The notes under the pieces were generated by a model, which saw only the letters and a list, made by a program, of their open reading frames with translations, did not search any database and was not told the origin of the DNA. From the NCBI GenBank assembly GCA_002392765.1, contig DGHT01000036.1, positions 2,870 through 66,869 on the forward strand: a stretch of 64,000 bases of DNA. Reading direction: 5' to 3'. How positions within the stretch are numbered: the stretch's first letter is position 1; each line of letters begins with the position of its first letter. This stretch comes from Verrucomicrobia bacterium UBA3841. Lineage in GTDB: Bacteria > Verrucomicrobiota > Kiritimatiellia > RFP12 > UBA1067. Made by a program: the position numbers and the translations under genes. Positions 1 through 64,000 of the stretch are shown here, piece after piece.

Positions 1-1666
1 GTTCGAAGAACGCCTCAAGAGAATCGTGGACGAGACGAAGCGCTCCGGCGACATCATTCTCTTTCTCGACGAGATACACACTCTCGTCGGCGCGGGCGGC
101 GCGGAAGGCGCGATGGACGCGGCGAACATTCTCAAGCCGGCGCTCGCGCGCGGCGAACTCCAGTGCGTCGGCGCGACGACGATGAAGGAATACCACAAGT
201 CCATCGAAAAGGACGCCGCGCTCGAGCGCCGGTTCCAGTCGGTGCAGGTGGACGAACCTTCGATCGACGACACCGTGCGCATCCTCGAAGGAATCGCGGG
301 CAAATACGAAGAGTTCCATTTGGTGAAATTCGGCGCCGACGCGCTGAGGGCGGCTGTAGAGCTTACGGCGAGATACATTCCCTCCCGACAGCTGCCCGAC
401 AAGGCGATCGACGCGATCGACGAGACCGGCGCGCGCCTGAGGATGTCCGTGAGCGAGCGTCCATCCGGATATTTCGAACTTCAAGACGAACTTGCCTGCC
501 TGAAGAAGTCGAAGGACGAGGCGGTGGCAGGGGGCGATTTCGACATGGCCGCGGAATTCCGGGACAAAATGCGCGAGATAGGCGACAAGGCCGACGCTCT
601 CCTGGCGGAGTGGAAGAAGACGCATGTCGAGAAGGTCCTGGACGCCGCACCGTCCGATGTGGCGGCGACGGTAAGCTCCATGAGCGGCGTCCCCGTGGAG
701 AAGATGAACGCGACCACGGCGGGAAAGCTCTTGAACATGGAAAAGACGCTCTCCGCGGCCGTGGTCGGACAGGATCCGGCGATTTCCGCCATCTCCAAGG
801 CCCTGCGGCGCAGCAGAGCGTTCGTGTCCGATCCGAAGCGCCCCATCGGAGGTTTCCTCTTCCTGGGGCCCACCGGAGTTGGCAAGACGCATCTCGCGAA
901 AATGCTCGCCGAAAAGATATACGGCGACGAAAAAGCGCTTATAACGCTTGATATGTCCGAGTACCAGGAAAAGTATTCTTCTTCGAGGCTTGTCGGCGCG
1001 CCTCCCGGATATGTGGGGTACGACGAGGGCGGACAGCTGACCGAGAAAGTGCGCCGGCGTCCGTATTCCATCGTCCTTTTCGACGAATTCGAAAAGGCGA
1101 ACCAGGACGTCTGCAACATGCTTCTGCAGATACTCGACGACGGACGCCTCACCGATGGACAGGGCCGCGTGGTCGATTTCCGCAACACGATCGTAATCTG
1201 TACCGCCAACCTCGGCTTCGATTTCGCCAGGACCGGCAAGTCGATAGGCTTTTCGCCGGCCGGTGAAGAGGACGGATACGAAAAACTCAAGGAGCGGCTT
1301 GAGGCAGAAGCCAAGAAAGCGTTCCGTCCAGAACTGTTGAACAGGTTCGACGACATTGTGGTGTTCAGGAAGCTCGAAAAGACCGACATGCTCCGCATAC
1401 TCGACATGGAACTCGACAGGCTGCGCGGACGTCTCGGCCAGGTTTCGCTCTCGCTGGGGCCGGGAGTCGCGGAGTTCCTCGTGGACAAAGGATACGACAG
1501 CGCACTCGGCGCCCGTCCTTTGAGGCGCGTCGTCCAGCGCTGGCTGGAAGATCCCCTGGCCGAGATGATGCTCGCCGGGAAAGCCAAGTCCGGCGTGAAG
1601 GCGAAAATGTCGGAAGACGGGGAAAACATAAAATTCAGCGAATTGAAAAGGAAGGAGAACGCGTAA
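1..1666 (+). CDS. clpC: ClpC/ClpB-type AAA+ chaperone ATPase, C-terminal ~555 aa; the 5' end lies outside the window
   Basis: Open frame from the window edge (phase of nt 2) to TAA at 1664-1666. UVR-like segment ([35 protein letters not shown]), Walker A GPTGVGKT, Walker [11 protein letters not shown] and sensor-2 GARPLRRV of the second AAA module. Confidence 0.85.
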
Positions 1667-4179
1667 TGGGAAAGAAACTTTTGATAGTGGAATCTCCGGC
1701 GAAAGCCAAGACGATAGGAAAATATCTGGGAGGGGAATTCATCGTCGCAAGTTCGGTGGGCCACGTCCGCGACCTTCCCGAGGACGACGGGGCGATCAAA
1801 ATCACCGAAACCGCCCCGGGAAAATGGAAGTTCGTCCCCAAATACGTCATATCCAAAAACAAGACGAAGGTCGTTTCGCATCTCAAGGACGCCGTGTCTA
1901 AATCCGACGAGATATTCCTTGCGAGCGACCCCGATCGCGAGGGAGAGGCGATCGCCTGGCATCTGCGCGAGGTTCTGAAAAACGCGGCGGCCGGCAAGCC
2001 GTTCCACCGCGTCACCTACAACGAAATCACCAAACCCGCCGTTCTGAAGGCGGTGTCGAATCCCGGCGAGATCGACATGCCGCGCGTCGATGCGCAGCAG
2101 GCGCGCAGGATTCTCGACAGGCTTGTCGGCTACAAGGTTTCGCCTCTTCTCTGGAAATCGATTCCGTGCAAGAACAGCCGCACGCTGAGCGCGGGAAGGG
2201 TTCAGTCCGTGGCCTTGCGCCTTCTCGTGGAGCGCCAGCGCGAAATCGACGCTTTCGTGCCGCAGGTCTACTACTTGCTCGGCGTGGAGGCGATGAAGCG
2301 CGGAGATTCGCAGACGTTCGAAGCGAAGCTCGCGAGAATCGGCGGCGAGAAGCCGGATATCGGCGACAAGAAAACGGCGGATGGAATCATCGCCGATCTC
2401 GAGGGGGCGGAGCTGTCGGTTTCGGGACTGAAAAGCCAGCAGAAAACGCGGCACGCGCTTCCGCCTTTCACGACATCTACTCTACAGCAGGCCGCCTCGA
2501 GCGTTCTTGGTTTTTCGCCGGGCAAGACCATGAAAGCGGCGCAGGCTCTCTACGAGCAGGGCCTTATAACTTACATGAGAACGGACTCCGTGTTCATTTC
2601 CGACATCGCCCGTTCCGCCGCGAAGGATTACATCGTGTCCGCCTTCGGTCCCGGATTCTACCCGGAAAAGCCGAATATGTACAAATCCAAGGAGACGGCC
2701 CAGGGTGCGCACGAGGCGATCAGACCCACAAACGTTTCCGCCGCACCCGGCTCGGTGCAGCTGGAGGCTGCCGAGGCCAAACTTTACGATCTTATATGGA
2801 GAAGGTTCGTGTCGAGCCAGATGTCCGACGCGAAGCTGACGGTCAGGACGGTCTGCCTCGAACCGCGCAAGACCGGCATCTCCAGATCGTACGAGTTCAC
2901 GGCCAGCGCCACCGATGTCGATTTCGAAGGCTTCCTCCGGGTCATGAAGATATCGCTTTCCAAAAAGAAGGGCGACGACGAAGACGACCAGGATAGCGAC
3001 GAGGTCAAGCGCATACCTCCTCTCTCGGTCGGCGAGACGCTCGACGCCGTCCGCTGGATATCGTCCGAGAAGACGACCAAAGGCCCGTCCTACTACTCGG
3101 AGGCGTCGCTTGTCAAGGCCCTCGAAGAAAACGGCGTGGGGCGTCCTTCTACGTACGCGGCGACGATCGAGACGCTCAAGACGCGCGAATACGCGCGCAA
3201 CGACAAGCGCAAGCTCGTTCCGGAGGAGAGGGGAATCCTTGTCAGCGACTGGCTCGTGAAAAAGCTCGACAATCTCTTCAACGTTGGATATACCGCCGAA
3301 ATGGAGGCCGAACTCGACAAGGTCGAGGAAAAGGGGCTGGGGATGGACGACATGCTCAGTTCGTTCTACGGAACGTTTCTGAAGGAGCTGGCGTCATGTT
3401 CCGAGCCGATGCCCGACAAGAGCAAGTTCGAGACCGCGTTCGCGCTGCTGGAATCCGTCCGCGAGTGGAAGGAACCGGTCAAGGCCGGGAAGAGAGTATA
3501 CGACGACAGGGCTTTCGTCGAAAGCGTCCGCAAGCAGTTCTACGCCGGCAAGTCGCTTTCCGTCCGCCAGCTCGATTCGCTCGTGCGGATGGTCGGCGCC
3601 TACCGCGGCCAGATACCGGACGCCGGGGAGAAGCTTAAGGCGGCCGGCATGGAACTTCCCGCCGCTCGCGAGAACAAGACCGTCGATACGGAACTCGCGT
3701 CGTTTTGCGTATCCGTCGCCAAAAGGATACCGTCGCTTTCCTCCAATGCTTTCGTGAAGAGCATAATCGGACAGTTCGACCGCGGGAGGCAGCTGAGCGA
3801 GCGCCAGCTGGCCGTTTTGGCGAGGACGGTTTCCGAGAACGGATCGGGTCTTCCCGATTACGGCGAGATAAGCGCGCGCCTCGCACCGCTTCTTCCCGAC
3901 GGAGCCACGGCGCAGCGTCCGGCGGACCCGTCGCTTGCCGCGCTTCTCGTGTCGATGGCCGGCGAGATATCGAAGTGGCGCGAGCCGGTAAAGCGCGGCA
4001 AGCGCACATACGATGACGCGGCGTTCGTCAAGTCGGTCGCCGACCAGTTCGCATCCCGCCACAATCTCAGCGAAAGGCAGGTTTCCGCGCTCAAGAGGGT
4101 GGTGTCCGCGTACAAGGATCAGATTTCGAACTACTCCGAAAGGATGAAGGGGGTTGAAGGAGACAAGTCCCGAGTTTGA
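1666..4179 (+). CDS. topA: DNA topoisomerase I (type IA) with three C-terminal ~45-aa repeats
   Basis: Toprim N-terminus [22 protein letters not shown]...VGHVRDLP. Active-site LITYMRTDS. ATG overlaps the clpC stop (TAATG). C-terminal repeats of form W(K/R)EPVKxGKRxYDDxAFVxSVxxQF...LSxRQ (Toprim_C_rpt-like). Confidence 0.9.
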   Translation: MGKKLLIVESPAKAKTIGKYLGGEFIVASSVGHVRDLPEDDGAIKITETAPGKWKFVPKYVISKNKTKVVSHLKDAVSKSDEIFLASDPDREGEAIAWHLREVLKNAAAGKPFHRVTYNEITKPAVLKAVSNPGEIDMPRVDAQQARRILDRLVGYKVSPLLWKSIPCKNSRTLSAGRVQSVALRLLVERQREIDAFVPQVYYLLGVEAMKRGDSQTFEAKLARIGGEKPDIGDKKTADGIIADLEGAELSVSGLKSQQKTRHALPPFTTSTLQQAASSVLGFSPGKTMKAAQALYEQGLITYMRTDSVFISDIARSAAKDYIVSAFGPGFYPEKPNMYKSKETAQGAHEAIRPTNVSAAPGSVQLEAAEAKLYDLIWRRFVSSQMSDAKLTVRTVCLEPRKTGISRSYEFTASATDVDFEGFLRVMKISLSKKKGDDEDDQDSDEVKRIPPLSVGETLDAVRWISSEKTTKGPSYYSEASLVKALEENGVGRPSTYAATIETLKTREYARNDKRKLVPEERGILVSDWLVKKLDNLFNVGYTAEMEAELDKVEEKGLGMDDMLSSFYGTFLKELASCSEPMPDKSKFETAFALLESVREWKEPVKAGKRVYDDRAFVESVRKQFYAGKSLSVRQLDSLVRMVGAYRGQIPDAGEKLKAAGMELPAARENKTVDTELASFCVSVAKRIPSLSSNAFVKSIIGQFDRGRQLSERQLAVLARTVSENGSGLPDYGEISARLAPLLPDGATAQRPADPSLAALLVSMAGEISKWREPVKRGKRTYDDAAFVKSVADQFASRHNLSERQVSALKRVVSAYKDQISNYSERMKGVEGDKSRV

Positions 4180-5098
4180 CGGCGACGGGCTTGTCGCCGG
4201 ATTCAGGCGGCATCTGGAGTCGGAGTCAGGCGTATCGCCGAACACGAGTTCGGCGTACCTCGGCGATCTTGCCCAGTTTGCCGCGTTTCTCCGCGATGCC
4301 GGCAGGTCCGCCGGCGACTGGAAAGGAGTTACCGATTCCGATGCGCGCGCCTTCGCGGCGAAACTTGCGAAGGGGGGGGCGGGCGCGACGACGCTCCGCA
4401 GGAAAATCTCGTCCGTGCGCGCGTTTTTCAGATATCTTCTGCGTGAAAACGAAGTCTCCCGCAATCCTTTTTCTTCGCTCAGGGGGCCGCGCGTGCGCAA
4501 AACGCTCCCGAAAACGCTGTCCGTTGCGGATGTCGGCAGACTGCTCGACAGGCCCGCAGCGGATTTCCGCGACGGAATGCTCGGCGAATATCCTTCTTAC
4601 AGGGACAAAGCCGTGTTCGAATTCCTTTATTCGACCGGGTGCCGCGTCGGCGAGATAGCGGCGGTCAAGTGGGGCGACATCGATTTCGCGAGAGGCGGAT
4701 TGATCGTCCGCGGCAAGGGCGGGAAGGACCGTCTGGTGATTCTCGGATCGAAGGCGATCGAGGCGCTCCACTCGCTGCGCAGAGCCGTTTCCGCGAGACG
4801 GGCGAATCTCGCAGGTGACGATTCTCCGGTGTTCCTCAGCGACAGGTTCGGAAAGATATATCCCAGGTTCGTCGAAAGGCGGATGAAAAGGTATCTTGCA
4901 GAAGCGGGTCTTTCCTCTTCGCTTACTCCGCACAAGCTCAGGCACAGTTTCGCCACGCATCTTCTCGACGCGGGCGCCGACCTCAGGAGCGTGCAGGAGA
5001 TGCTCGGCCACGCATCTCTTTCGACCACGCAGATATACACGCACGTGTCTGTCGAAAGGCTTAAAAACGAATACGCAAAGGCGCATCCGCGCGCTTGA
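4154..5098 (+). CDS. xerC: Tyrosine site-specific recombinase XerC/XerD family
   Basis: C-terminal catalytic box HKLRHSFATHLLDAGADLRSVQEMLGHASLSTTQIYTHV, with the RHR triad and catalytic Tyr context. Follows topA as in many genomes. The ORF start is a TTG at 4154, so the true start is uncertain. Confidence 0.8.
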   Translation: MKETSPEFDGDGLVAGFRRHLESESGVSPNTSSAYLGDLAQFAAFLRDAGRSAGDWKGVTDSDARAFAAKLAKGGAGATTLRRKISSVRAFFRYLLRENEVSRNPFSSLRGPRVRKTLPKTLSVADVGRLLDRPAADFRDGMLGEYPSYRDKAVFEFLYSTGCRVGEIAAVKWGDIDFARGGLIVRGKGGKDRLVILGSKAIEALHSLRRAVSARRANLAGDDSPVFLSDRFGKIYPRFVERRMKRYLAEAGLSSSLTPHKLRHSFATHLLDAGADLRSVQEMLGHASLSTTQIYTHVSVERLKNEYAKAHPRA

Positions 5099-5111
5099 GG
5101 ACGGTGAAATC

Positions 5112-5603
5112 ATGAACGGCGACAGCGGCAAGTCTTGCGGATTTAAGGTGAAATCGCTCCCTTGGAGCATGCTTTTGGCGTCCTTGCCCGCATTGTGCGC
5201 GGCGGTTGCAGTGCTTGCCGTGTTTCCGCGCGCAGAGGGCGTCTTCGCGACGGACGTCAGGCTGCGGAGCCGTACGCACGCGACCTGCTCGTTCGTAGCG
5301 CTCGATCCGGCCGCGGAGAAAAAGGCGATGGAAGACGTCCGTTCCACGCTCTCGCGCGATCTCAGCGGCGTCAGAGAGATGAGCGCGGATCTTTCCGTGT
5401 CGACGATACCGGATCCGCCGTACGAGGCGATAACAGACATTTCCGACAGATCCCGTCCTCTGCCGCCGCATCCTTTTTCGCTTTCCCCGGTTCCGTTCGC
5501 GCCGTCGCTGTCCGCTCCCGACGCGGAGCAGATCGAGCCGGACGAACGCGGGGAGCCGCCCGCATTCTCGCGGGAAGAACTTTTGCAGAATACAATAAAA
5601 TGA
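5112..5603 (+). CDS. Hypothetical small membrane-anchored proline-rich protein
   Basis: ATG at 5112 in frame with the 4896-5603 ORF. Hydrophobic segment MLLASLPALCAAVAVLAVFP followed by a Pro/Ser-rich tail. GC3-rich codons. No recognisable family. Confidence 0.35.
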   Translation: MNGDSGKSCGFKVKSLPWSMLLASLPALCAAVAVLAVFPRAEGVFATDVRLRSRTHATCSFVALDPAAEKKAMEDVRSTLSRDLSGVREMSADLSVSTIPDPPYEAITDISDRSRPLPPHPFSLSPVPFAPSLSAPDAEQIEPDERGEPPAFSREELLQNTIK

Positions 5604-5615
5604 AAGGGGCAAACC

Positions 5616-6227
5616 ATGACCGACAAACAGGCGATGGACGCGTTCAGGGACACCGGAGCGCTTCTCGAAGGGCATTTCGAGCTTAGAAGCAAGCTTCACT
5701 CGAACAGGTATTTCCAGTGCGCCAACGTGCTGATGTATCCGCGCGTGGCTGAGAAGCTCTGCCGCGAGGCGGTGTCCAGGGCCGTCAAGAGCGGCAAGCT
5801 CGGCAAGCGGATAGACGGCGTGATTTCGCCGGCCGTGGGCGGAATACTCGTAGGACACGAAGTCGCGCGGTCGCTCGGCGTCAAGTGCATATTCGCCGAG
5901 AAAGTCCAGGGAGAGGGGGTCGACGCCACCGGCAAGCCGAACACGGTGCTTGCGATGCGCAGGTTCTCGATCAAGAAAGGGGAGCGGTATGTCGTCGCCG
6001 AGGATGTCGTCACGAAAGGCGGCAGAGTGCAGGAGACGATCGATCTCGTCAAGGCGGCCGGCGGCAGGGTCGCGGGCGTGATTCTGCTTGTCGACCGTTC
6101 CGGCGGAAAGGTCAAGTTCGGGCGCATCCCCATGTTTGCGCTAGTCAAGATGACTCCCGAGACGTGGACCAAAGAGGAATGCCCCATGTGCAAGGCGGGT
6201 TCAAAGCCGGTCCATCCCGGTTCGTGA
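5616..6227 (+). CDS. pyrE: Phosphoribosyltransferase, most likely orotate phosphoribosyltransferase
   Basis: 203 aa. GHFELRSKLHSNRYFQC opening. PRPP-binding motif VVAEDVVTKGGRVQETIDLVKAAGGRVAGV. ATG 5616 preceded by an AAAGGGG Shine-Dalgarno-like stretch. Confidence 0.6.
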   Translation: MTDKQAMDAFRDTGALLEGHFELRSKLHSNRYFQCANVLMYPRVAEKLCREAVSRAVKSGKLGKRIDGVISPAVGGILVGHEVARSLGVKCIFAEKVQGEGVDATGKPNTVLAMRRFSIKKGERYVVAEDVVTKGGRVQETIDLVKAAGGRVAGVILLVDRSGGKVKFGRIPMFALVKMTPETWTKEECPMCKAGSKPVHPGS

Positions 6228-6288
6228 ACCTTTTCCGCGTCCTCTCCGTTTAAACGGGTACGGAACAAACCGGGAAAGGATATTGTCC

Positions 6289-7362
6289 ATGATGATAAAA
6301 GGCGTCGAAAGGGCGTTCACTCTCATAGAGCTCATTCTCGTGGTCGCTGTCATAGCGATCATATCGGTGATTGCCGTCGGAAAATTCTCCGATCTGAAGC
6401 GCGATTCGTCGCGCAAGGTGAACGTCGCCAACATCAAGAACATCGCCAGAACGATCAACACCGAGCTGGCCGCCAGGGACGGCGAGATCGTGCGGGGAAT
6501 GTTCGCCTACGCGGAAAGTCTGATAGACAGCGCCCCGGGCGGCGGCGACGTCACCGGGCCCGCCGGCGCGTACAACGTCCGCGATTCCTGGTACGACGGT
6601 TCCGGCGGGGTCGTCCCCGGCATCTACTGCGGGATAAAGACGACGGGCGCCGTCGTCAACGCCGGAGGCGTGGGCACGGGGGAGGTGGCCGCGATCTCCG
6701 AAGCGCACGAAAGCAATGTCGGCCTGGAGCCGCTGGCCGTTGCGACCGTGTCGAGAGGAAAGACGTCGCCCGCGAAACTCTGCATGTATTACCTGACGGA
6801 TTCGGATGTGACGGCGCTCAAGGATGCGGGCGTGAGCATCGTGTCGCGCCACAACTATTCGAACCAGCAGGCGTCGAACCTCAACTGGGATTCCAGCAAG
6901 TACCGCACCGAGATGGGATTGCACTCGACCGGAGGCGGACCGGGAATGAGGGCTGATCTTTCGGCGTGCTATCCCGTCGTGCTTACGAACGGATCCGCCG
7001 TCGCGGTCCTGAACCCCGCGTCGTGCGAATCGATCTACCGCGATCTGGGGCTCGACTACGCATCGACCTACAACGTTTCCGGTCTCGATCCGAAAGACCC
7101 TTCCACGTACTACTCAAAGGGGATATGCTGCAAGCTTTACGTCTTCGGCCTCGGACGCGATTGCGCGGCTTCGACGAAGTTTTTCGAAAGCCATCCGCGC
7201 TGTCCCGTGCTCGACAAAACGCATTACCGCAACTATCTGCTGGTGTTCAAGCAGAACACGGGACTGGGCAACACCGGCAGCGCCGTGACTTTCGCCGGGG
7301 TGATCGATCCGTCCGGCAACACGGCGAAGCAGGCGCAGTATTCGGCGGACTGGTCGTCGTGA
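6289..7362 (+). CDS. Large Cys-rich prepilin-type N-terminal cleavage/methylation domain protein (pseudopilin-like)
   Basis: N-terminus MMIKGVERAFTLIELILVVAVIAIISVIAV is a class III signal/pilin-like helix. About 355 aa with many Gly/Cys. ATG 6289 with AAGGA 8 nt upstream. Its stop overlaps the birA ATG by 1 nt. Confidence 0.7.
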   Translation: MMIKGVERAFTLIELILVVAVIAIISVIAVGKFSDLKRDSSRKVNVANIKNIARTINTELAARDGEIVRGMFAYAESLIDSAPGGGDVTGPAGAYNVRDSWYDGSGGVVPGIYCGIKTTGAVVNAGGVGTGEVAAISEAHESNVGLEPLAVATVSRGKTSPAKLCMYYLTDSDVTALKDAGVSIVSRHNYSNQQASNLNWDSSKYRTEMGLHSTGGGPGMRADLSACYPVVLTNGSAVAVLNPASCESIYRDLGLDYASTYNVSGLDPKDPSTYYSKGICCKLYVFGLGRDCAASTKFFESHPRCPVLDKTHYRNYLLVFKQNTGLGNTGSAVTFAGVIDPSGNTAKQAQYSADWSS

Positions 7363-8078
7363 TGGATGCCTGCCGTTCCAGCTGGCGGATTGTCCATGTA
7401 GACGAGACCGAGTCCACAAACACCCTTGCGAGATCGGGCTCCCCCGGCGACGTTTTCACCGCCGGATTCCAGACTGCCGGGCGCGGCAGGCTGGATCATG
7501 TCTGGGTGTCGGGCAGGGGGATGAATCTCACGATGAGCGCCGTTCTTGACGCGTCAGGCGCCGAAGCGCAGGAAGTCGCGACTCTTCCCCTTGCAGTAGG
7601 CCTCGCCGTTGCGGAAGCGCTCCGCCCCGCTGCCGGACCCCTCTCGCTCAAATGGCCGAACGACGTGCTTGCCGGCGGACGGAAGATCGCCGGCATTCTT
7701 TGCGAGCGCCGCGGCGATAGCATCATCGCCGGAATAGGCGTTAACGTGAAGGAAACGCGCTTCCCGCCCGAAATCGCGGCGCGGGCGACTTCTCTCGCGC
7801 TTCTTGGATGCGATGCGAGCGTGGAATCCGTGCGCGATGCGGTTCTGTCCGCGCTCGGACGCGTCGCAGCAGAATGGCGGGCGGGCGGTTTCGCCGCGAT
7901 ATACCCGCGCATCGCGGCAATCGACTTTCTCAAAGGCCGGATCGTTTCCGTCAGACAGGGTGATCGCGGAGAGGCGGAGGTGTCGGGCGTCTGCGGCGGG
8001 ATCGGGCGGAACGGCGCTTTGATCGTCGAAGGGGAGCCGGTATGGTCCGGCGAGGCTCACGTCGAACTTGGTTTTTGA
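7362..8078 (+). CDS. birA: Biotin--[acetyl-CoA-carboxylase] ligase, catalytic domain only (group I BirA)
   Basis: ATG 7362 overlaps the upstream TGA. GRGRxGRxW-type motif TAGFQTAGRGRLDHVWVS. KWPNDVLAGGRKIAGIL biotin-binding region. 238 aa with no HTH. Confidence 0.8.
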   Translation: MDACRSSWRIVHVDETESTNTLARSGSPGDVFTAGFQTAGRGRLDHVWVSGRGMNLTMSAVLDASGAEAQEVATLPLAVGLAVAEALRPAAGPLSLKWPNDVLAGGRKIAGILCERRGDSIIAGIGVNVKETRFPPEIAARATSLALLGCDASVESVRDAVLSALGRVAAEWRAGGFAAIYPRIAAIDFLKGRIVSVRQGDRGEAEVSGVCGGIGRNGALIVEGEPVWSGEAHVELGF

Positions 8079-8267
8079 GTATTGTGTCAACCTCCGCAAC
8101 TTTGCTTGAAGCAATCGGCGCCGATCCCGGATCGCCCCGCTGGACGGGTCGGCAAAGGAATTCGCAGATGTTTCGCAAAAAGATATTTCGCAGGACGGCG
8201 ATGACAGCGACTGGCGGATTGCGGCGGCAGTGCGGATTGTTCCATTGTTTTGGACATAAACGCATTT

Positions 8268-8286
8268 CTTTGATATAATATCAAAG
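8268..8286 (+). promoter_or_regulatory. 19-bp perfect palindrome CTTTGATATAATATCAAAG containing the extended -10 TGATATAAT, 8 nt before the nnr ATG (predicted leaderless promoter)
   Basis: Direct read. TATAAT at 8274-8279 and ATG at 8288. The palindrome could also serve as an operator. Confidence 0.5.
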
Positions 8287-8287
8287 T

Positions 8288-9124
8288 ATGATTCCACCAA
8301 TAGAACTCAAGGATGCTTTTCCGGCAAGGCCCGCGGACGCGAACAAGAGGTCCGTCGGGACGGTCACGATCGTGGGCGGGAGCGCTCGTTTTCCGCACGC
8401 GCCCGTCATAGCCGCGATGGGCGCGAGAGCGGCGGGGGCCGGTCTCGTGCAGCTTGTCGTGCCGGACGAGTCGCGCTTCGCCGCCGGCGCGCACGTGCCG
8501 GAAGCGGTGTTCACGAAGCTCGACGCGACATGCATGCCGCCTAAGGCGGACGTCACAGTCATAGGCATGGGTCTCGGCACGGGGGTGGGCACGCAGCTGC
8601 TTCTTTCGCGCCTCCTTTCCGGAAGCCCCGGCAGGTTCGTTCTCGACGCGGACGCGCTGACGATTCTCGCGCAGTGGTACGGCGAGAAGGGCGCGTATTC
8701 CCCGGCGGAGGGGCAGAGCCTCGTTCTGACTCCGCACGAGGGCGAGGCGGCCAGACTCCTCGGATGCGATGCCGCGAAAGTCTCCGCGTCCAGGCTTGAA
8801 TCCGCAAGGGAAATTTCATCCAGATACGGCGCGACTGTCGTCTTGAAGGGGCCGTCCACCATCGTAGTCCAGTCGGCATCCGGCGAGCCGTACGTCAACG
8901 CGACCGGCAACCCGTCGATGGCGCTCGGAGGAATGGGCGACATGCTCGCGGGAGTGATAGGCGCAAGATGGGCGTATCTCAAATGCGGGCCGAGTCTGGC
9001 GGCCGCGTCCTCGGTGTGGCTGCACGGTCTCGCGGCCGACAGCGTCGCGGAAAAACTTCAAGACCCCTCTCTCGCGAACATCGCGTCCGCGCTAGGCTCG
9101 CTGAGAGTCGTTCTGGACAGATGA
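8288..9124 (+). CDS. nnrD: ADP-dependent (S)-NAD(P)H-hydrate dehydratase (YjeF C-terminal / Nnr2 family)
   Basis: GMGLGTG, VLTPHEGEAARLLG, ATVVLKGPSTIV and GNPSMALGGMGDMLAGVIGA motifs typical of carbohydrate-kinase-like YjeF-C. Confidence 0.8.
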   Translation: MIPPIELKDAFPARPADANKRSVGTVTIVGGSARFPHAPVIAAMGARAAGAGLVQLVVPDESRFAAGAHVPEAVFTKLDATCMPPKADVTVIGMGLGTGVGTQLLLSRLLSGSPGRFVLDADALTILAQWYGEKGAYSPAEGQSLVLTPHEGEAARLLGCDAAKVSASRLESAREISSRYGATVVLKGPSTIVVQSASGEPYVNATGNPSMALGGMGDMLAGVIGARWAYLKCGPSLAAASSVWLHGLAADSVAEKLQDPSLANIASALGSLRVVLDR

Positions 9125-9146
9125 CTTAAAGAAAGGATCCACTGGA

Positions 9147-10250
9147 ATGGTCAATTACAAAGGACTTGTGAAAAGCCTGGAGAATTCCGGCGAGCCGCTC
9201 GGTCTTCTGACCATGCAGGCGACCGGAACCACGGACCGCATCATGAAAGCGTTTCCAGGGCGTCTGAAGGCTCTTTTTTCCGCAGAGCACGGTTTTTTCG
9301 GATCGGCGTCCCCCGGCGAGAAAACGGTCAGCGCGTGGCATCCCTGGTGGAACCTTCCGATCCATTCACTCTACGGAGAACATCGCAAGCCGTCGAAGGA
9401 GATGCTTGAGGGGATAGGGCGGATGGTTGTGGACCTGACCGACATCGGCGTCAGGTGCTACCCTTATCTAGCCACCCTCAAGAACGTCCTCGAAGCATGC
9501 GCGCAGCACCATTTGCCCGTCACGGTCCTCGACCGTCAGGTGCCGATGGGCAATATTCTCGACGGCCCGATGCGCAAACCGGCGTACGCCAGCTTCGTCG
9601 CTCCGGTGAACGTTCCTTTCTGCCACGGCATGACGCCGGGCGAATGCGCGGTCTGGATCAAAAACGCCGAGAGCCTCGATATCGAACTCGACGTCGTAAA
9701 ACTCGACGGATGGCACCATCTGATGCACGAGCCTTGGCCCAATTTCGTTCCGCCGAGCCCCTCGATCAGGAACTGGGACAGCGCCGTCGCGTACCCCATG
9801 ACCGTTTTCACGGAAGCGTATCCGGCGATCGACTGCGACCGCGACGGGCCGCTCGCGTTCCGCGTCATCGGGGCGCCGTGGATGGATTCGCGCAAACTCA
9901 TGAAGGCGCTTTCAAGCGGACTCGACACGTGCGGAGTTTCGATGTCCCCCTACCGCTATTCGCCAAAGGGCGGGCCGTACGCCGGCTTCAACCTGAACGG
10001 CATACTGTTTTGGGTGTCGCGTCCGGTGGGGTACTATCCCGTGACGGCGAGCGTACTGATTTTCGCCGCGCTTCTCCAGCTTCACGGGCAGAGGGTGACG
10101 GTCGGCGCGAGGCCCGATTGGCTTGACAAACTGTACGGCTCGTCGGAAGTCCGCGACACGATAAGATCCGGCGAACTCGATACCCTCTTCCAGAACTGGA
10201 TAGAAGGGCAGGATGAATATCTCAAGACGAAAATCGATCTTTATGCGTGA
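9147..10250 (+). CDS. DUF1343 family protein, exo-beta-N-acetylmuramidase NamZ-like
   Basis: Motifs FSAEHGFFG, VVDLTDIGVRCYPYLATL and VLDRQVPMGNILDGP match my recollection of DUF1343/NamZ conserved blocks (PEHGFRG, DxQDvGxRxYTY, LDRPNP). No signal peptide. Confidence 0.6.
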   Translation: MVNYKGLVKSLENSGEPLGLLTMQATGTTDRIMKAFPGRLKALFSAEHGFFGSASPGEKTVSAWHPWWNLPIHSLYGEHRKPSKEMLEGIGRMVVDLTDIGVRCYPYLATLKNVLEACAQHHLPVTVLDRQVPMGNILDGPMRKPAYASFVAPVNVPFCHGMTPGECAVWIKNAESLDIELDVVKLDGWHHLMHEPWPNFVPPSPSIRNWDSAVAYPMTVFTEAYPAIDCDRDGPLAFRVIGAPWMDSRKLMKALSSGLDTCGVSMSPYRYSPKGGPYAGFNLNGILFWVSRPVGYYPVTASVLIFAALLQLHGQRVTVGARPDWLDKLYGSSEVRDTIRSGELDTLFQNWIEGQDEYLKTKIDLYA

Positions 10251-10251
10251 C

Positions 10252-11061
10252 ATGAACAACAAACTCCTTGTCGCGGCGCTCGTTCTGCTCGCCGCCGCCG
10301 CGTGCGAGGCCAAAAGGGATTTCAGCCTCTACCAGCCGATAATAGACAGGGCGCCGTTCGGTCCGCCGCCGGACGATCCGACGGTCGACCCCGGCACGAT
10401 CTCCGCAAAGGACGAAAAGGCCGCCGCGGCGGCCGGCGAGGAGATGGCGAAGCAGCAGCAGGAACTCATGAAATCCGTGACCGTCTGCGCCATAAACCTC
10501 GATCCCGACGGCACGGTGATGGTAGGGTTCGTCGACAACTCCAACTCGAAGTCGCCTCGCACGTATTACGTAAGGGACGGCGAAACGAGGGATGGATGGG
10601 CGGTTTCCGGGGCGGATCCCGTGGAGAAGAAGGTGACGCTGGAAAAGGATTCGGTGAAGATCGAATGCGTCCTCGGCAAGGCTTCCGGATCCTCCGGTCC
10701 GGCAGGAGCCGCGGCGCAGCCGGCGGCGTCAGCCGGTTCCGTAAGGAGCGGAACGTTCCAGGGGAGGAGTTCGCTTCTGTCGGGCAGACCGATGAAAAGC
10801 CGCAGGCAGATGCGCGAAGAGCAGGAGATGGCGGACCTCCAGGCGCGCCAGAAGGCCGCCGAGGAGGCCAAGAACGCGCGCGAAGAGGCTGCGCGCGAAC
10901 GTGAAGCGGCGAGAGCCGCCCTTGAAGAGGAGCGCGAGGCGACGAGGCAGAGTCTGATCAGCATTCAGGAAGAGTTGAAGCGCCAACGCGAAGAGCGCCG
11001 CCAGCGCGATGCGGAGGAAAAAGAGAGCGAAGACGGAGACGAGGACGATGAAAACGACTAA
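10252..11061 (+). CDS. Lipoprotein with an acidic/basic coiled-coil C-terminus
   Basis: Signal peptide MNNKLLVAALVLLAAAAC (lipobox LAAAC). C-terminal Glu/Arg/Ala-rich heptad-like region ending EDGDEDDEND. Alternative upstream ATGs at 10213 and 10243. Confidence 0.55.
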   Translation: MNNKLLVAALVLLAAAACEAKRDFSLYQPIIDRAPFGPPPDDPTVDPGTISAKDEKAAAAAGEEMAKQQQELMKSVTVCAINLDPDGTVMVGFVDNSNSKSPRTYYVRDGETRDGWAVSGADPVEKKVTLEKDSVKIECVLGKASGSSGPAGAAAQPAASAGSVRSGTFQGRSSLLSGRPMKSRRQMREEQEMADLQARQKAAEEAKNAREEAAREREAARAALEEEREATRQSLISIQEELKRQREERRQRDAEEKESEDGDEDDEND

Positions 11062-11887
11062 AATCGAGGATTTCAGGGCGTCTCTCGCAGCCACGGGGTC
11101 CTACGAGACCGATCCGGCCTGCCTTGCACCGAAGCGCGCGAAACCGGGCGCACTGACTACGCTTCGCTTTTCGCTCGGCGTTTCCAAAGTGTTTCCGTGC
11201 TGCGCGGTCATGCAGCCTGCCGGCATGCTTACGATAGACGAATGGGCGAGGCTGTGTTTCTCGTCGGTGACCGTCGCAGAAGGGCTCGGCATGAAGGTGT
11301 CGGTCCGCGGATTCGGGAACATGAAAGCGAGAAAAGGCCCGGCGGTCGTTCTCTGCAACCACATGTCCACGATGGAGACGATAATGCTGCCGCCGATCCT
11401 GCTTTGCTACGGGCCTTTGAGCTACGTGGCGAAAGCGTCTCTCGCGCATCTGCCGTTCCTCGAAAAGGCCGCGGCGCGCACCGGCATGGTTCCGATCGGA
11501 CGCAAATCGCCGCGCGAAGATCTGATGAACATGTTCAAAATCGGCGTCGAGCGCATTTCCGGAGGATCGAACTTCCTCATCTTCCCGCAGGGGACGCGCC
11601 AGAAGGTGTTCAGCAGGAAGGTGTTCTCTTCGATCGGCGCGAAGCTCGCGGAGAAGGCGGGATGCGAGATAGTGCCGATGGTCGTGGACACGCGCTGCCA
11701 GCCTACGCGCGAGAAGGGAATGCTCAAAAGGTTTTTCAAGGATTTCGGACCCGTGGACACGTCGTACGACATAAAATGCGAATGCGGACCCGCAGTCCCG
11801 GCGGGGAAATCCAAGGAAATGCACGAGCGCACGTTCGACTGGATGGCGTCGAAACTCGAAGAATGGGGTCTTCCGGTGGAGCGGTGA
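11048..11887 (+). CDS. Lysophospholipid acyltransferase (PlsC/LPLAT family)
   Basis: NHMSTMET (HX4D variant) and FPQGTR acyltransferase motifs. ATG 11048 in frame with the longer ORF; the upstream extension overlaps the previous gene. Confidence 0.65.
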   Translation: MKTTKIEDFRASLAATGSYETDPACLAPKRAKPGALTTLRFSLGVSKVFPCCAVMQPAGMLTIDEWARLCFSSVTVAEGLGMKVSVRGFGNMKARKGPAVVLCNHMSTMETIMLPPILLCYGPLSYVAKASLAHLPFLEKAAARTGMVPIGRKSPREDLMNMFKIGVERISGGSNFLIFPQGTRQKVFSRKVFSSIGAKLAEKAGCEIVPMVVDTRCQPTREKGMLKRFFKDFGPVDTSYDIKCECGPAVPAGKSKEMHERTFDWMASKLEEWGLPVER

Positions 11888-12732
11888 TGAAGCTTCTGTT
11901 TCTAGGAACCGGGACGTCTACAGGCGTACCCCAGATCGGTTGCGGATGCCGCGTCTGCACGTCCCGCGACCCGCGCGACAGGCGCCGCAGGTGCGGAGCG
12001 TACGTTTCCACGCAGACGTCGGCGATTCTCGTGGACACGCCGCCGGAATTGAGGCTTTCGCTCGTCGAGCGCGGCATCGCCAAAGTCGACGCCGTCGTCC
12101 TGACCCATGCGCACATGGACCATGTGGCATCGTTCGACGACATCCGCCGTTTCAACACGATCAACGGCAAGAGGGTCGAATGCGATCCATCGTCGCCCGG
12201 CGCCAACGGCAGGACGTGGCGCATCGAAGGCAGGCCGATCGAATGCTACGCCATGCCCGAAACGATTTCGCAGATGCACGCGATATTCCCGTACATCTCC
12301 GACAAGGCCGGCGAAAACGGACTTTTCCGTCCGCAGATACTCTTCAAAGACAACACGAAGCCTTTTTCAGCGGGCGATATCGAGGTTTCCTCGTTCCCGG
12401 TTGAACATGGCTTTCCGTGCTGCGGATATGTTTTCAGAGAAAAGGGCGCGGACATTTCCCGCGCAGTCGCGTATGCGAGCGACTGCCATTCCATGCCCGA
12501 GGAGTCCGTCGAGGCGATCCGCGGCGTCGGCGTTCTCGTGATCGACTGCCTAAGGGAAAGGATCCACCCGACGCACATGAACCTCGAACGCGCGCTGGAG
12601 TGCATCGCCCGCGTCGGGCCGTCCAGGGCGTATCTGACGCACATGTGCCACGATCTCACGCACGAAGACTGGCTCGCGAGGCTGCCGGCCGGAGTCGAAC
12701 CCGCATACGACGGATTGGAGGTTACGGTATGA
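11887..12732 (+). CDS. MBL-fold metallo-hydrolase (PhnP/RNase Z-like)
   Basis: MKLLFLGTGTSTGVPQIGC opening, THAHMDH metal-binding motif, ends AYDGLEVTV. ATG overlaps the upstream TGA (GTGATG). Confidence 0.75.
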   Translation: MKLLFLGTGTSTGVPQIGCGCRVCTSRDPRDRRRRCGAYVSTQTSAILVDTPPELRLSLVERGIAKVDAVVLTHAHMDHVASFDDIRRFNTINGKRVECDPSSPGANGRTWRIEGRPIECYAMPETISQMHAIFPYISDKAGENGLFRPQILFKDNTKPFSAGDIEVSSFPVEHGFPCCGYVFREKGADISRAVAYASDCHSMPEESVEAIRGVGVLVIDCLRERIHPTHMNLERALECIARVGPSRAYLTHMCHDLTHEDWLARLPAGVEPAYDGLEVTV

Positions 12733-13577
12733 GAAGCAAGATGTTCTACGCCATGTTCGCCATGCTGGTTTCGGCGGCGCATGCGCGCACTGGAAATTTT
12801 TCCGAAATTTCGGTCGATCTGAAACTCGACGAAATCACGTACGTCGTCGGCGAAAGGATAAGGGGCGTCGTGGATATCAAGAGCGTCACGACGGACGTCG
12901 TCAGCGCCGGATACGCGGATTCGCCCGACCGGTTCTTCATCGAGGTTTACAGGGCGGCGTCGCACGAACAGCTGCAGCGCCTCGGCCAGAAGAAATTCAC
13001 GGCGCCGTTCCTTATCAAGGCGAACGAGGGGCAGAAGCTCGAAACATACCTCGGCGACCACTACCATCTTCTTTCCGAAGGGCGCTACCTCGCCCGTCCC
13101 GTTCTCGTGCACGGCGGCTACCGCTACGAGGGACAGTACAGGGCGTTCGATGTCATCGGCGGCATGGATGTGGCGAAAGCGGTCCAGATGTTCTCCACGA
13201 GGAAAAACCTCCGCCGCACGTTCACGCTTGTGCGCTGGTCCCGCAACGGATACGAGCATCTTTTCCTGCGCGCGGAAGATTCGTACGACGACGGGGCGAA
13301 TTCTTCGGTCCGCCGCACCACGGATATAGGGCCGTTCATGAAATCCACGCAGCCCACTATTTCGATAATGCCCGGAGGCGAGGTCGTGGTGATCCACCGC
13401 AACGGGGCGGATTCCTTCGTGCGCAGCGAATTCTGGTCGCTGCCGGACGAACTCGACTTCCGCTCGCGGACGTCCATTCTCGACCCCGAGACGGCGGGCC
13501 AGCAGAGGGTCAGGCAGATTTACGAAGAGGCGGGCGGGGTCCAGCCCGTCGACAAACCATGGTGGAAGTTCTGGTGA
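12729..13577 (+). CDS. Hypothetical secreted protein
   Basis: ATG overlaps the MBL stop. Signal peptide MRSKMFYAMFAMLVSAAHA. Balanced composition, whereas the minus-strand 596-aa ORF is Ser/Ala/Arg-rich. No family recognised. Confidence 0.5.
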   Translation: MRSKMFYAMFAMLVSAAHARTGNFSEISVDLKLDEITYVVGERIRGVVDIKSVTTDVVSAGYADSPDRFFIEVYRAASHEQLQRLGQKKFTAPFLIKANEGQKLETYLGDHYHLLSEGRYLARPVLVHGGYRYEGQYRAFDVIGGMDVAKAVQMFSTRKNLRRTFTLVRWSRNGYEHLFLRAEDSYDDGANSSVRRTTDIGPFMKSTQPTISIMPGGEVVVIHRNGADSFVRSEFWSLPDELDFRSRTSILDPETAGQQRVRQIYEEAGGVQPVDKPWWKFW

Positions 13578-13581
13578 CGGC

Positions 13582-14739
13582 GTGAACATATTCGGAATAG
13601 AGACTAGCTGCGACGAGACGGCGTGCGCTGTCGTGAAGGACGGGCGCACGGTGCTGTCAAACGTCGTGTACACGCAGATACCGCTGCACATCCCGTACGG
13701 AGGGGTCGTTCCGGAGATCGCGTCCAGGGCGCACGTCGAAAAAATCCCCGAGGTCCTTTCCGCGGCGATGTCGGCGTTCCGCGCGGCGGAACCATCCGGC
13801 GCGATAGACGCCGTCGCCGTGACGTACGGCCCCGGGCTTTCGCCCGCGCTGATCGTCGGGCTCAACGCGGCGAAGGGGCTCGCGGCGGCTCTGCGCGTTC
13901 CGCTTTTCGCGATAAACCACATAGAGGCGCATCTGCATACGCCGTTTCTGCGCGACGCCGGCGATCCGCCGGACGATTGCGCGCTCGAGGATTGCTTCCC
14001 TGCGCTGGGGCTGGCCGTGTCCGGCGGACACACCAACTGGTTCGATCTCGAAGACGTGGGAAGCTACGCCACGATCGGGCAGACGCTCGACGATGCGGCG
14101 GGCGAGGCGTTCGACAAGGCGGCGAAACTGCTCGGACTCGGATATCCCGGCGGACCGGTCCTGGACAAAATCGCGAAGGCGTACGTTCCGGACGCGCCTT
14201 TCGTCCCGTTCCCAAAAGGGCGTCCGAGGGAAGGGGTCGCGTCGCTGGCCGGACTTCCTGCGGAACTTTGCGTCTCGTTTTCCGGACTCAAAACCGCGCT
14301 TTTGAGATATGTCGAAGCCAACCCTTCCGTCAAGTATTCCGACGACGGCGCCGACGGCGTCGAATATGCGCCCGGACGCAGGGTTTCCCGCAGAATGGCG
14401 CATGTCGTCGCGTCCTACCAGGAGGCTGTGGTGGGGGCGATCGTCGACAGGACGCGCACGGCCCTCTCGCGCCGCCCCTACAGATCGCTGATCGTCGGCG
14501 GCGGCGTTTCGCTCAACTCGCGCCTGAGATCGGTTTTGAAGGACGCGGCGGACGGCGCGGGTGTGCGTCTTCTGCTGGCGAAGCCGAAATACTGCGGCGA
14601 CAACGCCGCGATGATAGCGGCGCTTGCCTATTTCAAGCGCGATTTTGAAGGCGGCGCGGCGATGTCGCTCGACGTTTCGCCTTCGCTCGAAATACCGTCC
14701 GCCGCGCAAGGCGGCGGCGACAACGGAGGAAATTGCTGA
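13582..14739 (+). CDS. tsaD: tRNA N6-adenosine threonylcarbamoyltransferase
   Basis: GTG start. IFGIETSCDETACAVV N-terminus. Kae1/Gcp/TsaD family throughout. Confidence 0.85.
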   Translation: MNIFGIETSCDETACAVVKDGRTVLSNVVYTQIPLHIPYGGVVPEIASRAHVEKIPEVLSAAMSAFRAAEPSGAIDAVAVTYGPGLSPALIVGLNAAKGLAAALRVPLFAINHIEAHLHTPFLRDAGDPPDDCALEDCFPALGLAVSGGHTNWFDLEDVGSYATIGQTLDDAAGEAFDKAAKLLGLGYPGGPVLDKIAKAYVPDAPFVPFPKGRPREGVASLAGLPAELCVSFSGLKTALLRYVEANPSVKYSDDGADGVEYAPGRRVSRRMAHVVASYQEAVVGAIVDRTRTALSRRPYRSLIVGGGVSLNSRLRSVLKDAADGAGVRLLLAKPKYCGDNAAMIAALAYFKRDFEGGAAMSLDVSPSLEIPSAAQGGGDNGGNC

Positions 14740-15534
14740 ATGTCAGGCGGCGTAAAACACAAAGGGCCCCGCGAGCGGCTTTCCGGCGGGGAATGGATAT
14801 ACGGACGCAACCCCGTCGAAGAGGCGCTCGCGGCAGGCAGACGCGAGGCGACGGAAATAGTCCTTCCGCCGTACGCTGAGGGAGAGGACGGCCAGCTGGC
14901 GAGAATACGCGACGAGGCCCGGTCGAGACGCATACCGATTATGACAATGGACAGGGACCGTCTCGACAAACTCGTGCGCTTCGGCCACCACCAGGGCGTC
15001 GCGATGAAGGTTTCGCCGTACCCGTACGTCGAACTCGATGAAATCCTTTCCGGCGCCGAGGAGGACGACAACGCGACGATCCTCTTCCTCGACCATCTCG
15101 AAGACCCGCAGAACCTCGGATCCATACTCCGGACGGCCTGCGCGACGGGCGTGAAGGGGGTCGTAATCCCCGACGACAGGGCATGCGGCGTCACACCGGC
15201 CGCGGCGAGGGCGTCGGCGGGCGGTTCGGAATACGTGAAAGTGTGCAGGACGGTCAATCTCGTGCGCGCGATGAAAGCGGCGAAGGAGGCGGGATTCTGG
15301 CTCACGGGACTCGACTGGGGCGAAGACGCCAAGCCGTACACGGAGATCGATTTCAAAGGCCGCACCGGAATCGTGGTCGGCGCGGAAGGGGCCGGGATAT
15401 CGCGACTTGCGAGAGAGACGTGCGATTTCATCGCATATCTTCCGATGCCGGGCGGGTTCGAGTCCCTGAACGCCGGCGTGGCCGCCGCGGTGGCGCTTTA
15501 CGAAACGCTAAGACAGAAAGGAACCGGGAAATGA
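14740..15534 (+). CDS. rlmB: 23S rRNA (guanosine-2'-O)-methyltransferase RlmB (SpoU/TrmH family)
   Basis: SPOUT motifs LFLDHLEDPQNLGSILRTA, GIVVGAEGAGIS and ESLNAGVAAAVALYE. Confidence 0.8.
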   Translation: MSGGVKHKGPRERLSGGEWIYGRNPVEEALAAGRREATEIVLPPYAEGEDGQLARIRDEARSRRIPIMTMDRDRLDKLVRFGHHQGVAMKVSPYPYVELDEILSGAEEDDNATILFLDHLEDPQNLGSILRTACATGVKGVVIPDDRACGVTPAAARASAGGSEYVKVCRTVNLVRAMKAAKEAGFWLTGLDWGEDAKPYTEIDFKGRTGIVVGAEGAGISRLARETCDFIAYLPMPGGFESLNAGVAAAVALYETLRQKGTGK

Positions 15535-16349
15535 ACAAAGAACTCTACATCAATCCCCCGCTCGTCGACCGGGCGTACGACTGGCGCAACGGTCCTCAGC
15601 CGAAGACTCGCCGCGAACTCGACAGGTTTTTCACATGCGCCGCGATAACGCGCGTCAAAGAGCAGATCTGCGAGATGGGGCGCAGGATATACGCCAAAGG
15701 GTACACCGACGGCAACGGCGGCAACATTTCGGTGCGTGTCGGCGAAGACCTGATCCTGTGCACGCCGACACTCTGCTGCAAGGGGTTCATGAAGCCGGAG
15801 GATATCTGTCTCGTCGATTTCAACGCCGGACAGCTCTGCGGCTACCGTCCGAGGACGTCCGAAGTCCGCGTACACATCGCGATGATGCGCGCCACCGGGA
15901 TGAACGCGTGCATGCACTGCCACCCGCCGCACTGCAACGCGTTCATTTTTGCGGGCATCGTCCCGCCCAGCGGAATCAATCCCGAGGCCGACATATTTCT
16001 CAACCAGATTCCGATGGCGCCCTACGGCACGCCCGGCACGGACGAAGTCGCGGAGAACGTCGCCGAGGCAGCCAAAAAATCGAACGTCGTTTTCATGGAG
16101 AACCACGGCATAGTGTGCGGCGGACGCGACGTGGAGGAGGCGGAATGGTTCGCGGAGAACGCGGATGCGTACTGCCAGGTGCTGCTTCTCGCCGCCGGGC
16201 ACGGAGCGAAGGTGCAGCAGGTTTCCGAAAAATACGTCAAGGCTTTCATGGACATCCGCAAGGCGCTCGGCCTCGCCGTCCCGAAGGGCCAGAAGACGTA
16301 CAACACCAACAAATTCAACGGCTACACGATGAAAAAGACGGGCAGGTGA
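15531..16349 (+). CDS. Class II aldolase/adducin family protein
   Basis: ATG 15531 overlaps the rlmB stop. TDGNGGNISVR and MHCHPPH metal-ligand-like motifs. 272 aa. Confidence 0.65.
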   Translation: MNKELYINPPLVDRAYDWRNGPQPKTRRELDRFFTCAAITRVKEQICEMGRRIYAKGYTDGNGGNISVRVGEDLILCTPTLCCKGFMKPEDICLVDFNAGQLCGYRPRTSEVRVHIAMMRATGMNACMHCHPPHCNAFIFAGIVPPSGINPEADIFLNQIPMAPYGTPGTDEVAENVAEAAKKSNVVFMENHGIVCGGRDVEEAEWFAENADAYCQVLLLAAGHGAKVQQVSEKYVKAFMDIRKALGLAVPKGQKTYNTNKFNGYTMKKTGR

Positions 16350-16401
16350 TTCCCGCCCGGAAAAAGCTCTGTCAGCAAACATAAACAAAGGGGAACAAAA
16401 A

Positions 16402-17301
16402 ATGAGCAAACCAACATTGGCGGTTCTCGCCGCAGGCATGGGATCAAGATACGGCGGGCTTAAGCAGGTCGATCCGGTCGGACCATCCGGCGAGGCCATA
16501 CTCGACTACTCCGTATTCGATGCCGTCCGCGCCGGATTCGGCAAGGTCGTATTCATCATCCGCAAGGATTTCGAAGCGGAATTCAAGGAAAAAGTCGGCA
16601 GGAAGTACGAAGGGCTCGTGCCGGTCGACTACTGCTTCCAGGACATCAACGACCTGCCCGCGCCGTATTCCGTCCCGGAAGGCCGCACTAAACCCTGGGG
16701 CACGGCGCACGCGACCCGCGCCGCCCGCAACGCCGTCAAGGAGCCGTTCGCGGTGATCAACGCCGACGATTTCTACGGCCGCGACGCTTTCGTCAAACTC
16801 GGCGCGTTCCTGTCGAACGCCAAGCCGATGCATTTCGCGATGGTCGGATACAGGCTCGACCTCACGCTGTCCGAGAACGGATCTGTCGCGCGCGGCATCT
16901 GCACGGTCGGCGGCGACGGATCGCTCAAGGCCGTCACCGAGATGACCAAGCTCGTCAAGGCCGGCGACGTCGCCGAGAACCGCGAGAATCCCGAAGCCCC
17001 CGTGAAAGTTCCGCTCGACTCGCGCGTGTCGATGAATCTCTGGGGCTTCACGCCGGAGCTTTTCGCGGAACTCGAAGAGCGCTTTCCGAAATGGCTGGCC
17101 GCGAACGGCGCGAAAGAGAAGAGCGAGTGGTACATACCTTTCGTCGTCGACGAACTGATCCGCGAAGGCAAGGCTACATGCAGCGTCCTTCCAACCGATT
17201 CCAGCTGGTTCGGCGTCACGTACCGCGAAGACAAGCCGTACGTCATGGCCGAGATCAAGAAGCTCGTCGATGCGGGCGAATATCCCGTGAAACTTTTCTG
17301 A
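16402..17301 (+). CDS. Sugar-1-phosphate nucleotidyltransferase (MurU / UDP-sugar pyrophosphorylase-like)
   Basis: N-terminal LAVLAAGMGSRYGGLKQVDP nucleotide-binding G-rich loop of NTP-transferases. 299 aa. Immediately followed by an anomeric-kinase-like gene. Confidence 0.6.
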   Translation: MSKPTLAVLAAGMGSRYGGLKQVDPVGPSGEAILDYSVFDAVRAGFGKVVFIIRKDFEAEFKEKVGRKYEGLVPVDYCFQDINDLPAPYSVPEGRTKPWGTAHATRAARNAVKEPFAVINADDFYGRDAFVKLGAFLSNAKPMHFAMVGYRLDLTLSENGSVARGICTVGGDGSLKAVTEMTKLVKAGDVAENRENPEAPVKVPLDSRVSMNLWGFTPELFAELEERFPKWLAANGAKEKSEWYIPFVVDELIREGKATCSVLPTDSSWFGVTYREDKPYVMAEIKKLVDAGEYPVKLF

Positions 17302-17338
17302 CGACCGCAACTCCAAACACAAAACAAGGAAACATCGA

Positions 17339-18388
17339 ATGTCAAACCGCACATATACCGAAGAAGAACTCAGGAGCGTGCTGGGATCGTTCGGCGTCAA
17401 GGACGTCGCGTCAGTCGCCCGCTACGGATCGGGCCACATCAACGACACCTTCAGGGCGATAGACGCCGCCGGGACGAGCTACATTCTCCAGCGGATCAAC
17501 ACCGACATCTTCCCCGATCCGGACGCGATGATGTCCAACATCTCCCGCGTCACTTCGCACATCCGCTCCAAAGGCGGAAAATCGCTCGAAGTGCTCGGCT
17601 ATTCCAACCCCTGGCGCCTTTACGCGTTCATCACGGGCGCGCGCACGGTCGATCTCATCGAAAACGCCAACCAGGCGTTTCTCGCGGCCAACGCGTTCGC
17701 GAAATTCCAGAACGACCTCGCGGATCTGCCCGCGCCGCGTCTCAACGAAATACTGCCGAAGTTCCACGACACGGTCAACAGGCTCGCTCTTCTCGACGCC
17801 GCAGCGAAGGCGGACGTGAAGGGGCGTCTCGCGTCTGTGTCTCGCGAAATGGACTTCATCGCCGCAAGGCGGGAAGAGGCCGGACGCATCGTCGCCGGTC
17901 TCGCGTCGGGCGAGATCCCCGAGCGCATCACGCACAACGACACCAAGATCAACAACGTCATGCTCGACGATGTCACGCAGGAAGGCGTGGCCGTCATAGA
18001 CCTCGATACGACCATGCCCGGAAGCGCGCTGTACGATTTCGGCGACATGGTGCGCACGTCCACGGCGGCCGCGGCGGAGGACGAAAAGGATCTCGACAAG
18101 GTGTTCTCCCGCAAGGAGTATTTCGAGGCGCTCGTCAAGGGGTATCTCAAGGACGCGAAGTTCCTCAACGCCGCGGAGCTGGACGCGCTCGCGTTTTCCG
18201 GCCGTCTCATCACCCTTACCATCGGCATAAGGTTCCTCACGGACTATCTCGCCGGCGACACCTACTTCAGGACCGCCTACGACGACCACAACCTCGTGCG
18301 CTGCCGCACGCAGCTGAAGATGGTCCGGTCGATGGAGGACCAGCGCGGCGAGTACGAAAGAATCGTCAAGCAATACTCCGCCAAATGA
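17339..18388 (+). CDS. APH/choline-kinase-fold anomeric sugar kinase (AmgK/NahK-like)
   Basis: YGSGHINDTF nucleotide-loop region. Brenner catalytic motif HNDTKINNVMLDD. IDLDT(DxD-like) motif. 349 aa. Confidence 0.6.
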   Translation: MSNRTYTEEELRSVLGSFGVKDVASVARYGSGHINDTFRAIDAAGTSYILQRINTDIFPDPDAMMSNISRVTSHIRSKGGKSLEVLGYSNPWRLYAFITGARTVDLIENANQAFLAANAFAKFQNDLADLPAPRLNEILPKFHDTVNRLALLDAAAKADVKGRLASVSREMDFIAARREEAGRIVAGLASGEIPERITHNDTKINNVMLDDVTQEGVAVIDLDTTMPGSALYDFGDMVRTSTAAAAEDEKDLDKVFSRKEYFEALVKGYLKDAKFLNAAELDALAFSGRLITLTIGIRFLTDYLAGDTYFRTAYDDHNLVRCRTQLKMVRSMEDQRGEYERIVKQYSAK

Positions 18389-19014
18389 AAATCGAAGCCT
18401 GCGTATTCGATTTCGGCGGAGTCATGACGACTTCGACAATGCCCGAGAGGGTGCGGCCTCTGGTCGCATCCCTCGGGCTGGAATGGAAGATCGTCGACGA
18501 GGGTTTCGCGAAATACCGCCGTCTGATGGACGGCGATTTCATCACCATCGACGAGATGTATTCGAAAATCTGGCAGGACGCCGGAATCGACGTCCCCGCC
18601 GAAGTCACCGCGAAAATCGTGGAAGAAGACCAGGCCAGTTTCCTTTATCCGAACCTCGAAACGCTCGCCTTCATGCGCTCGTTGAAAGAGCGTGGTTTCG
18701 CGATAGGGATTCTGACGAACATGTGTTCGTCTTTCGCGGCGCTTTTCAGAAAGCATTTCACGGATTTCATTTCGCTCTCGGACGCGACGGTCATATCGGG
18801 CGAAGAGCATCTTTACAAACCGATGCGCGCGATATACGACCTTCTTCGCGGAAAACTCGGCACGGAAGCCGGCCGGATATGTTTTTTCGACGATGTCGAA
18901 GCAAACTGCCGGGGGGCGAGAGACGCGGGGTGGCAGGCGATCCGCTTCAGCGATGCGAAACAGGCGGAAGCGGATTTGCTGAAACTGACCGGAGAGCCGG
19001 GTGCCGGAGCCTGA
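18385..19014 (+). CDS. HAD-superfamily phosphatase
   Basis: Motif I VFDFGGVMT (DxG). ILTN motif II. FFDDVEAN motif IV. ATG overlaps the upstream TGA. Confidence 0.7.
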   Translation: MKIEACVFDFGGVMTTSTMPERVRPLVASLGLEWKIVDEGFAKYRRLMDGDFITIDEMYSKIWQDAGIDVPAEVTAKIVEEDQASFLYPNLETLAFMRSLKERGFAIGILTNMCSSFAALFRKHFTDFISLSDATVISGEEHLYKPMRAIYDLLRGKLGTEAGRICFFDDVEANCRGARDAGWQAIRFSDAKQAEADLLKLTGEPGAGA

Positions 19015-19633
19015 GAAAACCGTTGTCGTCACCGGCGGCGCGGGCCGCATCGGAAAGGCGATAGCCGCGAGGCTTGCAAAGGACGGGTGGCGCGTCGTCG
19101 TCACGTCCAGCCGCCGCGGCGCGGGCGCGGACGCCGTTGCGGATCTTTCCGTCGACGGCGGCGCCGACCGGCTTTTCGCCGCGGTGCTTGAAATCACTGG
19201 CGGAAAGGCGCCGTACGCCCTCGTGAACAACGCAGGACTGTTTTCCGGCCCCGGCGCCGCAATCGAAAACGTAAACTTGATCGCGCCCGTCCGTCTTACG
19301 GAACTCATGTCGGACCGCGAGGGAACGGGAGCGGTCGTGAACATCCTCGACAGGGATTTCCCGGCCGGCCGCGCGTATTCGAAAGACTTCGCAGACGCCT
19401 ACGCGAAATCGAAAGCGCTTCTCGCCAGAAGGACGCTTGAGGATGCCCGCAGATATTCTGGCGTGTTGAGGGTGAACGGTGTCGCGCCCGGACCCGTGTT
19501 CCCCCCGCCCTGCGGCGGTGTGAAAGCGTCGTCCGCGCCTTTCGGCAGGCCGACGGCGGAGCAGGTTGCGGACGCCGTCGCCTTTCTCCTGTCCGCCCCG
19601 ACGGTCTCCGGCGCAATCATCCCCGTCGGCTGA
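19001..19633 (+). CDS. Short-chain dehydrogenase/reductase (SDR), short form
   Basis: GTG start. TGGAGRIGKA Rossmann motif, NNAG, YAKSK (YxxxK). 210 aa. Confidence 0.6.
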   Translation: MPEPEKTVVVTGGAGRIGKAIAARLAKDGWRVVVTSSRRGAGADAVADLSVDGGADRLFAAVLEITGGKAPYALVNNAGLFSGPGAAIENVNLIAPVRLTELMSDREGTGAVVNILDRDFPAGRAYSKDFADAYAKSKALLARRTLEDARRYSGVLRVNGVAPGPVFPPPCGGVKASSAPFGRPTAEQVADAVAFLLSAPTVSGAIIPVG

Positions 19634-19687
19634 GTGATCGCGCCCTGCCGGCGCCGTGTAACTTTTTTGCGGACAATCCGCCTTCTT

Positions 19688-19698
19688 TGTGATATAAT
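19688..19698 (+). promoter_or_regulatory. Extended -10 promoter TGTGATATAAT, 7 nt before the ATG at 19706 (leaderless)
   Basis: TATAAT at 19693-19698; ATG at 19706. Confidence 0.45.
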
Positions 19699-19705
19699 CT
19701 AGCAT

Positions 19706-20734
19706 ATGAAACTCAAGCATGCAGCGATTATAGCGCTCGCAGTCGCGCCGGCTTTTGCGCTGGCGCAAGGGCTGGGCGTTTCGCCTTCGTCTTCCGTCCG
19801 GTATGCGACAGACGCGTATCCGGGGTTCGACGACGAGGCGCATATACTTCCGCCTGAAAAGAAGGAGCCGGGGTTGTTTTCCTGGTGGTCCGGTCCGAAA
19901 ATGGACAATCCGAAAGACCAGCTGGACTGGGCGCGCGAGTGCGCCGGAAACGGTAGCTGGAGGAAGGCCAAAAAGGCGTACGACGCGCTCGTCGCCGAAT
20001 GGCCGGCGAGCCCGGAAGCGCCGGTCGCTCAAGAGGAACTGGCCGACCTCTATTTTTCGAAGTACAACTACTGGTCCGACGCCTTCGCCGAGTACAGGTA
20101 TCTGCTGGATTTCTATTCCGGAGAATGCGACTACGACAAGATCGCCGAACGTATGTATGAAACGGCGAAGCTGATGCGCGAGGAAGGGAAGAAGATACTT
20201 TTCTTCAGAATCGCGAATTCCACCGAAGTGCGGCGCGCGTTCGAGGCTGTCGTCAGAAGGGCTCCGGGCGCGGTTTTCGCATCCGATGCCATGGTGCAGG
20301 TGGCCGAACTGCGCGAAGAGGAGGGGGAACTCGACAAGGCCGTCGAGGTGTACGAAAACATCCGCAATCTCTTCCCCGGCGAAGAAGTGTCCAAGAAGGC
20401 GCTGATGCGCGAGGCGGAAGTCCGCATGAAAATCCTGCGGAAGCATTCCTACAACCGGCCGAGGGCCATCGACACGTCGGCGTTTTTGCGTCTCGCGCTC
20501 GCCTCGAATCCGGGCTACCGCGAGAAGGCCGAACTGGAGCGCTGGCTTGAAGAGGCGGTGTCCGTCCTGGAAGAGGATGCGTACCGGGCGGCGAAGTTCT
20601 ACGATTCCAAGACCCGCACGAGGGAAAGCGCGATAAACGCCTACGAGAAGTTCCTGATAGAATATCCGGCGAGCAAGTATGTCGGAGACGTCCGGGACAG
20701 GCTGTCCGCGCTGAAGGAGGGAAAGGGCAAATGA
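19706..20734 (+). CDS. TPR-type outer-membrane assembly lipoprotein, BamD/YfiO-like
   Basis: Signal peptide MKLKHAAIIALAVAPAFALAQG. TPR-like helical repeats. Immediately followed by an LptE-like lipoprotein. Confidence 0.5.
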   Translation: MKLKHAAIIALAVAPAFALAQGLGVSPSSSVRYATDAYPGFDDEAHILPPEKKEPGLFSWWSGPKMDNPKDQLDWARECAGNGSWRKAKKAYDALVAEWPASPEAPVAQEELADLYFSKYNYWSDAFAEYRYLLDFYSGECDYDKIAERMYETAKLMREEGKKILFFRIANSTEVRRAFEAVVRRAPGAVFASDAMVQVAELREEEGELDKAVEVYENIRNLFPGEEVSKKALMREAEVRMKILRKHSYNRPRAIDTSAFLRLALASNPGYREKAELERWLEEAVSVLEEDAYRAAKFYDSKTRTRESAINAYEKFLIEYPASKYVGDVRDRLSALKEGKGK

Positions 20735-21246
20735 GATTTTTGGCAATGGCGGCGGCCGCCGTTCTCGCGGGATGCGCCTCATATTCCTGGAAGAGTTCCG
20801 TGCCGCCGGATCTCCGCAGGATTTCGGTGTCCGTTTTCAGAAACGAAAGCGATGTCACGGGGCTTGGCGAAAAGGTCGCCGCGCAAGTCCTGCGCGAACT
20901 GCAGCGCGAGGGGACGTTCGAAATCGCGCCCCTGGACGAATGCGACGTGGAGATACAGGGCGTCGTGAAATCCGATTCCGTATCAACCGTGGCGTATGAA
21001 AGGCGCACGGGGGCGAGGACGCGCGAACACAGCCTCAAGGCCGTCGCCGAGGTCAGCTTTGTGAACAAGGCGGCGGGGACGGTCGTCGAGAACAGGCGCA
21101 AATATTCCGCCGCGACAACATTTCTCGCGAACGACGACATAACCACGGGCGCGATGGACGCGTCGGGACGCCTGGCGGAGGATTTCGCAAGGCAGATCGT
21201 CGATGACGCGCTGGATATCGATTGGAAGAAAGGAGCCGGACAATGA
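20731..21246 (+). CDS. LptE-like LPS-assembly lipoprotein
   Basis: Lipobox LAGCAS. About 170 aa. ATG overlaps the upstream TGA. Confidence 0.45.
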   Translation: MRFLAMAAAAVLAGCASYSWKSSVPPDLRRISVSVFRNESDVTGLGEKVAAQVLRELQREGTFEIAPLDECDVEIQGVVKSDSVSTVAYERRTGARTREHSLKAVAEVSFVNKAAGTVVENRRKYSAATTFLANDDITTGAMDASGRLAEDFARQIVDDALDIDWKKGAGQ

Positions 21247-21551
21247 ACGAAGTGCATGCCGTAATAGAACTCAAGATCACTCCGCAGCGCGACAGCGGTT
21301 TCGGGAAGATCGCGGAGAAGGTCGCGAAATACGAACAGGTGGACGCCTGTTTCCTGATGTCGGGCGGATACGATCTGCTCGTGTTCGTGAAAGGGTCGAG
21401 CCTCCAGGACGTCGCGCTGTTCGTCGCGCAGGATCTTTCGACGATCGACGGCGTGCTGTCCACGGCGACGCATTTCATGTTGAAAACCTACAAGGCGAAA
21501 GGCGTGCTCGATTTCGATACGGATGACGGACGTCTTGCCGTGACACCCTGA
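21243..21551 (+). CDS. Stand-alone AsnC/Lrp C-terminal (RAM) ligand-binding domain protein
   Basis: 102 aa. The VHAVIELKITPQ...VDACFLMSGGYDLLVFV pattern resembles the RAM domain. No HTH. Confidence 0.45.
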   Translation: MNEVHAVIELKITPQRDSGFGKIAEKVAKYEQVDACFLMSGGYDLLVFVKGSSLQDVALFVAQDLSTIDGVLSTATHFMLKTYKAKGVLDFDTDDGRLAVTP

Positions 21552-21567
21552 AGGAAAGGATTCGAAA

Positions 21568-22956
21568 ATGGCAGTCGATTTGGCGCAGAAGGCGCAGAAT
21601 TTCACCAATCGCGGACGTCAGGCCCTCGAGTCGGGCCGTTACGAACTCGCTGTTGACATGCTGATGGAGGCCGTTTCCGCGGCGCCGGACGTCCTTGAAA
21701 CGAGAAAACTTCTCAGAGCCGCGCAGATAGCCAACTTCCGCAAGAACGGAAAGACCGGTTTCGGCGCGAAACTCGGTTGCATGATGGAACGCCAGAAGAT
21801 CATGGGCCTTGTCAAGAAGGGCCAGGGCGTCGCGGCGATGGCCGAAGCGGAAAAACTCCTTTGCAAAAACCCGCTTGACGGCGACAATATCGAGGTTGCG
21901 GTCAAAGCGGCCGAGGCCGCCGGAAAGACGGATCACGCGGCGATCACCGTCGAGGCCGCATACGAATGCAGCAACAAAGACCCCGCTCTTCTCGAGCGCG
22001 TCGCCACGTACTACCAGATGGCCAAGAACTGGGAAAAGGCGCGCGATGCGTACAAGAAACTCGCCGAACTCAAACCTGGCGACCAGAGAATCGCGCAGCT
22101 GCTCAAGAACACCGAGGCGCGCGCGACGATGGACGCGGGATGGGAGCAGTCCGTGGGCAAGAAGGGCGGATTCCAGAATCTCATCGCAAACAAGGAACAG
22201 GCCAAGAAACTCGACCAGGCCAACAAGGCGGTCGTTACCGGCGATGACGCCGAGGCCCTTATAGCCGAAAAGATCGCCCAGATCGAAAAAGAGCCGAAAA
22301 ACATGAATTTCAGACGTGCGCTCGCCCGTCTGTACACGCAGAACAAGAGGTACGAAGAAGCCATCGACTGCCTCCAGAAGGCGATTGAAGCCGCCGGGTC
22401 GATGGATCCGGAACTCGACAGGATGCTGTCGCAGACGCAAATTCAGTATTTCGACCAGAAGATCGGCGAGTACCGTCAGGCCGGGGACGAAGCGACGGCC
22501 CAAGAACTCGAGGCGCAGAAGAACCAGTTCGTGTTCGACGATCTCGCGGCCCGCGTGGAGCGCTATCCGAACGATCTCCATCTGCGCTACGAACTTGGCG
22601 TGCAGTACTACACCTACGAATACTACGACGAGGCGCTCGAACACCTGCAGCTTGCGCAGAAGAGCCCGAAAGACCGTCTGTGGGCTCTCTACTACCTTGC
22701 CATGTGCTTCCTGATGAAGGGCCAGACGGACATGGCGGTGATGCAGCTCGAGACGGCGCGCGATGCGATTCCGACGATGGACGACCTGAAGAAGAAGGTC
22801 GTATACCAGCTCGGTCTGTGCGCGGAGTCCTCCGGCGATCTCGAAAAGGCGTACCAGTACTACAAAGACGTGTATTCGACGGATGTCGGTTTCGCGGATC
22901 TTTCCGAGCGCATGCTTGCCGTGTCCCAGGCGCTGAAACAGGCGGGCGCGAATTGA
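21568..22956 (+). CDS. Tetratricopeptide-repeat protein
   Basis: Multiple TPR-like helical hairpins (e.g. ARLYTQNKRYEEAIDCLQKAIE). Shine-Dalgarno GAAGGAAAGGA before the ATG. The opposite-strand 499-aa ORF is rejected as an artefact. Confidence 0.6.
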   Translation: MAVDLAQKAQNFTNRGRQALESGRYELAVDMLMEAVSAAPDVLETRKLLRAAQIANFRKNGKTGFGAKLGCMMERQKIMGLVKKGQGVAAMAEAEKLLCKNPLDGDNIEVAVKAAEAAGKTDHAAITVEAAYECSNKDPALLERVATYYQMAKNWEKARDAYKKLAELKPGDQRIAQLLKNTEARATMDAGWEQSVGKKGGFQNLIANKEQAKKLDQANKAVVTGDDAEALIAEKIAQIEKEPKNMNFRRALARLYTQNKRYEEAIDCLQKAIEAAGSMDPELDRMLSQTQIQYFDQKIGEYRQAGDEATAQELEAQKNQFVFDDLAARVERYPNDLHLRYELGVQYYTYEYYDEALEHLQLAQKSPKDRLWALYYLAMCFLMKGQTDMAVMQLETARDAIPTMDDLKKKVVYQLGLCAESSGDLEKAYQYYKDVYSTDVGFADLSERMLAVSQALKQAGAN

Positions 22957-23015
22957 CGCGGCGCGCAAACGCAAATCTTCCGCGAAAGCGGCGTCTGAAC
23001 ATGCGGGGGAGGGAT

Positions 23016-23090
23016 TGGCAGCCCCAAGGAGAGTCGAACTCCTCTACCAAGCATGAAAAGCTCGTGTCCTAGCCGATAGACGATGGGGCC
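23016..23090 (-). tRNA. tRNA-Glu (anticodon UUC)
   Basis: Reverse complement folds as a cloverleaf: acceptor GGCCCCA/TGGGGCT (G1-U72), D-stem GTCT/GGAC, anticodon stem CGAGC/GCTTG, loop TTTTCAT (UUC), T-arm AGGAG-TTCGACT-CTCCT, discriminator G, encoded CCA. Confidence 0.85.
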
Positions 23091-23107
23091 GCGATTTAAT
23101 GTCAGAT

Positions 23108-23136
23108 ATTCTACCATATAATTTTGAACAAGTCAA
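23108..23136 (-). promoter_or_regulatory. Sigma70-like promoter for tRNA-Glu (-35 TTGACT, 17-bp spacer, -10 TAGAAT) in the divergent region shared with dprA
   Basis: Minus-strand read: TTGACT-tgttcaaaattatatgg-TAGAAT, then about 17 nt to tRNA +1. Confidence 0.55.
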
Positions 23137-23142
23137 TATAAA

Positions 23143-24246
23143 ATGTTGGAAAAAGAGGCTTATGTCGCATTCAACCTTACCGAACGGATCGGTTCGGTAA
23201 AGGTTGCCGAACTCGCCGGACGCTGCGGCGGAGTCGCGGAAGCATACGCCCGCTATCCAGACAAGATTTCCCGCGCGGGCGGACCGGTTGACGTTGAAAG
23301 GGAGTTCGCCCTCGCCAGAAAATACGGCATGGAGATACTCACGCCGGCCGACGACGCATATCCGGAAATGCTGAGGGATATTCCCGGCCGGCCGCTGGCG
23401 ATCTACGTAAAAGGGGACGTGAAAGCCCTGTCCAGGCCATCGGTGTCCATAGTGGGTACGAGACGGGCCACGCCGTACGGACTCGACCAGGCGTACAGGA
23501 TTTCCCGCGATCTCGCATCGGCGGGCTGGTGCATCGTTTCCGGGCTCGCCGTCGGGATAGACGCGAGGGCCCACCGGGGCGCGCTCGATGCGTCCGGGAT
23601 TACGGTAGGCGTTCTCGGTTCCGCGCTAGACGAATTCTATCCGGACGAGAACAGGGAACTCGCCCGCGAAATCGTCGCCAAGGGCGGCGCGGTCATAAGC
23701 GAGTTCCCTTTCGGAAGGCAGCCGGACCAGCAGACGTTTCCCCAGCGCAACCATGTCGTCGCAGGCCTTTCGAGGGGCGTCGTGGCGGTAGAGGCCGCGA
23801 TAAAGAGCGGGACGCTGATAACGACCGGTATAGCCGCAGAGATCGGGCGCACCGTCATGGCCGTCCCGGGAAGGGTCGATGCGCGCGGTTCCGCCGGGTG
23901 TCTTGCGCTGATACGCGACGGCGCGAGGCTTGTGAGAAACGCGCGAGACGTCGAGGACGAGCTTTCATTCCTCTGTCCGCAGTCCGCCGCGCAGAAAAGG
24001 AAGCTGTTCCCCGAACGGCGCGAAGAGAAAGAACCGGAAGCGCGCGCGTCCGTTCCGGCGCCGAAGTTCAGCGTGGAGGAATCGATCGTCATGCGGCATG
24101 TCGACGAAAACGGCGTCACGCTCGATTCGCTCGTCGAGAAGACGGGGCTTGCCGCATCGACCGTCAATTCCACCTGCATGGGGCTGAGAGTGAAAGGCAG
24201 ACTCAGGTTTCTCCCCGGAAACAGGGTCGCGGTGCCGTCCCGATAG
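23143..24246 (+). CDS. dprA: DNA processing protein DprA/Smf
   Basis: Rossmann-like DprA core (SIVGTRRATPYG, GIDARAHRGAL, ISEFPFG, HFPQRNHVVAGLS). Confidence 0.85.
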   Translation: MLEKEAYVAFNLTERIGSVKVAELAGRCGGVAEAYARYPDKISRAGGPVDVEREFALARKYGMEILTPADDAYPEMLRDIPGRPLAIYVKGDVKALSRPSVSIVGTRRATPYGLDQAYRISRDLASAGWCIVSGLAVGIDARAHRGALDASGITVGVLGSALDEFYPDENRELAREIVAKGGAVISEFPFGRQPDQQTFPQRNHVVAGLSRGVVAVEAAIKSGTLITTGIAAEIGRTVMAVPGRVDARGSAGCLALIRDGARLVRNARDVEDELSFLCPQSAAQKRKLFPERREEKEPEARASVPAPKFSVEESIVMRHVDENGVTLDSLVEKTGLAASTVNSTCMGLRVKGRLRFLPGNRVAVPSR

Positions 24247-24247
24247 A

Positions 24248-25045
24248 ATGAAAGCGAACTTCCATACGCATACGACGTGGTGCGACGGAAAGGACACTCC
24301 GCGCGCAGTGGCCGAATCTGCGATGGCCAAGGGTTTCGACTGCCTGGGGTTTTCTTCGCATGCGATGCTTCCCGGGCGTTTCCTGGACTGGGCCCTGACG
24401 CCGGAAAAGGCGCCTCTGTACGCGGCGGACATCCGCGCTCTCGCAGCCGAATACGCGGGACGGCTGCGGATTCTGTGCGGCGTCGAAGCCGACTGGCTCG
24501 AGGGCGAAGCCGAGCCGTCGTACGCCGCTTATTCGCCGGTCGCGCCGGACTACATTATCGGTTCGGTGCATTTCATCCGCACGGCCGGAGGGAATGTCGC
24601 CGAAGTCGACAAATCACCGGAGTCTATGGAAGCATCGGTGCGCGACTTTTTCGGATCCGATGTCAGGGCGTTCGTCGAAGCGTATTTCAAGGCCGTGAGG
24701 GAATCGCTCGCATTCGATTTCGACATAGTCGGACATCCCGATCTCGTAAGAAAATTCAACGCGGGCGGCAGGTACTTCGACGAAACGGCGCCGTGGTATG
24801 TCAAGGCGATGGAAAATACGGCGGACGCAATCGCCTCGAGCGGCAAGATCGTGGAGATCAACACCGGCGCGATTTCGCGCGGCTGGCTCGACGACGCGTA
24901 TCCGTCGGCGGCGTTCCGCGCAATGCTGCGCGAAAGAGGCGTCCGCTTCGTTCTTTCCGCCGACGCGCACAGCGCAAGCGCGATCGACTGCGCGTTCGAC
25001 AGGTTTTCCGGCTGCGAAACCCTGGTCCCCGGAGAAATCGCCTGA
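24248..25045 (+). CDS. PHP-domain phosphoesterase (HisJ-family histidinol-phosphatase-like)
   Basis: MKANFHTHTTWCDGKD N-terminus and further His clusters typical of the PHP fold. Confidence 0.7.
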   Translation: MKANFHTHTTWCDGKDTPRAVAESAMAKGFDCLGFSSHAMLPGRFLDWALTPEKAPLYAADIRALAAEYAGRLRILCGVEADWLEGEAEPSYAAYSPVAPDYIIGSVHFIRTAGGNVAEVDKSPESMEASVRDFFGSDVRAFVEAYFKAVRESLAFDFDIVGHPDLVRKFNAGGRYFDETAPWYVKAMENTADAIASSGKIVEINTGAISRGWLDDAYPSAAFRAMLRERGVRFVLSADAHSASAIDCAFDRFSGCETLVPGEIA

Positions 25046-25145
25046 CCCCTCCGGCCTCTGCGCGCGCATGCGGCGGTAAACGGACGCCACATCGGCGGAT
25101 GCAAGTTTCCTGTTGTAGATTGCAATTGCTTCAAGACCGCAGCTT

Positions 25146-25154
25146 TGATATAAT
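25146..25154 (+). promoter_or_regulatory. Extended -10 TGATATAAT promoter upstream of the ADH operon (Shine-Dalgarno GAGGAG at 25166)
   Basis: Direct read. ATG at 25181. Confidence 0.45.
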
Positions 25155-25180
25155 CACTGCAGAAGAGGAGATATTCTATC

Positions 25181-26578
25181 ATGAATGCAAAGGCATGGAG
25201 GCTCTACGGAGCAAAAGACGCGCGGCTGGAGGATGTTGAACTCGAGAGCGCTGGCGAGGATGGCGTCGTTGTGGAGATCGTGACTAACACGATCTGCCTG
25301 AGCGACTACAAGGGGATTTCCCTCGGAACCGGACACAAGCGCGTACCGAAGGATATAGCGACGAACCCGATTATGTTCGGACACGAGATCTCGGGAATCG
25401 TGCGCGAGGTCGGCGCGAAGTGGGCGTCGCAATTCAAGCCGGGACAGCGCGTCTGCATACAGCCGGCGTTCAACATCCCCGGACACGAACTCGAGACGAT
25501 GGGCTATTCGTGGCATTCAGTCGGCGGCGAGACGACGCACGTCTACCTGCCGTCGATAATCATGGAGATGGGCTGCCTCCTTCCGTACGACGGCGACGCG
25601 TACTTCAAGTGTTCGCTCGCCGAGCCGATAAGCTGCATCGTTTCCGCTTTCCGGTCGAACTACCACCATCCTTTCGGCTCGCACGTCCACGAGATGGGAA
25701 TCGAAAACGGCGGCACGATGCTCCTGATGGCCGGATGCGGCGCGATGGGGCTTGGCTGCATAGACATCGCGTGCCACTCGCCCGAAAAGCGTCCGCGCCG
25801 TCTCGTAGTCACCGATATCGACGATATGCGGCTCGAGCGCGCGGCGAGGATGTTTTTGAGGGAAGAGGGAAGGGGGAAGAGGGAAGAGGAAAGAGGCGCG
25901 ATCGTCGCTTCCGGGAAGGTGAACAATGTAGACGTTTATTTCGTGAATACGAAGAGCGTGGAAAATCCCGTCGCCTACCTCAAGTCGCTCAACAGCGACG
26001 ATCCTGTGGATGCCGCGAATCCGACTTCGACTGGCGGCGGATACGACGACATCTTCCTCTTTGCGGCCGTTCCCGCGCTCATCACGCAGTGCTCGGACCT
26101 GCTGGCGTTCGGCGGATGTCTCAACTTCTTCGCGGGGCCGACGGACCAGAAGCTCTCCGCGCCGTTCAACTTCTACAACATCCACTACATGAACCACCAC
26201 ATCGTCGCCAACTCCGGCGGCGACGTGAAGGACATGTCCGACTCGGTCGACTGGATCGGCAAAGGATACCTCCATCCCGAGGTGATGATAACCCATGTCG
26301 GCGGACTTTCCTCCGCCGCGCAGGCAACGCTGGATCTGCCCAACATCCCGGGCGGCAAGCGTCTCGTGTACACGCATGTAGACATGCCTATGGTCGCAAT
26401 CTCCGACTTCGCGGAAAAGGGCAAGTCCGATCCTTTCTACGCCGAACTCGACCGCATCTGCACCGCGAACAGCGGGCTCTGGTGCAAGGAGGCGGAGGAC
26501 TTCCTTCTTGCAAACGCGCCGAAGATTTCCATCGGCGCACCGAAGGAAAAGATCGTGGAGCGGCGGATCGTGCTGTAA
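25181..26578 (+). CDS. Zinc-dependent alcohol/polyol(-phosphate) dehydrogenase (MDR family) carrying an in-frame Glu/Arg/Gly-rich insertion
   Basis: GHEISG catalytic-zinc motif, GCGAMG Rossmann motif. 465 aa. Inserted FLREEGRGKREEERGA is encoded by a (GAGGGAA)n purine repeat at 25853-25900. Confidence 0.7.
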   Translation: MNAKAWRLYGAKDARLEDVELESAGEDGVVVEIVTNTICLSDYKGISLGTGHKRVPKDIATNPIMFGHEISGIVREVGAKWASQFKPGQRVCIQPAFNIPGHELETMGYSWHSVGGETTHVYLPSIIMEMGCLLPYDGDAYFKCSLAEPISCIVSAFRSNYHHPFGSHVHEMGIENGGTMLLMAGCGAMGLGCIDIACHSPEKRPRRLVVTDIDDMRLERAARMFLREEGRGKREEERGAIVASGKVNNVDVYFVNTKSVENPVAYLKSLNSDDPVDAANPTSTGGGYDDIFLFAAVPALITQCSDLLAFGGCLNFFAGPTDQKLSAPFNFYNIHYMNHHIVANSGGDVKDMSDSVDWIGKGYLHPEVMITHVGGLSSAAQATLDLPNIPGGKRLVYTHVDMPMVAISDFAEKGKSDPFYAELDRICTANSGLWCKEAEDFLLANAPKISIGAPKEKIVERRIVL

Positions 26579-26589
26579 TCGAGGCGGTC

Positions 26590-27708
26590 ATGGAAAACAC
26601 GGACACCAGATTCTTCTGCCTTTGCATGAGCCCTGCGATCGATGCGACGGTGAGGCTGCCGCATGCGCCGAGGGGCGAAGGCGAAATCTTCAAGGATGTC
26701 GCCGAGGATGAGAACGTGGGCGGAAAGGCCGTCAACGTCGCTCGCTGGCTGGCGATAAGAGGCGCGGAGGTCGCCTGCGGCGGACTTCTCGGCGAGGACA
26801 ACGACAGGCCTTTCGTCAAGGAACTTGCAAAGTACGCCATCGAGGACAGATTCGTGCGCGTTCCCGGAGCGACTCGCAGAAACGAGATGATCGTGTGGCC
26901 GGGAGGATCGGTGAAGCTCAACCGCGCGGCTTTTCCCGGATTGGGGAACGGGACGGCCGGGACAGGCGGGACAGATGTGACGGCCAGGGCGATTGACGCT
27001 TTGGCAGACGATGTTTTGTCGCGGTTGTCCGGTTCGTCTAAGATGTCCCGCGCTGACGCCGTAGCGGTCCTTTCCGGTTCGCTGCCGCCCGCCGTCCCGA
27101 AAGATTTCTACGCGAAGGCCGTCGCGCTGTTGAAGTCGCTCGGCTTGACCGTGGTTCTCGACGCGAGCGGCGAGGCCATGAAACTCGCGCTAGACGCCGG
27201 GCCCGACCTCATAAAGCCAAATGCGGAAGAATGCGAAGCGCTCGTCGGATTCGTTCCGGATACGCCGGAAGGGTTTGCCAGGGCAACGGCGCTCCTCCGC
27301 GAAAAGGCGGCTCACGTCGTCATTTCAGACGGCGGATCCGGTGCGTGGTTCGACGGCGAATTCGTCGCCGCGCCGAAGGTCGACGTGACCGATACGACGG
27401 CTGCGGGCGATACTCTTCTTGCGGAATTGTGCTGGAGAATGTTTGGGGGTGGAACAGGAAAACTGGGGGAACATATCCCCCGAGCGAAGGTTGTCCGCAA
27501 CGCGGATGCCCTAGCAGGGGTGGCGTCTCGCCCGTTTGAAGAGGGAAGAGAGAAACTGGGGGAACGGGCGTCTCGCCCGTTTGATGAGGGAAGAGGAATG
27601 AGGGAAGAGGGGAAATGGGCGGTTGCCGCCGGCTCCGCCGCCTGCACCATGCCCGGCGGAGCTCCACCGCCAGTCGAACTTGTCGAACGTCTTGCGGGCG
27701 AAAGATGA
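26590..27708 (+). CDS. PfkB-family sugar-phosphate kinase (1-phosphofructokinase / tagatose-6-P kinase-like) with a repeat-derived C-terminal extension
   Basis: GGKAVNVA and DTTAAGD motifs. The C-terminal ~100 aa are encoded by the GC-rich repeat element at 27437-27610. Confidence 0.65.
   Translation: MENTDTRFFCLCMSPAIDATVRLPHAPRGEGEIFKDVAEDENVGGKAVNVARWLAIRGAEVACGGLLGEDNDRPFVKELAKYAIEDRFVRVPGATRRNEMIVWPGGSVKLNRAAFPGLGNGTAGTGGTDVTARAIDALADDVLSRLSGSSKMSRADAVAVLSGSLPPAVPKDFYAKAVALLKSLGLTVVLDASGEAMKLALDAGPDLIKPNAEECEALVGFVPDTPEGFARATALLREKAAHVVISDGGSGAWFDGEFVAAPKVDVTDTTAAGDTLLAELCWRMFGGGTGKLGEHIPRAKVVRNADALAGVASRPFEEGREKLGERASRPFDEGRGMREEGKWAVAAGSAACTMPGGAPPPVELVERLAGER
27437..27610 (+). repeat. 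GC/purine-rich interspersed repeat (element A) copy 1, inside the PfkB 3' coding region
   Basis: Reverse complement matches 51116-51275 (shared blocks aacgggcgagacgccacccctgctagggcatc, gcgttgcggacaaccttcg, ctcgggggatatgttcccccag). Contains two copies of gcgtctcgcccgtttga and GAGGGAAGAGG tails. Confidence 0.6.
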
Positions 27709-28679
27709 AAATGGAAAACACTTCCAGACGGGATTTCATCCGCAACGGTTTTGCAATGGTCGGGGCCGGGATGTCCGTTATCGCTGCGGCGGACTCCGCC
27801 GCGGCATCGGGCGCACATGAAGCCGCCGGAGATCCGGCTCAAGGGCTGGACGTCACGGCCGATTCCGAGACTCGTTCCGCGTCCGCCCGCAAGCTTAAGG
27901 TCCGCTTCCTCGGCACCGGCGCGATCGACTGGGAGCGCGGGCCGAACGAATTCGGGGAAACGCGCCGTTTCGCGAGCGTGCTGGTGAACGGGAAAGCGCT
28001 TATCGACCTGACAGGACGCACTCGCGAGATGCTGCCGGAGGGATGCCGTCCGGAAGCAGTGTTCTACACCCACTCGCATCGCGACCACTTCGACGCAGAA
28101 GCCGCTCTTTCTCTCGGCGTCAAGCGCGTCTACTGCCACAAGTCGTGGGCCAAGACGGCTGTCGAGAAATTCGAGCAGGCGGCGAACGGACGTCCCGTTC
28201 CCGAAGTCAACGGCATCGTATTCGGCGCGCCGGTCCCCGTATGCGGCACCATGTTCACCGCGCTTCCCGCAAACCATTCCACGAAGCGCAAGGGAGAACA
28301 TTGCGCCATCTATCTTATCGACAAAGGGCCGGCGCGCCTGCTTTACGCGACTGACACTTGCGGCATTCCGCGCGACGCGCTGAAACACGCCGGACTGGAG
28401 CGGAACGCAGGCCGTCCGCTCACGGCGATAATCATGGAAGCGACTGCGGGAATCGGACAGGAGGACAATCCGCGCTTCTTCTTTTCGCATTCGTCCGTCG
28501 ATCTCGTGGCGAGAACCGTCCGCGCCCTCGCAGCGACAGGACGCTACCGTCCGCCGGCTTCGCGTCCCGTCTATATCACGCATCTTATCCGGTCCCAGTA
28601 CGCTTCGATGGCCGAGTTGGAGAATACCCTCCCCGCGCCGCTCAAAGCCGCATACGACGGTCTGGAAGTGGAGTTTTGA
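27705..28679 (+). CDS. Tat-exported MBL-fold metallo-hydrolase
   Basis: Tat motif SRRDFIRNGFAMVGAG. YTHSHRDHFD. C-terminus AYDGLEVEF, paralogous to the 11887 MBL protein. ATG overlaps the PfkB stop. Confidence 0.7.
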   Translation: MKMENTSRRDFIRNGFAMVGAGMSVIAAADSAAASGAHEAAGDPAQGLDVTADSETRSASARKLKVRFLGTGAIDWERGPNEFGETRRFASVLVNGKALIDLTGRTREMLPEGCRPEAVFYTHSHRDHFDAEAALSLGVKRVYCHKSWAKTAVEKFEQAANGRPVPEVNGIVFGAPVPVCGTMFTALPANHSTKRKGEHCAIYLIDKGPARLLYATDTCGIPRDALKHAGLERNAGRPLTAIIMEATAGIGQEDNPRFFFSHSSVDLVARTVRALAATGRYRPPASRPVYITHLIRSQYASMAELENTLPAPLKAAYDGLEVEF

Positions 28680-28752
28680 GCCTCCGCCCGGCGGCGATAT
28701 CAAGGAGATGCGGCATCCTGCCGCGTCCCTTTGCAAAACCTGCTTGTTTGTC

Positions 28753-28825
28753 TCACGCAAAGTACGCAAAGTTCGCAAAGCAACCATAGAAAAGAAACTT
28801 TGCGCGCTTCGCGAACTTGGCGTGA
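28753..28825. repeat. Palindromic element B copy 1: three tandem 9-mers (tcacgcaaag tacgcaaag ttcgcaaag), 16-bp spacer, three inverted 9-mers
   Basis: Direct read. Near-identical copy at 51340-51412; related copies at 30105-30172 and 43688-43761. Confidence 0.7.
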
Positions 28826-28944
28826 AATATATTCGGAGGGCAAATACCTCCAATGACAACAATCCCACAATTCCTCAGTTCCATCTTCCCTCAATTAAAG
28901 TCGAAAAAGTGTCATAGGACACTATGCTTTCACCGTCCTTCTTT

Positions 28945-28953
28945 TGCTATAAT
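28945..28953 (+). promoter_or_regulatory. Extended -10 TGCTATAAT promoter for the regulator gene
   Basis: 22 nt before the ATG at 28976. Confidence 0.4.
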
Positions 28954-28975
28954 ATTGGTGAAAGCAGGGTCGAGT

Positions 28976-30073
28976 ATGTCGGAAAACAAAGCAACTGCAA
29001 TCGCAATCGCCATCAAGAAGAAAATCGAAGACGGCAAATACGGCGCGGGCAAACCGCTGCCGAGCGTCCGGGCTTTGATGCGCATGCACTGCATAGCGCG
29101 TTCCACGGCAAACCGGGTTCTGCAGGAACTCGCCCGAATGGGTGTCGCGCGCCTGCGCAGAGGCGCGGGAACGTTCGTGAACAAACATGCCGCATCCCGG
29201 AAGATCGGACTGATCGTCCCCGGCGTCGCGGTCACTGATTTTTTCAAGCCCGTCGTCAGCGAGATCAACAACCTTGCGCGCGATGCTGGATACGACCTCC
29301 TTTTCCGCGAGGTGTGGAGCGAGAACCGCGAGGAGCGCATTGCGCAGGTGCGCGAGTTCGCCGCGGAGTTCGTAAAGGGCAATTTCGCGGGCGTGATCTA
29401 CGAGCCGCTTGCGGGGCCGATAGGCGACGAGATCAACCCGCGCATCCTGTCGGTGTTCGACAAGAAGAACATACCGGTCGTCCTCCTCGACTGCGACATC
29501 GTGCCGTTCCCAGAACGAAGCCACTACGACGTCGTCGGCGTAAACGACCTCGAAGCCGGAGCGCGGATTGCGAAGCACCTCTTGGACATCGGCGCGAAGC
29601 GCATACACTTCCTCATCTGCTCGCTTTGTCCGACGACTTTCTCGAACAGGCTCGCGGGAGCGGAGTCGCAGCTGAAGCTCGCGGGCGTGAAGATTCCGAA
29701 TGGCGGGAACGTGCTCTACGCCGAGGCGGACGACCTCAAGGCGCTGAAGCGCTACCTCAGGAAGCAGACGCGGCGACCGGACGCGTTCATCTGCAGCAAC
29801 GACGCCATCGCGGCGGTCTTCAAGCAGACTCTGGAGAAGGCAGGCCTTCGCGTTCCGGAGGACGTGATGCTCACCGGCTTTGCCGACCTTTCCGTCGCAT
29901 CGCTCATGACTCCGCCATTGACAACGATCCGCCAGAACCGCGAGCAGATGGCGCAGGCCGCGTTCCGGCGGCTGATGGATCGAATCGAAAATCCGTCTCT
30001 TCCTCCGTGCGACATCTTCCTCCCCGCGCCGCTTATCGCTCGCGGATCGACAACAAAAGGCTGTTCAAAATGA
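28976..30073 (+). CDS. Hybrid transcriptional regulator: GntR-type winged HTH fused to a LacI/periplasmic-binding-protein-type sugar sensor domain
   Basis: N-terminal KPLPSVRALMRMHCIARSTANRVLQEL (GntR HTH). Remainder is a type-I PBP fold (IGLIVP..., DAFICSNDAIAAV, VMLTGFAD). Confidence 0.7.
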   Translation: MSENKATAIAIAIKKKIEDGKYGAGKPLPSVRALMRMHCIARSTANRVLQELARMGVARLRRGAGTFVNKHAASRKIGLIVPGVAVTDFFKPVVSEINNLARDAGYDLLFREVWSENREERIAQVREFAAEFVKGNFAGVIYEPLAGPIGDEINPRILSVFDKKNIPVVLLDCDIVPFPERSHYDVVGVNDLEAGARIAKHLLDIGAKRIHFLICSLCPTTFSNRLAGAESQLKLAGVKIPNGGNVLYAEADDLKALKRYLRKQTRRPDAFICSNDAIAAVFKQTLEKAGLRVPEDVMLTGFADLSVASLMTPPLTTIRQNREQMAQAAFRRLMDRIENPSLPPCDIFLPAPLIARGSTTKGCSK

Positions 30074-30104
30074 ATGACTTGATGGGAAAATCTTGTTTTT
30101 GGCA

Positions 30105-30172
30105 TCACGCAAAGTCCGCAAAGTTCGCAAAGTTTCTTTCAGGACTTCGCGGACTTGGCGAACATTGCGTGA
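30105..30172. repeat. Palindromic element B copy 2, between the regulator and GH29
   Basis: tcacgcaaagtccgcaaagttcgcaaag ... acttcgcggacttggcgaacattgcgtga. Confidence 0.65.
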
Positions 30173-31599
30173 GAATTAAACTCGCCTTCGCATTGCTGTG
30201 CGTATTTTCGTCCGTTATTGCCACAGCGACACCGCGTAGGCTTTTCGCCGAGACTCCAGCGCAGAAGGCCGAGCGTCTTTCCTGGTGGACGCACGACCGC
30301 TTCGGCATGTTCATACATTTTGGACTCTATTCGCTTCCGGCGCGCGGCGAATGGGTGAAGATGACCGAGCGCAAGGATATGAAGGAGGAGAAGTATCAGG
30401 AGTACTTCGACAATTTCAACCCCGACCTCTTCGATGCGAAGGAGTGGGCGAAGACGGCGAAGGCGTCCGGAATGAAATACGCCGTCCTTACGGCGAAACA
30501 CCACGAGGGCTTTTGCCTCTGGGACTCGAAGTTCACGGACTACAAAATAACCAACACCGCGTTCAGGCGCGACATCGTAAAGGAGTTCTGCGAGGCGTTC
30601 CGCGCCGAGGGCATTCGCGTGGGGCTATACTACTCGCTCATCGACTGGCACCACCCCGATTTCACGATCGACGCCCGCCATCCGCGCATGCCGCCGGGGT
30701 GCCGTCCCGCCGACCCGTCTGGAACCGTCGGCGGAGAGGAGACTTGGAAGCGCATCAACGCCGGAAAGGACATGAACCGCTACCGCCAGTATATGAAGGA
30801 TCAGGTCGGCGAACTTCTCACAAACTACGGGCGCATTGACATCGTCTGGTTTGACTTTACCTATCCTAACGACGGCGGGCACGGCAAGAGCGCGGCGGAC
30901 TGGGATTCGGAAGGCCTTCTCAAATACGCGCGCAGCCTCCAGCCGTGGATTATCGTAGACAACCGCCTTGGGCTTACCGACACGGCGGACGGCTGGGATT
31001 TCGTGACGCCCGAGCAGTTCAAGGTCGAGAAATGGCCGACCGTGAACGGTGAGCGCGTACCCTGGGAGACGTGCCAGACGCTGTCGGGCAGCTGGGGATA
31101 TGCCCGCGACGAAATGACGTGGAAGACGACGGAGAATGTCCTTGCCACATTGATCCATTCCGTCTCGAAGGGCGGCAACATGATCCTGAACATCGGCCCC
31201 ACGGGGCGCGGACGCTTCGACTTCCGCGCCGTGAGTCACTTGAAGGACATCGCGGACTGGATGGATCTAAACTCGCGCTCGATCTACGGCTGCACGGAAG
31301 CGCCGGAGAAATTCACGCCGCCGGAGAATACGGTTCTTACGTACAATCCCGAGACACGCCGGCTCTACATCCATCTCCTGGCCTATCCCGGCGGACGCCT
31401 CGCCTGTCCGTTCGCCGCCGACGTCGCCTACGCGCAGTTCCTCCACGACGCATCCGAAATCACGCTCGAACGTCACGGTACGGCTGCGGAGCAGACGCAG
31501 GAATTCTACAAGAGCGGCAACGAAGGAGTTTCCTACTTCCTCCTCCCCGCCGTCAAGCCCGACGTCCTCATACCCGTAATCGAGGTGATGCTAAAATGA
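30169..31599 (+). CDS. Alpha-L-fucosidase, GH29
   Basis: WTHDRFGMFIHFGLYS, TAKHHEGFCLWDS and GLYYSLIDW GH29 blocks. Signal peptide VRIKLAFALLCVFSSVIATA from GTG 30169. An alternative ATG at 30070 (ATGA overlap with the regulator stop) would read through element B and add a 33-aa pre-signal extension. Confidence 0.75.
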   Translation: MRIKLAFALLCVFSSVIATATPRRLFAETPAQKAERLSWWTHDRFGMFIHFGLYSLPARGEWVKMTERKDMKEEKYQEYFDNFNPDLFDAKEWAKTAKASGMKYAVLTAKHHEGFCLWDSKFTDYKITNTAFRRDIVKEFCEAFRAEGIRVGLYYSLIDWHHPDFTIDARHPRMPPGCRPADPSGTVGGEETWKRINAGKDMNRYRQYMKDQVGELLTNYGRIDIVWFDFTYPNDGGHGKSAADWDSEGLLKYARSLQPWIIVDNRLGLTDTADGWDFVTPEQFKVEKWPTVNGERVPWETCQTLSGSWGYARDEMTWKTTENVLATLIHSVSKGGNMILNIGPTGRGRFDFRAVSHLKDIADWMDLNSRSIYGCTEAPEKFTPPENTVLTYNPETRRLYIHLLAYPGGRLACPFAADVAYAQFLHDASEITLERHGTAAEQTQEFYKSGNEGVSYFLLPAVKPDVLIPVIEVMLK

Positions 31600-31625
31600 G
31601 CCAGACGCGAGAGTCTTTTTCCAGC

Positions 31626-31652
31626 CGTGTAGAACGTGTAGATCGTGTAGAG
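31626..31652. repeat. Left terminal inverted repeat: (cgtgtagNN)x3
   Basis: cgtgtagaacgtgtagatcgtgtagag; its reverse complement matches 33077-33103 at 25 of 27 positions. Confidence 0.8.
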
Positions 31653-31763
31653 CCTTTCTACATGTTGCTTTCGCTTCTGGGAGTTTCGGAGTTTGGGAGA
31701 TTCAAAAGACTCCTATACTCCAAAACTCCCAGCAACGAAAGTGAGAAAATGATGTGCGGTGTT

Positions 31764-32873
31764 CTACAGCCGCTTGAGCCACAGGCCGAAGAATCTGTCG
31801 TAGACGACGTATCCCGCGTCCGACCGGTAAAGAAGGTCGCGTTCCGTCAACTTGGCTGCTGCGGATCGGACTGTGGAAGCGGCCGGGAGCTTGTTGCGCC
31901 TGATAAAATCTCCGCCGGATATGGACTTTGCAACACCCTGTCTGCCGACCGCCTTCAGGATGGATTGTTCGGCGGGAGTCTGGCTTCGCAGAAGGTCGAA
32001 GTAGAACGATTCCGATTCCGCAACGAGTTCATCCACGGTATCATCGACCTGTTGGACGGAATCGAGTCCGCTACCGTGCGTCCAGACGCGGTTGAGGATG
32101 CTTTGGATGTACCACGTTATTCCCTCGAAGCGTTCGTAGAGATGGCGAAACGCCCCTTCCGAGAAGGTGCGTCCTTCGCGGCGGAAGAACCCCTCGGCGA
32201 ATTGCCCGTACTTTCCGGCGTCGATGGTGCCGAGAGCCATGAGCTGCGTGCTTTGGTAGAAAGGACCCTTGGGCGAGACGAACATGGCGTCCATCATGTG
32301 TTTCCTGGAGCCTGCGAATATGAAATGCGCGTTCGGAACGAATTGGATGTAGCTTCTGAGAAGCGCCTCCGCCCCCTTTTCCGGAAACTCGCGAACCTGC
32401 TGGAACTCGTCGATGGCAATCACGACCTTGCGCTTGCGCGACGCGATGTAGTCGAAAGTGTCCTTAAGCGTGGCCTTGGCCTGCGACGGCGCGAGGTCGA
32501 AGGAAAAGGAGAAGGATCCGTCGTTGTTCGGCGTAAGCGTCGGACGGCAGCTCTTGAAGAACGAAAGAATCTTTCTCCCGACGCGCTCCGCCGGGGAGTC
32601 GAGCCTGTCGAGGACTGTGGCGGCGAACGTCTGCACGAACGAAGTGAGGTCTTCGATAGCGAAGATGTCGAGATAGACCGTCGCATGGGTCTTCTCGAGT
32701 GTCCGGAAGGCGTTGTGGACGAGACCGGTCTTGCCGTAGCGGCGCGGCGCGACGAGCGTCACGTCCCTTCCGTTGGAGATCGCGGAGACGAGCTTTTGCG
32801 TCTCTGCGGCGCGGTCGCAGAAGTACTCAGGCCCCGCGTAGCCGCGTATCAGAAAAGGGTTGTCGAGTTTCAT
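31764..32873 (-). CDS. AAA+ ATPase of the archaeal-ATPase / DUF234 type
   Basis: Walker A APRRYGKTGL. Walker B-like VVIAIDEFQ. C-terminal DUF234-like winged-helix region. ATG (MKLDNPF) at 32873, preceded on the minus strand by TTTGATATAAT 7 nt upstream. Confidence 0.7.
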   Translation of the reverse strand: MKLDNPFLIRGYAGPEYFCDRAAETQKLVSAISNGRDVTLVAPRRYGKTGLVHNAFRTLEKTHATVYLDIFAIEDLTSFVQTFAATVLDRLDSPAERVGRKILSFFKSCRPTLTPNNDGSFSFSFDLAPSQAKATLKDTFDYIASRKRKVVIAIDEFQQVREFPEKGAEALLRSYIQFVPNAHFIFAGSRKHMMDAMFVSPKGPFYQSTQLMALGTIDAGKYGQFAEGFFRREGRTFSEGAFRHLYERFEGITWYIQSILNRVWTHGSGLDSVQQVDDTVDELVAESESFYFDLLRSQTPAEQSILKAVGRQGVAKSISGGDFIRRNKLPAASTVRSAAAKLTERDLLYRSDAGYVVYDRFFGLWLKRL

Positions 32874-32880
32874 GCGCAAT

Positions 32881-32891
32881 ATTATATCAAA
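32881..32891 (-). promoter_or_regulatory. Extended -10 TTGATATAAT (minus strand) for the ATPase, leaderless spacing; a 19-bp perfect palindrome gcgacgaaattttcgtcgc lies at 32918-32936 in the -35 region
   Basis: Direct read of the reverse complement. Confidence 0.45.
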
Positions 32892-33076
32892 AATTCGCAC
32901 GTTGCGACGAAATTTTCGCGACGAAATTTTCGTCGCAGAAAAGTGGTGCGTTCAAAATCGTCTCATCTTTCGTGTATTTCGCGTATTTCGTGGTTCCATG
33001 AACCGCCTACAATTGCCGCGAAAATGCAAGTAGAAGTGCCGCGAAAGTTAAAGTAAGGAGTGCGGCATGATGACGC

Positions 33077-33103
33077 AACTACACGATCTACACGTTCTAC
33101 ACG
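33077..33103. repeat. Right terminal inverted repeat: (NNctacacg)x3
   Basis: aactacacgatctacacgttctacacg. Confidence 0.8.
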
Positions 33104-33131
33104 TCAAAAACAACAAACAAGGAGAAAGGAA

Positions 33132-34829
33132 ATGAAAACGATACAACTCGGATGCAAGCGGCTGATAGCGGCCGCAGTAGTTGCGGCTGCGTTCGCGGCA
33201 AAGGCCGAAACGGTCGTGTGGTACACGTTCGACGATCTCGGCGACGTCGGAACGACGCTCGCCGATTCGTCGACGATCCAGAACAAGGCGAACCCCGGCA
33301 CGCTCGACGCGACAGTGTACGGAATGAAGGGCAAGGACAAGTATGCGAGTTCCGTCAACAGGCCGTATGTCGCGAACGGCGTGCCGGAGACACTGCGGGT
33401 CCTTGATCCTGTCAGTAAAACCATCGCTGCATCCGCCGACAAGGCATTGAGCTTCCCATGCACCAGTCCTGGCGGTCAGGGTGCGCTGCTTGAGACACCA
33501 AACGATTCTGCGTTCCGCCCGTCGTCGTTTACCGTTGAAATGTTCGTCCGCCTCACGGAGGGGCGCTCTAACTGGCAGATGCTTGCCTGTCAGCCGTCAA
33601 CTACGGCCGATCGCTACGGATGGGCGATTAGCCTTTACAGACCAGCCGACAACAGTTACTCGAGCTTCCGGTTGAATTTCGTCGATACCGAGGGAAACAA
33701 CTACCAACATGGCATCGGTAAAAATGAAGGTTCCAATGTCTTTCTCGACTACAAGTGGCACCATATCGCGCTCGCTGTCACACCCCAATCCGGCGATCCG
33801 TCCAAGATCAACATAAAGTTCTTTATAGACTACGTGAGGGTTTACAATTATGATGCACCTTACGGCATCGTTCTTCCCGATTCTGCGGACTGCCCCGTGC
33901 AGATTGGCGGCACGACAGTTACAGGACAAAACTTTATGGGTGAGATTGGCGAATTCAGGTTCTCATCAGGAGTGCTTGATCCCGGCGAGTTCCTTCGTCC
34001 GCACAACGCGGCGATAGACAAAGACGTCGTTCTCTACTACGACTTTGAGGATACTGATGCATACGACGGCAATTTCGCCTATAGCACAAACAGCGCAAGC
34101 GATGTCGTAAACAAGGCCTCTCCAATCATGCCCGGCGCATTCCAGAAGACAGTAGGGACCGACAGCAAGACGTACCCTTTCATTGACGAGGCGTCGCCAG
34201 GCCACAGGGTGCTTCCGTCGCAAAACGCAGAAAGCGAGAGAACGATGAATTCCACTCATGCATTTAGAAATGCGTCATATCGGGTTGTCGGCTCAAACAC
34301 GTCGCGGCTCAAGTGCACACCGGCGTATGCGGATATCTTCCGCGACACGGAGGATTTTACCGTCGAGATGTTCTACAAATGCGGCGAAAAGGAATACAGC
34401 GATGAAACGATTGTGCAGCAAGCAAAACTCTTGTTTATCCCTGGACAGTTTGAAGTAGGTTTTGCCAACCCCACGGCACAGATGATACCCATTCTTAAAA
34501 CCTCGGAGGGCAACGTCATGTTTTCGTCGGGAACGCGTGTGGATGATGGCAAGTGGCACCATATAGCCGTGGTTGTGAAACAGTCCGGCGATTCGAAGAC
34601 ATTCAGCTGGTATCATGACGGCGATCTCTACAATAATCAGAGCAAGACGTTCTCGGGAACTGTGTCCCCCATGAGTTCTTCAGATGCAGTATGGCACATC
34701 GGAACGAACAACGGAGGGCGTGCGTTTGACGGCTGGATCGACTCTTTGCGTGTGACCTTGCGTGCGCTTGAGCCGTCCGAGTTCTTGCGGGCTGAGAAGC
34801 GGCAGGGATTGGCCATTGTATTCAAGTAA
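33132..34829 (+). CDS. Secreted protein with two concanavalin A-like/LamG (Laminin_G_3) domains
   Basis: Shine-Dalgarno AAGGAGAAAGG. Signal peptide. Blocks YKWHHIALAV and DDGKWHHIAVVV typical of LamG jellyrolls. Confidence 0.65.
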   Translation: MKTIQLGCKRLIAAAVVAAAFAAKAETVVWYTFDDLGDVGTTLADSSTIQNKANPGTLDATVYGMKGKDKYASSVNRPYVANGVPETLRVLDPVSKTIAASADKALSFPCTSPGGQGALLETPNDSAFRPSSFTVEMFVRLTEGRSNWQMLACQPSTTADRYGWAISLYRPADNSYSSFRLNFVDTEGNNYQHGIGKNEGSNVFLDYKWHHIALAVTPQSGDPSKINIKFFIDYVRVYNYDAPYGIVLPDSADCPVQIGGTTVTGQNFMGEIGEFRFSSGVLDPGEFLRPHNAAIDKDVVLYYDFEDTDAYDGNFAYSTNSASDVVNKASPIMPGAFQKTVGTDSKTYPFIDEASPGHRVLPSQNAESERTMNSTHAFRNASYRVVGSNTSRLKCTPAYADIFRDTEDFTVEMFYKCGEKEYSDETIVQQAKLLFIPGQFEVGFANPTAQMIPILKTSEGNVMFSSGTRVDDGKWHHIAVVVKQSGDSKTFSWYHDGDLYNNQSKTFSGTVSPMSSSDAVWHIGTNNGGRAFDGWIDSLRVTLRALEPSEFLRAEKRQGLAIVFK

Positions 34830-34835
34830 GGCGAG

Positions 34836-35720
34836 GTGCGAGTGAAACCCTTTCATTCTTTGCTGACGGTTGTCGTTTCGCTCGGTGCGATGCCGCTCCT
34901 CGCAGGCGAGCGGTCTGACGCGTTTGTCTCGGCGGCGCGCAAGGCGTATGCCGCCGACCCGATGTGTCGCACGACGGTCGTGACCAACTTCGTTGTCAAG
35001 GGAACGCCTGACGACAAGGCGCCGGGCCTGGTTCGGTGGTACGACGTCGAAGGCGCGCGGAACGTCCGCGACATCGGCGGCTGGACCGGCCTTCGGGCGG
35101 GCAGGGTGTTTCGCGGCACGGAGCTTAATTCGAAGCCCAATCACAAGCAATACGAGTTGACCGAGCGCGGCAGGGCGGTCATGCGCGGCGAGATGGGCAT
35201 CGTGTCCGATCTCGACCTTCGTGGGGAGATAGCGGAATACGGCGAAGACGCCAAGACGAAAAGCCCGATTGGCGAGGGATCGCAACTCTTGAGCCGTCCT
35301 GTCAGTTCGTATGTCGAAACCTGCACCTCGCCACGTTCCGCCAAGGCGTTCGCGAATGCCCTCCGCGTGTTTGCCGACGAAAAGAATTTCCCCGTCTACG
35401 TGCATTGTGCGGGCGGCGCGGACCGCACGGGGACGGTGTGCTTCCTTTTGGAGGCGCTGTGCGGCGTGTCGCTCGAAGATGCGGAAATCGAATACGAGCT
35501 TACGAGCTTCTCGCCGGTCGGCATGCGCCGCCGGAACAGCGAGACGGGGCTTCCGTTCGCGCTCATGGTGCGGCTCATTTCTACCTTCCCCGGCGAGGCG
35601 TTCGCCGATAAGGTTGCCTATTGGGCCGAGAACGTCGCCGGACTTACCAAAGACGAGATCGCGCGCATCCGTGCCAATCTCGTGAATGCGCCCGGCGCGG
35701 CGAAAGCGGCCGACTTGTGA
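34836..35720 (+). CDS. Secreted protein-tyrosine-phosphatase-fold (CX5R) phosphatase
   Basis: Signal peptide MRVKPFHSLLTVVVSLGAMPLLAG. P-loop VHCAGGADRTG (HCxxGxxRT). General-acid region WYDVEGARNVRDIGGW. Confidence 0.65.
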   Translation: MRVKPFHSLLTVVVSLGAMPLLAGERSDAFVSAARKAYAADPMCRTTVVTNFVVKGTPDDKAPGLVRWYDVEGARNVRDIGGWTGLRAGRVFRGTELNSKPNHKQYELTERGRAVMRGEMGIVSDLDLRGEIAEYGEDAKTKSPIGEGSQLLSRPVSSYVETCTSPRSAKAFANALRVFADEKNFPVYVHCAGGADRTGTVCFLLEALCGVSLEDAEIEYELTSFSPVGMRRRNSETGLPFALMVRLISTFPGEAFADKVAYWAENVAGLTKDEIARIRANLVNAPGAAKAADL

Positions 35721-35738
35721 GCAAGAAAGGAAAACAAG

Positions 35739-36425
35739 ATGAAGGCATTGTTGATCGCGGCGCTTTTTGCGTCGCAAGCGGCGTTCGCCGACAGTATTGC
35801 GGAGCTTTGTCCCGTCGCGGAGAATGTGCGCGGGCACGAGAACACGGAGTGGTCCATCAGCTACGCCTACCACCTCACGGACGCGAAGAAGAATCTTCCT
35901 CGCGTCCTTCTCGTGGGCGACTCGATCTGCCAGGGCTATCAAGGCAAGGTCGCGGCCAAGCTTGACGGGAAGGCGAACGTGACCTACTGGGCGTCGTCAT
36001 ACTGCGTGACGAGTCCGGGCTATCTGCGGCTTCTCGCGTTCTATCTCGACGAGGCGAAGTACGACGTCATCCACTTCAACAACGGACTTCATTCGTGCGA
36101 AACGCCCGTTGCAGACTACGAGAAGTCGTACCGCGCCGCGCTTCGGCTCATCAAGAAGAAACAGCCCAAGGCGAAGATCGTCTGGGCGTCTTCCACGCCG
36201 ATCAATACGAAGGACGCGCGAGCAGACAAGGTAGCCGCCCTCAACGCGGCGGCTCGTCGGACAGCTGATTCCGTAGTCGGCATTGCAGAGAACGATCTAT
36301 ATTCTCTCGCAAATCCGCTCGACCGCGCGACGTACTGGGTCGATACGCACCATTATACGGATGCAGGCTACGAGCTCCTCGCGTCGCAAGTGGTCGAAAA
36401 AGTCGTTGCGGCTTGCGCCAAGTAG
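35739..36425 (+). CDS. SGNH/GDSL hydrolase (carbohydrate esterase-like)
   Basis: Signal peptide. Block I LLVGDSICQGY. Block V DTHHYT. Confidence 0.75.
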   Translation: MKALLIAALFASQAAFADSIAELCPVAENVRGHENTEWSISYAYHLTDAKKNLPRVLLVGDSICQGYQGKVAAKLDGKANVTYWASSYCVTSPGYLRLLAFYLDEAKYDVIHFNNGLHSCETPVADYEKSYRAALRLIKKKQPKAKIVWASSTPINTKDARADKVAALNAAARRTADSVVGIAENDLYSLANPLDRATYWVDTHHYTDAGYELLASQVVEKVVAACAK

Positions 36426-36452
36426 TCGCAACTTAAGGTGGGGACCGGAAAA

Positions 36453-37838
36453 ATGAAACGCATACAGGTAACGGCGCTTTGTGCTTTTGCGGCGGCGGTC
36501 GCGTTCGCGGACGCCAAGTACGAGGCGAATTGGAATTCGCTGAACACGCGGACGTGTCCGCAATGGTGGAAGGATGCCAAGTTCGGCATATTCGTACACT
36601 GGGGCGTGTATTCCGTTCCGGCGTTCGCGCCGCACGACACGAACAGCGTCTACGAGTGCTACGCCGAACACTACGCCAACCCAAAGCGTTGGGAAAAGGA
36701 GGACTCCGCGTTCCCCGCGTACCATGCAAAGCACCATCCCGGCAAGTCTTACGGAGATTTCGTGGCGGACTTCACGGCGGTGGACTTCGACCCCGCCGCA
36801 TGGGCCGCTCTCTTCCGCCGCTCTGGCGCTAAGTACGTGGTGCTCACGTCGAAGCACCATGACGGATTCGCTCTATGGCCGTCCGCGTATTCGCCGTACT
36901 TCAACGCGGGGATGACCGGGCCGAAGCGGGACCTCTGCGGCGAATTGACGGAGGCCGTGCGGGCGGCGGGGCTCCACATGGGCTTCTACTATTCTCTTCT
37001 CGAATGGCGGCATCCGCTCTGCAACAAGAACGACATCGGCAAATTCGTCGAGCAGGTCAACCTTCCTCAGCTCAAGGAACTTGTCACGCGCTACAGTCCG
37101 GAAATCGTCTGGACGGACGGCGAGTGGGACTATCCGTGGGAGGTCTGGCGAGGTCCGGAATTCCTTTCGTGGCTCTACAACGAGTCGCCCGTCAAGGAAA
37201 CGGTCGTCGCCAACGACCGCTGGGGCGCCGGATTTCGCGGCAAGTGCGGAGACCACTACACGACCGAGTACGAGGACATTGCGCACGACGGAGAGGCGAG
37301 CGACTCGCATCCGTGGGAGGAGTGCCGCGGCATCGGGCTTTCGTTCGGCTACAACCGCTACGAGACTACGCAGCAGTATCTTTCGGACGAAGCCTGCATA
37401 GAGACGCTATGCGACAAGGTTTCGCGTGGCGGGAACCTTTTGCTGAACGTCGGGCCCACGGCTGAAGGGCTCATCCCCGTCATCATGGAAGAGCGCCTTC
37501 TCGCAATCGGCAAGTGGCTTGATGTCAACGGCGAGGCGATATACGGAACGGTCGCTTGGGAAAAGCGTCCCAAGGACATGAAGAAGAACCGCGTATATTT
37601 CACGAAGAAAGGCGACGTTCTCTACGCAATCGTCTTCGGTCCCGCCGAGAAGGTTTTCGTGCCGGGGGCAGGCGAGGTCGATTCCGTCACGCTCCTAGGC
37701 GGCGACCGCAAGATTGCCTGGACGCGGAACGGCGATGGCATAGAAATCGAAATGCCGCTCTTTCGCCAGGGCGCTGCACCCTGCGAGCACGCGCTCGTCT
37801 TCAAGCTGGCAAATATCAACGAGAGGAGAATAAAATGA
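36453..37838 (+). CDS. Alpha-L-fucosidase, GH29 (second copy)
   Basis: WWKDAKFGIFVHWGVYSVP, TSKHHDGFALWPS, GFYYSLLEW. Confidence 0.8.
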   Translation: MKRIQVTALCAFAAAVAFADAKYEANWNSLNTRTCPQWWKDAKFGIFVHWGVYSVPAFAPHDTNSVYECYAEHYANPKRWEKEDSAFPAYHAKHHPGKSYGDFVADFTAVDFDPAAWAALFRRSGAKYVVLTSKHHDGFALWPSAYSPYFNAGMTGPKRDLCGELTEAVRAAGLHMGFYYSLLEWRHPLCNKNDIGKFVEQVNLPQLKELVTRYSPEIVWTDGEWDYPWEVWRGPEFLSWLYNESPVKETVVANDRWGAGFRGKCGDHYTTEYEDIAHDGEASDSHPWEECRGIGLSFGYNRYETTQQYLSDEACIETLCDKVSRGGNLLLNVGPTAEGLIPVIMEERLLAIGKWLDVNGEAIYGTVAWEKRPKDMKKNRVYFTKKGDVLYAIVFGPAEKVFVPGAGEVDSVTLLGGDRKIAWTRNGDGIEIEMPLFRQGAAPCEHALVFKLANINERRIK

Positions 37839-39631
37839 GAAACTTGTGCGGATCAATACTCGCGGCGATGTTTGCGCTTTTGGCCGCAGCCAGACCTGTG
37901 CCGCGTCCGGCGATGCTGAATCCGGCAAAATTCGACGCAGACGACGTCCAGGCGCTCAGGGACTTCGGCGAATTGCGCAAGGCGTCCGCGGCTCGCGAAT
38001 ATTTCGTCTCGCCGTCCGGCGACGATGCGGCGGACGGCTCGGCCTCGCATCCGTGGCGCACAATCAGCCATGCTGCGGCGGTCGCAGAATCGGGCGATAC
38101 AGTGACAATCCACGCAGGCGTTTACCGCGAGTGGGTGAAGCCCGCAAATGCCGGTTCCGAAGGTGCGCCGATCACCTACCGTGCCGCAAAGGGCGAGCGC
38201 GTCGTCGTGACGGGCGCCGACGAAGTGCGCGGCTGGACGAAGCGTCCCGACGGACTATGGGAGGCGCACGTTTCCTATGATTCCTTCGGCGGCGTCAATC
38301 CCTTCACGGACTTCATCGAGGGCTCCTGGTTTCTGCCGAAGGACTTGAACCACTTCCGCACGCGTCTCATCCAGTGCGGAAAGCCGCTGAACCTCGTCGG
38401 CGAGGAGATTCTTGCGCCGCCGGACCACGGCGTTCCGCATCTTGAGCGAGGGACTGCCGCGCTGATCCCAGGCCGCGTTTCGGGGATGATCGTCGCTGCT
38501 TTCGAGCACGATCCAAACGTGGAAGTGCCGGAACTTGTCGTGCGGCCCTGCTGCTTCTACCCGACCACGACGCGCCGCGACTATATCGCGCTCAGGGGAA
38601 TCGCGTTCCGCGACGCCGCGCCGACATGGGCGCATCCGCGCGGCGAACAGCCCGGTGTCGTCGGCACTAACTGGAGCCGCGGATGGACTATCGAGGATTG
38701 CGAAATCTCTGGCTCGTGCTGCGCGGGGCTTACGCTCGGCAAGTGCGCCAACGATTTCGACTCGTTCTGGAACGATCCGAAGCAGAGCTTTTCGCTTTGG
38801 GGCAAGCGCCTTTCGGAGCGCGACCTTTCGGAAATAGGCCACCACACGGTCCGTCGCTGCCGCATCTCCGATTGCGGACAGGCCGGCATCTGCGGCGGTT
38901 TCGGCGCGGTCTGGTCGACCATCGAGGAATGCGACATCTCCAATTGCTTCAAGGGGAAAAAGTTCTTCGGATACGAGATGGCCGGAATCAAGATACACGC
39001 GGCGGTCGGCATGACAATCCGCCGCAACCGCATCCACGACAACGGATGCTTCGCCGTATGGCTCGACTGGATGGCGCAGGGGACGCGGCTTTCCGGAAAC
39101 GTTTTCTGGAACAACGACCAGCACGACCTCTACCTCGAAGTCGTCCACGGGCCGAACCTCCTCGAAGGAAACGATTTCCTCTCCGAGAAGGCCATCCACT
39201 TCAAGGGCTCCAACAACATCGCACTTGTCGGCAACCGCATCTTCGGCTCGCTCGCGTGCGATGACGACGCGAGTCTGGGCTATCGGAAGACGCCTGTCTT
39301 TCATCCGCACTCGACGCGTATCAAGGAACTATACGCCGACCCAACGCCCGCGAACCTCGCATTCATCAACAACATTCTTCCGGAAGAACCGCATTTCTCC
39401 GATCTCGCGAGCAATCCGTGCAGGTGTGAAGACAACTTCCTCGTCCCGCGCGAATACTGGCTGATCGATGCGGCAACAGGCGATGTCGGCATCAGTCCGC
39501 CGCCATCCTTGCCGCGTCCGGACTTCAAGCCCGTCGGCGCCGGACGCCTCGGCGCCGGCCTTGTCTCGGGCGAGGACTTTCCACAGCCGTCGCCTGAATA
39601 TTCAACGCCGAAGAGAGAAATGAAGCTATGA
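37835..39631 (+). CDS. Right-handed parallel beta-helix (pectate-lyase fold) enzyme
   Basis: N-terminal YFVSPSGDDAADGSASHPWRTISHAAAVAESGDTVTIHAGVY cap. PbH1-like repeats (ISGSCCAGLTL, ISDCGQAGICGG, IRRNRIHDNGCF, GNVFWNN). Confidence 0.65.
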   Translation: MRNLCGSILAAMFALLAAARPVPRPAMLNPAKFDADDVQALRDFGELRKASAAREYFVSPSGDDAADGSASHPWRTISHAAAVAESGDTVTIHAGVYREWVKPANAGSEGAPITYRAAKGERVVVTGADEVRGWTKRPDGLWEAHVSYDSFGGVNPFTDFIEGSWFLPKDLNHFRTRLIQCGKPLNLVGEEILAPPDHGVPHLERGTAALIPGRVSGMIVAAFEHDPNVEVPELVVRPCCFYPTTTRRDYIALRGIAFRDAAPTWAHPRGEQPGVVGTNWSRGWTIEDCEISGSCCAGLTLGKCANDFDSFWNDPKQSFSLWGKRLSERDLSEIGHHTVRRCRISDCGQAGICGGFGAVWSTIEECDISNCFKGKKFFGYEMAGIKIHAAVGMTIRRNRIHDNGCFAVWLDWMAQGTRLSGNVFWNNDQHDLYLEVVHGPNLLEGNDFLSEKAIHFKGSNNIALVGNRIFGSLACDDDASLGYRKTPVFHPHSTRIKELYADPTPANLAFINNILPEEPHFSDLASNPCRCEDNFLVPREYWLIDAATGDVGISPPPSLPRPDFKPVGAGRLGAGLVSGEDFPQPSPEYSTPKREMKL

Positions 39632-41139
39632 AATTGGTATTGGCAACACTGGCAACACTGGCAACATTCGCCGCGACAGCGGCGGAGACTTTCTGCAATC
39701 CCATGCCGATTCCGGACACGCCCGTCGGCATACTCTGCCGCGACAGCTTGAACGGCGACGCGATTCCCGAAATCGCATGGCAGAAAGATTGCTGGACAAA
39801 TGCCGCCTGCGGTTTCAAGGAGGTGCGCCAGTTCCGCGAGCTTGCCGATCCGGTCGTTCTCGCCGAGGGCGACACATGGTATCTCTATTCGAGCGCGGGG
39901 CTTATGTGGACCAGCGACGACTTCGGCGGCACATGGCGGCATGTGGGCGTGCAGGCCGAAGCCGACTATGCGCCCGCAGTCGCCAAGTTCCGCGGCAAGT
40001 ACTACCTTTGCACATCAGGCGGACCGCTGAGCGTGGCCGATTCGCCCACGGGTCCGTTCCGGACGCTTGGCGCGTTCGACAAGAAGTCGTTCTCGTCCGA
40101 TTCGCAGATGCCGCACACCCTGGATCCGGCGCTTTTTGTCGATGGCGACCATCTCTATCTTTACTGGGGATGCTTCGCAAAGCCGAAGGCCGTCTGGTGC
40201 GTGGAGCTAGATCCGGAGAATCCGCTTCGCGCAAAGACGCCCGGCTCTGCCGTCTGCCTCGTCGAGTTCGACACGGAAAGATATCCGTGGCTCGACAGGC
40301 TGATCGAGGGCGCGTGGGTGTTCAAGCGCGACGGCACGTACTACCTCACGTATGCGACCTACGGAACGGAGGATTCGCGCTACTGCTGGTGCGCGATGAA
40401 AGGTTCGGGTCCGCTCGGGCCGTTCGTCCCGCAGAAGAACAATCCGTTCTTCATGACGGAGAAGGGTCTTGTCACAGGAACAGGCCACGGCTCTATCTGG
40501 TGCGATAAAAACGGAGACTGGTGGATCAACAGCTGCGTGTCTGTCGCAGCCTATCACGGCTTCGAGCGGCTGATCGCCCAGGATCGTCTCTTTTTCGAGC
40601 CGGACGGGGATATTGCCGTCGGCAAGGCTACCGAAACGCCGCAGTGGCTTCCGTCCAGCGGCAGGAAGGGCGGTACGGGATGGAAGGCGATACCGCTCAA
40701 GTCCGACAGAAGCGCGGCGACCGACATGAGCATCAAGACGTGGTCGACGGTCGAGAGTCTGCCGTCGAAGACCGTTTTTGAGTTCCCCGGAGAGAAGACG
40801 ATCCGAGCGTTCCGCGTCATCTGGCGCGACATCGGGCTCGACACGAATCGCGGCATCTTGCCGGGGCCGTATCGCTACCGCGTGGACTATCGCTCGAACG
40901 GTGTCTGGTGGACTTGGCTCGACGCCTCCAAGAACGACGTAGATCTCATGGTGGACTACCGCGAGGCGCCGGAGGCGGTTGCCGACGCGGTTCGACTTGT
41001 CGTCCTCTCCGCCCCGCCTGGCATCACTCCAGGGCTCGTGGAGTTTACGGTCTTTGGCTGTATGTTGGGGGAATTGGGAAGAGGTTCCCCATTCCCCGTT
41101 CCCCTTTCCCAGTTCCCCATAAAAGGAGACCAACCATGA
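39628..41139 (+). CDS. GH43 five-bladed beta-propeller glycosidase with a C-terminal beta-sandwich domain
   Basis: ADPVVLAEGDTWYLYSS (catalytic base Asp), LDPALFVDGDHLYLYWG, IEGAWVFKRDGTYYLTYA (acid Glu). The last ~25 aa (GELGRGSPFPVPLSQFP) are encoded by a gggaa/ccccgttcccc repeat. Confidence 0.75.
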   Translation: MKLVLATLATLATFAATAAETFCNPMPIPDTPVGILCRDSLNGDAIPEIAWQKDCWTNAACGFKEVRQFRELADPVVLAEGDTWYLYSSAGLMWTSDDFGGTWRHVGVQAEADYAPAVAKFRGKYYLCTSGGPLSVADSPTGPFRTLGAFDKKSFSSDSQMPHTLDPALFVDGDHLYLYWGCFAKPKAVWCVELDPENPLRAKTPGSAVCLVEFDTERYPWLDRLIEGAWVFKRDGTYYLTYATYGTEDSRYCWCAMKGSGPLGPFVPQKNNPFFMTEKGLVTGTGHGSIWCDKNGDWWINSCVSVAAYHGFERLIAQDRLFFEPDGDIAVGKATETPQWLPSSGRKGGTGWKAIPLKSDRSAATDMSIKTWSTVESLPSKTVFEFPGEKTIRAFRVIWRDIGLDTNRGILPGPYRYRVDYRSNGVWWTWLDASKNDVDLMVDYREAPEAVADAVRLVVLSAPPGITPGLVEFTVFGCMLGELGRGSPFPVPLSQFPIKGDQP

Positions 41140-44100
41140 ACAAAGCAATCGCATCTCTCGTCTGCATCGGCGCCGTGTGCACTGCGCTGGCGGATTGGAC
41201 GCTCGAGCGTAGCGCGGCTAAGGACGGGCTTTTGATGACGGACGGCATCAAGCCCGGGTCGTATTATGTGAGGCTTGAAGGATTTTCGGGTGACGACGCG
41301 ACCACCCGCGCCAAGGTGTGGCACGAGGGCCGGCGTATCGAGTTCGTGCGCGGCGGGCCGTGGATGGACGACAACGGCAAAGAGCTGATGACGCTCGAGT
41401 CGCGTCCGGTGGAAGTCAAACCGGGCGAGGCGTTCCGTGTCGACAAACAGACTCCGTGGACGCGGATCGTCCTCGCCGAAAAGCCGCTCGACTACGCGCC
41501 GCAGCGCGTATTCACGAACATGGCGCTCGACCCGGAAGTCGCTTTCGCCGCGGAGGCAGATTTCGGCGTGTCGAACGTGGCCGTGACGCTCAACAGCTAT
41601 CTTGGTTCGGCGGTCAAAGGACGGCTCCGAGTGAAGGTGACGGACTACTACGGCAAGACGCTCGCAGAAACGGATCGCAGGGACGTCGAGCTGGGAAGGA
41701 CGCTTAAACTCGATGTCCCCTACGAGGACAACGGCTCGGGGCAGTTTCGCGCGGCGGTCGGCTTCACGGACGGATCCGGACGCAAGGTCTATCGCGTCTT
41801 CGCGCGGCTTGCGGACGCAAAGTCGCCGCACCGCGAGCTTCTGAGGATGAACGAGGGATGGACGCGCGTCTCGGGCAAGAAGGCCGTGATGCCCGCCGAG
41901 GTAAAGGACGGCGCGGAGAAGTTCAGCGGCACTTTCGCGGTTCCGGCCTCGTTCGCCGGAAAGCGCATATTCTTCAAGGCGCTCAGGATTTCGTGCGTTG
42001 CGAAGCTTTACGTCAACGGCGCGGAGGCGGCGACGTTCGGCGAGGACGGCAATTTCGCGGGCGATATGGAGGCGGACGTGACGCAATTCGTCAAACCGGG
42101 CGAGACAAACGAATTCGTCATCGACGCGAAGCGCGCGGACGAAGAGAAGTATCCCAGCGGAATGCCGGGACGCCTCTCGGCGGTTTCCGAACTTGCGCTG
42201 GAGGCGCGCGGCGAAAACGCAATCGGCCGTGTTTCGGTCGTGACGTCGTTCCGCGAAAAGACGATTCGCGTCAAGGCGGAGCATCCGGCTGGCTTTACCG
42301 TGCGAAACTCCGTATGGCGCGGAGACGAGAAGCTTCTTTCCTTCGCGGACGAATCCAAGTGGGAGAATCCGCCGCTTTGGGGCCCCATCAACTTTCCTCT
42401 CCTCAAGCTCGTCACTGAACTTGTCGATGCCAAGGGGAATGTCGTGGACGAGAAGCTGACGCGTTTCGCGTTCCGCGAGTTCTGGCCGGACGGCATGGCG
42501 CTCATGTGGAACGGCCACCGCGTGAAGGGTGAAGCGCGGGCGTTCATCAGCACGTGGGGGTGGTGGGACTTCGACAGGCGCTGCAAGCGCCAGTTCAACT
42601 GCGACATCCTATGGGAAGGCAAGCTGCGAGGCATCAAGTTTCTGCGGCACGTCTACAACTCGTCGGAGTTTCTTGATTTCTGCGACGAGGCGGGGATTCC
42701 CTGCGCCGTAGGTTTCGCGACGATCGCGAATCCATCTCCCGAAAAGAGCGCGAACAAGGAGTTCTGGGCGTGGAAGGAGTACAACGACCGCTGCCTCGCC
42801 GCGACCCTGCGCAACCATCCGTCTGTCATGACGTGGTATATCACGAACGAATACTACGCCGAGAGCGAAGACCGCAATCTGGGGCCAGTCCAGTCCGCGC
42901 TGAGGAACATCCGCGCGTTCGATCCGTTCCACTTCGCCGAAACGGGCTGCGACCTCGATCTGCGCGGCGAGAACAACATAATCTCGACGCACTATCCCGT
43001 CGAGCTGCTCTCCTTGCGCAAGGCCGGGTGCTACATGCCGTATTCGTTCTACTGGCGCGATATCGAAAAGCCTTTCGTGAAAGGGCAGGCGATTCCCTCC
43101 GGGCAGATCCTGAAGGTCTGCAACATCTACGCCGATTCGCCGGCCAAGTGGGGCGAGAAGCCGATTTTCATCAACGAGACGTGCTGGGACTTCTTCTTCA
43201 ATCCGCCGTTCGGATGGACGCGCCTTGCGGGCGACGAGGTTTTCAACGATCCAAGATACTGCGACAAGTGGCACATCGAGACGGAAGTCGAGGCGGTGCG
43301 CGGGCATCGCGATGCAGACGTGACGCTCTGGACGCCGTGGCGCTGGTACCACATCGACCCCGAGTGGCGCGTTTCGCCGGAGATTGACGTCGTGAATATC
43401 CAGCGCTATTCGCGCTTTTACGAGGGGACGGAGGTCAAGTACGACGTCAACGTGTTCTACGACAGGTGGCGTCCCGCGACTGTGACGTGGTTCTGGCGGC
43501 TTGAAGACTCGGAAGGCAAGACGGTTGTCTCGTCCAAGGATGAGCGGATAGACGTTGACACGTCCGCGTTTATCAGAAAGCAGATTTCCTTCAAGGCGCC
43601 AAAGCCTGGTGAATACACGCTTGTCTTCGGGTTGAAGGGAGTCTGCGAGAAGACGCTTGACATTGTGTCTAGTTCGCGGTTTATGTCTCACGCAAAGCTC
43701 GCAAAGGGCGCAAAGTCGTCTGGCGAAGATGAACTTCGCGGGCTTGGCGAACTTGGCGTGAGAAAATATGCCAATGTATTCGGAGTGCGCGACGTCCTTT
43801 CCGAGCGGCTGCTTGACCGCGCGGCGGCAGGCGAGACCATCGTCATCCTCGCGCGGGACGACTACCCGGAGTGGCTGCCGGAGATACCGTCCGTATCCGA
43901 CCAGTCCGCAGCGATCCTGCGCACGTACAGAACGCGCCATCCGATACTGAAAGGGTTCAAGAAAGACGACCTCAAGTATTTCTATCCGAAATCGATCGCA
44001 TGCGACAGGGCGTTTGCGAAGCCTTCGGGCGGCAACGCGAAGACTGTTCTCGAATTCGGCGGCGCGTCGGGGCTAGTCTATTCCGCGCTTGTCGAAGTGC

Positions 44101-45695
44101 CTTACGGGAAAGGATGCTTCCTCTATTCGCGCCTCGTGCTTGAACCGGATATAAACCCAGTCGCCGCGAAACTTTTGGAGAACATGGCCGCCTACAAGAG
44201 CGCGAAAGAGCCTGGCAGGGCGTTGTTCCTGACGGCGCGTGGGGACACGCGCCCTCCCGTAGCGGAGGCGCTTGTGAAAAACTGCGGCGTGGAACTGGAT
44301 TTCGGCGGCATTGCAGACATCGGCAAATACAGCGCCATATTCGTGGACGGCAAGGCGTCGCTTTCCAAGGACGACCTCAAGGCCCTTGCGGCGTCCGGAA
44401 AGAATGTCATCGTGTTCGGAGCCTGCGAGGCGGCCGGAATGAAGACGCGTTCAGTCGGCGCGAAGTCGTGGAGCGGACGCGCGGTGCGCATATCGAGCGA
44501 CCCGATCCTCGACGGACTCACCAATCAAGATATGATGTGGCGTAAGAAGTTCTCCGACGAGAAGACCGCTTTCGCGGAACTGGCAGCTGATGAGTTCGTC
44601 GCCGAGAAGGGCGTGCTGACATATCCGGCATATATCGTCCGGCGCGGCAACATCGTGTTCACGACACTCGACCCGTCCGTCAACGCGAAGGACGCTTCGA
44701 AGCAGGCATCGCGTCTCTGGGCGACGATTCTCGGGAACGCCGGCGTTAGGGTGAAGGGCTTTTCGCGTCCGTTCATCCCGAAAAACCTCTTTTACGATCA
44801 AGTGGATCTGTCGCCGTATCTAGATCGTACTCTCGCGGACGAAAAGGGGAGTGACGGCAAGGGTTCGTGGAACGACCAGGGACCCGAGCAGAGTCTGCCT
44901 CAGATTTTTGCGGGCGAGCGCGGCTGGGTAGGTTCGGTTCCGTATGATGTGAAGATGGCGGGTCCCTGCGCGTTCACGCTGAAGAGCGAATTCTGCAAGG
45001 CGGGCAAGGACAATGTAACGGTTGAAATCGGACGCAAGTTCGACACTCTCAACTGGCTCTCGACCGGCGCATGGGTCGGGAAGGGCAAGCGCGACTATAC
45101 CGTGCGCGTCAATTATGCGGACGGAACCTCGCGGCAGATTGAAGTGTCCGGCGGCGTGAACTTGTTCGACTGGGTTTCTGAAATGCCTGATTTCTCCGGC
45201 GAGACGGATACAGTCACCGCGCTGCGAACCTTGACTGCCAAGTCGGGGTTGTTCGCGAAGATGAACGTCTATTCGACAAGCTGGGTCAATCCGGATCCGG
45301 AGAAGATCGTCAATACGGTAGAATTCCTGCGCGGCGAGAAGAACTGCGCCGTAGTTGGCGTCTTCGGCCTGACGCTGGGTGCGCGCGAGACGGCGTATTC
45401 CGCCCTGTCTCAGGAAGAACGCGGCAGACTCCACGAGCGGTTCGTCGCCGAGGCTATGGCTGCGAAGGAGGCGGGCGATAGAGTCAAGGCGATTGCTCTT
45501 TACGAAAAGGCCATTCGCGCAAAGCCCGTCGATCTCGGCATCTACCGCTCGATCGCCGCGCTCTACGAGGAGGCGGGGGATGCGGAAGCGGCGCTTGCGA
45601 CATGCCGGCGGTCGCTCGAAGCGGACTACAACCAGCCAGACCTTTGGGACGAGGAAAAGCGTCTTGAGGCGAAAGTGAAAGGAGCAGCGAAATGA
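41136..45695 (+). CDS. 1519-aa multidomain secreted protein: GH2-like (clan GH-A) N-terminal half plus a ~650-aa C-terminal extension with a terminal TPR-like segment
   Basis: Shine-Dalgarno AAAAGGAGACC. Signal peptide MNKAIASLVCIGAVCTALA. Sugar-binding jellyroll block KLYVNGAEAATFGEDGNFAGDMEADVTQFV. RNHPSVMTWYITNEYY (GH2 acid/base NE block). KPIFINETCW (nucleophile-like). Palindromic element B copy 3 is read through in frame at 43688-43761. Confidence 0.55.
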   Translation: MNKAIASLVCIGAVCTALADWTLERSAAKDGLLMTDGIKPGSYYVRLEGFSGDDATTRAKVWHEGRRIEFVRGGPWMDDNGKELMTLESRPVEVKPGEAFRVDKQTPWTRIVLAEKPLDYAPQRVFTNMALDPEVAFAAEADFGVSNVAVTLNSYLGSAVKGRLRVKVTDYYGKTLAETDRRDVELGRTLKLDVPYEDNGSGQFRAAVGFTDGSGRKVYRVFARLADAKSPHRELLRMNEGWTRVSGKKAVMPAEVKDGAEKFSGTFAVPASFAGKRIFFKALRISCVAKLYVNGAEAATFGEDGNFAGDMEADVTQFVKPGETNEFVIDAKRADEEKYPSGMPGRLSAVSELALEARGENAIGRVSVVTSFREKTIRVKAEHPAGFTVRNSVWRGDEKLLSFADESKWENPPLWGPINFPLLKLVTELVDAKGNVVDEKLTRFAFREFWPDGMALMWNGHRVKGEARAFISTWGWWDFDRRCKRQFNCDILWEGKLRGIKFLRHVYNSSEFLDFCDEAGIPCAVGFATIANPSPEKSANKEFWAWKEYNDRCLAATLRNHPSVMTWYITNEYYAESEDRNLGPVQSALRNIRAFDPFHFAETGCDLDLRGENNIISTHYPVELLSLRKAGCYMPYSFYWRDIEKPFVKGQAIPSGQILKVCNIYADSPAKWGEKPIFINETCWDFFFNPPFGWTRLAGDEVFNDPRYCDKWHIETEVEAVRGHRDADVTLWTPWRWYHIDPEWRVSPEIDVVNIQRYSRFYEGTEVKYDVNVFYDRWRPATVTWFWRLEDSEGKTVVSSKDERIDVDTSAFIRKQISFKAPKPGEYTLVFGLKGVCEKTLDIVSSSRFMSHAKLAKGAKSSGEDELRGLGELGVRKYANVFGVRDVLSERLLDRAAAGETIVILARDDYPEWLPEIPSVSDQSAAILRTYRTRHPILKGFKKDDLKYFYPKSIACDRAFAKPSGGNAKTVLEFGGASGLVYSALVEVPYGKGCFLYSRLVLEPDINPVAAKLLENMAAYKSAKEPGRALFLTARGDTRPPVAEALVKNCGVELDFGGIADIGKYSAIFVDGKASLSKDDLKALAASGKNVIVFGACEAAGMKTRSVGAKSWSGRAVRISSDPILDGLTNQDMMWRKKFSDEKTAFAELAADEFVAEKGVLTYPAYIVRRGNIVFTTLDPSVNAKDASKQASRLWATILGNAGVRVKGFSRPFIPKNLFYDQVDLSPYLDRTLADEKGSDGKGSWNDQGPEQSLPQIFAGERGWVGSVPYDVKMAGPCAFTLKSEFCKAGKDNVTVEIGRKFDTLNWLSTGAWVGKGKRDYTVRVNYADGTSRQIEVSGGVNLFDWVSEMPDFSGETDTVTALRTLTAKSGLFAKMNVYSTSWVNPDPEKIVNTVEFLRGEKNCAVVGVFGLTLGARETAYSALSQEERGRLHERFVAEAMAAKEAGDRVKAIALYEKAIRAKPVDLGIYRSIAALYEEAGDAEAALATCRRSLEADYNQPDLWDEEKRLEAKVKGAAK
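43688..43761. repeat. Palindromic element B copy 3, inside the giant ORF, in frame
   Basis: tcacgcaaagctcgcaaagggcgcaaag ... acttcgcgggcttggcgaacttggcgtga, translated as SHAKLAKGAKSSGEDELRGLGELGVR. Confidence 0.65.
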
Positions 45696-48367
45696 GAAGG
45701 AAAATCACTGTGGCGGCTTGCGCGTTCGCGGCGGTGGTCGCGCTTGCGGCGGTCGCAAAGACGGTGGACTTCCCGATTCCGGACGCTGTCCGGAGCTGGG
45801 ACATCCCGGAACGGGCCACGAACGGCGTTAAGGCCGTGTGGATCGAGAATGTGCCGTGGCACGGCAAGCCCACGCGTTTCTTCGCCTACTATTCTCTGCC
45901 CGAAGGCGCGACGGCGGAGAAGAAGGTGCCGGGCATCGTGCTCGTGCACGGCGGATACGGAACGGCCTTCCACACATGGGTGAAGCTGTGGAACGACCGC
46001 GGATATGCCGCGATCGCGATGGACAATTGCGGCGGCATCCCCGGAGAGAAGAACCACACGGCTGAACACCCGCGGCACGAGTGGTCCGGGCCAAACGGCT
46101 GGGGACGCTATGAGGAGGAGACTCTGCCGCCGGAGGAGCAGTGGGTATATCACGCGATCGAATGCGTCATCCGCTCGCATACGTTCCTGAGGAATCTCCC
46201 CGAAGTCGATGCATCGAGGATCGGCGTGACCGGAATATCGTGGGGCGGTTTCCTCACGTCGATCGCCTGCGGTGCTGATCCGCGCTTTGCGTTCGCCGTG
46301 CCCGTCTACGGATGCGGAAACCTGCGGCGGCATTCAGTCTTCGCGCCGGAAATCGGCGAGCTGTGGGAGTCGCTCTGGAATCCAGTCGAATACGCGAAGA
46401 ACTGCCGCATGCCGACGCTTTGGTGCACCGGGACGAACGATTATTTCTTCCCGCTCGATTCGTTCGAGGAGACTGCGTTTGCCGCAGGGAATCCTCTTTT
46501 CTCCATCAAACTCCGCATGAAGCACGGGCATCCGCCGGAGGGCGATCCGCCGGAAATTGCGGCTTTTGCCGATTCAATCGTGAAGGGCGCGCCGAAGTTG
46601 ACCGACCGCAAGATCGCGCGCCGCGAGTGGCTGTATACCGAATCCGCCAATCCAGTATGGAAGGACAGACCTTTCGAGGTTTCCGCAGAAGCACCGCAGA
46701 ATTGGACGATACGCTTCGAGAACGCCATCACCGAAGACGGGCTGATCCTCTCATCCCCGCCGGAATTCCAGACGGCGACGCTTGACGCCAAGGGCGTTGT
46801 CGTCAACGGGGCGACCATCCGCGAGACCGAGCGGCGCGTTTTTGCCGACGGAATGGCGATGCGGTACGTTCTGCCGGAAGGCGAGAGGCGAGTGGAACGC
46901 GAAGAAACGGTCTGGACGCTTCCTGCCGACGCGAAGGTGTGGTATCAGGAATACGGCATGGACTATGAAAAGCCGTATTGCTCCTCGCTCGTGAGCGAGA
47001 TTCCCGTCGGCACTGTGATGGATTTCCCCGTGACGGCGAAGCTCGCGGACGGGACATATCGCCTGATTACCGAGGCGAATGTGGTCGGCTACACCGATTC
47101 CGCCGCGAAGTATATTGGCGATGGACGCTTCGGTGTATTCTACGTGAACGACCCGGACGGGTTCGACCAGAAGGGCGCGGATACGACGCCCTGGCGCGTG
47201 ATGCTTGTCGCCAAGGATTTGCAGACGCTTGCGACGAGCGACATTGTGCGGCGGCTTTGCCCCGCGCCGTCCGCAGCGGTTGCGGCGAAGGCGGCGAAGT
47301 TCGTCCGCCCCGGCCGCGCCGTCTGGCAGTGGCTGCCGGCGGGTGCGCCCAAGTATGGAGAACAGAAGGAGTGGTACGACAGGACGAAGGCGCTGGGCTT
47401 CGAGTATTACCTTATCGACGACGGCTGGCGCGATTGGCGCGATGGCGACATGGACCAGTGGGCGTGCCTCAAGAAGAGGATCGACTATGGGAAGTCCATC
47501 GGAGTTGAGACTTTCATGTGGGTCGACTCCAAGGAAATGCGCAATGCCGAAACTCGCCGCGGGTATCTTGCGAAGGTTAAGGCGTCGGGTGCGGTAGGCA
47601 TAAAGATTGATTTCCATCCCGCGCCTTCCTGCGAGCAGATGGCATGGTATGAGGAGGCCCTTGCGGACACCCTCGAATTCGGCCTCATGACTGATTACCA
47701 CGGCTGCGTAAAGCCGTCCGGTCGCGAGAAGACGTGGCCGCACGAGGTCGCGCGCGAGGCGATCCGCGGACACGAATGGCACATTACGCGCTACAAGAGA
47801 GTGCTTCCGCCGGAACACGACTGCATCCTGCCTTTCAATCGTCTCGTTCAAGGACACGCCGACTACACGCCGGTAGTCTTCGAGGAGAAAGAGCTTGCCG
47901 GATATACGCGGGCGAGGGAGCTTGCCCAGGGAATAATCTTCTCCGCGCCGTTCCTCTGCCTCGGCGACTATCCGCAGAACTACCTCGAAAGTCCTGCGGC
48001 TGAAGTCGTAAAGGCGCTGAAGCCGATCTATGACGAGACGATTATCCTTCCCGGCTCGGAGATTGGCGAATGCGTTGCGGTCGCAAAGCGCAAGGACGAG
48101 AAGTGGTTCATTGCAATCGAAAACGGCGCAGAGGACCGCAGCCTTGAAATCCCGCTTTCGTTCCTTCAGTCCGGCAAGTGGCGGATGAAGAAGTTCGCCG
48201 ACGCCGAAGACTCCAATATCGAATTCGACATTTCGGAATGCACCGTCTCGCCATCCGATACGCTGAAGCTCGCACTCCGCGCCAAAGGCGGGTTTGTGGC
48301 CGTCATTGAACCTGAACTCGACTGGGCTAAGCGCGAGAAGGCGAAGTTCATGCATCGCTACGGATAA
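45692..48367 (+). CDS. Bifunctional-looking protein: N-terminal alpha/beta-hydrolase esterase (acetyl-xylan-esterase-like) fused to a C-terminal DDGW-type TIM-barrel alpha-glycosidase-like domain (GH97/GH27/GH36-like)
   Basis: Signal peptide. GISWGG nucleophile elbow. C-terminal half with GFEYYLIDDGW and GIKIDF blocks. Confidence 0.5.
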   Translation: MRRKITVAACAFAAVVALAAVAKTVDFPIPDAVRSWDIPERATNGVKAVWIENVPWHGKPTRFFAYYSLPEGATAEKKVPGIVLVHGGYGTAFHTWVKLWNDRGYAAIAMDNCGGIPGEKNHTAEHPRHEWSGPNGWGRYEEETLPPEEQWVYHAIECVIRSHTFLRNLPEVDASRIGVTGISWGGFLTSIACGADPRFAFAVPVYGCGNLRRHSVFAPEIGELWESLWNPVEYAKNCRMPTLWCTGTNDYFFPLDSFEETAFAAGNPLFSIKLRMKHGHPPEGDPPEIAAFADSIVKGAPKLTDRKIARREWLYTESANPVWKDRPFEVSAEAPQNWTIRFENAITEDGLILSSPPEFQTATLDAKGVVVNGATIRETERRVFADGMAMRYVLPEGERRVEREETVWTLPADAKVWYQEYGMDYEKPYCSSLVSEIPVGTVMDFPVTAKLADGTYRLITEANVVGYTDSAAKYIGDGRFGVFYVNDPDGFDQKGADTTPWRVMLVAKDLQTLATSDIVRRLCPAPSAAVAAKAAKFVRPGRAVWQWLPAGAPKYGEQKEWYDRTKALGFEYYLIDDGWRDWRDGDMDQWACLKKRIDYGKSIGVETFMWVDSKEMRNAETRRGYLAKVKASGAVGIKIDFHPAPSCEQMAWYEEALADTLEFGLMTDYHGCVKPSGREKTWPHEVAREAIRGHEWHITRYKRVLPPEHDCILPFNRLVQGHADYTPVVFEEKELAGYTRARELAQGIIFSAPFLCLGDYPQNYLESPAAEVVKALKPIYDETIILPGSEIGECVAVAKRKDEKWFIAIENGAEDRSLEIPLSFLQSGKWRMKKFADAEDSNIEFDISECTVSPSDTLKLALRAKGGFVAVIEPELDWAKREKAKFMHRYG

Positions 48368-48568
48368 TACGAATGCAGCTGCCGCCGCAAGAGACGAGTT
48401 CCTCGTGGACTACGTACGCGTCTACGATCTGGTGCGATAGAAAGAAATATGGAAATGTGCAAATATCCAGTATCCATTATCCAATGATGGCGGGGCAAAT
48501 TGGATATTGGCTGTTGGCTGTTGGATATTTTCACATTTCTACATTAAACAAATGCGTTCACAATTGAC

Positions 48569-50407
48569 ATGAAGAAGAATTGCATGTTTATCGCCTTGGC
48601 GCTGCCGGTCGCATGCGCGTTCGCTCTAATGCAGGAGAACGCGCCTGGCCTTTCTTCCGCATGGCTTTATCCACAGATGGACATGGAGCTTTTCCGCGTC
48701 CATCAAATGCGGGACGATGTCCGGCGCGCGGGTCTCTACGCCTATCATCCGGGCGTGTTGCCGCCGTTGCGCGACAGGGCGGAGTTTCGCCGCGTGTGCG
48801 CCGAAGACGACCCGCTGCCTGAGGCGTTCCGCAGAATTTCCGAAACGCACTACGATGCCGCCGAGGGACGCCGTTATGTGACGGTCGACGGCGGATTGAT
48901 GGGCGGCGGGGCGATCCGTTCTGCGGAGACGAACTGGGAGGCGCGGGTCTTTGACGGTAGCTGGCGTCCGGTCGCCGCGTATCCAGACGCGCCGGTGCCT
49001 CCGCACCGCGAGCGGCTGCCGGAGGACCGTTCCTTCTCCGGGCTTGTGGCGACGAACGGCTGGTACGATGCGCTCGCGGAGCAATTCGCGTACATCGAGT
49101 GTCGGGCCAATGCAGAGCCGAGGCTCTTCGTCGGCGAGTCCATCCCCGAGATGCTGGCGGAAAAGCCGGAGGATTTCGAGTATGACGCGACGATGGACGA
49201 AGTGTCGGACGACTGCTGGCGGACGCGTCATGCGCTTGCATTCCGGTATCTGCGCTTTGCATCCGACGTGACGAACGTCAAAGTCGTGCCTGTCGGACGG
49301 CGGCGTCCCGTGAAGGGCCGGATCGTTACGGACAACGCCCGATGGCGGAAGATGGCCGAAGTCGGCGAACGGACGCTGGCGCTGTGCTCGAACGACTTCT
49401 TGGTGGACGGCATCAAGCGCGACCGCCTGCCGTGGGGAGGCGATTTGACCGTGTCTCTCATGGCGGATGCATACGTCTATGGCGACGCGGAAATTGCGCG
49501 GCGGACGCTCTCGGTCATGGACGCCTACGAAGGCGATGTCAATGGAATCGTAACGTATTCGATGTGGACGGTTGTCTCGCACGACCTCTACCAGCTTTAT
49601 TTCGGGGATGCGCAGTTTCTCCGGGACCGCTGGTGGCGGATCAAGGCGCGCATCGGCGACCTTATGTCCCGCACGGACGAGACCGGTTTTGTCGTGCGCG
49701 GTCTCGATTGGGTCTTTATCGACTGGGCGAAGCCGAAGTCCAATACGGCGCTGCAGGCGATATGGTATGGATCGTTGCAGGCGGCGGCGCGACTGGCGGA
49801 CCGCGTAGGCGATCCGCAGGCGGACGACTACCGCGCATTGGCCGCAAAGGTCCGCGAGAGCCTGAACAATCTTGCGTGGGACGAGGCGCGCGGTCTCTAC
49901 AGGGCCGACCCTACGGATGCGGCGGTTTTCGGCCGGCAGGCGAACATCTTTGCGGTGGTCTTCGGCGTGGCCGACGACCGTCAGTCGGCCCTGATCGGCG
50001 ACGAGCTTGCCCAGGGTCGTCTGCCGCCTGTCGGGACGCCCTACGTCTTCGGCTGGGAATTGGTGGCGCTGGCGCGGACGGGACATGCAGACGCATTTTT
50101 CTTGGGACTCGAGCGGATATTCGGCGGCATGCTCGACAATGGCGCGACGACGTATTGGGAAAGCTACGACCCGAACGAGACTGGTGATGGGCGATACGCA
50201 TTCTACGGACGGCCGTGGGCGAAGAGCCTTTGTCACGTCTGGAGCGCATGGCCGGCATTCATCTTCGTTTCGGAAGGTCTGGGCATCCGGCCTACCGCCG
50301 ACGGCTGGCGAACATGGTCGCATCGACCCTTGCCAGGTTGCGGGAACTTGAAAGCTGAGATTCCAACGCCGGACGGGATTCTTCGTTTGGGCGGAGCGAG
50401 TAACTGA
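48569..50407 (+). CDS. Alpha-L-rhamnosidase-like GH78 (alpha/alpha)6-barrel enzyme
   Basis: DGIKRDRLPWGGDLTVS block characteristic of GH78. Six-hairpin region. TTYWESY near the C-terminus. Signal peptide. Confidence 0.65.
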   Translation: MKKNCMFIALALPVACAFALMQENAPGLSSAWLYPQMDMELFRVHQMRDDVRRAGLYAYHPGVLPPLRDRAEFRRVCAEDDPLPEAFRRISETHYDAAEGRRYVTVDGGLMGGGAIRSAETNWEARVFDGSWRPVAAYPDAPVPPHRERLPEDRSFSGLVATNGWYDALAEQFAYIECRANAEPRLFVGESIPEMLAEKPEDFEYDATMDEVSDDCWRTRHALAFRYLRFASDVTNVKVVPVGRRRPVKGRIVTDNARWRKMAEVGERTLALCSNDFLVDGIKRDRLPWGGDLTVSLMADAYVYGDAEIARRTLSVMDAYEGDVNGIVTYSMWTVVSHDLYQLYFGDAQFLRDRWWRIKARIGDLMSRTDETGFVVRGLDWVFIDWAKPKSNTALQAIWYGSLQAAARLADRVGDPQADDYRALAAKVRESLNNLAWDEARGLYRADPTDAAVFGRQANIFAVVFGVADDRQSALIGDELAQGRLPPVGTPYVFGWELVALARTGHADAFFLGLERIFGGMLDNGATTYWESYDPNETGDGRYAFYGRPWAKSLCHVWSAWPAFIFVSEGLGIRPTADGWRTWSHRPLPGCGNLKAEIPTPDGILRLGGASN

Positions 50408-50426
50408 AGAAGGGGGTGCATCGTAA

Positions 50427-51209
50427 ATGAGAACTATATGTGAAGCAACTCTATCAGCAATGCTTTTGACGGTTTTCTGCGGCGGAACTTTTGGCTTGGA
50501 GCATTGTCATCCGGTCGGCGAACGGGGAACTGGGAACGGGGAATTGACGGTGTCGCCTGGCGGGATGTCTCCGAGGGAAGCACTTCTCGCAATCCGCGCG
50601 GCGAAGGCGAAAGGGAATACCGGCGCATGGACTGTCCGTGTGGAACGCGGAGCCTATTTCCTCGCAGAGCCGCTTGTTTTCACGCCAGCGGATTCCGGAA
50701 CGCCCGAAGCGCCTGTACGCTGGGTCGGCGAAGACGGCAAGGCGGCGTTCGTCGGCGGGGAGCGGGTCAAAGGATGGCGAGACGAGGGCAATGGCTTGTG
50801 GTCGGCACCTGTTCCGAAGGATGCGGAAGGGAATCCAGTATGGTTCGAGCAGCTGTGGGTAAACGGACGCCGTGCGGAGCGTGCCCGCGCGCCGAACGCT
50901 GTTCCGGACGATCCAGCCGCTGGCTGTATGAAGCTCTGCGAAGCGACGGAGAGCGTTGTCACGAATGCGGTGGACGGGTCGGTGGCGTACATCCAGCGCA
51001 TCGCTTCCACCAATGCGGCGATGTCCAAGTTGGAGAACACCCTCCCCGCGCCGCTCAAAGCCGCATACGACGGTCTGGAAGTGGAATTTTCAGCCGCCGG
51101 GACGGCGGCTTTCCCAGTCAATAACGGGCGAGACGCCACCCCTGCTAGGGCATCGCGAACGCGACTCGCCTTCGGCTCGGGGGATATGTTCCCCCAGTGT
51201 GGTCCCTAA
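50427..51209 (+). pseudogene. Truncated parallel beta-helix enzyme gene (first ~200 codons) fused to a duplicated 3' end of the MBL gene; chimeric remnant
   Basis: N-terminal cap similar to the 37835 protein (SPGG...AWTVRVERGAYFLAEPLVFTPADSGTPEAPVRWVG...VKGW). From about 51031 the sequence is a copy of 28614-28679 (ENTLPAPLKAAYDGLEVEF), then reads into repeat A2. Confidence 0.6.
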
Positions 51210-51285
51210 CTGGGAAAGCACCCCTGCCAGGGCATCCGCGTTGCGGACAACCTTCGGTTGGGGAATATGGTATCCTGCTGGCGAT
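51091..51285. repeat. GC-rich repeat element A copy 2 (a partial third copy lies at 51480-51550)
   Basis: Matches the reverse complement of 27437-27610. Interrupts the duplicated segment relative to 28614-28876. Confidence 0.6.
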
Positions 51286-51339
51286 ATCAAGGAGATGCGG
51301 CATCCTGCCGCGTCCCTTTGCAAAACCGGCTTGTTTGTC

Positions 51340-51412
51340 TCACGCAAAGTACGCAAAGTTCGCAAAGCAACCATAGAAAAGAAACTTTGCGCGCTTCGCG
51401 AACTTGGCGTGA
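51340..51412. repeat. Palindromic element B copy 4 (identical to copy 1; part of the segmental duplication)
   Basis: Identical arms and spacer to 28753-28825. Confidence 0.7.
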
Positions 51413-51605
51413 AATATATTCGGATGGCAAATACCTCTAATGACAACAATCCCACAATCTCATAATTTCATAAACGAGCGGGACGGTCGGCTTTCCCAGT
51501 TACCTCTTTCCTCGCAACGGGCGAGACGCCCGTTCCCCCAGTTATTCACGGAGCGGGACCTTACAACTCCTTGGAAGCCGCAATTTCACATTTTACACTT
51601 TATTT

Positions 51606-51614
51606 GTGGTATAA
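51606..51614 (+). promoter_or_regulatory. Extended -10 TGGTATAAT upstream of rbsK (Shine-Dalgarno AAAGGAGG at 51666)
   Basis: Direct read. Confidence 0.4.
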
Positions 51615-51682
51615 TATAATGTGGAAGCGCACGTATTCGCGTTCGTCGCGCTGTAGACGGCTTGAAAGGAGGAATCAAGACA

Positions 51683-52612
51683 ATGACGAAACCATCGAAG
51701 AAAATCGTAGTGCTGGGTTCGACCAACACAGACATGGTGATCGCCGGCAAGCGCATCCCCGTTCCGGGCGAGACAGTGAGCGGCGGAAAATTCATGATGA
51801 ACCCGGGCGGCAAGGGAGCAAACCAGGCCGTCGCCGTTGCGCGGCTCTCGGCGAAGCGCGGACAGTGTACGTTCATCGCAAAAGTCGGTGACGACATCTT
51901 CGGCCGCGAGACTGCGGCAAGGATGAAGAAGGACGGCATAGCGGCGCATCTCGTCATCGACCGCAAGGAGCAGTCGGGTACGGCGCTCATACTCGTTGAC
52001 GCGAAGGGGCAGAACGTAATATCCGTCGCGCTCGGCGCCAACGGCACGCTTTCGCCGAAAGACGTAGAGCCGTTCAGGAAGGATATAGAGGGCGCGGCGG
52101 CGCTCGTCATGCAGCTTGAGACCCCTGTCGAGACGGTCTTGTGGGCGGCGAAGGTCGCGCACGACAAAGGCGTGACGGTGATACTGAACCCGGCCCCGGC
52201 GGGGAAACTTCCGAAGTCGCTCTATCCGCTCGTGGACTGGATCACGCCGAACGAGACCGAGGCGGAGCTGCTGACCGGCGTGAAGGTGTCAGATGCCGCG
52301 AGCGCGGCCAAGGCGGTGAAAGTCCTGAAGAAGCGCGGCGTCGGGCATGTCGTCATCACCATGGGCACGAAAGGCTGCTGGTGCGGCGATTGCGGAAAGC
52401 TGTTTCCAGCTCTCAAGGTGAAGGCGGTCGACTGCGTTGCGGCCGGGGACACGTTCAACGGCGCGTTTTCCGTCGCGCTCGCGGAAGGCAAGTCGTGTGC
52501 GGAGGCGATAGATTTCGCGCAGAAAGCCGCAGCGATCGCCGTCACCCGCCCGGGGGCTCAGTCGTCCGTGCCGTACCGGAAGGAAATTGTTAAATTGAGG
52601 GAACAGGGATGA
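51683..52612 (+). CDS. rbsK: Ribokinase (PfkB family)
   Basis: VVLGSTNTDMV, GGKGANQAVA and AAGDTFNGAF ribokinase signatures. Strong Shine-Dalgarno AAAGGAGG. Confidence 0.8.
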   Translation: MTKPSKKIVVLGSTNTDMVIAGKRIPVPGETVSGGKFMMNPGGKGANQAVAVARLSAKRGQCTFIAKVGDDIFGRETAARMKKDGIAAHLVIDRKEQSGTALILVDAKGQNVISVALGANGTLSPKDVEPFRKDIEGAAALVMQLETPVETVLWAAKVAHDKGVTVILNPAPAGKLPKSLYPLVDWITPNETEAELLTGVKVSDAASAAKAVKVLKKRGVGHVVITMGTKGCWCGDCGKLFPALKVKAVDCVAAGDTFNGAFSVALAEGKSCAEAIDFAQKAAAIAVTRPGAQSSVPYRKEIVKLREQG

Positions 52613-52652
52613 GGGAACAGGGATAAAGTGTAAAATGTAAAGAGTAAAATAT

Positions 52653-55600
52653 ATGAAGAAAACAATTGTCGCGCTTGCATGCGCCATGTCCACGTGGGTC
52701 GCTGCTTCCGAGCCGGTCAAAGTCATTTTCGACACCGATATGATTACCGACTTCGACGATGTCGGCGCGCTCGCGTGCCTGCACGCGCTCGCCGACGCTG
52801 GCGAGTGCGAGATACTCGCTACGGTCAGCGCGACGCGCGGCAATGCGTCGGTAGGCGCGATCGAGGTGATCAACCGCTACTACGGGCGCGGCGATCTGCC
52901 TGTTGGAGCGCCGAAGGGCATGGGGGTGATCGGCGAAAAAGCCGGCGCGACGGAGAAGGTCCGCCCGGACGCGCCGCTCGGAGAACGGACCGGCAACGAC
53001 GGCGGCCACTACAAGTACCGAAAGCTGCTCCAGGACTATCCAGGGTGGTACCGGTACGCCGATGCCGACGACGCGCCCGACGCGAATGAAGTCTATCGCC
53101 GCGTTCTCGCCGCGCAGCCGGATCGCAGCGTGACGATATGTTCCGTTGGCTTTCTCACGAACCTGCGCAGACTTCTCGAAACGGAGCCGGACGCGATTTC
53201 GCCGCTCAGCGGCAGGGAACTTGTCGAGCGGAAAGTCAGGCTCTGGGTCGCCATGGCATGTAAATATCCGACAGGCAAGGAATACAATTCGAAATGGGAT
53301 GCCGAATCCTCGCGCATCGTACTGGAGAGCTGGCCGACGCCAGCCGTATTCACCGATTTCGAATATGGCAAAGACTGCTTTGCGGGACGGGCGATCGCTG
53401 AGACGCCAGACCCCGGTCCGGGGCGCAATCCCGTCCGCGACGTGTTCGCAGGCAACATCCCATCGCGCGATGAGATTGCAAGCGACCCGGCAAAATGGCT
53501 CCGCCGCTCGTTCGGCGCCGGCGGGCGCAGCGCATGGGACGAGACGGCGGTGCTGATAGCGGTGCGCGGCACGGAGCCGTATTTCAACGTTGAACGCGGC
53601 GCATACCGCATGGTCGGCGACGACGGCACGGACGAGTGGGTCCCCGACGCGCAGCGCGGTCCTCATCTCCGCGTCACGGAAAAGCTGTCCAAGGCGAAAG
53701 TCGCCGCCGTTATCGACGATCTGATCCTGCGCGGACCGCGCGAGGGCGCGTCTCCCCGGGCGTCTGACGAGGCGCAGCCGGCGATATCGCAGGCTGCGGC
53801 GGCGGATGTCGCCTCTCTTCGCCAGGCGGTGTGGAACGAGGCGAGCGACGGCGGCTCGTTTTCCGTGACATGCACTGTCACCGCCGTGATACATGCGGAT
53901 CAGCGGCATACTTCCTATTGGGTGGCGGACGATACGGGCTACGGATACATGCGCGCGACAAATTCCCTCGATGTCGCGCCGGGCGACCGCATTGTCGCGC
54001 AAGGGCATATCGGGATGGACGGCTTCGACTGGCGGCGGGCGTTCATGGAAGGCGCGGTGCGGCTTGGCCGCGGCGAAGTTCCCCCGCCGGTGCCTGTGTC
54101 GCCCGAGCAACTCGGCGACGAGTCTTTTGACGGACGGATCGTCATCATGAGGGGTATCGTGACCGACATAGTCCACGATGAAATCGATCCCGCCTGGCGC
54201 TTCCTCCTGATGCGTACCGGCTCCGCGCCGTTTTTCGCGGCGGTCTGTTCGGACGACGACGAGGCGTTCGGACGGCTGCTCGGCGCGGAGATTGCGGCCA
54301 AAGGCGTGGCGACCGTCCTGCCGGACGGCGGCAAGCGGAAGTTCCAGACGCCGCAGCTCACGGTCGCGGGCGTGGACGACATCACCGTGGAAACGCCCCC
54401 GGCGGAGGATCCGCTGGACGCCCCTCGCATTCCGTCCTATCCGCAGAAGACCCTCGAGGGACTGCGCTACAAGTCGGTGTCGGCGCTTTCGCGGATGGGC
54501 ATGAGAAGCGTCGTCGGAAATATCATAGCCGTGTACGACGGCGCCAGGCGGATGCTGCTGAAGACGTCCGACGGGCAGATAGTCGGCGCGCATCTGCGAA
54601 AGCCGACCGACATGGAATTCGGGGATTGCGTCGCGGTGGCGGGCTTCCCCGAGACCGACCTTTTCATCATCACTCTCGACAAAGCGATATGCCGCCGCGA
54701 GCCGGGGGATCGTATCGCGTACGACCCGCCGCAAACGCTTCCTGAGAATTTCGCGATGGAGGTTGTCCTGCGCGACATCTGCGCGCATGGCGGCGCCGTG
54801 CGGATACGCGGGCGCGTCGACGAAATGGATGTCGACGGGAGGGCGTTCGAAGTGCGGCACGGCGGACACTTGATACGCGTCGACTTCGGCGCAGTCGCGC
54901 CGCATGTGGATGCGGTTGAACCCGGCAGTCTCGTCGAAGTCGCCGGCACTTGCGTTCGCAACACGAGCGCCGATGCATCCGGCGGCTTTACGCGTACGGC
55001 GGGATTCACCGTCGTCCCCCGGACTCCGGAGGATATGCGGATTGTCGCCGGGCCCCCGTGGTGGACGGTAGGGCGGATGCTCGCGGTCGTCCTGGTCCTC
55101 GCCGCGGCGCTCGCGCTCGCGGCTGCCTGGAACATCACTCTGCGCCGTCTCGCGGAACGCCGCGGAAGGCTTCTTTACAAGTCGAAACTGGAATCCGCCG
55201 CCGCCGATCTCCGGGTGGAGGAACGCACACGCCTCGCCGTGGAACTGCACGACTCGATAGCGCAGACTCTCACCGGCGTTTCTTTCCAGATCGACGCAGC
55301 GGAGCGGACTTTGCCCCGGGATGCGGCAGAACCGGCCGGCTACATAGACGCCGCGCGGAAGGCGCTCCTTTCGTGCCGCGAGGAGCTGAGACGCTGCCTG
55401 TGGGACCTCAGGAGCGAAACGCTCGCCGAACCTGATCTCCAGAATGCGATAGAGAAGACGGTCAGACCGCATATCGGCGGCACGGACGTGACGATACGAT
55501 TCCATGCAAGCCGCCGCCTCATCCCGGATGTCATTGCGCACAACGTGCTTTCGATCATCCGCGAACTTTGCGTAAACGCGGTGAAGCACGGCAGCGCGCG

Positions 55601-55817
55601 CAAGATTCGCATAGCGGGCGAACTCAAGGACGGGATGATCCGGTTCGTCGTCAGGGACGACGGTTGCGGATTCGATGTCGAAAACCGTCCAACGCCTATG
55701 CAGGGGCATTTCGGTCTCCAGGGGATAAAGGAGCGGACGCGGCGTTTGCACGGGACGCTTGAACTGGAAAGCAAGGTCGGCGGGGGAACTGCCGCGACAG
55801 TGGAGATTCCGCTATGA
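52653..55817 (+). CDS. Sensor histidine kinase (HisKA_3/HATPase_c, NarX/LiaS type) with a ~790-aa periplasmic region that begins with an inosine-uridine nucleoside-hydrolase-like domain
   Basis: Signal peptide MKKTIVALACAMSTWVAA. IUNH aspartate cluster IFDTDMITDFDDVGALACLHAL. Single TM helix MLAVVLVLAAALALAAAW around residue 810. H-box AVELHDSIAQTL. ATP-lid IRELCVNAVKHG ... DDGCGFD ... GLQGIKER. Confidence 0.7.
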   Translation: MKKTIVALACAMSTWVAASEPVKVIFDTDMITDFDDVGALACLHALADAGECEILATVSATRGNASVGAIEVINRYYGRGDLPVGAPKGMGVIGEKAGATEKVRPDAPLGERTGNDGGHYKYRKLLQDYPGWYRYADADDAPDANEVYRRVLAAQPDRSVTICSVGFLTNLRRLLETEPDAISPLSGRELVERKVRLWVAMACKYPTGKEYNSKWDAESSRIVLESWPTPAVFTDFEYGKDCFAGRAIAETPDPGPGRNPVRDVFAGNIPSRDEIASDPAKWLRRSFGAGGRSAWDETAVLIAVRGTEPYFNVERGAYRMVGDDGTDEWVPDAQRGPHLRVTEKLSKAKVAAVIDDLILRGPREGASPRASDEAQPAISQAAAADVASLRQAVWNEASDGGSFSVTCTVTAVIHADQRHTSYWVADDTGYGYMRATNSLDVAPGDRIVAQGHIGMDGFDWRRAFMEGAVRLGRGEVPPPVPVSPEQLGDESFDGRIVIMRGIVTDIVHDEIDPAWRFLLMRTGSAPFFAAVCSDDDEAFGRLLGAEIAAKGVATVLPDGGKRKFQTPQLTVAGVDDITVETPPAEDPLDAPRIPSYPQKTLEGLRYKSVSALSRMGMRSVVGNIIAVYDGARRMLLKTSDGQIVGAHLRKPTDMEFGDCVAVAGFPETDLFIITLDKAICRREPGDRIAYDPPQTLPENFAMEVVLRDICAHGGAVRIRGRVDEMDVDGRAFEVRHGGHLIRVDFGAVAPHVDAVEPGSLVEVAGTCVRNTSADASGGFTRTAGFTVVPRTPEDMRIVAGPPWWTVGRMLAVVLVLAAALALAAAWNITLRRLAERRGRLLYKSKLESAAADLRVEERTRLAVELHDSIAQTLTGVSFQIDAAERTLPRDAAEPAGYIDAARKALLSCREELRRCLWDLRSETLAEPDLQNAIEKTVRPHIGGTDVTIRFHASRRLIPDVIAHNVLSIIRELCVNAVKHGSARKIRIAGELKDGMIRFVVRDDGCGFDVENRPTPMQGHFGLQGIKERTRRLHGTLELESKVGGGTAATVEIPL

Positions 55818-56434
55818 AGAAGATCCGCGTTATGATCGTCGACGACCATTCGGTCGTGAGGATGGGCCTTACGGCGATATTGAATCTTGAAAAGGACCTC
55901 GTCGTGTGCGGCACGGCGGAAAGCGGCGCGGAAGCCGCGGATGCCGCGCTGCGCTTCAAGCCGGACGTGATTGTAATGGATCTCATGATGCCTGACATGG
56001 ACGGCGCGGAGGCGACGGCGGCCATCCGCAAAACCCTCCCCGATGCGAAGATACTGATACTTACGACATTCGGTACTTCGGGGGAACTTTCGCGCGCGGT
56101 CTCCGCCGGCGCGACCGGCGCGGTGACGAAGAACATAGCGAACGCCGAACTCGTCGCCGCCATCCACGACACGGCGGAAGGGCGGCCTCACTTCTCGCCG
56201 GAAATCCGCCAGGCGCTGGACGACGCGGCCGCGCTGCCGGATTTCACGCGCCGCCAGCTGGAAGTCCTCAAGTCAATAACGCGCGGACTTTCCAACGACG
56301 ACATCGCCCGGCAGCTGGGACTCTCCAAAACGCGCATCAAGCAGCATCTTAACGAGATTTACGACAAACTCGGCGCGGCGAATCGCGCCGAGGCCGTAGC
56401 GATCGCCATGCGCCTGCCGGGTTTCGACGCGTAA
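55814..56434 (+). CDS. NarL/FixJ-family response regulator (REC + LuxR HTH)
   Basis: IRVMIVDDH...VIVMDLMMPDMDG receiver domain. C-terminal LuxR HTH LSNDDIARQLGLSKTRIKQHLNEIYDKLG. ATG overlaps the kinase stop (ATGA). Confidence 0.85.
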   Translation: MKKIRVMIVDDHSVVRMGLTAILNLEKDLVVCGTAESGAEAADAALRFKPDVIVMDLMMPDMDGAEATAAIRKTLPDAKILILTTFGTSGELSRAVSAGATGAVTKNIANAELVAAIHDTAEGRPHFSPEIRQALDDAAALPDFTRRQLEVLKSITRGLSNDDIARQLGLSKTRIKQHLNEIYDKLGAANRAEAVAIAMRLPGFDA

Positions 56435-56479
56435 CGGCGAAGGCCACCCCTGTTTCCCCTCGTCCCCTGCCGCCGCAAC

Positions 56480-56495
56480 CTGTCCTTTAGGACAG
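56480..56495 (+). terminator. Hairpin CTGTCC-TTTA-GGACAG after the regulator gene (weak; no U-tract)
   Basis: Perfect 6-bp stem with a 4-nt loop, 46 nt after the stop. Followed by TGGTATAAT at 56517-56525. Confidence 0.25.
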
Positions 56496-56593
56496 ATTGC
56501 CGGATTGCGCCATCGGTGGTATAATGACTATGAGATTCTCAATTGGAAAACCAGTTGGGAAAACACTTCATGTCCATCAAAAGAGGGTTCGTA

Positions 56594-59500
56594 ATGAAAC
56601 GATACATGCTTGCAATGCTCTTCGCAATGGCCTCGCTCTTCGCGTCCGCCGCCGCAACGGTTATAAATGTTCCGGCGAATGGCTCCCTTGAGCTGACGAG
56701 CGGAAACAACAAGGACAATACAATCATCGTCGCGGCTGGAGGAGCTACGATCACGTTTGCGAACGGAAGCGGGAACAAGACGTTTTATCCGCACCTTGTC
56801 GTTTCCGGCGGCGTCGTGCGCGTCAGTTCGTCTGGATTTTCCCGTTATCGGTTCGTCTCCGGCGTTCGCGCCGTCGACGGAGGCTCGCTTGAAATCGACG
56901 GCGTTTCAACGATCAGCATCGACCGCAAGACAATTCCAGACCCCACTGATATCATGCCGGCCACCGGCCCGCTTTGCGACTTCGACAACGTAAGCTTCAC
57001 TTCCGGTTCCGGCAAACTTGCGCTCAATTACAATGCCACCGTCCGTCGGTTGCCGAACTGCAAGATCGTCGTGGAGCCTGGCGACAGTGCGGTGCCCACG
57101 ACGGTTGCCCTCGCAAGCACTGACTCCAACGCCGCCGCTGCGCTGCTTGATAATGGCTCGCTTTGCCTTACCAACTTCAACGCCATAGCGCTTACGGCTA
57201 ATGCGCTTCCCGACGGATGCCATGTGCGGGTTTCGCCAGGGCGAACTTTCAAGTTCGATCAAGGGAATCTTGCTGCTGATGGTTTGACCTTGATGCCTTC
57301 CTCCGGTGCGACAGGCCTCTTCAACATTGAGCTTCTCGGGCGCGGTGCGACGGTGTGCTTTGCAAATGATGGAGGAAAGAACATCCGATGCGAGTCAAAC
57401 ATCACAGGGCTTGGCGAAATTCTCTTCAAGCCGAATTCAGGAACTGTCATAACGCGCTTCCGCGGCATGGCCTATACGGCGACAGATTCTTCGTCATTTT
57501 CAATTCCGGTTGACACGGCGAACGAGCCTGTTCCCACAGAGAGCTGGAAGTCAAAGGTTTCGCACTGGTTCGACGCTTCTGACGAGTCGACGCTCGTACC
57601 GTTCTCGTTCGATCCGTCCGTCTGGGGCGGCAATTGGGTAAGCGCAAAAAACGAATTCGATGGGAATCAGCTTGTCATTGGCATGAAGGACAAGGTGGAG
57701 GGTTCTACTGTGTCGCTGTACAACAAGCGGCTATGGAGCGCAGACGGGCATTTCAGCGCGTCGCAATATCACCTTCAGGTCCTGCCGTATATGGTAAAGG
57801 ACGGTTTGAACGGTAAGACGTATTTGAGTTGCGGAAAGCGCGGTGATCCATCCGATGGAGCCAAGTATGATTCCAACGGCAATCTCATATCATCAACCGA
57901 GAACCGCCGTCTCAAATTCTGGAGTTCCACGGCGATTGACGGCAGCACAGTTCCATCAGGTGGCTATACCAAGATCAGTGCATCTTATGCAATACTCGTT
58001 TTCGGTTCGCAGAACGGCGGTGGCGAAGCGGTAATCGGTACGGACGGCAATCAGGTGCCCGGGAACGGTTCGTTTGTCCGGCAGAGTGGAATCGACAAGG
58101 CATGGACTACCCGAGACGGTTATTCCATGCATGCTGATGGGCTTACTGTAAATCCGAAAAGCGCAAAGCCGAACGGCGGATGGCAGATTCTATCTATAGA
58201 CATGTCGGCGACAAATACGCTGGTCAACGGTCTCGGACCGATGGATGCCAATGCCGGCGAAACCGACTGCGGCGGTCAGAACTACGCCGAAGTCATCTTC
58301 TTCTCCGAGAAGCCGACGACTGTCGAGCGCGCCGCCTGCGAGCGCTACCTTGCCGAGAAGTGGGGCCTCGAATCCTCTTATGCGCAGTGGGATGTTCCGT
58401 ATGCGCAGCTTAGCGGTAGTTCGGGGACCGTGACTCTCTACGACGATGCCAGAACCACATACGACAGTGTGGAAGAGATAGCTGCGGAAGGTTCGTTCTC
58501 CGGTACAGTAATCATTCCGCGCGAAAAGACGCTGGTCATTGAGAAACCACTTCCACCTACAGAAGCGGATGTGCCGGAGACGAATCGCGTCGGCTGGTAC
58601 GACCCCGACTTTTCGGGTGCGGTTGTATACGATGCAACCGCGCTTGGACACGACGATTTGCTCTATGTACTTTATGGCAGGACGTTGGTGGACTTGTGCA
58701 CAGACGATAACGATATATGGTTCACGAGCGGATGGCGCGGAGATAGCGGGGCCGTCAACAATTTCGCACCTTCCGTCTCACGGTCTGCACGAGGTGCGCT
58801 CACGACCGGCCCTAAACGCAACTGGCTCAATTTCAAGGAAAGTCACGGGGACTCCCTCGGTAATATGATTCGCTCGCGCAAGGTATTTTCTGGCGTAAAC
58901 GGATCCATGTACCCCATGAAAGTCCGGCAGGGGTTCTTTGTCGTCGATACTTCGTCCGGAGGCGGTGACATATTCAATACAGATGCTACGTTTTCTAAAG
59001 GCAAGATAAAGCCTCGCACCGACGGAAGCGACAGCAGCAAACCGATCTGGCGTGATGGTACGGTCGCTATGTCAGGCACATGGCTCGACACGGACGAGAT
59101 CAACGGGGCGGAGCGAGGCTACAACGGCAGGGCAGAGGTTTTGTCTTTTGCTACCGAAAGCGAGACTTTGGATGTGGGATATGTTGCAAACTACAACGGT
59201 TCTCATACCGAGATTGTCGGTGAATTCATACTCTACTCCCAGCCGCTGGAAGATGCGGCACGGACGAAGGTGCAGGAATACTTGATGTACAAGTGGTTTG
59301 GCGACTTGAACAACAAGTATGCCGACTTTACAGGGGCGACCGTTCAGGGCGCGGGAACGGTGAAGAGCCCGACGTTGCGCAACCTGCCGAAGTTCGGCAC
59401 CAACTTCACGGGTTCCCTTACCGGCGGCTCGCGGCTTGAGTTCAACCTTGGTGTGGACGGAGTCGCAGACCCGATCGACATTGGAAGGGCACTTGTCCTT

Positions 59501-59704
59501 GAGGACGGCGCGACGGTCGCCGTGAATGTAACGGGAAAACCCGCTCCGGGAAATTACACGCTCCTGACCGCAGAGTCGATAACCGGCACGGCGACGCTTG
59601 ACGTCATCGGCCTTCCGGACAGCCGCAAGGCTAAACTCCATGTAGATACTGATGAAATCTGGATGGAGGTGTCCGGGCCGGGAATGATGGTTATCTTACG
59701 CTGA
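56594..59704 (+). CDS. Large secreted protein with two LamG-like jellyroll domains (Verrucomicrobia/Lentisphaerae-type, YLxxKWG motif)
   Basis: Signal peptide MKRYMLAMLFAMASLFASAAA. Two occurrences of the jellyroll tail motif (NYAEVIFFSEKPTTVERAACERYLAEKWGL and EIVGEFILYSQPLEDAARTKVQEYLMYKWFG). Confidence 0.6.
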   Translation: MKRYMLAMLFAMASLFASAAATVINVPANGSLELTSGNNKDNTIIVAAGGATITFANGSGNKTFYPHLVVSGGVVRVSSSGFSRYRFVSGVRAVDGGSLEIDGVSTISIDRKTIPDPTDIMPATGPLCDFDNVSFTSGSGKLALNYNATVRRLPNCKIVVEPGDSAVPTTVALASTDSNAAAALLDNGSLCLTNFNAIALTANALPDGCHVRVSPGRTFKFDQGNLAADGLTLMPSSGATGLFNIELLGRGATVCFANDGGKNIRCESNITGLGEILFKPNSGTVITRFRGMAYTATDSSSFSIPVDTANEPVPTESWKSKVSHWFDASDESTLVPFSFDPSVWGGNWVSAKNEFDGNQLVIGMKDKVEGSTVSLYNKRLWSADGHFSASQYHLQVLPYMVKDGLNGKTYLSCGKRGDPSDGAKYDSNGNLISSTENRRLKFWSSTAIDGSTVPSGGYTKISASYAILVFGSQNGGGEAVIGTDGNQVPGNGSFVRQSGIDKAWTTRDGYSMHADGLTVNPKSAKPNGGWQILSIDMSATNTLVNGLGPMDANAGETDCGGQNYAEVIFFSEKPTTVERAACERYLAEKWGLESSYAQWDVPYAQLSGSSGTVTLYDDARTTYDSVEEIAAEGSFSGTVIIPREKTLVIEKPLPPTEADVPETNRVGWYDPDFSGAVVYDATALGHDDLLYVLYGRTLVDLCTDDNDIWFTSGWRGDSGAVNNFAPSVSRSARGALTTGPKRNWLNFKESHGDSLGNMIRSRKVFSGVNGSMYPMKVRQGFFVVDTSSGGGDIFNTDATFSKGKIKPRTDGSDSSKPIWRDGTVAMSGTWLDTDEINGAERGYNGRAEVLSFATESETLDVGYVANYNGSHTEIVGEFILYSQPLEDAARTKVQEYLMYKWFGDLNNKYADFTGATVQGAGTVKSPTLRNLPKFGTNFTGSLTGGSRLEFNLGVDGVADPIDIGRALVLEDGATVAVNVTGKPAPGNYTLLTAESITGTATLDVIGLPDSRKAKLHVDTDEIWMEVSGPGMMVILR

Positions 59705-59737
59705 CGCAGAAGGAAAAGCTCGCGGAGGAATGCTTAC

Positions 59738-60754
59738 ATGAACTGCAACAGGCGATCGTTCCTTGCTCTTGCCGCAACTGGTCTTGCGGGTTGCTTCACC
59801 GGCGGCAACGGCGCGACCGGACGTCGACAAGCCGATGCGACGGCAGGCGAGGCGGCCGGGCGGGAGCCTCTCTTTGACGACAACCTAAGCGTGATAATCT
59901 CCGATGCGCATGTGTGCGGCGAAGACGCCCGCGCGGCGAAATACACGCCGAAGCGGCTTGTTGCGTTCGTGGACGAAGTGCTCGCGATGCGCCCGCTGCC
60001 GCGTCGCGTGATCCACCTCGGCGACCTCGCGTACCTTCACGGGCATCCGGCGGACTACGCCGTCTCCAAGCCGATACTGAAGCGCCTGGAGGATGCGGGC
60101 ATCGAGCTTGTTTTCTGCATGGGCAACCACGACCGCCGCAGCGAGTTCGCCAAGGCGTGGCCGGGGCGTCTCGAGAAGTCGCCGGTCCCGGGGAAATACG
60201 TCAGCGTCACTTCGCTCGGCACGGCTGACATCGTGATTCTCGATGGACTCCAGGGGACGGACGACCGTCTGCTTACCGACATGGGCCCGGGGAGCGGTCT
60301 CCTCACGGCAGACCAGTTCTCCTGGATCAAGAAGGAACTTCCCAAGCGCAAGCGCCCGTTCTTCGTCGCTTCGCACTTTCCGGTCGACGACTTCAAGACG
60401 TCCGACAAGAAGCACGGACATCTCGGCCGCTGGCTCATAAAGAACGCGCCCATGTGCATAGGGTATCTCTACGGGCACATCCACCGCTGGAGGCCGGAGT
60501 GGATACACGGGGCTTGGAGCGAGCGCAAGTCGCTTCGCACCCTTTCGATGCCGTCCAACGGACTTTGGGGAGACATCGGCTATGTGACGCTGAGAACCGG
60601 CGAGGACCGCGCGGTGTGCTCGCTTGAGATGAAGGACTTCTTCTTTCCGGCGGAGCCGAGCGACCCCAACGACCGTCCGGCCCCGTGGAGAATCAAAGTC
60701 GAGGAGTCGCGGGGTGCGACATGCACGTTCCTTTATGACAGGCAGGGCGTTTAA
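59738..60754 (+). CDS. Exported calcineurin-like metallophosphoesterase
   Basis: Tat/lipoprotein-like MNCNRRSFLALAATGLAGC. GDLAY and GNHD metal-binding motifs. Confidence 0.7.
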   Translation: MNCNRRSFLALAATGLAGCFTGGNGATGRRQADATAGEAAGREPLFDDNLSVIISDAHVCGEDARAAKYTPKRLVAFVDEVLAMRPLPRRVIHLGDLAYLHGHPADYAVSKPILKRLEDAGIELVFCMGNHDRRSEFAKAWPGRLEKSPVPGKYVSVTSLGTADIVILDGLQGTDDRLLTDMGPGSGLLTADQFSWIKKELPKRKRPFFVASHFPVDDFKTSDKKHGHLGRWLIKNAPMCIGYLYGHIHRWRPEWIHGAWSERKSLRTLSMPSNGLWGDIGYVTLRTGEDRAVCSLEMKDFFFPAEPSDPNDRPAPWRIKVEESRGATCTFLYDRQGV

Positions 60755-60755
60755 A

Positions 60756-61556
60756 ATGAATGTATGCAGATATGCCGCCGCCGTTGTCGCGGCACTCATT
60801 GTCGCTTCCGCAGGCGCCGTACAGACGTTCGCCGAGCGGCTTTCCGCAAAGCGTCCGTTCCTGATAGCGCACCGCGGCAGCCAGTCGCTCGCGCCGGAGA
60901 ACACGGTCGCGTCGTTCGTATGCGCGGCTCGGCTCGGGCTGGACGCGATAGAAACGGACGTGAGGCTTTCGAAGGACGGCGCGCTCGTATGCGCGCACGA
61001 CGACGATCTCGTGCGCATGTTCGGCGTGGAGCGCAAAGTCGCCGACATGACGCTGGCGGAGCTTCGCGGACTTGTGCCTGTGAAGGGGAAGGGACTCAAG
61101 TCGTGGCCGAAGGAGGCGCTTCGCATCCCGACGTTCGCCGAGTACCTTGACGTATGCGAGAAGTACGACAAGGTTCCGTTCATCGAGACGAAGGGCGACA
61201 TCGCGGTAGTCAAGCCGGTTCTGGAAGAAGTGCGGCGGCGCGGACTTGCGAAGGTGGCGGTGCTCTCGTCCATACAATTCGACCACATCCGGGAAGCGAG
61301 GAGAGTCGACAAGGAGATATTCGTCCACCACATCTTCAGCGAGCCAGAACTTCTCGACGAGCTGGCGGACATGGGCAATGCGGGGCTTTCCTACAACTAC
61401 AAGGATTTGGCGGAAGTCCCGGACGGTCTCGTGGAGCGGGTTCACGCGAAAGGCGTGAAGATGTGCCTTCGGGCTGGCGACACGCCGGCGGCCGTGGAAA
61501 AGATGACCGCCCTCGGGCTTGACTACATACCGACGAACGTCACGATACCGCTGTGA
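60756..61556 (+). CDS. Glycerophosphodiester phosphodiesterase (GDPD family), secreted
   Basis: Signal peptide. LIAHRGS and IETDVRLSKDG GDPD motifs. Confidence 0.75.
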   Translation: MNVCRYAAAVVAALIVASAGAVQTFAERLSAKRPFLIAHRGSQSLAPENTVASFVCAARLGLDAIETDVRLSKDGALVCAHDDDLVRMFGVERKVADMTLAELRGLVPVKGKGLKSWPKEALRIPTFAEYLDVCEKYDKVPFIETKGDIAVVKPVLEEVRRRGLAKVAVLSSIQFDHIREARRVDKEIFVHHIFSEPELLDELADMGNAGLSYNYKDLAEVPDGLVERVHAKGVKMCLRAGDTPAAVEKMTALGLDYIPTNVTIPL

Positions 61557-63007
61557 TGAAATCAGGATTTAAATCAATTGCGATTGCCGTTGCGGCAATG
61601 TGCTTCGGGGCGTCTGTGCGCGCCGAGGCGGCGCTCGGCACATATCTGCCGGGCGAAGGCGGCGTGCCTGTGCGCGTCTGGCAGACGACCGGGCGCAAGG
61701 GCTTTCGCGAGGTGTTCACGACGCCGTTCACCGTTCATGCATACGCGGACAAGCGTCCTCTCGACGTTGATGCGGCGGTCGAAGATCACGAGTTTCTCGG
61801 CCTTGGCGTATCTATGACCGATGCCTCGTGCTGGATTCTGTCGCGTCTCCCTGCGGATAGGCGCCGCGCGCTCCTCGACGCCGTGTTCTCGCCCGAACGC
61901 GGAGCCGGACTTTCCGCCGTGCGGCTCAATATCGGCGCGAGCGACTACTCTACAGCGCTCTACACCTACGACGATGTGCCGGGCGACACGGCGATGGAGT
62001 TCTTTTCCGTCGCCCGCGACGACCGCTGGGTGTTTCCGATGGTAAAGGAGGCGATTGCGGTCAACCCGTCGATATTCCTCTTCGCGGCGCCGTGGAGTCC
62101 GCCGGGATGGATGAAGGACACCGGCAGTTTTGTTGTTGGGCGGTTCAAGGACGGATGCGAAGAGGCGTTCGCCAACTATCTCTTCGCATACGCCGGCGCC
62201 TGCCGCGAGCGCGGACTGGACTTGGGGGCCGTGACGGTGCAGAACGAGGTTGATCTTTCCACGAAGGGGATGTATCCGTCCTGCACGCTCACGGAGGAGC
62301 AGGAGTCGCGCGTGGCGAAGCTCCTCTCGAATAAGCTCCGCTCCGGTGGATTCGGCGCCGGCGTCTGGATCTGGGACTACAACTACAGGGGCGCGACGAA
62401 CCGCGTAGCGCGGCAGCTCGCCGACCCCGAGACCAGCGCGGCCGTCGGCGGCGTGGCATGGCATTCGTACAGACCCGATCCCGCGTGGATGGGCGAACTC
62501 CACCGCAGACATCCGGGCGTCCCGTTCTACCATACCGAGATGGGGCCGGCGCTGAACGCGACAAACCGCACGGAGCGATGGTGGGCCGACACGGTGTTCG
62601 GTGCGCTGGAGAACGGCTGCAGGACGTTCACCGGATGGAATCTCTGTCTTACGGACGACGGACAGCCGACGACCGGACCACACGGATGCGCCGGGCTGGT
62701 CACCGTCGACCTCGACTCGGGCGACTTCGTCCCAAGCAGTCAGTACAGGCTCTTCCGCCACATCGGACCGTTCGTCAAGCGCGGCGCGAAGCTGCTGCAT
62801 GTCGAAGGCGACCGCGACGGAGCGGCGACAATTCTCTTTCGCAACCCGTCCGGAGAACACGTCCTCGCAGTCGCATGCGGCGGGTTCGCCATCGGCAGGG
62901 ACGGCCCGCCGCGCGCAAGGATCCACTTGAAGTGGCGCGGGAAATGGCTCGCCGTGCCGCTGCCGTACGGAACCTGGTCGCTGACTACGGTTGTGTTTGG
63001 GCCGTGA
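61556..63007 (+). CDS. GH30 glycoside hydrolase (glucosylceramidase / xylanase family)
   Basis: Signal peptide. FAAPWSPPGWMK. TVQNEVD (acid/base NE). Confidence 0.7.
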   Translation: MKSGFKSIAIAVAAMCFGASVRAEAALGTYLPGEGGVPVRVWQTTGRKGFREVFTTPFTVHAYADKRPLDVDAAVEDHEFLGLGVSMTDASCWILSRLPADRRRALLDAVFSPERGAGLSAVRLNIGASDYSTALYTYDDVPGDTAMEFFSVARDDRWVFPMVKEAIAVNPSIFLFAAPWSPPGWMKDTGSFVVGRFKDGCEEAFANYLFAYAGACRERGLDLGAVTVQNEVDLSTKGMYPSCTLTEEQESRVAKLLSNKLRSGGFGAGVWIWDYNYRGATNRVARQLADPETSAAVGGVAWHSYRPDPAWMGELHRRHPGVPFYHTEMGPALNATNRTERWWADTVFGALENGCRTFTGWNLCLTDDGQPTTGPHGCAGLVTVDLDSGDFVPSSQYRLFRHIGPFVKRGAKLLHVEGDRDGAATILFRNPSGEHVLAVACGGFAIGRDGPPRARIHLKWRGKWLAVPLPYGTWSLTTVVFGP

Positions 63008-63044
63008 AGGACTTCAATGCCGATACCATACCAGGAGGATGAAA

Positions 63045-64000
63045 ATGGAATTCAACAGACGGAATTTTCTCAAGGGCGTCTCTCTTGCGGCGTTCGCGGG
63101 CGCGGCGTCGCCGAGACTGATGGCGGAGGGCACCACGCTGTTCGCGCCCGGCATGGCGAACGGACGCTCGGCGCCCGGAAAGCTCCAGGAGGTCGGGCAT
63201 GATGTCGACCTCTGCGTTGTGGGCGGCGGTATCGGAGGAATGCTGACGGCCATATCCGCTGCGCGCCGCGGCGCGAAGGTGGCTCTCATGCACGACAGGC
63301 CCGTCCTCGGCGGAAATGCGTCGAGCGAGATTCGCATGTGGATATGCGGCGCGGGGACGCGCGTGAGGAATCTCCAGGAAACGGGCATCATGGAGGAGAT
63401 CGCGCTCGATAACATGGCGCGCAATCCCTCGCGCAACTGGTCGGTCTGGGACACGATCCTCTACGAAAAGGTGCGCTTCGAACCGAATATCGACCTGATC
63501 CTCAACTGCGCGTGCTGCGAAGCGAAGATGGACGGCGCGAAGATTGAATCGGTCACGGGCTTCCAGCTCACCACATACCAGCGCCACACGGTCAGGGCGA
63601 AGATATTCGCCGACTGCTCTGGCGATTCCATCCTCGCGCCGCTCACGGGCGCGGCGTACCGCGTCGGACGCGAGGCGAAAAGCGAGTTCGGCGAGGAATT
63701 CGGCATAGGGACGGCCGACCGCAAGACGATGGGTTCGAGTCTTCTCATTCAGGCGCGCGAGACGGACCGCAAGATCGAGTTCACGCCGCCGGACTGGGCT
63801 TACGACTTCCCGGACGACGAGGCGCTGAACCACAAGCCGCACGACTGTCTTCTCAAGCCGCACACGAACTTCTACTGGATAGAGATCGGCGGCGAGGCGA
63901 ACACAATCGCCGATGCGGAGAAGCTGCGCGACGAACTTTTGAAGATCGCGCTCGGCGTGTGGGACCACATGAAGAACCACGGCGAACACGGCGCTGACAA
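63045..64000 (+). CDS. Tat-exported FAD-dependent oxidoreductase (PF12831-like), 3' end outside the window
   Basis: Shine-Dalgarno AGGAGGA. Tat motif NRRNFLKGVSLAAFAGA. Dinucleotide fold DLCVVGGGIGGMLTA. Open to the window edge with no stop, so it is absent from the ORF track. Confidence 0.65.
   Translation, partial: MEFNRRNFLKGVSLAAFAGAASPRLMAEGTTLFAPGMANGRSAPGKLQEVGHDVDLCVVGGGIGGMLTAISAARRGAKVALMHDRPVLGGNASSEIRMWICGAGTRVRNLQETGIMEEIALDNMARNPSRNWSVWDTILYEKVRFEPNIDLILNCACCEAKMDGAKIESVTGFQLTTYQRHTVRAKIFADCSGDSILAPLTGAAYRVGREAKSEFGEEFGIGTADRKTMGSSLLIQARETDRKIEFTPPDWAYDFPDDEALNHKPHDCLLKPHTNFYWIEIGGEANTIADAEKLRDELLKIALGVWDHMKNHGEHGAD

Follow-up and report, generated by a model that had tools for sequence, protein, structure and literature searches.

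A PfkB-family (1-phosphofructokinase-like) kinase gene at positions 26590–27708 (+ strand, 372 aa) of the 64-kb stretch of DNA analysed here, hereafter the window, carries a nest of repeats in frame. With a probability of roughly 80%, this nest consists of selfish or simple-repeat DNA; the enzyme gene around it still works, its structurally permissive loop has gathered the repeats, and they are translated as part of the protein. A preliminary description of the sequence had proposed a single element of about 170 bp. The repeats it reported are real, with copies at 27462–27581 (+), 51123–51269 (−) and 51516–51543, but they do not form one unit with termini. That is, the nest is made up of three families: GGGGAAY/GAGGGAA heptamer arrays, a REP-type hairpin (GGGG-AACGGGCG-TCT-CGCCCGTT), and a 50-nt cloverleaf module of three hairpins ((R)TATCCCCCAGCCGAAGGCTGTCCGCGAAGCGGATGCCCTAGCAGGGGTG), which is located inside one of the REP units.

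Anatomy of the repeat nest and its relatives in the window

Pfam assigned PF00294 to the kinase gene and split the PfkB domain of its product into two pieces, while the structure of FruK (PDB 9qv3) aligns with residues 8–285, the alignment ending at aa 285. Homologues numbered 912, and 27 homologues that are 70–84% identical were aligned with the window protein (alignment A1, 28 sequences). In these 28 sequences the flanks of the insert are conserved, with near-invariant columns. According to this alignment, and to DNA comparison with the related loci L193, L195, L197 and L198, the nest (hypervariable site 2) spans 27448–27612 (+) and corresponds to 55 internal residues, codons 287–341, between CWRMFG and KWAVAAG; the conserved C-terminal segment (KWAVAAGSAACTMPGGAPPP...) picks up in frame on its 3′ side. 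The C-terminal extension of about 100 aa that had been read from the sequence earlier is therefore an internal insert. The insert region encodes the stretch IPRAKVVRNADALAGVASRPF, and in an AF2 model of moderate overall quality (mean pLDDT 65, pTM 0.68) residues 288–337 are coil with a pLDDT of about 27. The loop is hypervariable among orthologues, the shortest of which has just FG-APCEDAA-KW at this site, and is predicted to be disordered. Hypervariable site 1 of the same protein (GTAGTGGTD), which also varies between the orthologues of alignment A1, is encoded by a 9-mer array (CGGGACAGC × 2.9; 26949–26974, +, TRF).

Within the nest, the first REP unit is split into a 5′ part (ACTGGGGGAAC; 27462–27472, +) and a 3′ part (GCGTCTCGCCCGTT; 27523–27536, +), separated by copy A of the cloverleaf module (27473–27522, +, encoding HIPRAKVVRNADALAGV; match to covariance model (CM) R1 at 27472–27523, 71.4 bits, E = 4e-21). 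When rejoined, the two flanks match the intact unit at 27555–27581, with GG replacing the 50 nt. A shorter heptamer-type tract (27537–27554) leads to this second, intact unit (27555–27581, +), which has the structure ACTGGGGG-AACGGGCG-TCT-CGCCCGTT, was an exact match to the hairpin pattern, and encodes GERASRPF. The 3′ tail of the insert is an array of GAGGGAA-type heptamers and 14-mers (27582–27612, +; TRF 27584–27611), which has the direct repeat D16 in common with a tract in the neighbouring Zn-ADH gene.

The copy at 27462–27581 (+) shares with 51123–51269 (−) blocks of 51 nt (92% identity), 32 nt (100%) and 24 nt (100%), and a perfect 28-mer is common to 27554–27581 and 51516–51543; E-values of the repeat matches in the window ranged from 1e-14 to 5e-8 (blastn-short). 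The core 15-mer of the preliminary description (AACGGGCGAGACGCC) was indeed found, four times in the window. The copies are mosaics of independent families, in an order that is unlike between them. One counterpart, Composite B, is a nest of 174 nt (51100–51273, −) that is missing at the paralogous site 28686/28687: pairwise alignment of the two (A6) gave one clean 174-nt gap between flanks that are at least 90% identical. Two further copies of the module lie there, B1 (51137–51187, −; CM match 51136–51188, 53.4 bits) and B2 (51219–51268, −; CM match 51218–51269, 73.3 bits), so that the window holds three. Copy B1 is inserted in a REP unit with both junctions as in copy A (identities of 24 nt and 32 nt), and its hairpins carry compensatory changes relative to copy A (TCGCG-TT-CGCGA). 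These two REP::module composites, with identical junctions but different interiors, suggest that gene conversion or duplication contributes besides de novo insertion. What had been taken for a partial copy of the element (51516–51543, −) is an intact REP unit. In total, four REP units were found in the window, two intact and two interrupted. The two units in the PfkB gene are tandem head-to-tail, and the others are single; none forms an inverted (HH/TT) dimer. In addition, a 22-mer (CGGGACGGyCGGCTTTCCCAGT) at 51098–51118 is repeated at 51479–51500.

Heptamer arrays are also found in or at the ends of other genes. The Zn-ADH gene (25181–26578) contains a GAGGGAA array (× 5.6; 25858–25896, +, TRF) encoding LREEGRGKREEERG, as the preliminary description had noticed, and repeat DNA does reside in frame in enzyme genes. 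G-rich repeats had likewise been pointed out at 52599–52626 and at the end of ORF 39628–41139, which that description had labelled GH43. They correspond to TRF arrays of TGAGGGAACAGGGA (× 2.1; 52596–52624, +), extending across the stop codon of ORF 51662–52612, and of TTCCCCA (= GGGGAAy, × 5.1; 41085–41120, −), making up the last codons of the presumed GH43 ORF. The translation of ORF 51662–52612, inspected by eye, resembles that of another kinase of the PfkB/ribokinase type. A CGGGGAA array (× 4; 50516–50543, +; TRF and ORF list) is present near the N-terminus of ORF 50427–51209 (GERGTGNGE). The arrays at 27584–27611, 41085–41120, 50516–50543 and 52596–52624 all have units of the form G3-4A2N.

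Both hosts were compared with orthologues, and the inserts proved to be lineage-specific, as had been anticipated: the shortest PfkB orthologue and the ADH orthologues that are 86–87% identical have loops without repeats. In alignment A2 the ADH loop of L195, L197 and L199 reads GIRPNTVRTSGL..., with neither heptamers nor module, whereas that of L193, L194 and L200 consists of GMGNG plus the module; heptamers alone occur in the window, and heptamers together with the module in L193 and L200. The ADH loop behaves like the PfkB loop. The suspicion of recent repeat activity was borne out as well. L193 and L199, with 96–98% nucleotide identity, differ at the PfkB site by exactly 16 aa, i.e. one module, and L200 has three extra heptamers (21 nt) relative to L193, with the frame kept.

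The REP-type hairpin and the cloverleaf module

In the REP-type hairpin, 8 bp pair perfectly around a loop of 3 nt; folded as DNA, it reaches −9.8 kcal/mol (z = −4.2). In the accessible text of Di Nocera, De Gregorio and Rocco (2013, PMC3733652), REPs are stem-loops of 20–40 bp with a GC-rich stem and, at one end, an unpaired tetranucleotide tag (GTAG, or variants such as GTGG and GTRG), and the window hairpin falls within the limits for such a structure (6–13 bp stem, 2–5 nt loop). Its tag is GGGG and not the canonical GTAG; GTGG is accepted for Opitutus terrae, and GGGG is absent from the variants given in that text. The hairpin is apparently a member of the O. terrae GTAG-19 family, an assignment based on back-translation of published peptides and not on a published consensus. 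The peptides given there for intragenic GTAG-19 REPs (GARASRP, VARASRP, GTGVPPV, HGRDARAT and WHGRPAR), once back-translated, yield the stem and loop of the window hairpin, with a similar core (GTGG-CACGGGCG-TCy-CGCCCGTG), and GERASRPF at 27555–27581 is in the peptide frame of GARASRP/VARASRP. As far as the same text goes, the two also share a short GC stem, a 3-nt loop, a purine-rich 4-nt tag, occurrence as single, dimeric and clustered units, and residence in frame in enzyme genes of a PVC bacterium, where they encode 7–50 aa. They differ in that the window units read GGGG-AAC where O. terrae has GTGG-CAC, and in that the former, four in 64 kb, lie within heptamer arrays, with another element interrupting one of them. 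The claim that in-frame invasion of enzyme genes is unusual was therefore too strong: in-frame REP and RPE inserts are documented, and this text describes such inserts of the same type of hairpin in a verrucomicrobium, O. terrae.

The REP 20-mer was found at more than 111 loci in other genomes, with several per genome, in Acidobacteriota, Verrucomicrobiota, Planctomycetota, cyanobacteria and others. The cross-phylum copies are mostly inverted doublets with the outer tags GTAG, GTGG, GGAG or GGGG, and compensatory stem variants occur among them. An identical 28-mer is present in 'Verrucomicrobia bacterium UBA3750', and REP copies occur in Kiritimatiellae MAGs. All-vs-all ORF clustering revealed no recurrent neighbour gene, such as a transposase, in 111 REP loci, and tblastn with an IS200 TnpA probe, too distant for RAYTs, gave no credible match to a Y1-like ORF in 1.3 Mb.

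Further copies, whose absence would have counted against the preliminary description, do exist: the module was found in at least 80 metagenome stretches (100 CM matches). Its matches in 708 kb of DNA belonging to other phyla numbered 0. A closing stem and three short GC hairpins with GAA-type loops make up its fold. From 32 filled copies, 13 distinct sites with an empty counterpart could be compared, most of these counterparts being paralogous repeat copies and not proven ancestors. At all 13, 50 nt in the filled site stand against 2 nt in the empty one, so that the filled site is longer by 48 nt and the target is not duplicated; replacement of 2 nt by 50 nt is indistinguishable from insertion of 48 nt 5′ of TG. 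The flanks show a bias (CGC^ ... (A/C)GnCGC) that may merely reflect the host repeats. Stop codons occur in two of the six frames of the module, the other four being open, and a CTAG-to-CTGG variant opens the former two; the encoded 16-aa pattern is IPxxKxVRxADALAGV.

Several candidate identities were considered and rejected. A classical MITE, which has terminal inverted repeats and a target-site duplication, does not fit the module, since the module's ends (TATCCCC.../...GGGGTG) give a closing stem of just 4 bp and duplications are missing at 13/13 sites. Differences between copies are C/T, G/A and G/C and compensatory in hairpins, not adenine-specific as for the template and variable repeats (about 100 bp each) of a diversity-generating retroelement, and no reverse transcriptase was seen by eye in the ORF lists near repeat copies. 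A viral origin was dismissed for both hairpin and module, neither of which had a match among the viral contigs of IMG/VR. In locus L159, a GxxExxY / PD-(D/E)XK gene lies between two inverted modules; it recurs in just 2 of about 85 loci and is no more than a lead. No paper containing the literal sequences of the hairpin or the module was found in the literature searched. The cloverleaf insert of net 48 bases seems previously undescribed, and it alone looks new, in-frame REP/RPE inserts being already known as a kind.

Alternative readings of the inserts

The frame of the PfkB insert is open, the gene is otherwise intact, and the PfkB and ADH inserts occupy one fixed loop position clade-wide, which could suggest a functional, selected protein segment, i.e. 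a regulatory or interaction linker gained by both enzymes. However, the loop content is wholly unlike between close orthologues, which have heptamers, 9-mer arrays, the module, REP or nothing, and the PfkB segment is predicted to be disordered. Furthermore, the same DNA is present in intergenic space (51100–51273) and is read in four reading frames in unrelated proteins: the module occurs in frame, and in both orientations, in GltB (two copies), a Kdo transferase, a Ser/Thr kinase, UxuA and a Fer4 protein. Selection for such a segment is therefore very improbable. The module might also act at the RNA level, whether as a ribozyme, as a structure regulating in cis, or as an intervening sequence subject to excision or translational bypass. 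It does show strong hairpin covariation, with double changes in 12 of 17 pairs and 96% of cells paired, and its consensus RNA fold is more stable than those of shuffled sequences (z about −2 to −2.7). The compensatory changes are, though, nearly all Watson–Crick: among 681 cells only 2 are G-U against 47 compensatory ones, which 0 of 500 shuffles reach, and the covariation is the same on a MAFFT alignment. Such near-absence of G-U is expected if both strands must pair. Where host genes were verified, copies were seen to run either with or against them, and Rfam gave nothing but tRNA and noise at the gathering threshold in the window and 16 REP loci, and only noise at E ≤ 10 over the module and insert, so that a known structured RNA family was rejected. 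Moreover, 18 of 302 open frames of the module but only 2 of 148 stop-containing ones are flanked on each side by 100 or more open codons. Since frames with stops are nearly never found between long ORFs, ribosomes would seem to read through the module, and bypass or excision was rejected on these frame statistics; an RNA-level role is quite improbable.

Another reading makes the heptamer tracts contingency (phase-variation) loci, at which slipped-strand frameshifts would toggle metabolic genes, the other repeats hitch-hiking. Gain or loss of one 7-nt unit would shift the frame, copy number does differ between the near-identical L193 and L200, five heptamer arrays lie at gene ends or in loops within 64 kb, and in Xanthomonas and Nostoc the number of units in G-rich heptamer arrays is known to vary (PMC4692102). 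Yet the sole clean DNA-level length difference examined, the 21 nt between L200 and L193, preserves the frame; a protein-based search, prone to miss such alleles, retrieved no frameshifted orthologue; and ADH and a FruK-like kinase belong to central metabolism, unlike the surface or restriction genes in which phase variation is typical. Toggling is a quite improbable role for these tracts. Finally, the contig is metagenome-assembled and repeats are a classic source of chimeric assembly, so the nest could be a mis-assembly, or the PfkB gene a decaying pseudogene. The ORF is nevertheless uninterrupted, and its flanks hardly vary in the aligned orthologues. Three contigs carry records of the identical 372-aa protein, and in independent assemblies of relatives a nest of this kind occupies the same PfkB site, leaving this explanation with hardly any probability.

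Known relatives and a possible mechanism

A parallel for genic residence is offered by the RPEs of Rickettsia, palindromic repeats that are reportedly found in frame in functional genes, surface-exposed and translated, and whose presence or absence is said to be lineage-specific, resembling the inserts described here. RPEs are AT-rich; RPE-1 is about 100–150 bp long, reportedly confined to Rickettsia and probably unrelated in sequence. Here, by contrast, the organism is GC-rich and the inserted unit is a cloverleaf of net 48 nt added to REPs and microsatellites, and the likeness is by analogy only. The SDRs of Nostoc and other cyanobacteria are, like the module, very small hairpin-forming elements that show up as interruptions of a sequence continuous without them, frequently within other repeats and close to heptamer arrays; they are said to be 21–27 nt long, cyanobacterial and almost exclusively intergenic. 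The module differs from them in its length of 48–50 nt, in its frequency inside ORFs, and in that all copies found come from metagenome contigs and related assemblies. Like REPIN/RAYT systems (Bertels and Rainey 2011, PMC3116915) and the elements of IS200/IS605-type single-strand 'peel and paste' transposition, the repeats here are non-autonomous hairpin elements without target-site duplication. Inverted REP doublets in most cross-phylum loci and paired positions that keep Watson–Crick pairing on both strands are further points of likeness. On the other hand, neither a RAYT nor a Y1 gene was detected in the DNA examined (111 REP loci; 1.3 Mb, with a weak probe), and the module consists of three hairpins and a closing stem, not of a REP doublet. 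The heptamer arrays resemble the G-rich heptamer SSRs (Rehm et al. 2015, PMC4692102), i.e. cyanobacterial STRR, GGGGA(C/T)T of Nostoc and GGGAATC of Xanthomonas, in being dispersed 7-nt units with G3-4, variable in copy number and often at gene ends. Those heptamers are reported there to be under-represented in coding regions, whereas several of the arrays described here lie within enzyme loops without breaking the frame, their length varying by three units at a time.

If the nest did arise as accumulated repeat DNA, a GGGGAAY heptamer microsatellite would have settled in the loop between the helix that follows the GAGD motif and the C-terminal helix, REP-type hairpin units would then have joined it, and the 50-nt module would have entered the stem of one of these units, an order suggested by the states of the loop in orthologues. 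The module would be a discrete non-autonomous insertion element, each insertion lengthening the site by net 48 nt, or 16 codons, and leaving the target unduplicated. Survival within a gene would require a length that is a multiple of three, an open frame and a surface loop, and this filter could explain why the inserts appear in frame. The inserts are probably translated and roughly neutral, and we infer that the hairpins act as single-stranded DNA. Mobilization by a trans-acting HUH/Y1 enzyme (RAYT or IS200/IS605-like) is the weakest step, a conjecture to which we would give somewhat less than even odds. That the module represents a new class of ultra-small mobile element, which together with the heptamers actively diversifies the loops of housekeeping enzymes, driven by a putative single-strand DNA enzyme, is possible but rather doubtful.

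Should this be true, its 16-codon length, few stops and duplication-free insertion would let the module spread into coding sequence no less easily than into intergenic repeats, alongside heptamer arrays that overwrite ancestral loop sequence, as in the ADH case, across a group of uncultured bacteria. The inserts are a clear, recent and quantifiable addition to the small set of protein-coding palindromic repeats, with filled and empty orthologous sites at 96–98% nucleotide identity and a strict rule of +48 nt, and they reside in enzymes of central importance, namely a FruK-like kinase, Zn-ADH, glutamate synthase and Kdo transferase. Such inserts lengthen proteins and break domain models, and in uncultured bacteria of this kind annotations and predicted structures may go astray because of them. 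If a mobilizing enzyme were found, this would be a compact system for understanding how selfish DNA enters genes without destroying them.

Repeat nests in the PfkB gene and between genes

A dispersed repeat does exist in this DNA, as the preliminary description had it: 27462-27581 (+) and 51123-51269 (-) have matching blocks of 51 nt (92%), 32 nt (100%) and 24 nt (100%), and a perfect 28-mer is common to 27554-27581 and 51516-51543 (blastn-short, E-values 1e-14 to 5e-8). It is not the single element first proposed but a mosaic, since the order of the blocks differs between the two places. Tandem Repeats Finder located G3-4A2N heptamer arrays at 27584-27611, 41085-41120, 50516-50543 and 52596-52624, as well as at 25858-25896 inside the ADH gene, in agreement with the GAGGGAA tract noticed there earlier.

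The host of the nest is a PfkB-family, 1-phosphofructokinase-like gene of 372 aa (26590-27708), in which residues 287-341, bounded by CWRMFG and KWAVAAGSAACTMPGGAPPP, are repeat-encoded. The conserved C-terminus continues in frame beyond them, which makes this an internal segment and not the C-terminal extension previously assumed. In an alignment of 27 homologues (70-84% identical, 305-347 aa) the flanks of the insert are near-invariant and two sites are hypervariable, site 1 after NRAAFPGL and site 2 at the insert position. The alignment with the best solved FruK structure ends at residue 285. In an AlphaFold model built from the 27-homologue alignment, and only moderate overall (mean pLDDT 65, pTM 0.68), residues 288-337 have a pLDDT of about 27 and are devoid of secondary structure, between helices 270-286 and 339-345. 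Site 1 (26940-27000, aa about 118-150) is a second hypervariable loop, filled according to the orthologue by 9-mer GGGACnGnC arrays (GTAGTGGTD), GGGGAAT heptamers (GNGEWGMGNG), or SH-rich or KE-rich runs. At 27705-27708 the PfkB stop overlaps the start of the downstream MBL-fold gene (324 aa in the L001 call) as ATGA, a sequence arrangement that suggests translational coupling in an ADH-PfkB-MBL operon.

Site 2 is a stack of three repeat families: heptamer tracts, whose units are degenerate forms of GGGGAAY/GAGGGAA, a tandem pair of REP-type units, both reading ACTGGGGG-AACGGGCG-TCT-CGCCCGTT, and a 50-nt module. One REP unit is intact (27555-27581) and the other is split by the module (27473-27522); its rejoined halves equal the intact neighbour, with GG in place of the 50 nt. 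An intergenic nest of 174 nt (copy B, 51100-51273) is cleanly missing from the paralogous site 28686/28687. Its composite of REP unit and module has junctions identical to those in PfkB, with compensatory differences within the hairpins, and copy B also holds a second module copy. The region 28606-28884 is related to 51019-51471 by a segmental duplication (93-95% identity) comprising the final 81 nt of the MBL-fold gene (27615-28679) and the downstream repeat region. The copy at 51019 is joined to an unrelated ORF (50427-51209), and the MBL-gene stop TGA is TCA in it, so that this ORF reads into the repeat nest.

Comparison of orthologues bears out recent repeat activity. The contigs L193 and L199, 96-98% identical in nucleotides over ADH-PfkB, are exactly 16 codons, i.e. 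the module, apart at PfkB site 2, where L200 has three further heptamers (21 nt). In L197 and L199 the site holds nothing but heptamers, in L195 a GTGTAGAAC 9-mer array, and in L198 no repeat at all (FG-APCEDAA-KW). The ADH loop following ARMF takes three forms: a non-repeat segment (GIRPNTVRTSGL...) in L195, L197 and L199; the GAGGGAA tract in the window; and, in L193, L194 and L200, GMGNG heptamers plus a module variant matching that in their own PfkB genes. In ADH, repeat DNA has taken the place of an ancestral loop sequence and is not just an addition to it.

The REP hairpin and the cloverleaf module

When 185,579 species genomes were scanned for the 20-mer AACGGGCGAGACGCCMSYYC, at least 111 loci came up, often several per genome, the matches listed being from Acidobacteriota, Verrucomicrobiota, Planctomycetota, Kiritimatiellae, cyanobacteria, Thermodesulfobacteriota, Sumerlaeota and others. 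Among these listed matches the perfect palindrome is completed in nearly all, most are inverted doublets with outer tags GTAG, GTGG, GGAG or GGGG, and stem variants with compensation are common. 'Verrucomicrobia bacterium UBA3750' has the identical 28-mer, and Kiritimatiellae MAGs also contain REP copies; the hairpin was not found in IMG/VR viral contigs. Across the at least 111 loci, which represent eight phyla or more, the 20-nt hairpin AACGGGCGAGACGCCCGTyC is essentially unchanged. Because REPs are usually lineage-specific, this suggests a partner enzyme that is very conserved or spreading horizontally.

Hairpin doublets with outer tags are also the architecture of GTAG-tagged REPs in the account of PMC3733652. 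The intragenic GTAG-19 peptides of Opitutus terrae listed there (GARASRP, VARASRP, GTGVPPV, HGRDARAT, WHGRPAR) back-translate to GTGG-CACGGGCG-TCy-CGCCCGTG, which is the stem and loop of the window REP, and the window peptide GERASRPF is read in that same frame. Judging from these back-translated peptides, the REP component seems to fall within the described family. According to that survey, O. terrae has the most intragenic GTAG REPs among the genomes surveyed; more than half of them are dimers or groups that encode 20-30 aa, and the REPs lie in many enzymes (PMC3733652). That hairpins of this type reside in frame in genes of a PVC bacterium was therefore already documented, and is less unusual than it had been taken to be.

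The pattern CGAAGG-N14-GATGCCCTRGCAGGGGTG retrieved 80 metagenome stretches, in which module copies are near-identical across (R)TATCCCCCAGCCGAAGGCTGTCCGCGAAGCGGATGCCCTAGCAGGGGTG with sharp edges. As DNA, the module folds into a cloverleaf of a closing CCCC/GGGG stem and three hairpins (CAGCC-GAA-GGCTG, TCCGC-GAA-GCGGA and TGC-CCTA-GCA). The covariance model R1 found 3 copies in the window and 100 in 507 kb (window, metagenome loci and orthologue contigs), and none in 708 kb from other phyla; the module was not found in IMG/VR viral contigs either. Changes on both sides were seen in 12 of the 17 pairs, and 96% of cells are paired, versus about 40% with partners slid; none of 500 shuffles reached the pair-change and pairing values. 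An independently made MAFFT alignment upheld the covariation for hairpins 1 and 2, the closing stem and hairpin 3 being invariant in it, as their positions had been set by the search pattern. Since only 2 pairing cells are G-U versus 47 fully compensatory, constraint on both strands, i.e. DNA hairpins over a strand-specific RNA, is favoured.

Insertion sites of the module and its copies in genes

When each module copy was excised in silico and the rejoined flanks were used as query, intact counterparts were found for 32 copies. At the 13 distinct strict-flank sites the counterpart always has exactly 2 nt versus 50 nt in the filled site, a net gain of 48 nt without target duplication; replacement of 2 nt by 50 nt and insertion of 48 nt 5' of TG fit alike. 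Among the targets are CGCAGAG 8-9-mer arrays, the stems of a different type of REP (GGAGGTGC^GG^CGTCTCGCCGCGCC), GGGGAAY arrays and unique sequence, and the flank bias (CGC on the left, (A/C)GnCGC on the right) may simply be the sequence of the host repeats.

CGCAGAG arrays, the commonest module host in the metagenome loci, also occur in frame, for example as ESAFAKASAKAKADK in some of the PfkB orthologues (site 2) and as AAKNAKIAKN in GltB of contig L163. They are related to the yACGCAAAG 9-mers of a further dispersed family at 28735-28825, 30087-30163, 43670-43761 and 51322-51412, where three tandem units and an inverted partner, CTTTGCGnGCTTCGCGAACTTGGCGTGA, form long intergenic hairpins (repeat pairs D2, D4, I3 and I4, and Tandem Repeats Finder). 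Perfectly complementary 25-nt CGTGTAGAA 9-mer arrays at 31626-31650 and 33079-33103 bracket the gene of a 378-aa ATPase (31764-32900 (-); Pfam ATPase_2, L001 annotation), a stretch with a GC of 0.55 versus about 0.60 and possibly a mobile cassette; L195 has this 9-mer array in frame at PfkB site 2 (SRVEHVERVEG).

About 40 of the 73 non-redundant module copies lie inside long open frames, part of which are likely to be spurious, arising on the antisense strand where the DNA is rich in GC. Pfam-verified in-frame copies, in both orientations and three of the four open frames, were found in the glutamate synthase large subunit (two copies, one missing from the L163 orthologue), a Kdo transferase, a Ser/Thr kinase (on the stretch that links the catalytic loop to the DLG motif), UxuA and a 4Fe-4S protein. 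The module is open in four of six frames. Long ORFs on both sides accompany 2 of 148 frames with a module TAG versus 18 of 302 open frames, from which we infer that genic insertions are translated through and that stop-introducing ones are not retained.

Origin of the in-frame repeats

The best-supported explanation is that selection acts as a filter on selfish or simple-repeat DNA. The module, like the REPs and microsatellites, would land widely and persist in genes only where the loop is permissive, the frame open and the length divisible by three, the last of which the net 48 nt of the module satisfies automatically. The alternatives are weakly supported. An adaptive linker is at odds with loop content that varies between close orthologues, and with the presence of the same DNA between genes and in unrelated proteins. 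An RNA element or bypass is opposed by the outcome of the Rfam scans, by the orientations of the copies and by the frame statistics, and a phase-variable contingency locus is difficult to reconcile with the frame being kept in those length differences that could be checked. Neither a pseudogene nor a mis-assembly would be expected given the intact ORF and the agreement of independent assemblies.

As to how such DNA would move, the hairpins, the lack of target duplication and the symmetric Watson-Crick covariation are reminiscent of REP/RAYT and IS200/IS605-type single-strand transposition. Neither ORF clustering around the at least 111 REP loci nor a weak IS200 TnpA probe over 1.3 Mb revealed an enzyme of either type, and mobilisation by one, proposed by analogy, is a tentative suggestion that may well prove wrong. 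A 127-aa PD-(D/E)XK_3 (GxxExxY-type) nuclease-like gene lies between two inverted modules (L159:1089-1472) and a homologue, 54% identical, adjoins a module in a second contig (L123:2106-2477); the arrangement may be fortuitous, or it may point to a protein that mobilises the module or is associated with it.

The cloverleaf module had no Rfam match, and a literature search by its literal sequence was also negative. Its properties are distinctive, yet within a known kind and not a new category. The phenomenon belongs with the GTAG REPs inside genes of O. terrae and, by analogy, with the palindromic repeats that code for protein in Rickettsia.

Follow-up and report, generated by a model that had tools for sequence, protein, structure and literature searches.

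Short palindromes built from tandem 9-mers lie at four places in a 64-kb window, the whole stretch of DNA analysed here, and raise the question of whether they are the traces of a mobile element, hairpins that serve the host, or binding sites of a local regulator. The original prediction had left two readings side by side, MITE/REP-like elements and iterated operators for the GntR/LacI-type regulator encoded next to them. The present analysis supports and sharpens the former. We regard the four elements as ORF-less members of a selfish palindromic family, the full form of which carries a predicted GxxExxY nuclease gene, and assign this reading a probability of roughly 65%.

Architecture of the four palindromes

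All four sequences were found where they had been predicted, on the + strand: copy 1 at 28753–28825 (73 nt), copy 2 at 30105–30172 (68 nt), copy 3 at 43688–43761 (74 nt), and copy 4 at 51340–51412 (73 nt), the last being 100% identical to copy 1. Their common plan is TCA-(CGCAAAG-NN)x3, a loop of 12–18 nt, and (CTTNGCG-NN)x3-TGA, in which the arms measure 27–28 nt and the inverted units are CTT[T/C/G]GCG with the exception of one CATTGCG. In copy 1, TCA(CGCAAAGnn)x3 is followed by the loop and then by CTTTGCG cg CTTCGCG aa CTTGGCG TGA. The predicted succession of arm, spacer and inverted arm is thereby retained, while the predicted spacer of 11–16 bp is replaced by loops of 17, 12 and 18 nt in copies 1, 2 and 3, measured from the last heptamer to the first inverted heptamer. 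At 68–74 nt, the whole elements are small (<~300 bp) and non-coding. The sequence CGCAAAGNNCGCAAAG occurs 11 times in the 64-kb window at no more than one mismatch, compared with 0.09 times in shuffles. The perfect CGCAAAG arm comes first on the + strand, the strand of the neighbouring genes, in all four copies.

The count of four is correct for the palindromes as such, but not for independent copies. Copies 1 and 4 are situated in one larger duplication (28693–28884 versus 51280–51471, 95% identity), which is accompanied by a further duplicated stretch (28606–28686 versus 51019–51099, 93% identity). The block with copy 1 thus spans 28606–28884 on the + strand and takes in the 3′ end of paralogous upstream genes; its partner, 51019–51099 plus 51280–51471, is split by 180 bp of different hairpin repeats inserted between its two parts. 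Copy 4 stems from this segmental duplication and not from an independent insertion, so that three independent copies remain. As their spacers and loops are not the same, these three do not descend recently from a single master. Inspection of the flanks of the three independent and ~7 related copies revealed no evident target-site duplication, only a degenerate T-rich/GTC...GAC/A-rich extension of the palindrome with no direct repeat. We also note that many other short-period palindromes occupy the intergenic regions of the source genome.

Several further readings of the palindromes were considered and dropped. A CsrA-type GGA sponge is contradicted by the window spacers, which contain no GGA, and coding tripeptide repeats by conservation that falls on third codon positions; DnaA boxes and phased A-tracts were likewise set aside. 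The idea that the terminal GTG regularly provides the start codon for the next gene agrees with copies 2 and 3 alone; elsewhere in the family, stops come directly after it.

Orthologous sites and coding sequences

Comparison of orthologous loci reveals that compact copies come and go. The CGCAAAG palindromes are missing from the orthologous loci of the closest relatives, and the palindromes of the window are either absent or replaced in L124–L138; copy 1, for example, is lacking in L130. At the site of copy 2, the loci L133, L135, L138 and L129 have overlapping genes and no element, and in L124–126 and L130 another palindrome, an 8-mer one, stands in its place. The copies are therefore not conserved with their flanking genes, and many copies exist elsewhere, in keeping with a repeat family of the MITE/REP-like kind rather than with ancient local sequence.

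Compact copies can also sit in frame inside coding sequences, as is the case for two of the three independent copies. The original prediction had noted that open reading frames run through two elements, which is correct and understates the case, as copies 2 and 3 lie within called genes of 509 and 1519 aa, respectively. Copy 2 begins 35 nt past the ATG of a GH29 alpha-L-fucosidase gene (30070–31599, + strand), a position that holds for the CDS as called from ATG 30070, which stands in an ATGA overlap with the stop codon of the regulator gene. The element is translated in frame as ..HAKSAKFAKFLSGLRGLGEHCV.. before the signal-peptide core, and its left arm is identical at 28 of 28 positions to that of a compact palindrome in L269. 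Copy 3 forms an in-frame insert of ~24 codons (aa 851–876, SHAKLAKGAKSSGEDELRGLGELG) in an interdomain linker of a secreted multidomain protein (41136–45695, + strand). An exhaustive HMMER search provided 12 homologues of 1516–1621 aa that run across this junction without the insert, and, judged from these sequences, copy 3 entered a conserved gene as a discrete insertion that kept the frame. The elements are tolerated inside genes because a stop codon can arise within the arms CGCnAAGnn/nnCTTnGCG, whatever the frame, only where a CTTnGCG unit has A as its free base; whether an insertion breaks the frame is decided by the loop and the terminal TGA alone.

Relatives with a gene between the arms

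The same arms are found at more than 240 loci in many bacterial phyla and in archaea, with tandem-9-mer palindromes in Acidobacteria, Chloroflexi, Planctomycetes, Verrucomicrobia, Bacteroidota, Proteobacteria and Methanoperedens. In some Rhodanobacteraceae loci, tandem 7-nt repeat arrays flank the CGCAAAG arms. The tandem-9-mer palindromes are absent from the repeat and RNA databases searched, and the literature, searched by repeat sequence and family name, yielded nothing on the repeats or on GxxExxY mobility. Contigs of metagenomes are seen to end at palindromes.

At ~12 loci the arms closely flank a ~125-aa GxxExxY gene (PF13366, TIGR04256, PD-(D/E)XK), some of these arrangements being nested or partial. 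The gene is present in nine of 258 loci that were selected by the CGCAAAG pattern alone; it is situated exactly between inverted arms in L223, L237, L232, L026 and L076, and in L119 it is surrounded by nested inverted arrays made of another unit. The test was also run in reverse on an unbiased set of eight GxxExxY genes, collected by tblastn from plasmids and chromids. Tight triple-9-mer inverted arrays enclose the genes in L260 (CACAGAG units) and L261 (CACAGAG/CGCAGAG units), while L262 has one array, L259 adjoins a full palindrome and L266 has an 11-bp inverted repeat. The GxxExxY genes of L263, L264, L189, L257 and L265 are found with direct repeats, outward-facing arms or no repeats. The inverted-repeat score of the flanks reaches at least the 99th percentile of 400 control ORFs for 9 of 18 GxxExxY genes, and for 3 of the 8 in the unbiased set. 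The catalytic E...D...ExK residues are kept in 16 of 17 GxxExxY proteins, and we know of no biochemical activity for any member of the family. Sequence searches of the PDB and of a phage collection gave no match. Neither the 64-kb window nor the related loci L121–L138 contain a GxxExxY gene.

The window copies and the cassettes of L223, L237, L232/P0271 and L261 have in common inverted arms of at least three 9-bp units with a conserved YRYnRAG heptamer and arm ends (T)TCAC/GTGA(A), each GxxExxY clade having its own heptamer in the same architecture. Other cargo is found between such arms as well, namely ordinary genes in L009 and L276 and an ATPase gene in the window, so the arms are not exclusive to the GxxExxY nuclease. 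The ATPase cassette (31626–33103, without assigned strand) has a left arm at 31626–31650 (CGTGTAGAACGTGTAGATCGTGTAG) consisting of CGTGTAGAA CGTGTAGAT CGTGTAG, and a right arm at 33079–33103 that is its exact inverse, complementary at 25 of 25 positions; the triple-9-mer design that it had been predicted to share with the palindromes is indeed present. The arms enclose an ATPase_2/AAA_14 gene (31764–32873, − strand). This cassette is absent from the orthologous loci, and the exact ATPase protein was found in this one context only. The ATPase as a general partner enzyme was rejected, as tblastn returned no homologue in the 258 loci.

The best-sampled cassette encodes P0271, a GxxExxY protein of a Kiritimatiellae bacterium, of the same class as the window, that is found on 578 contigs. 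Its AlphaFold2 model, built from a shallow alignment, has a pLDDT of 46, too poor for use. The arms of the P0271 cassette, TCA CGCAAAG tt CGCGAAG tg CGCTAAG ... CTTTGCG ta CTTTGCG aa CTTTGCG TGA, were compared by eye with the reverse complement of copy 1, and the two arms together are identical to it at 51 of 56 positions (91%). Both are asymmetric in like manner, with one perfect arm and another that is variable at the fourth position. P0271 loci also hold compact palindromes whose left arm equals that of copy 2 (28/28). In nearly all cases, P0271 and its variants occupy a single site behind a TetR gene. At this TetR/flavodoxin site, L172 represents L232 minus the 366-nt ORF body: arms and loop remnants are identical, and the difference is bounded by the start and stop codons. 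Filled and empty alleles of one cassette are thus available, and its ORF exceeds the flanking genes in conservation by a wide margin. Among seven locus variants, the ORF has a mean pairwise nucleotide identity of 99.0%, as against 96% in the arms, 89.8% in TetR and 85.4% in flavodoxin; the loci were chosen by exact protein identity, which makes the ORF look more conserved at non-synonymous sites than it is.

Gene-carrying relatives with near-identical arms therefore exist within the same bacterial class, and for these, whose arms are 91% identical, GxxExxY may be the mobilising enzyme. In the selfish family that we propose, the full-length element would consist of a ~125-aa GxxExxY gene in the loop between two arms. 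The heptamer arrays would serve as recognition sites for the nuclease, or for a protein acting with it, in DNA of duplex, hairpin or cruciform form, and spread would proceed by nuclease-initiated recombination of a homing-like type and/or by excision and insertion. Compact copies such as those in the window may have lost the ORF or may never have received one, and their maintenance or movement would take place in trans. A broader proposal, to which we give somewhat less than even odds, is that the widespread GxxExxY/PF13366 proteins are the nucleases of an unrecognised class of mobile elements, which would spread across bacteria and archaea by homing or excision and shed ORF-less palindromes into intergenic and coding DNA.

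The filled and empty alleles lend themselves to another explanation as well, in which a free-standing homing gene, the GxxExxY ORF, invades the loops of a separate REP-like repeat family, and the window copies were never part of a cassette. L172 and L232 differ by the ORF body alone, from start to stop codon, and identity that declines outwards, with 99% in the ORF, 96% in the arms and 85–90% in the flanks, is what co-conversion around a homing site predicts; compact palindromes are, in addition, far commoner than gene-carrying ones. We nevertheless consider this explanation unlikely, though it deserves serious attention. It does not account for the arrival of the palindromes themselves at new sites, for instance within a CDS, or for clade-specific heptamers in one architecture, and the arms, being better conserved than the flanks, travel with the ORF.

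Hairpins, slippage, recombination sites and operators

It is improbable that the palindromes are REP-like mRNA hairpins in the service of the host, acting as intercistronic stabilisers, RNase III sites or translation occluders, with only an incidental link to the nuclease. The predicted hairpins are far more stable than shuffled controls, with folding energies of −30.8 to −38.6 kcal/mol on the + strand (z −3.8 to −5.4) and −36 to −41.3 kcal/mol on the − strand (z −6.0 to −7.5). All copies are co-oriented with transcription, and copy 2 pairs an internal GTG at 30169 into the base of its stem. Intergenic arrays in other phyla are found more often in convergent (19) and co-oriented (31) than in divergent (7) positions, and their orientation relative to genes is weakly biased (19 same, 12 opposite). 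The weaker of the two folds is, however, that of the sense strand, because it contains A.C and A.G mismatches instead of G.U. Orthologous sites do not conserve the elements, two copies lie within CDSs, and no Rfam family matches: a tRNA alone reaches the gathering threshold in the window, and a permissive scan of 28690–30250 gave only sub-threshold generic miRNA hairpins at the elements. The 5′ flanks are rich in T and the 3′ flanks in A, and a promoter and terminator scan of 27–34 kb placed no site at the elements, so intrinsic terminators are rejected.

The pattern of conservation in the arms also argues against selection for a hairpin. It was derived from 81 compact palindromes of two collections by reading the arm that had not been used in the search, the composition of which is, in percent, C98 T95 T95 [T69] G98 C95 G95. 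Six heptamer positions (CGC-n-AAG) are thus fixed at 95–98%, whereas the fourth base and the two spacer bases are free. Complementarity of the NN spacers is not kept, amounting to 40% as compared to 30.5 ± 2.6% with partner arms shuffled. Fixed heptamers separated by barely complementary spacers fit site recognition better than hairpin selection or replication slippage.

Slippage combined with template switching is the core of a further explanation, according to which the hairpins grew in place and nothing moved. The abundance of other short-period palindromes between the genes of the source genome and the variation of unit numbers from locus to locus would suit such an origin. Slippage would copy the spacers too, yet spacers differ while heptamers are identical; unrelated loci and genomes carry identical arms, and copy 3 is a discrete foreign insert in a linker. 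A local origin is therefore very improbable. Just as little credence is given to recombination sites of the integron attC type between shufflable gene cassettes. Gene content and order downstream of TetR do vary between the variants of the P0271 locus, with arms or whole palindromes at some junctions, and the ATPase gene of the window is bracketed by arms. Many P0271-locus junctions nonetheless have no arm, the ends are TCACG/CGTGA and not RYYYAAC/GTTRRRY, the arms are periodic arrays, unlike attC sites, and no integrase-type gene is present among the genes called in the examined loci.

Copy 1 is intergenic, lying 74 nt past the stop of an MBL-fold gene and upstream of the promoter of the GntR/LacI-type regulator (CDS 28976–30073). 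The control region of this gene (28909–28953, + strand) consists of the palindrome GTGTCATAGGACAC at 28909–28922 followed by TATAAT at 28948–28953, an arrangement kept in the window and in five orthologous loci, all of those with upstream sequence. The prediction of operator arrays for this regulator, attractive in that two copies flank its gene and that tandem and inverted short repeats look like iterated operators, is not supported and can be practically dismissed, since the conserved operator-like palindrome and −10 box lie elsewhere, orthologues with 78–88% identical regulators lack the palindromes or have others in their stead, and identical arms stand beside unrelated genes in many phyla. 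We saw no evidence of any service to the host by the palindromes at this locus.

Relation to known elements

The proposed palindrome-borne nuclease cassettes resemble REP/RAYT systems and Rickettsia palindromic elements (RPEs). RPEs are ~100–150 bp long, are confined to Rickettsia and do not consist of tandem 9-mers, and we know of no nuclease or transposase gene associated with them. The palindromes described here differ from them in spanning many phyla and in having gene-carrying members. RPEs occur in intergenic regions as well as in frame within protein-coding genes, where they are translated as an extra peptide (PMC10969869). The in-frame palindromic insertion is a feature shared with copies 2 and 3, the sites of which are free of the element in homologues.

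REP/REPIN sequences resemble the present family in that dispersed short palindromes are combined with one small nuclease-type gene flanked by repeats, and in that both favour positions downstream of genes. RAYT is an HUH/Y1 enzyme of the IS200/IS605 type, and REPs are extragenic imperfect palindromes of 20–40 nt with a 5′ GTAG-type tetranucleotide (GT[A/G]G). This is in contrast to the PD-(D/E)XK protein, the arrays of CGCnAAG 9-mers ending in TCACG, and the copies within CDSs observed here; no RAYT-type Y1/HUH gene is present among the genes called around the elements. Like MITEs, the elements are small and non-coding with terminal inverted repeats and have longer gene-carrying relatives with the same ends, and the L172/L232 pair resembles an internal deletion; in contrast to MITEs, neither a DDE transposase nor a target-site duplication was seen, and within the 64-kb window the independent copies are not near-identical. 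The presence or absence of a small nuclease ORF at one site and its conservation above that of the flanks recall homing endonuclease genes, and free-standing homing endonucleases with a PD-(D/E)XK fold include I-Ssp6803I. Here, however, the site is a palindrome repeated at many places, no intron or intein is involved, and the nuclease is a predicted one. Tandem units of 7–9 nt in non-coding DNA, more frequent between co-oriented genes and rarer between divergent ones, are a feature in common with the 7-nt repeats of cyanobacteria and xanthomonads (STRR; GGGNATC; PMC4692102). Those repeats are G-rich, are interpreted as quadruplex-forming, and have neither an inverted-arm organisation nor a linked gene.

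In practical terms, the palindromes break metagenome assemblies and mislead gene callers on start codons. With a 125-aa protein and a 70-bp DNA site, the system is small, and testing should be straightforward. If the link between palindromes and nuclease holds, it would give the “GxxExxY protein” family, found in many phyla, its first biological role and would explain a class of tandem-9-mer intergenic palindromes; it would also add a second system beyond Rickettsia in which palindromic repeats lie in frame within functional genes. Under the broader proposal, the many “periodic-arm” palindromes of environmental genomes would be the footprints of this element.

Architecture of the palindromes and their positions inside genes

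The four palindromes at 28753-28825, 30105-30172, 43688-43761 and 51340-51412 (copies 1 to 4, all plus strand) lie where the original prediction placed them and share one layout: TCA, three direct CGCAAAG-NN units, a 17-, 12- or 18-nt loop, three units in inverted orientation and TGA. In every copy the perfect arm comes first as read on the strand that carries the neighbouring genes. The left-arm heptamers are CGCAAAG in 12/12 cases while the right-arm heptamers read CTT[T/C/G]GCG, apart from one CATTGCG; the arms therefore differ systematically at the fourth heptamer base and in the spacers. The window contains 11 occurrences of the motif pair where 0.09 would be expected, and hairpin stability exceeds that of shuffled controls by 4-7 standard deviations. 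Copy 4 is an exact match to copy 1; both reside in a 95% duplicated block, which also takes in the 3' end of the paralogous genes upstream; thus all four predicted copies are present, but only three are independent. No Rfam family matches the palindromes, the sole Rfam match in the window being a tRNA gene (23019-23090, minus strand).

A second repeat family, of AACGGGCGAGACGCC(C)GTT hairpins flanked by CCCCCAGTT / AACTGGGGG, is present at 27462-27581, 51100-51280 and 51516-51543. The copy-4 duplicate contains an interrupting 180-bp block of this family, and in L130, the locus of the closest relative, related sequence stands in place of copy 1. CCCCAGT is also the heptamer of cyanobacterial STRR1.

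Two copies are read through in frame, as had been proposed. Copy 3 lies inside 41136-45695, which the gene caller treats as a single gene for a 1519-aa secreted protein. An exhaustive profile search returned homologues (1516-1621 aa) whose alignment spans the junction, and there SHAKLAKGAKSSGEDELRGLGELG, between two conserved domains, is found in the window protein alone; copy 3 is therefore an in-frame insertion of ~24 codons. Copy 2 begins 35 nt after the ATG of the GH29 fucosidase gene (30070-31599), which overlaps the regulator stop codon as ATGA, and the ORF continues through it. Reading of the sequence shows that CGCnAAGnn and nnCTTnGCG are free of stop codons in all frames except where the free base of CTTnGCG is A, and that otherwise a break in the frame can come only from the loop or from the terminal TGA. 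In-frame palindromes within genes are the hallmark of Rickettsia palindromic elements (RPEs) (PMC10969869), which copies 2 and 3 resemble in this placement. We also note a 9-mer array (TTGGCAACA x3, 39637-39672) in the first codons of gene 39628-41139, encoding LAT LAT LAT in an apparent signal peptide.

Turnover at the regulator-fucosidase locus

The GntR plus periplasmic-binding-domain regulator (28976-30073) stands between an MBL-fold gene (27615-28679) and the fucosidase. Its control region contains a GTGTCATAGGACAC palindrome (28909-28922) and TATAAT (28948-28953), and this order precedes the regulator in every orthologue having upstream sequence, among loci whose regulators are 78-88% identical to that of the window. 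No CGCAAAG palindrome occurs in these orthologous regulator-fucosidase loci. The proposal that the elements are operator arrays of the adjacent regulator is thereby contradicted.

The same comparison reveals that the elements are missing or replaced at the same site, that is, palindromes turn over quickly at fixed orthologous positions. The regulator and fucosidase genes overlap without an intervening element in L133, L135, L138 and L129 (as ATGA or GTGA in L133 and L138), and another palindrome with 8-mer arms (TGTGAAAA, TATGGAAA and others) occupies the spot in L124/125, L126 and L130; copy 1 is missing from L130 as well. The fucosidase frame stays open for 150-250 nt through the 8-mer palindromes of L125 (6122-6290), L126 (6125-6320) and L130 (1540-1760).

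The fucosidase first codons have been entered by two different palindrome families in different lineages, all open in frame. The right arm in L125/L126 appears to encode part of a signal peptide (..ICIFAYFHNSTIAYC..). The L124 fucosidase CDS carries an in-frame 33-nt array of GGGGAAC/GGGGAAT 7-mers (6625-6665, peptide RGTGNGERGTG) that is missing from L125 despite identical regulators.

Other periodic palindromes are found in the window. A composite nested one (48440-48545), between GH97 and rhamnosidase genes, has outer arms of 8-mers (TATGGAAA TGTGCAAA / TTTTCACA TTTCTACA) and inner arms of 7-mers (TATCCAG TATCCAT TATCCAA / TTGGATA TTGGCTG x2 TTGGATA). Inverted 7-mer arrays stand on either side of the pfkB kinase gene (51683-52612): TTTCACA TTTTACA CTTTAT (51582-51603) and ATAAAG TGTAAAA TGTAAAG (52621-52649).

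The same arms in other genomes and around GxxExxY genes

A scan of one genome per species found CGCAAAGNNCGCAAAGNNCGCAAAG at no fewer than 120 loci; the taxa among the matches listed include Verrucomicrobiota, Kiritimatiellia, Planctomycetota, Acidobacteriota, Chloroflexota, Nitrospirae, Methylomirabilota, Gammaproteobacteria, Nostoc and Methanoperedens archaea. A metagenome scan with a TCA-extended pattern added further loci, the number listed being a lower bound. Many of the matches listed are full palindromes, some nested within arrays of other 9-mers. Across 81 compact palindromes, which consist of arms and a short loop without a gene, the arm not fixed by the search is 95-98% conserved at six heptamer positions and 69% at the fourth, and spacer complementarity is 40% versus 30.5% with shuffled partners. 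The arms are thus conserved in a sequence-specific manner; the pattern fits growth by slippage or a hairpin kept for pairing alone poorly, and resembles a recognition-site array. The arrays occupy 19 convergent, 31 co-oriented and 7 divergent intergenic regions, divergent ones being least favoured. The Nostoc loci (L027, L033, L042, L106) lack an inverted CTTTGCG arm: there the CGCAAAG triple forms the loop region of a different conserved palindrome (GGTTCAGTTAAGGC ... GCTTAACTGAAC), and this is probably a separate repeat family of cyanobacteria in which the unit is reused.

Several arm pairs lying >300 nt apart among the pattern-selected loci enclose an ORF of ~125 aa, identified as a GxxExxY protein of the PD-(D/E)XK nuclease family (TIGR04256, E 1e-31 to 1e-42; PF13366 PDDEXK_3) with conserved catalytic E, D and ExK residues. 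The gene is present in 9/258 loci picked by the CGCAAAG pattern: exactly between inverted arms in L223, L237, L232, L026 and L076, with nested arms of another 9-mer in L119, and in other arrangements in L189 and L257. The reverse test took eight GxxExxY genes from plasmids and chromids by protein similarity alone. Those of Bernardetia and Bacteroides finegoldii have tight triple-9-mer inverted arrays (CACAGAG and CGCAGAG), which in B. finegoldii end in TTCAC/GTGAA as in the window family; that of Sphingomonas has one array, that of Gemmatirosa adjoins a full CGCAGAG palindrome, and the remaining four show one inverted repeat, direct repeats or no repeat at all. The flank inverted-repeat score reaches at least the 99th percentile of 400 control ORFs for 9/18 GxxExxY genes (3/8 in the unbiased set); the genes are placed non-randomly between such arms. 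Small insertions within housekeeping operons appear typical of the family: in Sphingomonas parapaucimobilis (L262, 395-823) the gene separates fabD from fabG in the operon for fatty-acid synthesis, and in other records it lies between radA or ade and a neighbour.

A cassette of the window's own lineage encodes P0271, the GxxExxY protein of L232, labelled Kiritimatiellae and identical on 578 contigs. Its left arm (TCA CGCAAAG tt CGCGAAG tg CGCTAAG) precedes the ORF and supplies, as the variable arm, the ribosome-binding site AAGGAG; the right arm reads CTTTGCG ta CTTTGCG aa CTTTGCG TGA. The arms match the reverse complement of copy 1 at 51/56 positions, with the same perfect-arm/variable-arm asymmetry, and compact palindromes at P0271 loci carry the left arm of copy 2 (28/28). 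Filled and empty alleles exist, since L172 is the TetR/flavodoxin site of L232 with identical arms and without the 366-nt ORF body. Seven variants of the locus, selected for an identical protein sequence, have mean pairwise identities of 99.0% (ORF), 96% (arms), 89.8% (TetR) and 85.4% (flavodoxin); the cassette and its neighbours therefore have decoupled ancestries, as homing or gene conversion would produce. This best-sampled cassette sits at one site.

Downstream of TetR-GxxExxY-flavodoxin (L267-L276, 2359-6378), redox/hydrolase genes (FMN reductase, Fe-ADH, aldo-keto reductase, hexapeptide transferase, SnoaL, nitroreductase, acyltransferase) vary in content and order from one otherwise related locus to another, some junctions carrying arms or whole palindromes. 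In independent assemblies (L122, L123, L282, L283) contigs stop at the palindromic repeats, at a point 227 bp upstream of pfkB in some and 2 nt past the GxxExxY ORF in others, and 549/643 P0271 index blocks hold only contigs <2 kb; the elements break metagenome assemblies.

Cargo other than GxxExxY can lie between similar arms. The triple-9-mer design is indeed common to the ATPase cassette, as predicted: an ATPase_2/AAA_14 gene (31764-32873, minus strand) lies inside exact 25-nt inverted arms of CGTGTAG 9-mers (31626-33103). None of the orthologous loci contains this cassette, and exact matches to the protein are confined to the window's context. The gene flanks (31664-31750, 32901-33030) hold further periodic hairpins, including GGGAGTTT-type 8-mers x3 with their inverse, CGACGAAATTTT repeats and TTTCGTGTA 9-mers x3, the last recurring at the end of the L130 regulator gene (1488-1515).

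A proposed palindrome family with an associated nuclease

We consider it fairly probable, at roughly two in three, that the window palindromes are members of the GxxExxY cassette family, whose gene was not found within the 64-kb window. It is a more tentative proposal, somewhat less likely than not, that GxxExxY mobilises a new class of elements. The nuclease would recognise the heptamer arrays and drive the spread of the element, and the window copies may derive from, or be serviced by, a GxxExxY cassette. A survey that includes PF13366 gives its function as 'unknown' and its distribution as mixed bacterial and archaeal clades (PMC3424549), and a search of the open literature by repeat sequence and family name returned no description of the repeats or of GxxExxY mobility.

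The predicted MITE/REP-like nature is supported: the family shares traits with MITEs, REP/RAYT systems and homing endonuclease genes, without fitting the full definition of any of the three. No target-site duplication was seen at the palindromes. Traits are also shared with RPEs. The family is best read as selfish palindromic repeats with an associated nuclease, and there is a real chance that it forms a distinct class.

Follow-up and report, generated by a model that had tools for sequence, protein, structure and literature searches.

The inverted repeat around a lone ATPase gene in a Kiritimatiellae operon most probably consists of two copies of a dispersed micro-repeat

Two unrelated dispersed elements, an ATPase gene unit and a micro-repeat, meet between the GH29 and LamG genes of the 64-kb stretch of DNA analysed here (the window). 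The inverted repeat that encloses the ATPase gene is most probably formed by two independent copies of this lineage-wide micro-repeat and not by the ends of a cassette. That two separate elements are involved follows from solitary arrays without the ATPase, from a close relative with the ATPase and no arms (L004/L005), from empty GH29/LamG sites, from ATPase copies in other contexts without arms, and from a further pair of arrays around gltX. A perfect 25-bp inverted repeat round a lone gene can arise from one micro-repeat filling a genome, and the tempting wrong call of a mobile cassette bounded by inverted repeats is removed at this locus. Neither of the two elements seems to have been described before.

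Results and discussion

Structure of the locus

The features of the locus are compiled in Table 1. GH29 and LamG were confirmed as the flanking genes, both members of a plus-strand gene string, and the single minus-strand ATPase gene reported between the arms proved to be the sole supported open reading frame there, so that no transposase was found in this interval. The left arm starts 27 nt past the GH29 stop codon, and between the head side of the right arm and the start codon of LamG there are 28 nt. The initial annotation had described an inverted repeat of 27 bp made of three 9-bp units. This repeat is real: the three-unit spans match at 25 of 27 positions, and the core arms (31626-31650 and 33079-33103; 25 nt each, spacer 1,428 nt) are 100% complementary. 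Each arm consists of three tandem CGTGTAGA-N nonamers. Within the 64-kb window the 8-mer core occurs five times, on every occasion inside the two arms (expected 1.0), and the two-unit pattern gives four matches against 0.33 expected, a count that was reached in 0 of 100 shuffles. The only two CGTGTAGA arrays in the 64 kb bracket its only antisense, inserted gene, which counts against coincidence. The unit order is alike in both arms (ninth base A in the first unit, T in the second), which weighs little, since the same order is the consensus of the array family. No target-site duplication was present at the arms, where the flanks (...ttccagc / array and array / tcaaaaa...) share no direct repeat, in agreement with the earlier remark that both a transposase and such a duplication are missing.

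Table 1 Features of the GH29/LamG locus (window coordinates)
Feature	Position	Strand	Description
GH29 alpha-L-fucosidase gene	30070..31599	+	upstream operon neighbour
Left arm	31626..31652	+	nonamers CGTGTAGAA CGTGTAGAT CGTGTAGAG; head ttccagc in front
Small hairpin	31644..31664	+	third nonamer pairs with TTCTACATG, including one G.U/G.T pair
Long imperfect hairpin	31668..31741		GGAGTTT-type heptamers; second dispersed repeat family
Dispersed ATPase unit	31762..32937	-	1,175 bp: operator-like repeats, putative promoter, ORF
ATPase ORF	31764..32873	-	369 aa; Orc1/Cdc6-like AAA+ domain, predicted C-terminal winged helix, Pfam ATPase_2
Putative promoter/operator region	32874..32937	-	extended -10, 14-bp x2 direct repeat, 19-bp palindrome
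Tandem nonamers, CGTGTATTT type	32968..32990		found also in the array-less relative L004
Extra segment leading into right arm	32985..33076		not in L004
Right arm	33077..33103	-	nonamers CGTGTAGAA CGTGTAGAT CGTGTAGTT read on the minus strand; head tttttga
LamG (Laminin_G_3) gene	33132..34829	+	downstream operon neighbour

Three states of the GH29/LamG locus

A look for empty sites, proposed in the initial annotation, showed that the ATPase is missing in L220, L214, L217 and L215/216, where GH29 adjoins the next gene directly; in relatives of this state GH29 is 78-90% identical (90% at the nucleotide level in L220) and stands directly beside LamG. In the second state, seen in a close relative that was assembled twice independently (L004/L005), the ATPase occupies the GH29/LamG site with neither array. 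The ATPase together with both arrays was found in the window and in L001-L003; the same inverted repeat and ATPase are hence not common to all relatives. Both arrays are absent together from L004, and the order in which arrays and ATPase arrived is not settled by parsimony, because two events are required for gain or loss alike. Of the mobile cassette proposed initially, the inserted and polymorphic ATPase gene was retained, whereas the 27-bp repeats had to be given up as the bounds of the module: the ATPase occurs without arms in L004/L005, and homology between its copies stops inside the arms. When additional copies of the cassette were sought, arms were recovered from at least 119 other stretches without the ATPase, and the ATPase was recovered elsewhere without arms. 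The idea of a cassette fails on grounds other than the refuting condition named initially: the dispersal of the repeat without the ATPase, the arm-less state of L004/L005, unit ends that lie inside the arms, and ATPase copies elsewhere with no inverted repeat around them.

The dispersed array family

Both arms were assigned to a dispersed family with the pattern (T)TTAGC+(CGTGTAGA-N)x3. At least 119 stretches match this pattern, spread over some 35 species-level MAGs of rumen/gut Kiritimatiellae, and RUG12478 alone accounts for at least 18. In each unit the 8-nt core is invariant whereas the ninth base is free; runs of exactly three units numbered 110 versus 3 longer ones. Arrays are mostly solitary, with unrelated flanks on either side and a shared core of only about 34 nt. 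In a tblastn search with the ATPase, no homologue was found among the 119 array matches listed, and a link between the two families was rejected on this basis. An inverted pair of arrays 1.6 kb apart brackets a gltX (glutamyl-tRNA synthetase) gene in L034, and roughly one array in ten (about 10%) is accompanied by an inverted partner next to it (hairpin).

Among the matches listed, 98 of 124 arrays are intergenic and the remainder lie in called ORFs, the data being mostly MAGs and short contigs and the gene calls near arrays coming from a crude ORF scorer. Arrays inside ORFs are read as RVERVDRVE in the sense frame (12/12) and as STRSTRSTR in the antisense frame (11/14). A DegT aminotransferase and a GT2 glycosyltransferase each contain the array as 7-8 extra residues that solved homologues lack; orthologues of DegT carry one to three units or other words at one loop, and copies in coding loops decay by point mutations and loss of whole units. 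Both orientations relative to transcription are common. Arrays whose head points toward a gene start are about twice as frequent as the others, with 17 of 51 such cases at 10-40 nt from the start codon, and the right arm, its head facing the nearby gene start, shows this commonest configuration. Arrays were met at matching sites in different species-level genomes, a conservation that is biased by the selection of array loci through exact pattern matches, and at orthologous loci homology often breaks exactly at the arrays. Since every locus had been chosen by an exact array match, conservation of arrays versus flanks was dropped as evidence of selection.

Clustering of 305 neighbouring proteins encoded within 1.5 kb of arrays gave no enriched gene family; the largest cluster had four members and looks like a GxxExxY/PD-(D/E)XK-like protein. 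No candidate for a mobilising gene emerged among these neighbours. Per 100 kb, 80 short tandem words in general were counted in Kiritimatiellae loci, compared with 27 in other gut loci; they were found elsewhere in the window too, and sister words include ACGCAAAGT, CATGTAGAA, ACGCAGAG, GTTTAGA, CACGGAATA and others. The array is the commonest member of this genome-wide set of words, which have units of 7-9 nt and typically three copies. In uncultured rumen Kiritimatiellae the words are identical across species, fill the DNA between genes and are translated in frame in enzymes, some loops being hypervariable, and no description of this was found. The motif strings of the arrays were absent from the literature searched, which also held no paper on intergenic tandem repeats of Kiritimatiellae. 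Annotation of MAGs is affected, because the repeats are translated within ORFs and assemblies break at them.

The ATPase gene and its promoter region

The ATPase scored 39.3 bits against Pfam ATPase_2 (PF01637; cut-off 33.2 bits) and also matched AAA_14, and the Walker A and B residues (G47 K48 T49; D155 E156) were invariant across 56 homologues. Its AlphaFold model (pLDDT 87) had 2qen, 2fna and 2qby as best Foldseek matches, and the modelled C-terminus comprises three helices (H300-312, H321-326, H332-344) and a two-strand wing; an Orc1/Cdc6-like fold ending in a winged helix is thus predicted. The assignment to DUF234 was not upheld, as no Pfam match to PF03008 was obtained at E <= 0.001 and the C-terminus was modelled as a winged helix; DUF234 is listed as a PD-(D/E)XK family (PMC3424549). 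Searches of NCBIfam and PDB sequences with the ATPase gave no matches.

The extended -10 element TGATATAAT (minus strand, 32889-32881) ends 7 nt ahead of the ATG (32873-32871), a spacing that suggests the leaderless-type layout claimed in the initial annotation. The palindrome of 19 bp noted there is likewise present (32918-32936; 9+1+9) and forms part of a 14-bp x2 direct repeat (32904-32931) that covers the -35 position and the sequence upstream of it. This promoter/operator layout is kept throughout the ATPase protein family, and the repeat sequence shifts with the protein (co-variation). We infer that the ATPase gene is a stand-alone transcription unit, and it is probably auto-regulated through binding of the winged helix to the co-varying repeats beside its -35. 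The GCGACGAAAATTTCGTCGC repeats are candidate binding sites of the ATPase. For uncultured rumen Kiritimatiellae, no description was found of an ATPase family with a co-varying operator and a promoter in leaderless position.

A possible link of the ATPase to defence, raised at the outset, was not borne out: PADLOC returned weak matches only (PDC-S27, E 7.6e-4; PDC-S01, E 2.2e-3), membership in a defence system was rejected, and the neighbours of the gene are CAZyme genes, with a RelB/PIN pair at one locus. Plasmids (20 records) and phages (2 records) seldom carry members of the family.

The ATPase unit as a dispersed insertion

The ATPase unit begins with the palindrome and ends with the stop codon, both well within the interval between the arms, and recurs in about seven other genomic contexts at 75-96% nucleotide identity with unrelated flanks. 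The blastn copies in L219, L134, L218, L127, L125, L128, L136, L135 and L137 are 75-94% identical. Homology ends within about 3 nt of 31762-32937, except in L137, the copy that diverges most, where it stops 13 nt before the stop codon. Around the other copies no bracketing inverted repeat was found; a degenerate two-unit array lies upstream of the copy in L219. Comparison of empty and filled sites gave no target-site duplication for the unit. The units often lie antisense inside carbohydrate-utilisation operons. Judged by these sequence comparisons, a family of Orc1/Cdc6-like ATPase genes appears as precise insertions of 1.18 kb. An integron gene cassette was considered and rejected, the unit having its own putative promoter, ending at the stop codon and forming single insertions in unrelated operons.

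Origin of the inverted repeat and alternative explanations

The arms are most probably two independent copies of the micro-repeat. The ATPase unit of about 1.18 kb was inserted into a fucoside-utilisation operon, in antisense orientation between its GH29 and LamG genes, and the insertion made two new spacers. In the lineage of the window each spacer holds one array and other repeat words. With one array per spacer and heads pointing outward, the two arrays read as a 25-bp inverted repeat. The arrays themselves would be a non-autonomous sequence that is copied to new sites and kept where harmless. Any effects of the pair, such as a 25-bp duplex formed when the operon transcript runs through both arms or an occasional flip of the segment, would be by-products only.

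A broader proposal for the two elements is possible and at the same time doubtful: that the array words are undescribed ultra-short templated elements, or that the ATPase unit spreads site-precisely. In the first case a dedicated mechanism that works from a template would write the words and the CGTGTAGA-N x3 array into DNA, preferably as three units. Spacers between genes would be reshaped by them and so, in frame, would the surface loops of enzymes, for example the DegT loop, whose words differ from lineage to lineage. The words may also mark recombination breakpoints. In the second case the 1,175-bp ATPase unit, with fixed ends and no recombinase, would possibly be spread by a site-precise process.

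It is unlikely that the arrays are cis-elements bound by a lineage-specific DNA- or RNA-binding protein, for example a binder with three-fold symmetry, which three 8-nt cores spaced at 9 nt would fit, and that the pair insulates or processes the operon, be it by RNase III cleavage of a duplex between distant parts of the RNA or by pausing or termination of transcription. The invariant 8-nt core with its free ninth base, the strong preference for three units and the bias of the heads toward gene starts, with a third of such cases at 10-40 nt, would suit this proposal, and in a modelled read-through RNA the arms are predicted to pair as a closing 25-bp helix. The arrays at matching sites in different species-level genomes would suit it as well, yet this conservation is biased by exact-match selection. 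It is further opposed by the use of either orientation to transcription, by the decay of copies in coding loops, by an otherwise identical L004 locus without arrays, and by the lack of an Rfam family match and of an enriched neighbouring gene family. Individual roles were rejected too: no promoter-like site was found in the arms and terminator-like sites were at chance level, so that a sigma-70 promoter or terminator role was dropped; array plus head, inspected by eye, did not fit -35/-10, ECF or sigma-54 spacing; and the only Rfam matches in 28000-35000 (E <= 1) were to miRNA-like hairpins and are put down to chance.

Inversion of the segment was judged very improbable. Here the arrays would be recombination sites for an invertase or RecA, by which the ATPase gene and its promoter would be flipped relative to the operon, and, with equally low probability, antisense interference with GH29/LamG expression would be toggled. 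A perfect 25-bp inverted repeat, spaced by 1.43 kb and enclosing an operon-internal gene that has a promoter of its own, would suit such a switch, and the breaks of homology exactly at arrays could mean that they are prone to recombination. Only one orientation was seen, however, in all assemblies with the locus (three loci shown, five contigs read), and a scan of the genes up to about 5 kb away showed no recombinase. Since most arrays are solitary, inversion cannot be their general role.

Least probable of all is a mobile cassette of 1.48 kb with the 27-bp repeats as termini, a transposase acting in trans and L004 having lost both ends, for although perfect 25-bp inverted repeats enclose one inserted gene, close relatives lack the ATPase and some transposons have multi-unit terminal repeats, the other ATPase copies share 31762-32937 only and have no inverted repeat in their flanks, L004 and L005 carry the ATPase at the GH29/LamG site without arms, the other arrays (at least 119) are solitary or surround unrelated genes with none near an ATPase, and there is neither a target-site duplication nor a transposase.

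Comparison with known systems

REP/BIME sequences and REPIN doublets of Enterobacteria and Pseudomonas are high-copy, lineage-specific and mostly extragenic elements of about 30 nt. The arrays resemble REP and REPIN in being short, high-copy, dispersed, mainly extragenic and variably present between close strains; they also join other repeats in mosaics, and about 10% form inverted doublets, i.e. hairpins. In contrast, the array is a direct triple repeat and REP is an imperfect palindrome, and array copies also occur in frame in genes. Among the proteins encoded up to 1.5 kb from arrays, no enrichment of a RAYT-like gene was seen. Rickettsia palindromic elements (RPE) are palindromic, 100-150 bp long and known as 'selfish DNA in protein-coding genes'. 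Like these, the array is found between genes and in frame in conserved enzymes, where it adds a hydrophilic loop, but it consists of direct repeats of 27-34 nt without a palindrome, and one protein loop is repeatedly remodelled with different words. Cyanobacterial STRR sequences are short tandemly repeated repetitive heptamers. They share with the arrays lineage-specific units of 7-9 nt that recur as short tandem arrays at many loci, and differ in phylum and unit sequences; a strict preference for three units and a conserved head TTTAGC, which is not itself repeated, are found here. In Borg extrachromosomal elements (PMC9879509), tandem direct repeats pervade intergenic DNA and, in frame, genes, as for the arrays, with new disordered protein segments as a result. 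Borg repeats are reported to arise independently at each site (PMC9879509), whereas here identical 27-nt arrays are shared by different species and occupy over 100 unrelated sites.

With PF01637 ATPase_2 proteins (PABY2304, PDB 2qen; SSO1545, PDB 2fna) and archaeal Orc1/Cdc6 the ATPase shares an AAA+ core and a C-terminal winged helix. As with Orc1/Cdc6 genes, it adjoins repeated sites that its protein may bind; these repeats, however, sit at its own promoter. It also differs from these proteins in being a bacterial gene in many contexts, with no sign of origin function and no DUF234 domain.

Further repeats at the locus

The segment leading into the right arm contains a 23-nt x2 direct repeat (33008-33053) and had no match among the comparison loci of this analysis. 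In the small hairpin, TTCTACATG is a word acting as a partial inverted partner. The hairpin described at the 3' end of the ATPase gene exists, with arms larger than first reported (31668-31699 and 31710-31741; 32 nt, 84% complementary). It is missing from L004, and its arms recur in L012 (three times), L072 (three times), L064 and L146.

Inverted repeat arms and dispersal of the array

The inverted repeat placed by the initial annotation around a single ATPase gene was recovered as two fully complementary arms, and comparison of the three full units of both (31626-31652 and 33077-33103) gave 25 of 27 matching positions. Each arm is one array of three tandem CGTGTAGA-N nonamers, with a tandem-repeat content of 2.9 copies of the 9-bp unit. 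Five copies of the CGTGTAGA 8-mer core are present in the 64 kb of the window against 1.0 expected, all of them within the two arms, and the observed count of the two-unit pattern was reached by no shuffle. GH29 and LamG were likewise confirmed as neighbours, in a plus-strand gene string also holding a PfkB kinase, a GntR/LacI-type regulator, a phosphatase, a GDSL lipase and a second GH29. The window is part of a 123-kb contig from a rumen/gut metagenome, and the closest named protein belongs to a Kiritimatiellae MAG.

For the distribution of the array, CGTGTAGANCGTGTAGANCGTGTAG was scanned over one genome per bacterial species, giving matches in at least 119 stretches. Among those listed, nearly all belonged to rumen/gut MAGs, about 35 in number, that bear the labels Kiritimatiellae, 'Verrucomicrobia', 'Lentisphaerae' or RUG; several copies per genome are frequent (at least 18 in RUG12478). 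A handful in unrelated phyla, consisting of runs of one unit variant, look like chance tandem repeats. No ATPase homologue was present at any of the 119 matches listed; the arms are copies of a dispersed micro-repeat. Array-centred alignment left a common core of only about 34 nt, in which a head (T)TTAGC is followed by CGTGTAGAA CGTGTAGA(T/G) CGTGTAGA(A/G), with unrelated sequence on either side. Run length peaks sharply at three units (110 arrays of three, 2 of four, 1 of five). ORFs were scored by a simple codon-usage method, for which the genes called on the source contig served as a check, and 98 of 124 arrays were assigned to intergenic DNA. Both orientations relative to adjacent genes occur. 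Arrays with the head towards a gene start are about twice as frequent as the opposite arrangement, and often lie 10-40 nt off the start codon, as at LamG. About one array in ten has an adjacent inverted partner with which it makes a hairpin. Array pairs are not rare, with one each in the comparison loci L017, L061, L034 and L053/L101; in L034 two CGTGTAGA arrays in inverted orientation, separated by 1.6 kb, lie around a glutamyl-tRNA synthetase gene, after which a C-5 cytosine methyltransferase gene follows. No literature mention of the array motif and no matching Rfam family were found.

At six loci from five genomes (L010, L041, L045, L092, L094, L103; array ± 150 nt), the array lies inside a larger dispersed unit, in which GTTGCAAAACC..TTTG.T.GC is followed by the array and, some 75 nt further on, by a conserved ORF of roughly 55 aa (MEDKGESGGKYRLGSHWQTIQ...) without a Pfam match, the upstream flanks being unrelated. 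In the window, TTGCAAAACC also stands ahead of the ACGCAAAGT arrays. In five locus pairs (L037/L068, L115/L124, L014/L099, L061/L073, L017/L053), cross-species homology often ends exactly at an array, which is duplicated or extended in one member; this suggests that the arrays are rearrangement breakpoints.

ATPase gene and its dispersed unit

The only supported gene between the arms encodes a protein of 369 aa. Its annotation as a DUF234/archaeal-type AAA ATPase stood in part: Pfam ATPase_2 matched above the curated cut-off (with further matches to AAA_14, AAA_16 and AAA_22), and DUF234 gave no match. The AlphaFold model (pLDDT 87) comprises an AAA+ domain with a C-terminal winged helix, and its best structural matches were two archaeal PF01637 structures and, next to these, Orc1/Cdc6 bound to origin DNA; the protein is accordingly a PF01637 member with a predicted Orc1/Cdc6-like fold. 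Searches of PADLOC, NCBIfam and PDB sequences returned nothing useful, and the family is rare in plasmids and phages.

The promoter box TGATATAAT is present as annotated, ending 7 nt ahead of the ATG, as are the 19-bp palindrome and the 3' hairpin, the latter larger than reported. Across more distant family members, as low as 41% identity and with Bacteroidota-like gut contigs among them, all genes have the identical layout of a direct or palindromic repeat, a TGnTAnAAT or Bacteroidota-type box, a few nucleotides and the ATG, the repeat sequence varying along with the protein. This conserved layout agrees with a gene that is self-contained, leaderless and probably under auto-regulation, the product of which would bind the repeats upstream of its own gene. 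Within 150 nt upstream of each homologue in L139-L157, the repeat changes together with the ATPase across phyla (e.g. catggcgaaattttcgtgacgaaattttcgccatgg, cgcattttgcgtatcgcattttgcg), its position beside the promoter remaining constant. A GGAGT-word hairpin, as found 3' of the window ATPase, is also present in L146, immediately behind the stop codon of an ATPase with 52% identity.

Copies with 88-96% protein identity occur in unrelated genomic contexts. By blastn, their homology to the window is confined to a stretch that starts at the first base of the palindrome and ends at the stop codon; nucleotide identity is 75-96%, the flanks are unrelated, and no inverted repeats were found bracketing the other copies. 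The ATPase is therefore a separate dispersed unit, the ends of which differ from the arms. In L125 and L128-131, as in the window, it is the lone opposite-strand gene within a co-directional string. In L218, where the copy has 95% aa identity, a 66-nt GH29 3'-end-like fragment lies just upstream of the palindrome and a GH29-like 3' end downstream. The 11-nt spacer 3' of the stop codon is identical in L004, L218 and L219; together with the GH29 remnants it may be a trace of movement or recombination of the unit.

Features of the window (plain coordinates) and of comparison loci (L-numbers)
Feature	Position	Context
Inverted repeat arms, 25 nt, 100% complementary	31626-31650 / 33079-33103	spacing 1,428 nt
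3' hairpin, 32-nt arms, 84% complementary	31668-31699 / 31710-31741	3' of ATPase gene
ATPase unit	31762-32937	palindrome to stop codon
ATPase gene	31764-32873, minus strand	between arms
Direct repeat, 14-bp x2	32904-32931	just upstream of ATPase promoter box
Palindrome, 19 bp	32918-32936	just upstream of TGATATAAT box/ATPase start
ACGCAAAGT x3 + imperfect inverted partner, hairpin	28755-28840, 30108-30170, 43691-43760, 51342-51430	directly upstream of genes
Duplicated segment, 179 nt	28693-28871 / 51280-51458	98% identical, 22 kb apart
TGGCAACAC x3	39641-39666	in-frame LATLATLAT in signal peptide
GAGGGAA x5.6	25858-25896	in-frame LREEGRGKREEERG inside dehydrogenase (ADH_N-family) gene
Inverted array pair	L034:686-710 / 2346-2370	around glutamyl-tRNA synthetase gene
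Array in DegT aminotransferase	L013:3086-3110	8-aa insertion vs solved homologues
GGAGT-word hairpin	L146:1680-1780	after ATPase stop codon
ATPase copy	L128-133	between GH28 gene and esterase
ATPase copy	L127	adjoining AraC regulator
ATPase copy	L125	beside Peptidase_C10 gene
ATPase copy	L218	after RelB/PIN toxin-antitoxin pair
GH29 3'-end sequence	L218:2960-3037 and 4183-4290	on either side of the ATPase copy
ATPase copies	L134 and L219	contexts unrelated to window

States of the GH29/LamG junction

Three states of the junction were distinguished. Loci whose GH29 genes show 78-90% nucleotide identity (L220, L217, L214, L215/216) hold neither ATPase nor arrays, and GH29 overlaps the next gene or lies at most 53 nt away from it; in L214, L217 and L220 this gene is LamG. 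In two independent assemblies (L004, L005), the ATPase unit is located at the GH29/LamG site, 11 nt from the GH29 stop and sharing with the window the 60 nt ahead of the palindrome, and neither array, the hairpin nor the 23-nt repeats are present. The window and L001-L003 carry the ATPase unit with both arrays, the hairpin and the 23-nt repeats. The left extra segment of the window holds a second dispersed family, a GGAGTTT-type hairpin, which recurs in L012, L072, L064 and L146. Comparison of the window with L004 gave 96% identity for the ATPase region and 88% for the GH29 genes, so the insertion is younger than the divergence of its flanks, or was exchanged between lineages. Event counting decides neither for array gain in the window lineage nor for array loss in L004.

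Given the general behaviour of both elements, each of which is dispersed, independent residence of arrays and ATPase unit at GH29/LamG is by far the simplest account. The mobile cassette bounded by inverted repeats, as originally proposed, is very probably a coincidence of two dispersed elements. As a mobile-element candidate the locus is ordinary, but the repeat system and the gene unit to which it leads both appear undescribed. In the modelled read-through operon RNA, a 25-bp helix closes the entire segment. A role of the pair through an RNA duplex is conceivable, as is inversion of the segment between the arms; a single orientation was found in all assemblies.

The arrays would be a non-autonomous copied sequence, persisting where harmless, i.e. 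in spacers, 5' leaders and hydrophilic loops in two tolerated frames. For the copying of arrays or ATPase unit, no transposase, target-site duplication, attC site or enriched neighbour gene was found. In behaviour the arrays resemble REP/BIME, STRR or RPE-type repeats, but they lack the defining structural features of each, being direct repeats instead of palindromes and only 27-34 nt long, with no RAYT gene seen next to the arrays.

Translated arrays and further repeat words

Within called ORFs, 26 arrays were located, reading RVERVDRVE in sense (12/12) and STRSTRSTR in antisense (11/14). Among the ORFs, some are probably artefacts that stem from the repeats; two are clear enzymes, a DegT aminotransferase and a GT2 glycosyltransferase (L029), the latter with a 5+2 aa insertion compared with solved homologues. 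In an alignment of 120 DegT orthologues (P0241-P0360, 78-100% identity), the stretch between DAAHAFGV and KSIGCCGDMSMFSFHPTK varies from 32 to 62 aa, just ahead of the catalytic-lysine motif FSFHPTK. This hypervariable loop is made of translated words (tandem units of 7-9 nt, the array being the commonest): one to three RVE/HVE units, RVERVDRVE, HVEHVDHV, KRFERFEKFEG, NAETQRSREAE (from ACGCAGAG), EPRNTLNTRK (from a CACGGAATA word) and several others. The same words were found in intergenic flanks of arrays. Tandem Repeats Finder (period 6-10) gave 80 arrays per 100 kb in Kiritimatiellae loci vs 27 per 100 kb in other gut loci; in the former, a period of 9 and a copy number of three predominate.

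In the window, hairpins of ACGCAAAGT x3 stand ahead of regulator and GH29 genes and also at 51342; at GH29, the 3' arm ends with the triplet GTG that is the likely start codon. Within the duplicated 179-nt segment lie TTGCAAAACC, the ACGCAAAGT hairpin and the opening codons of a GntR-type gene.
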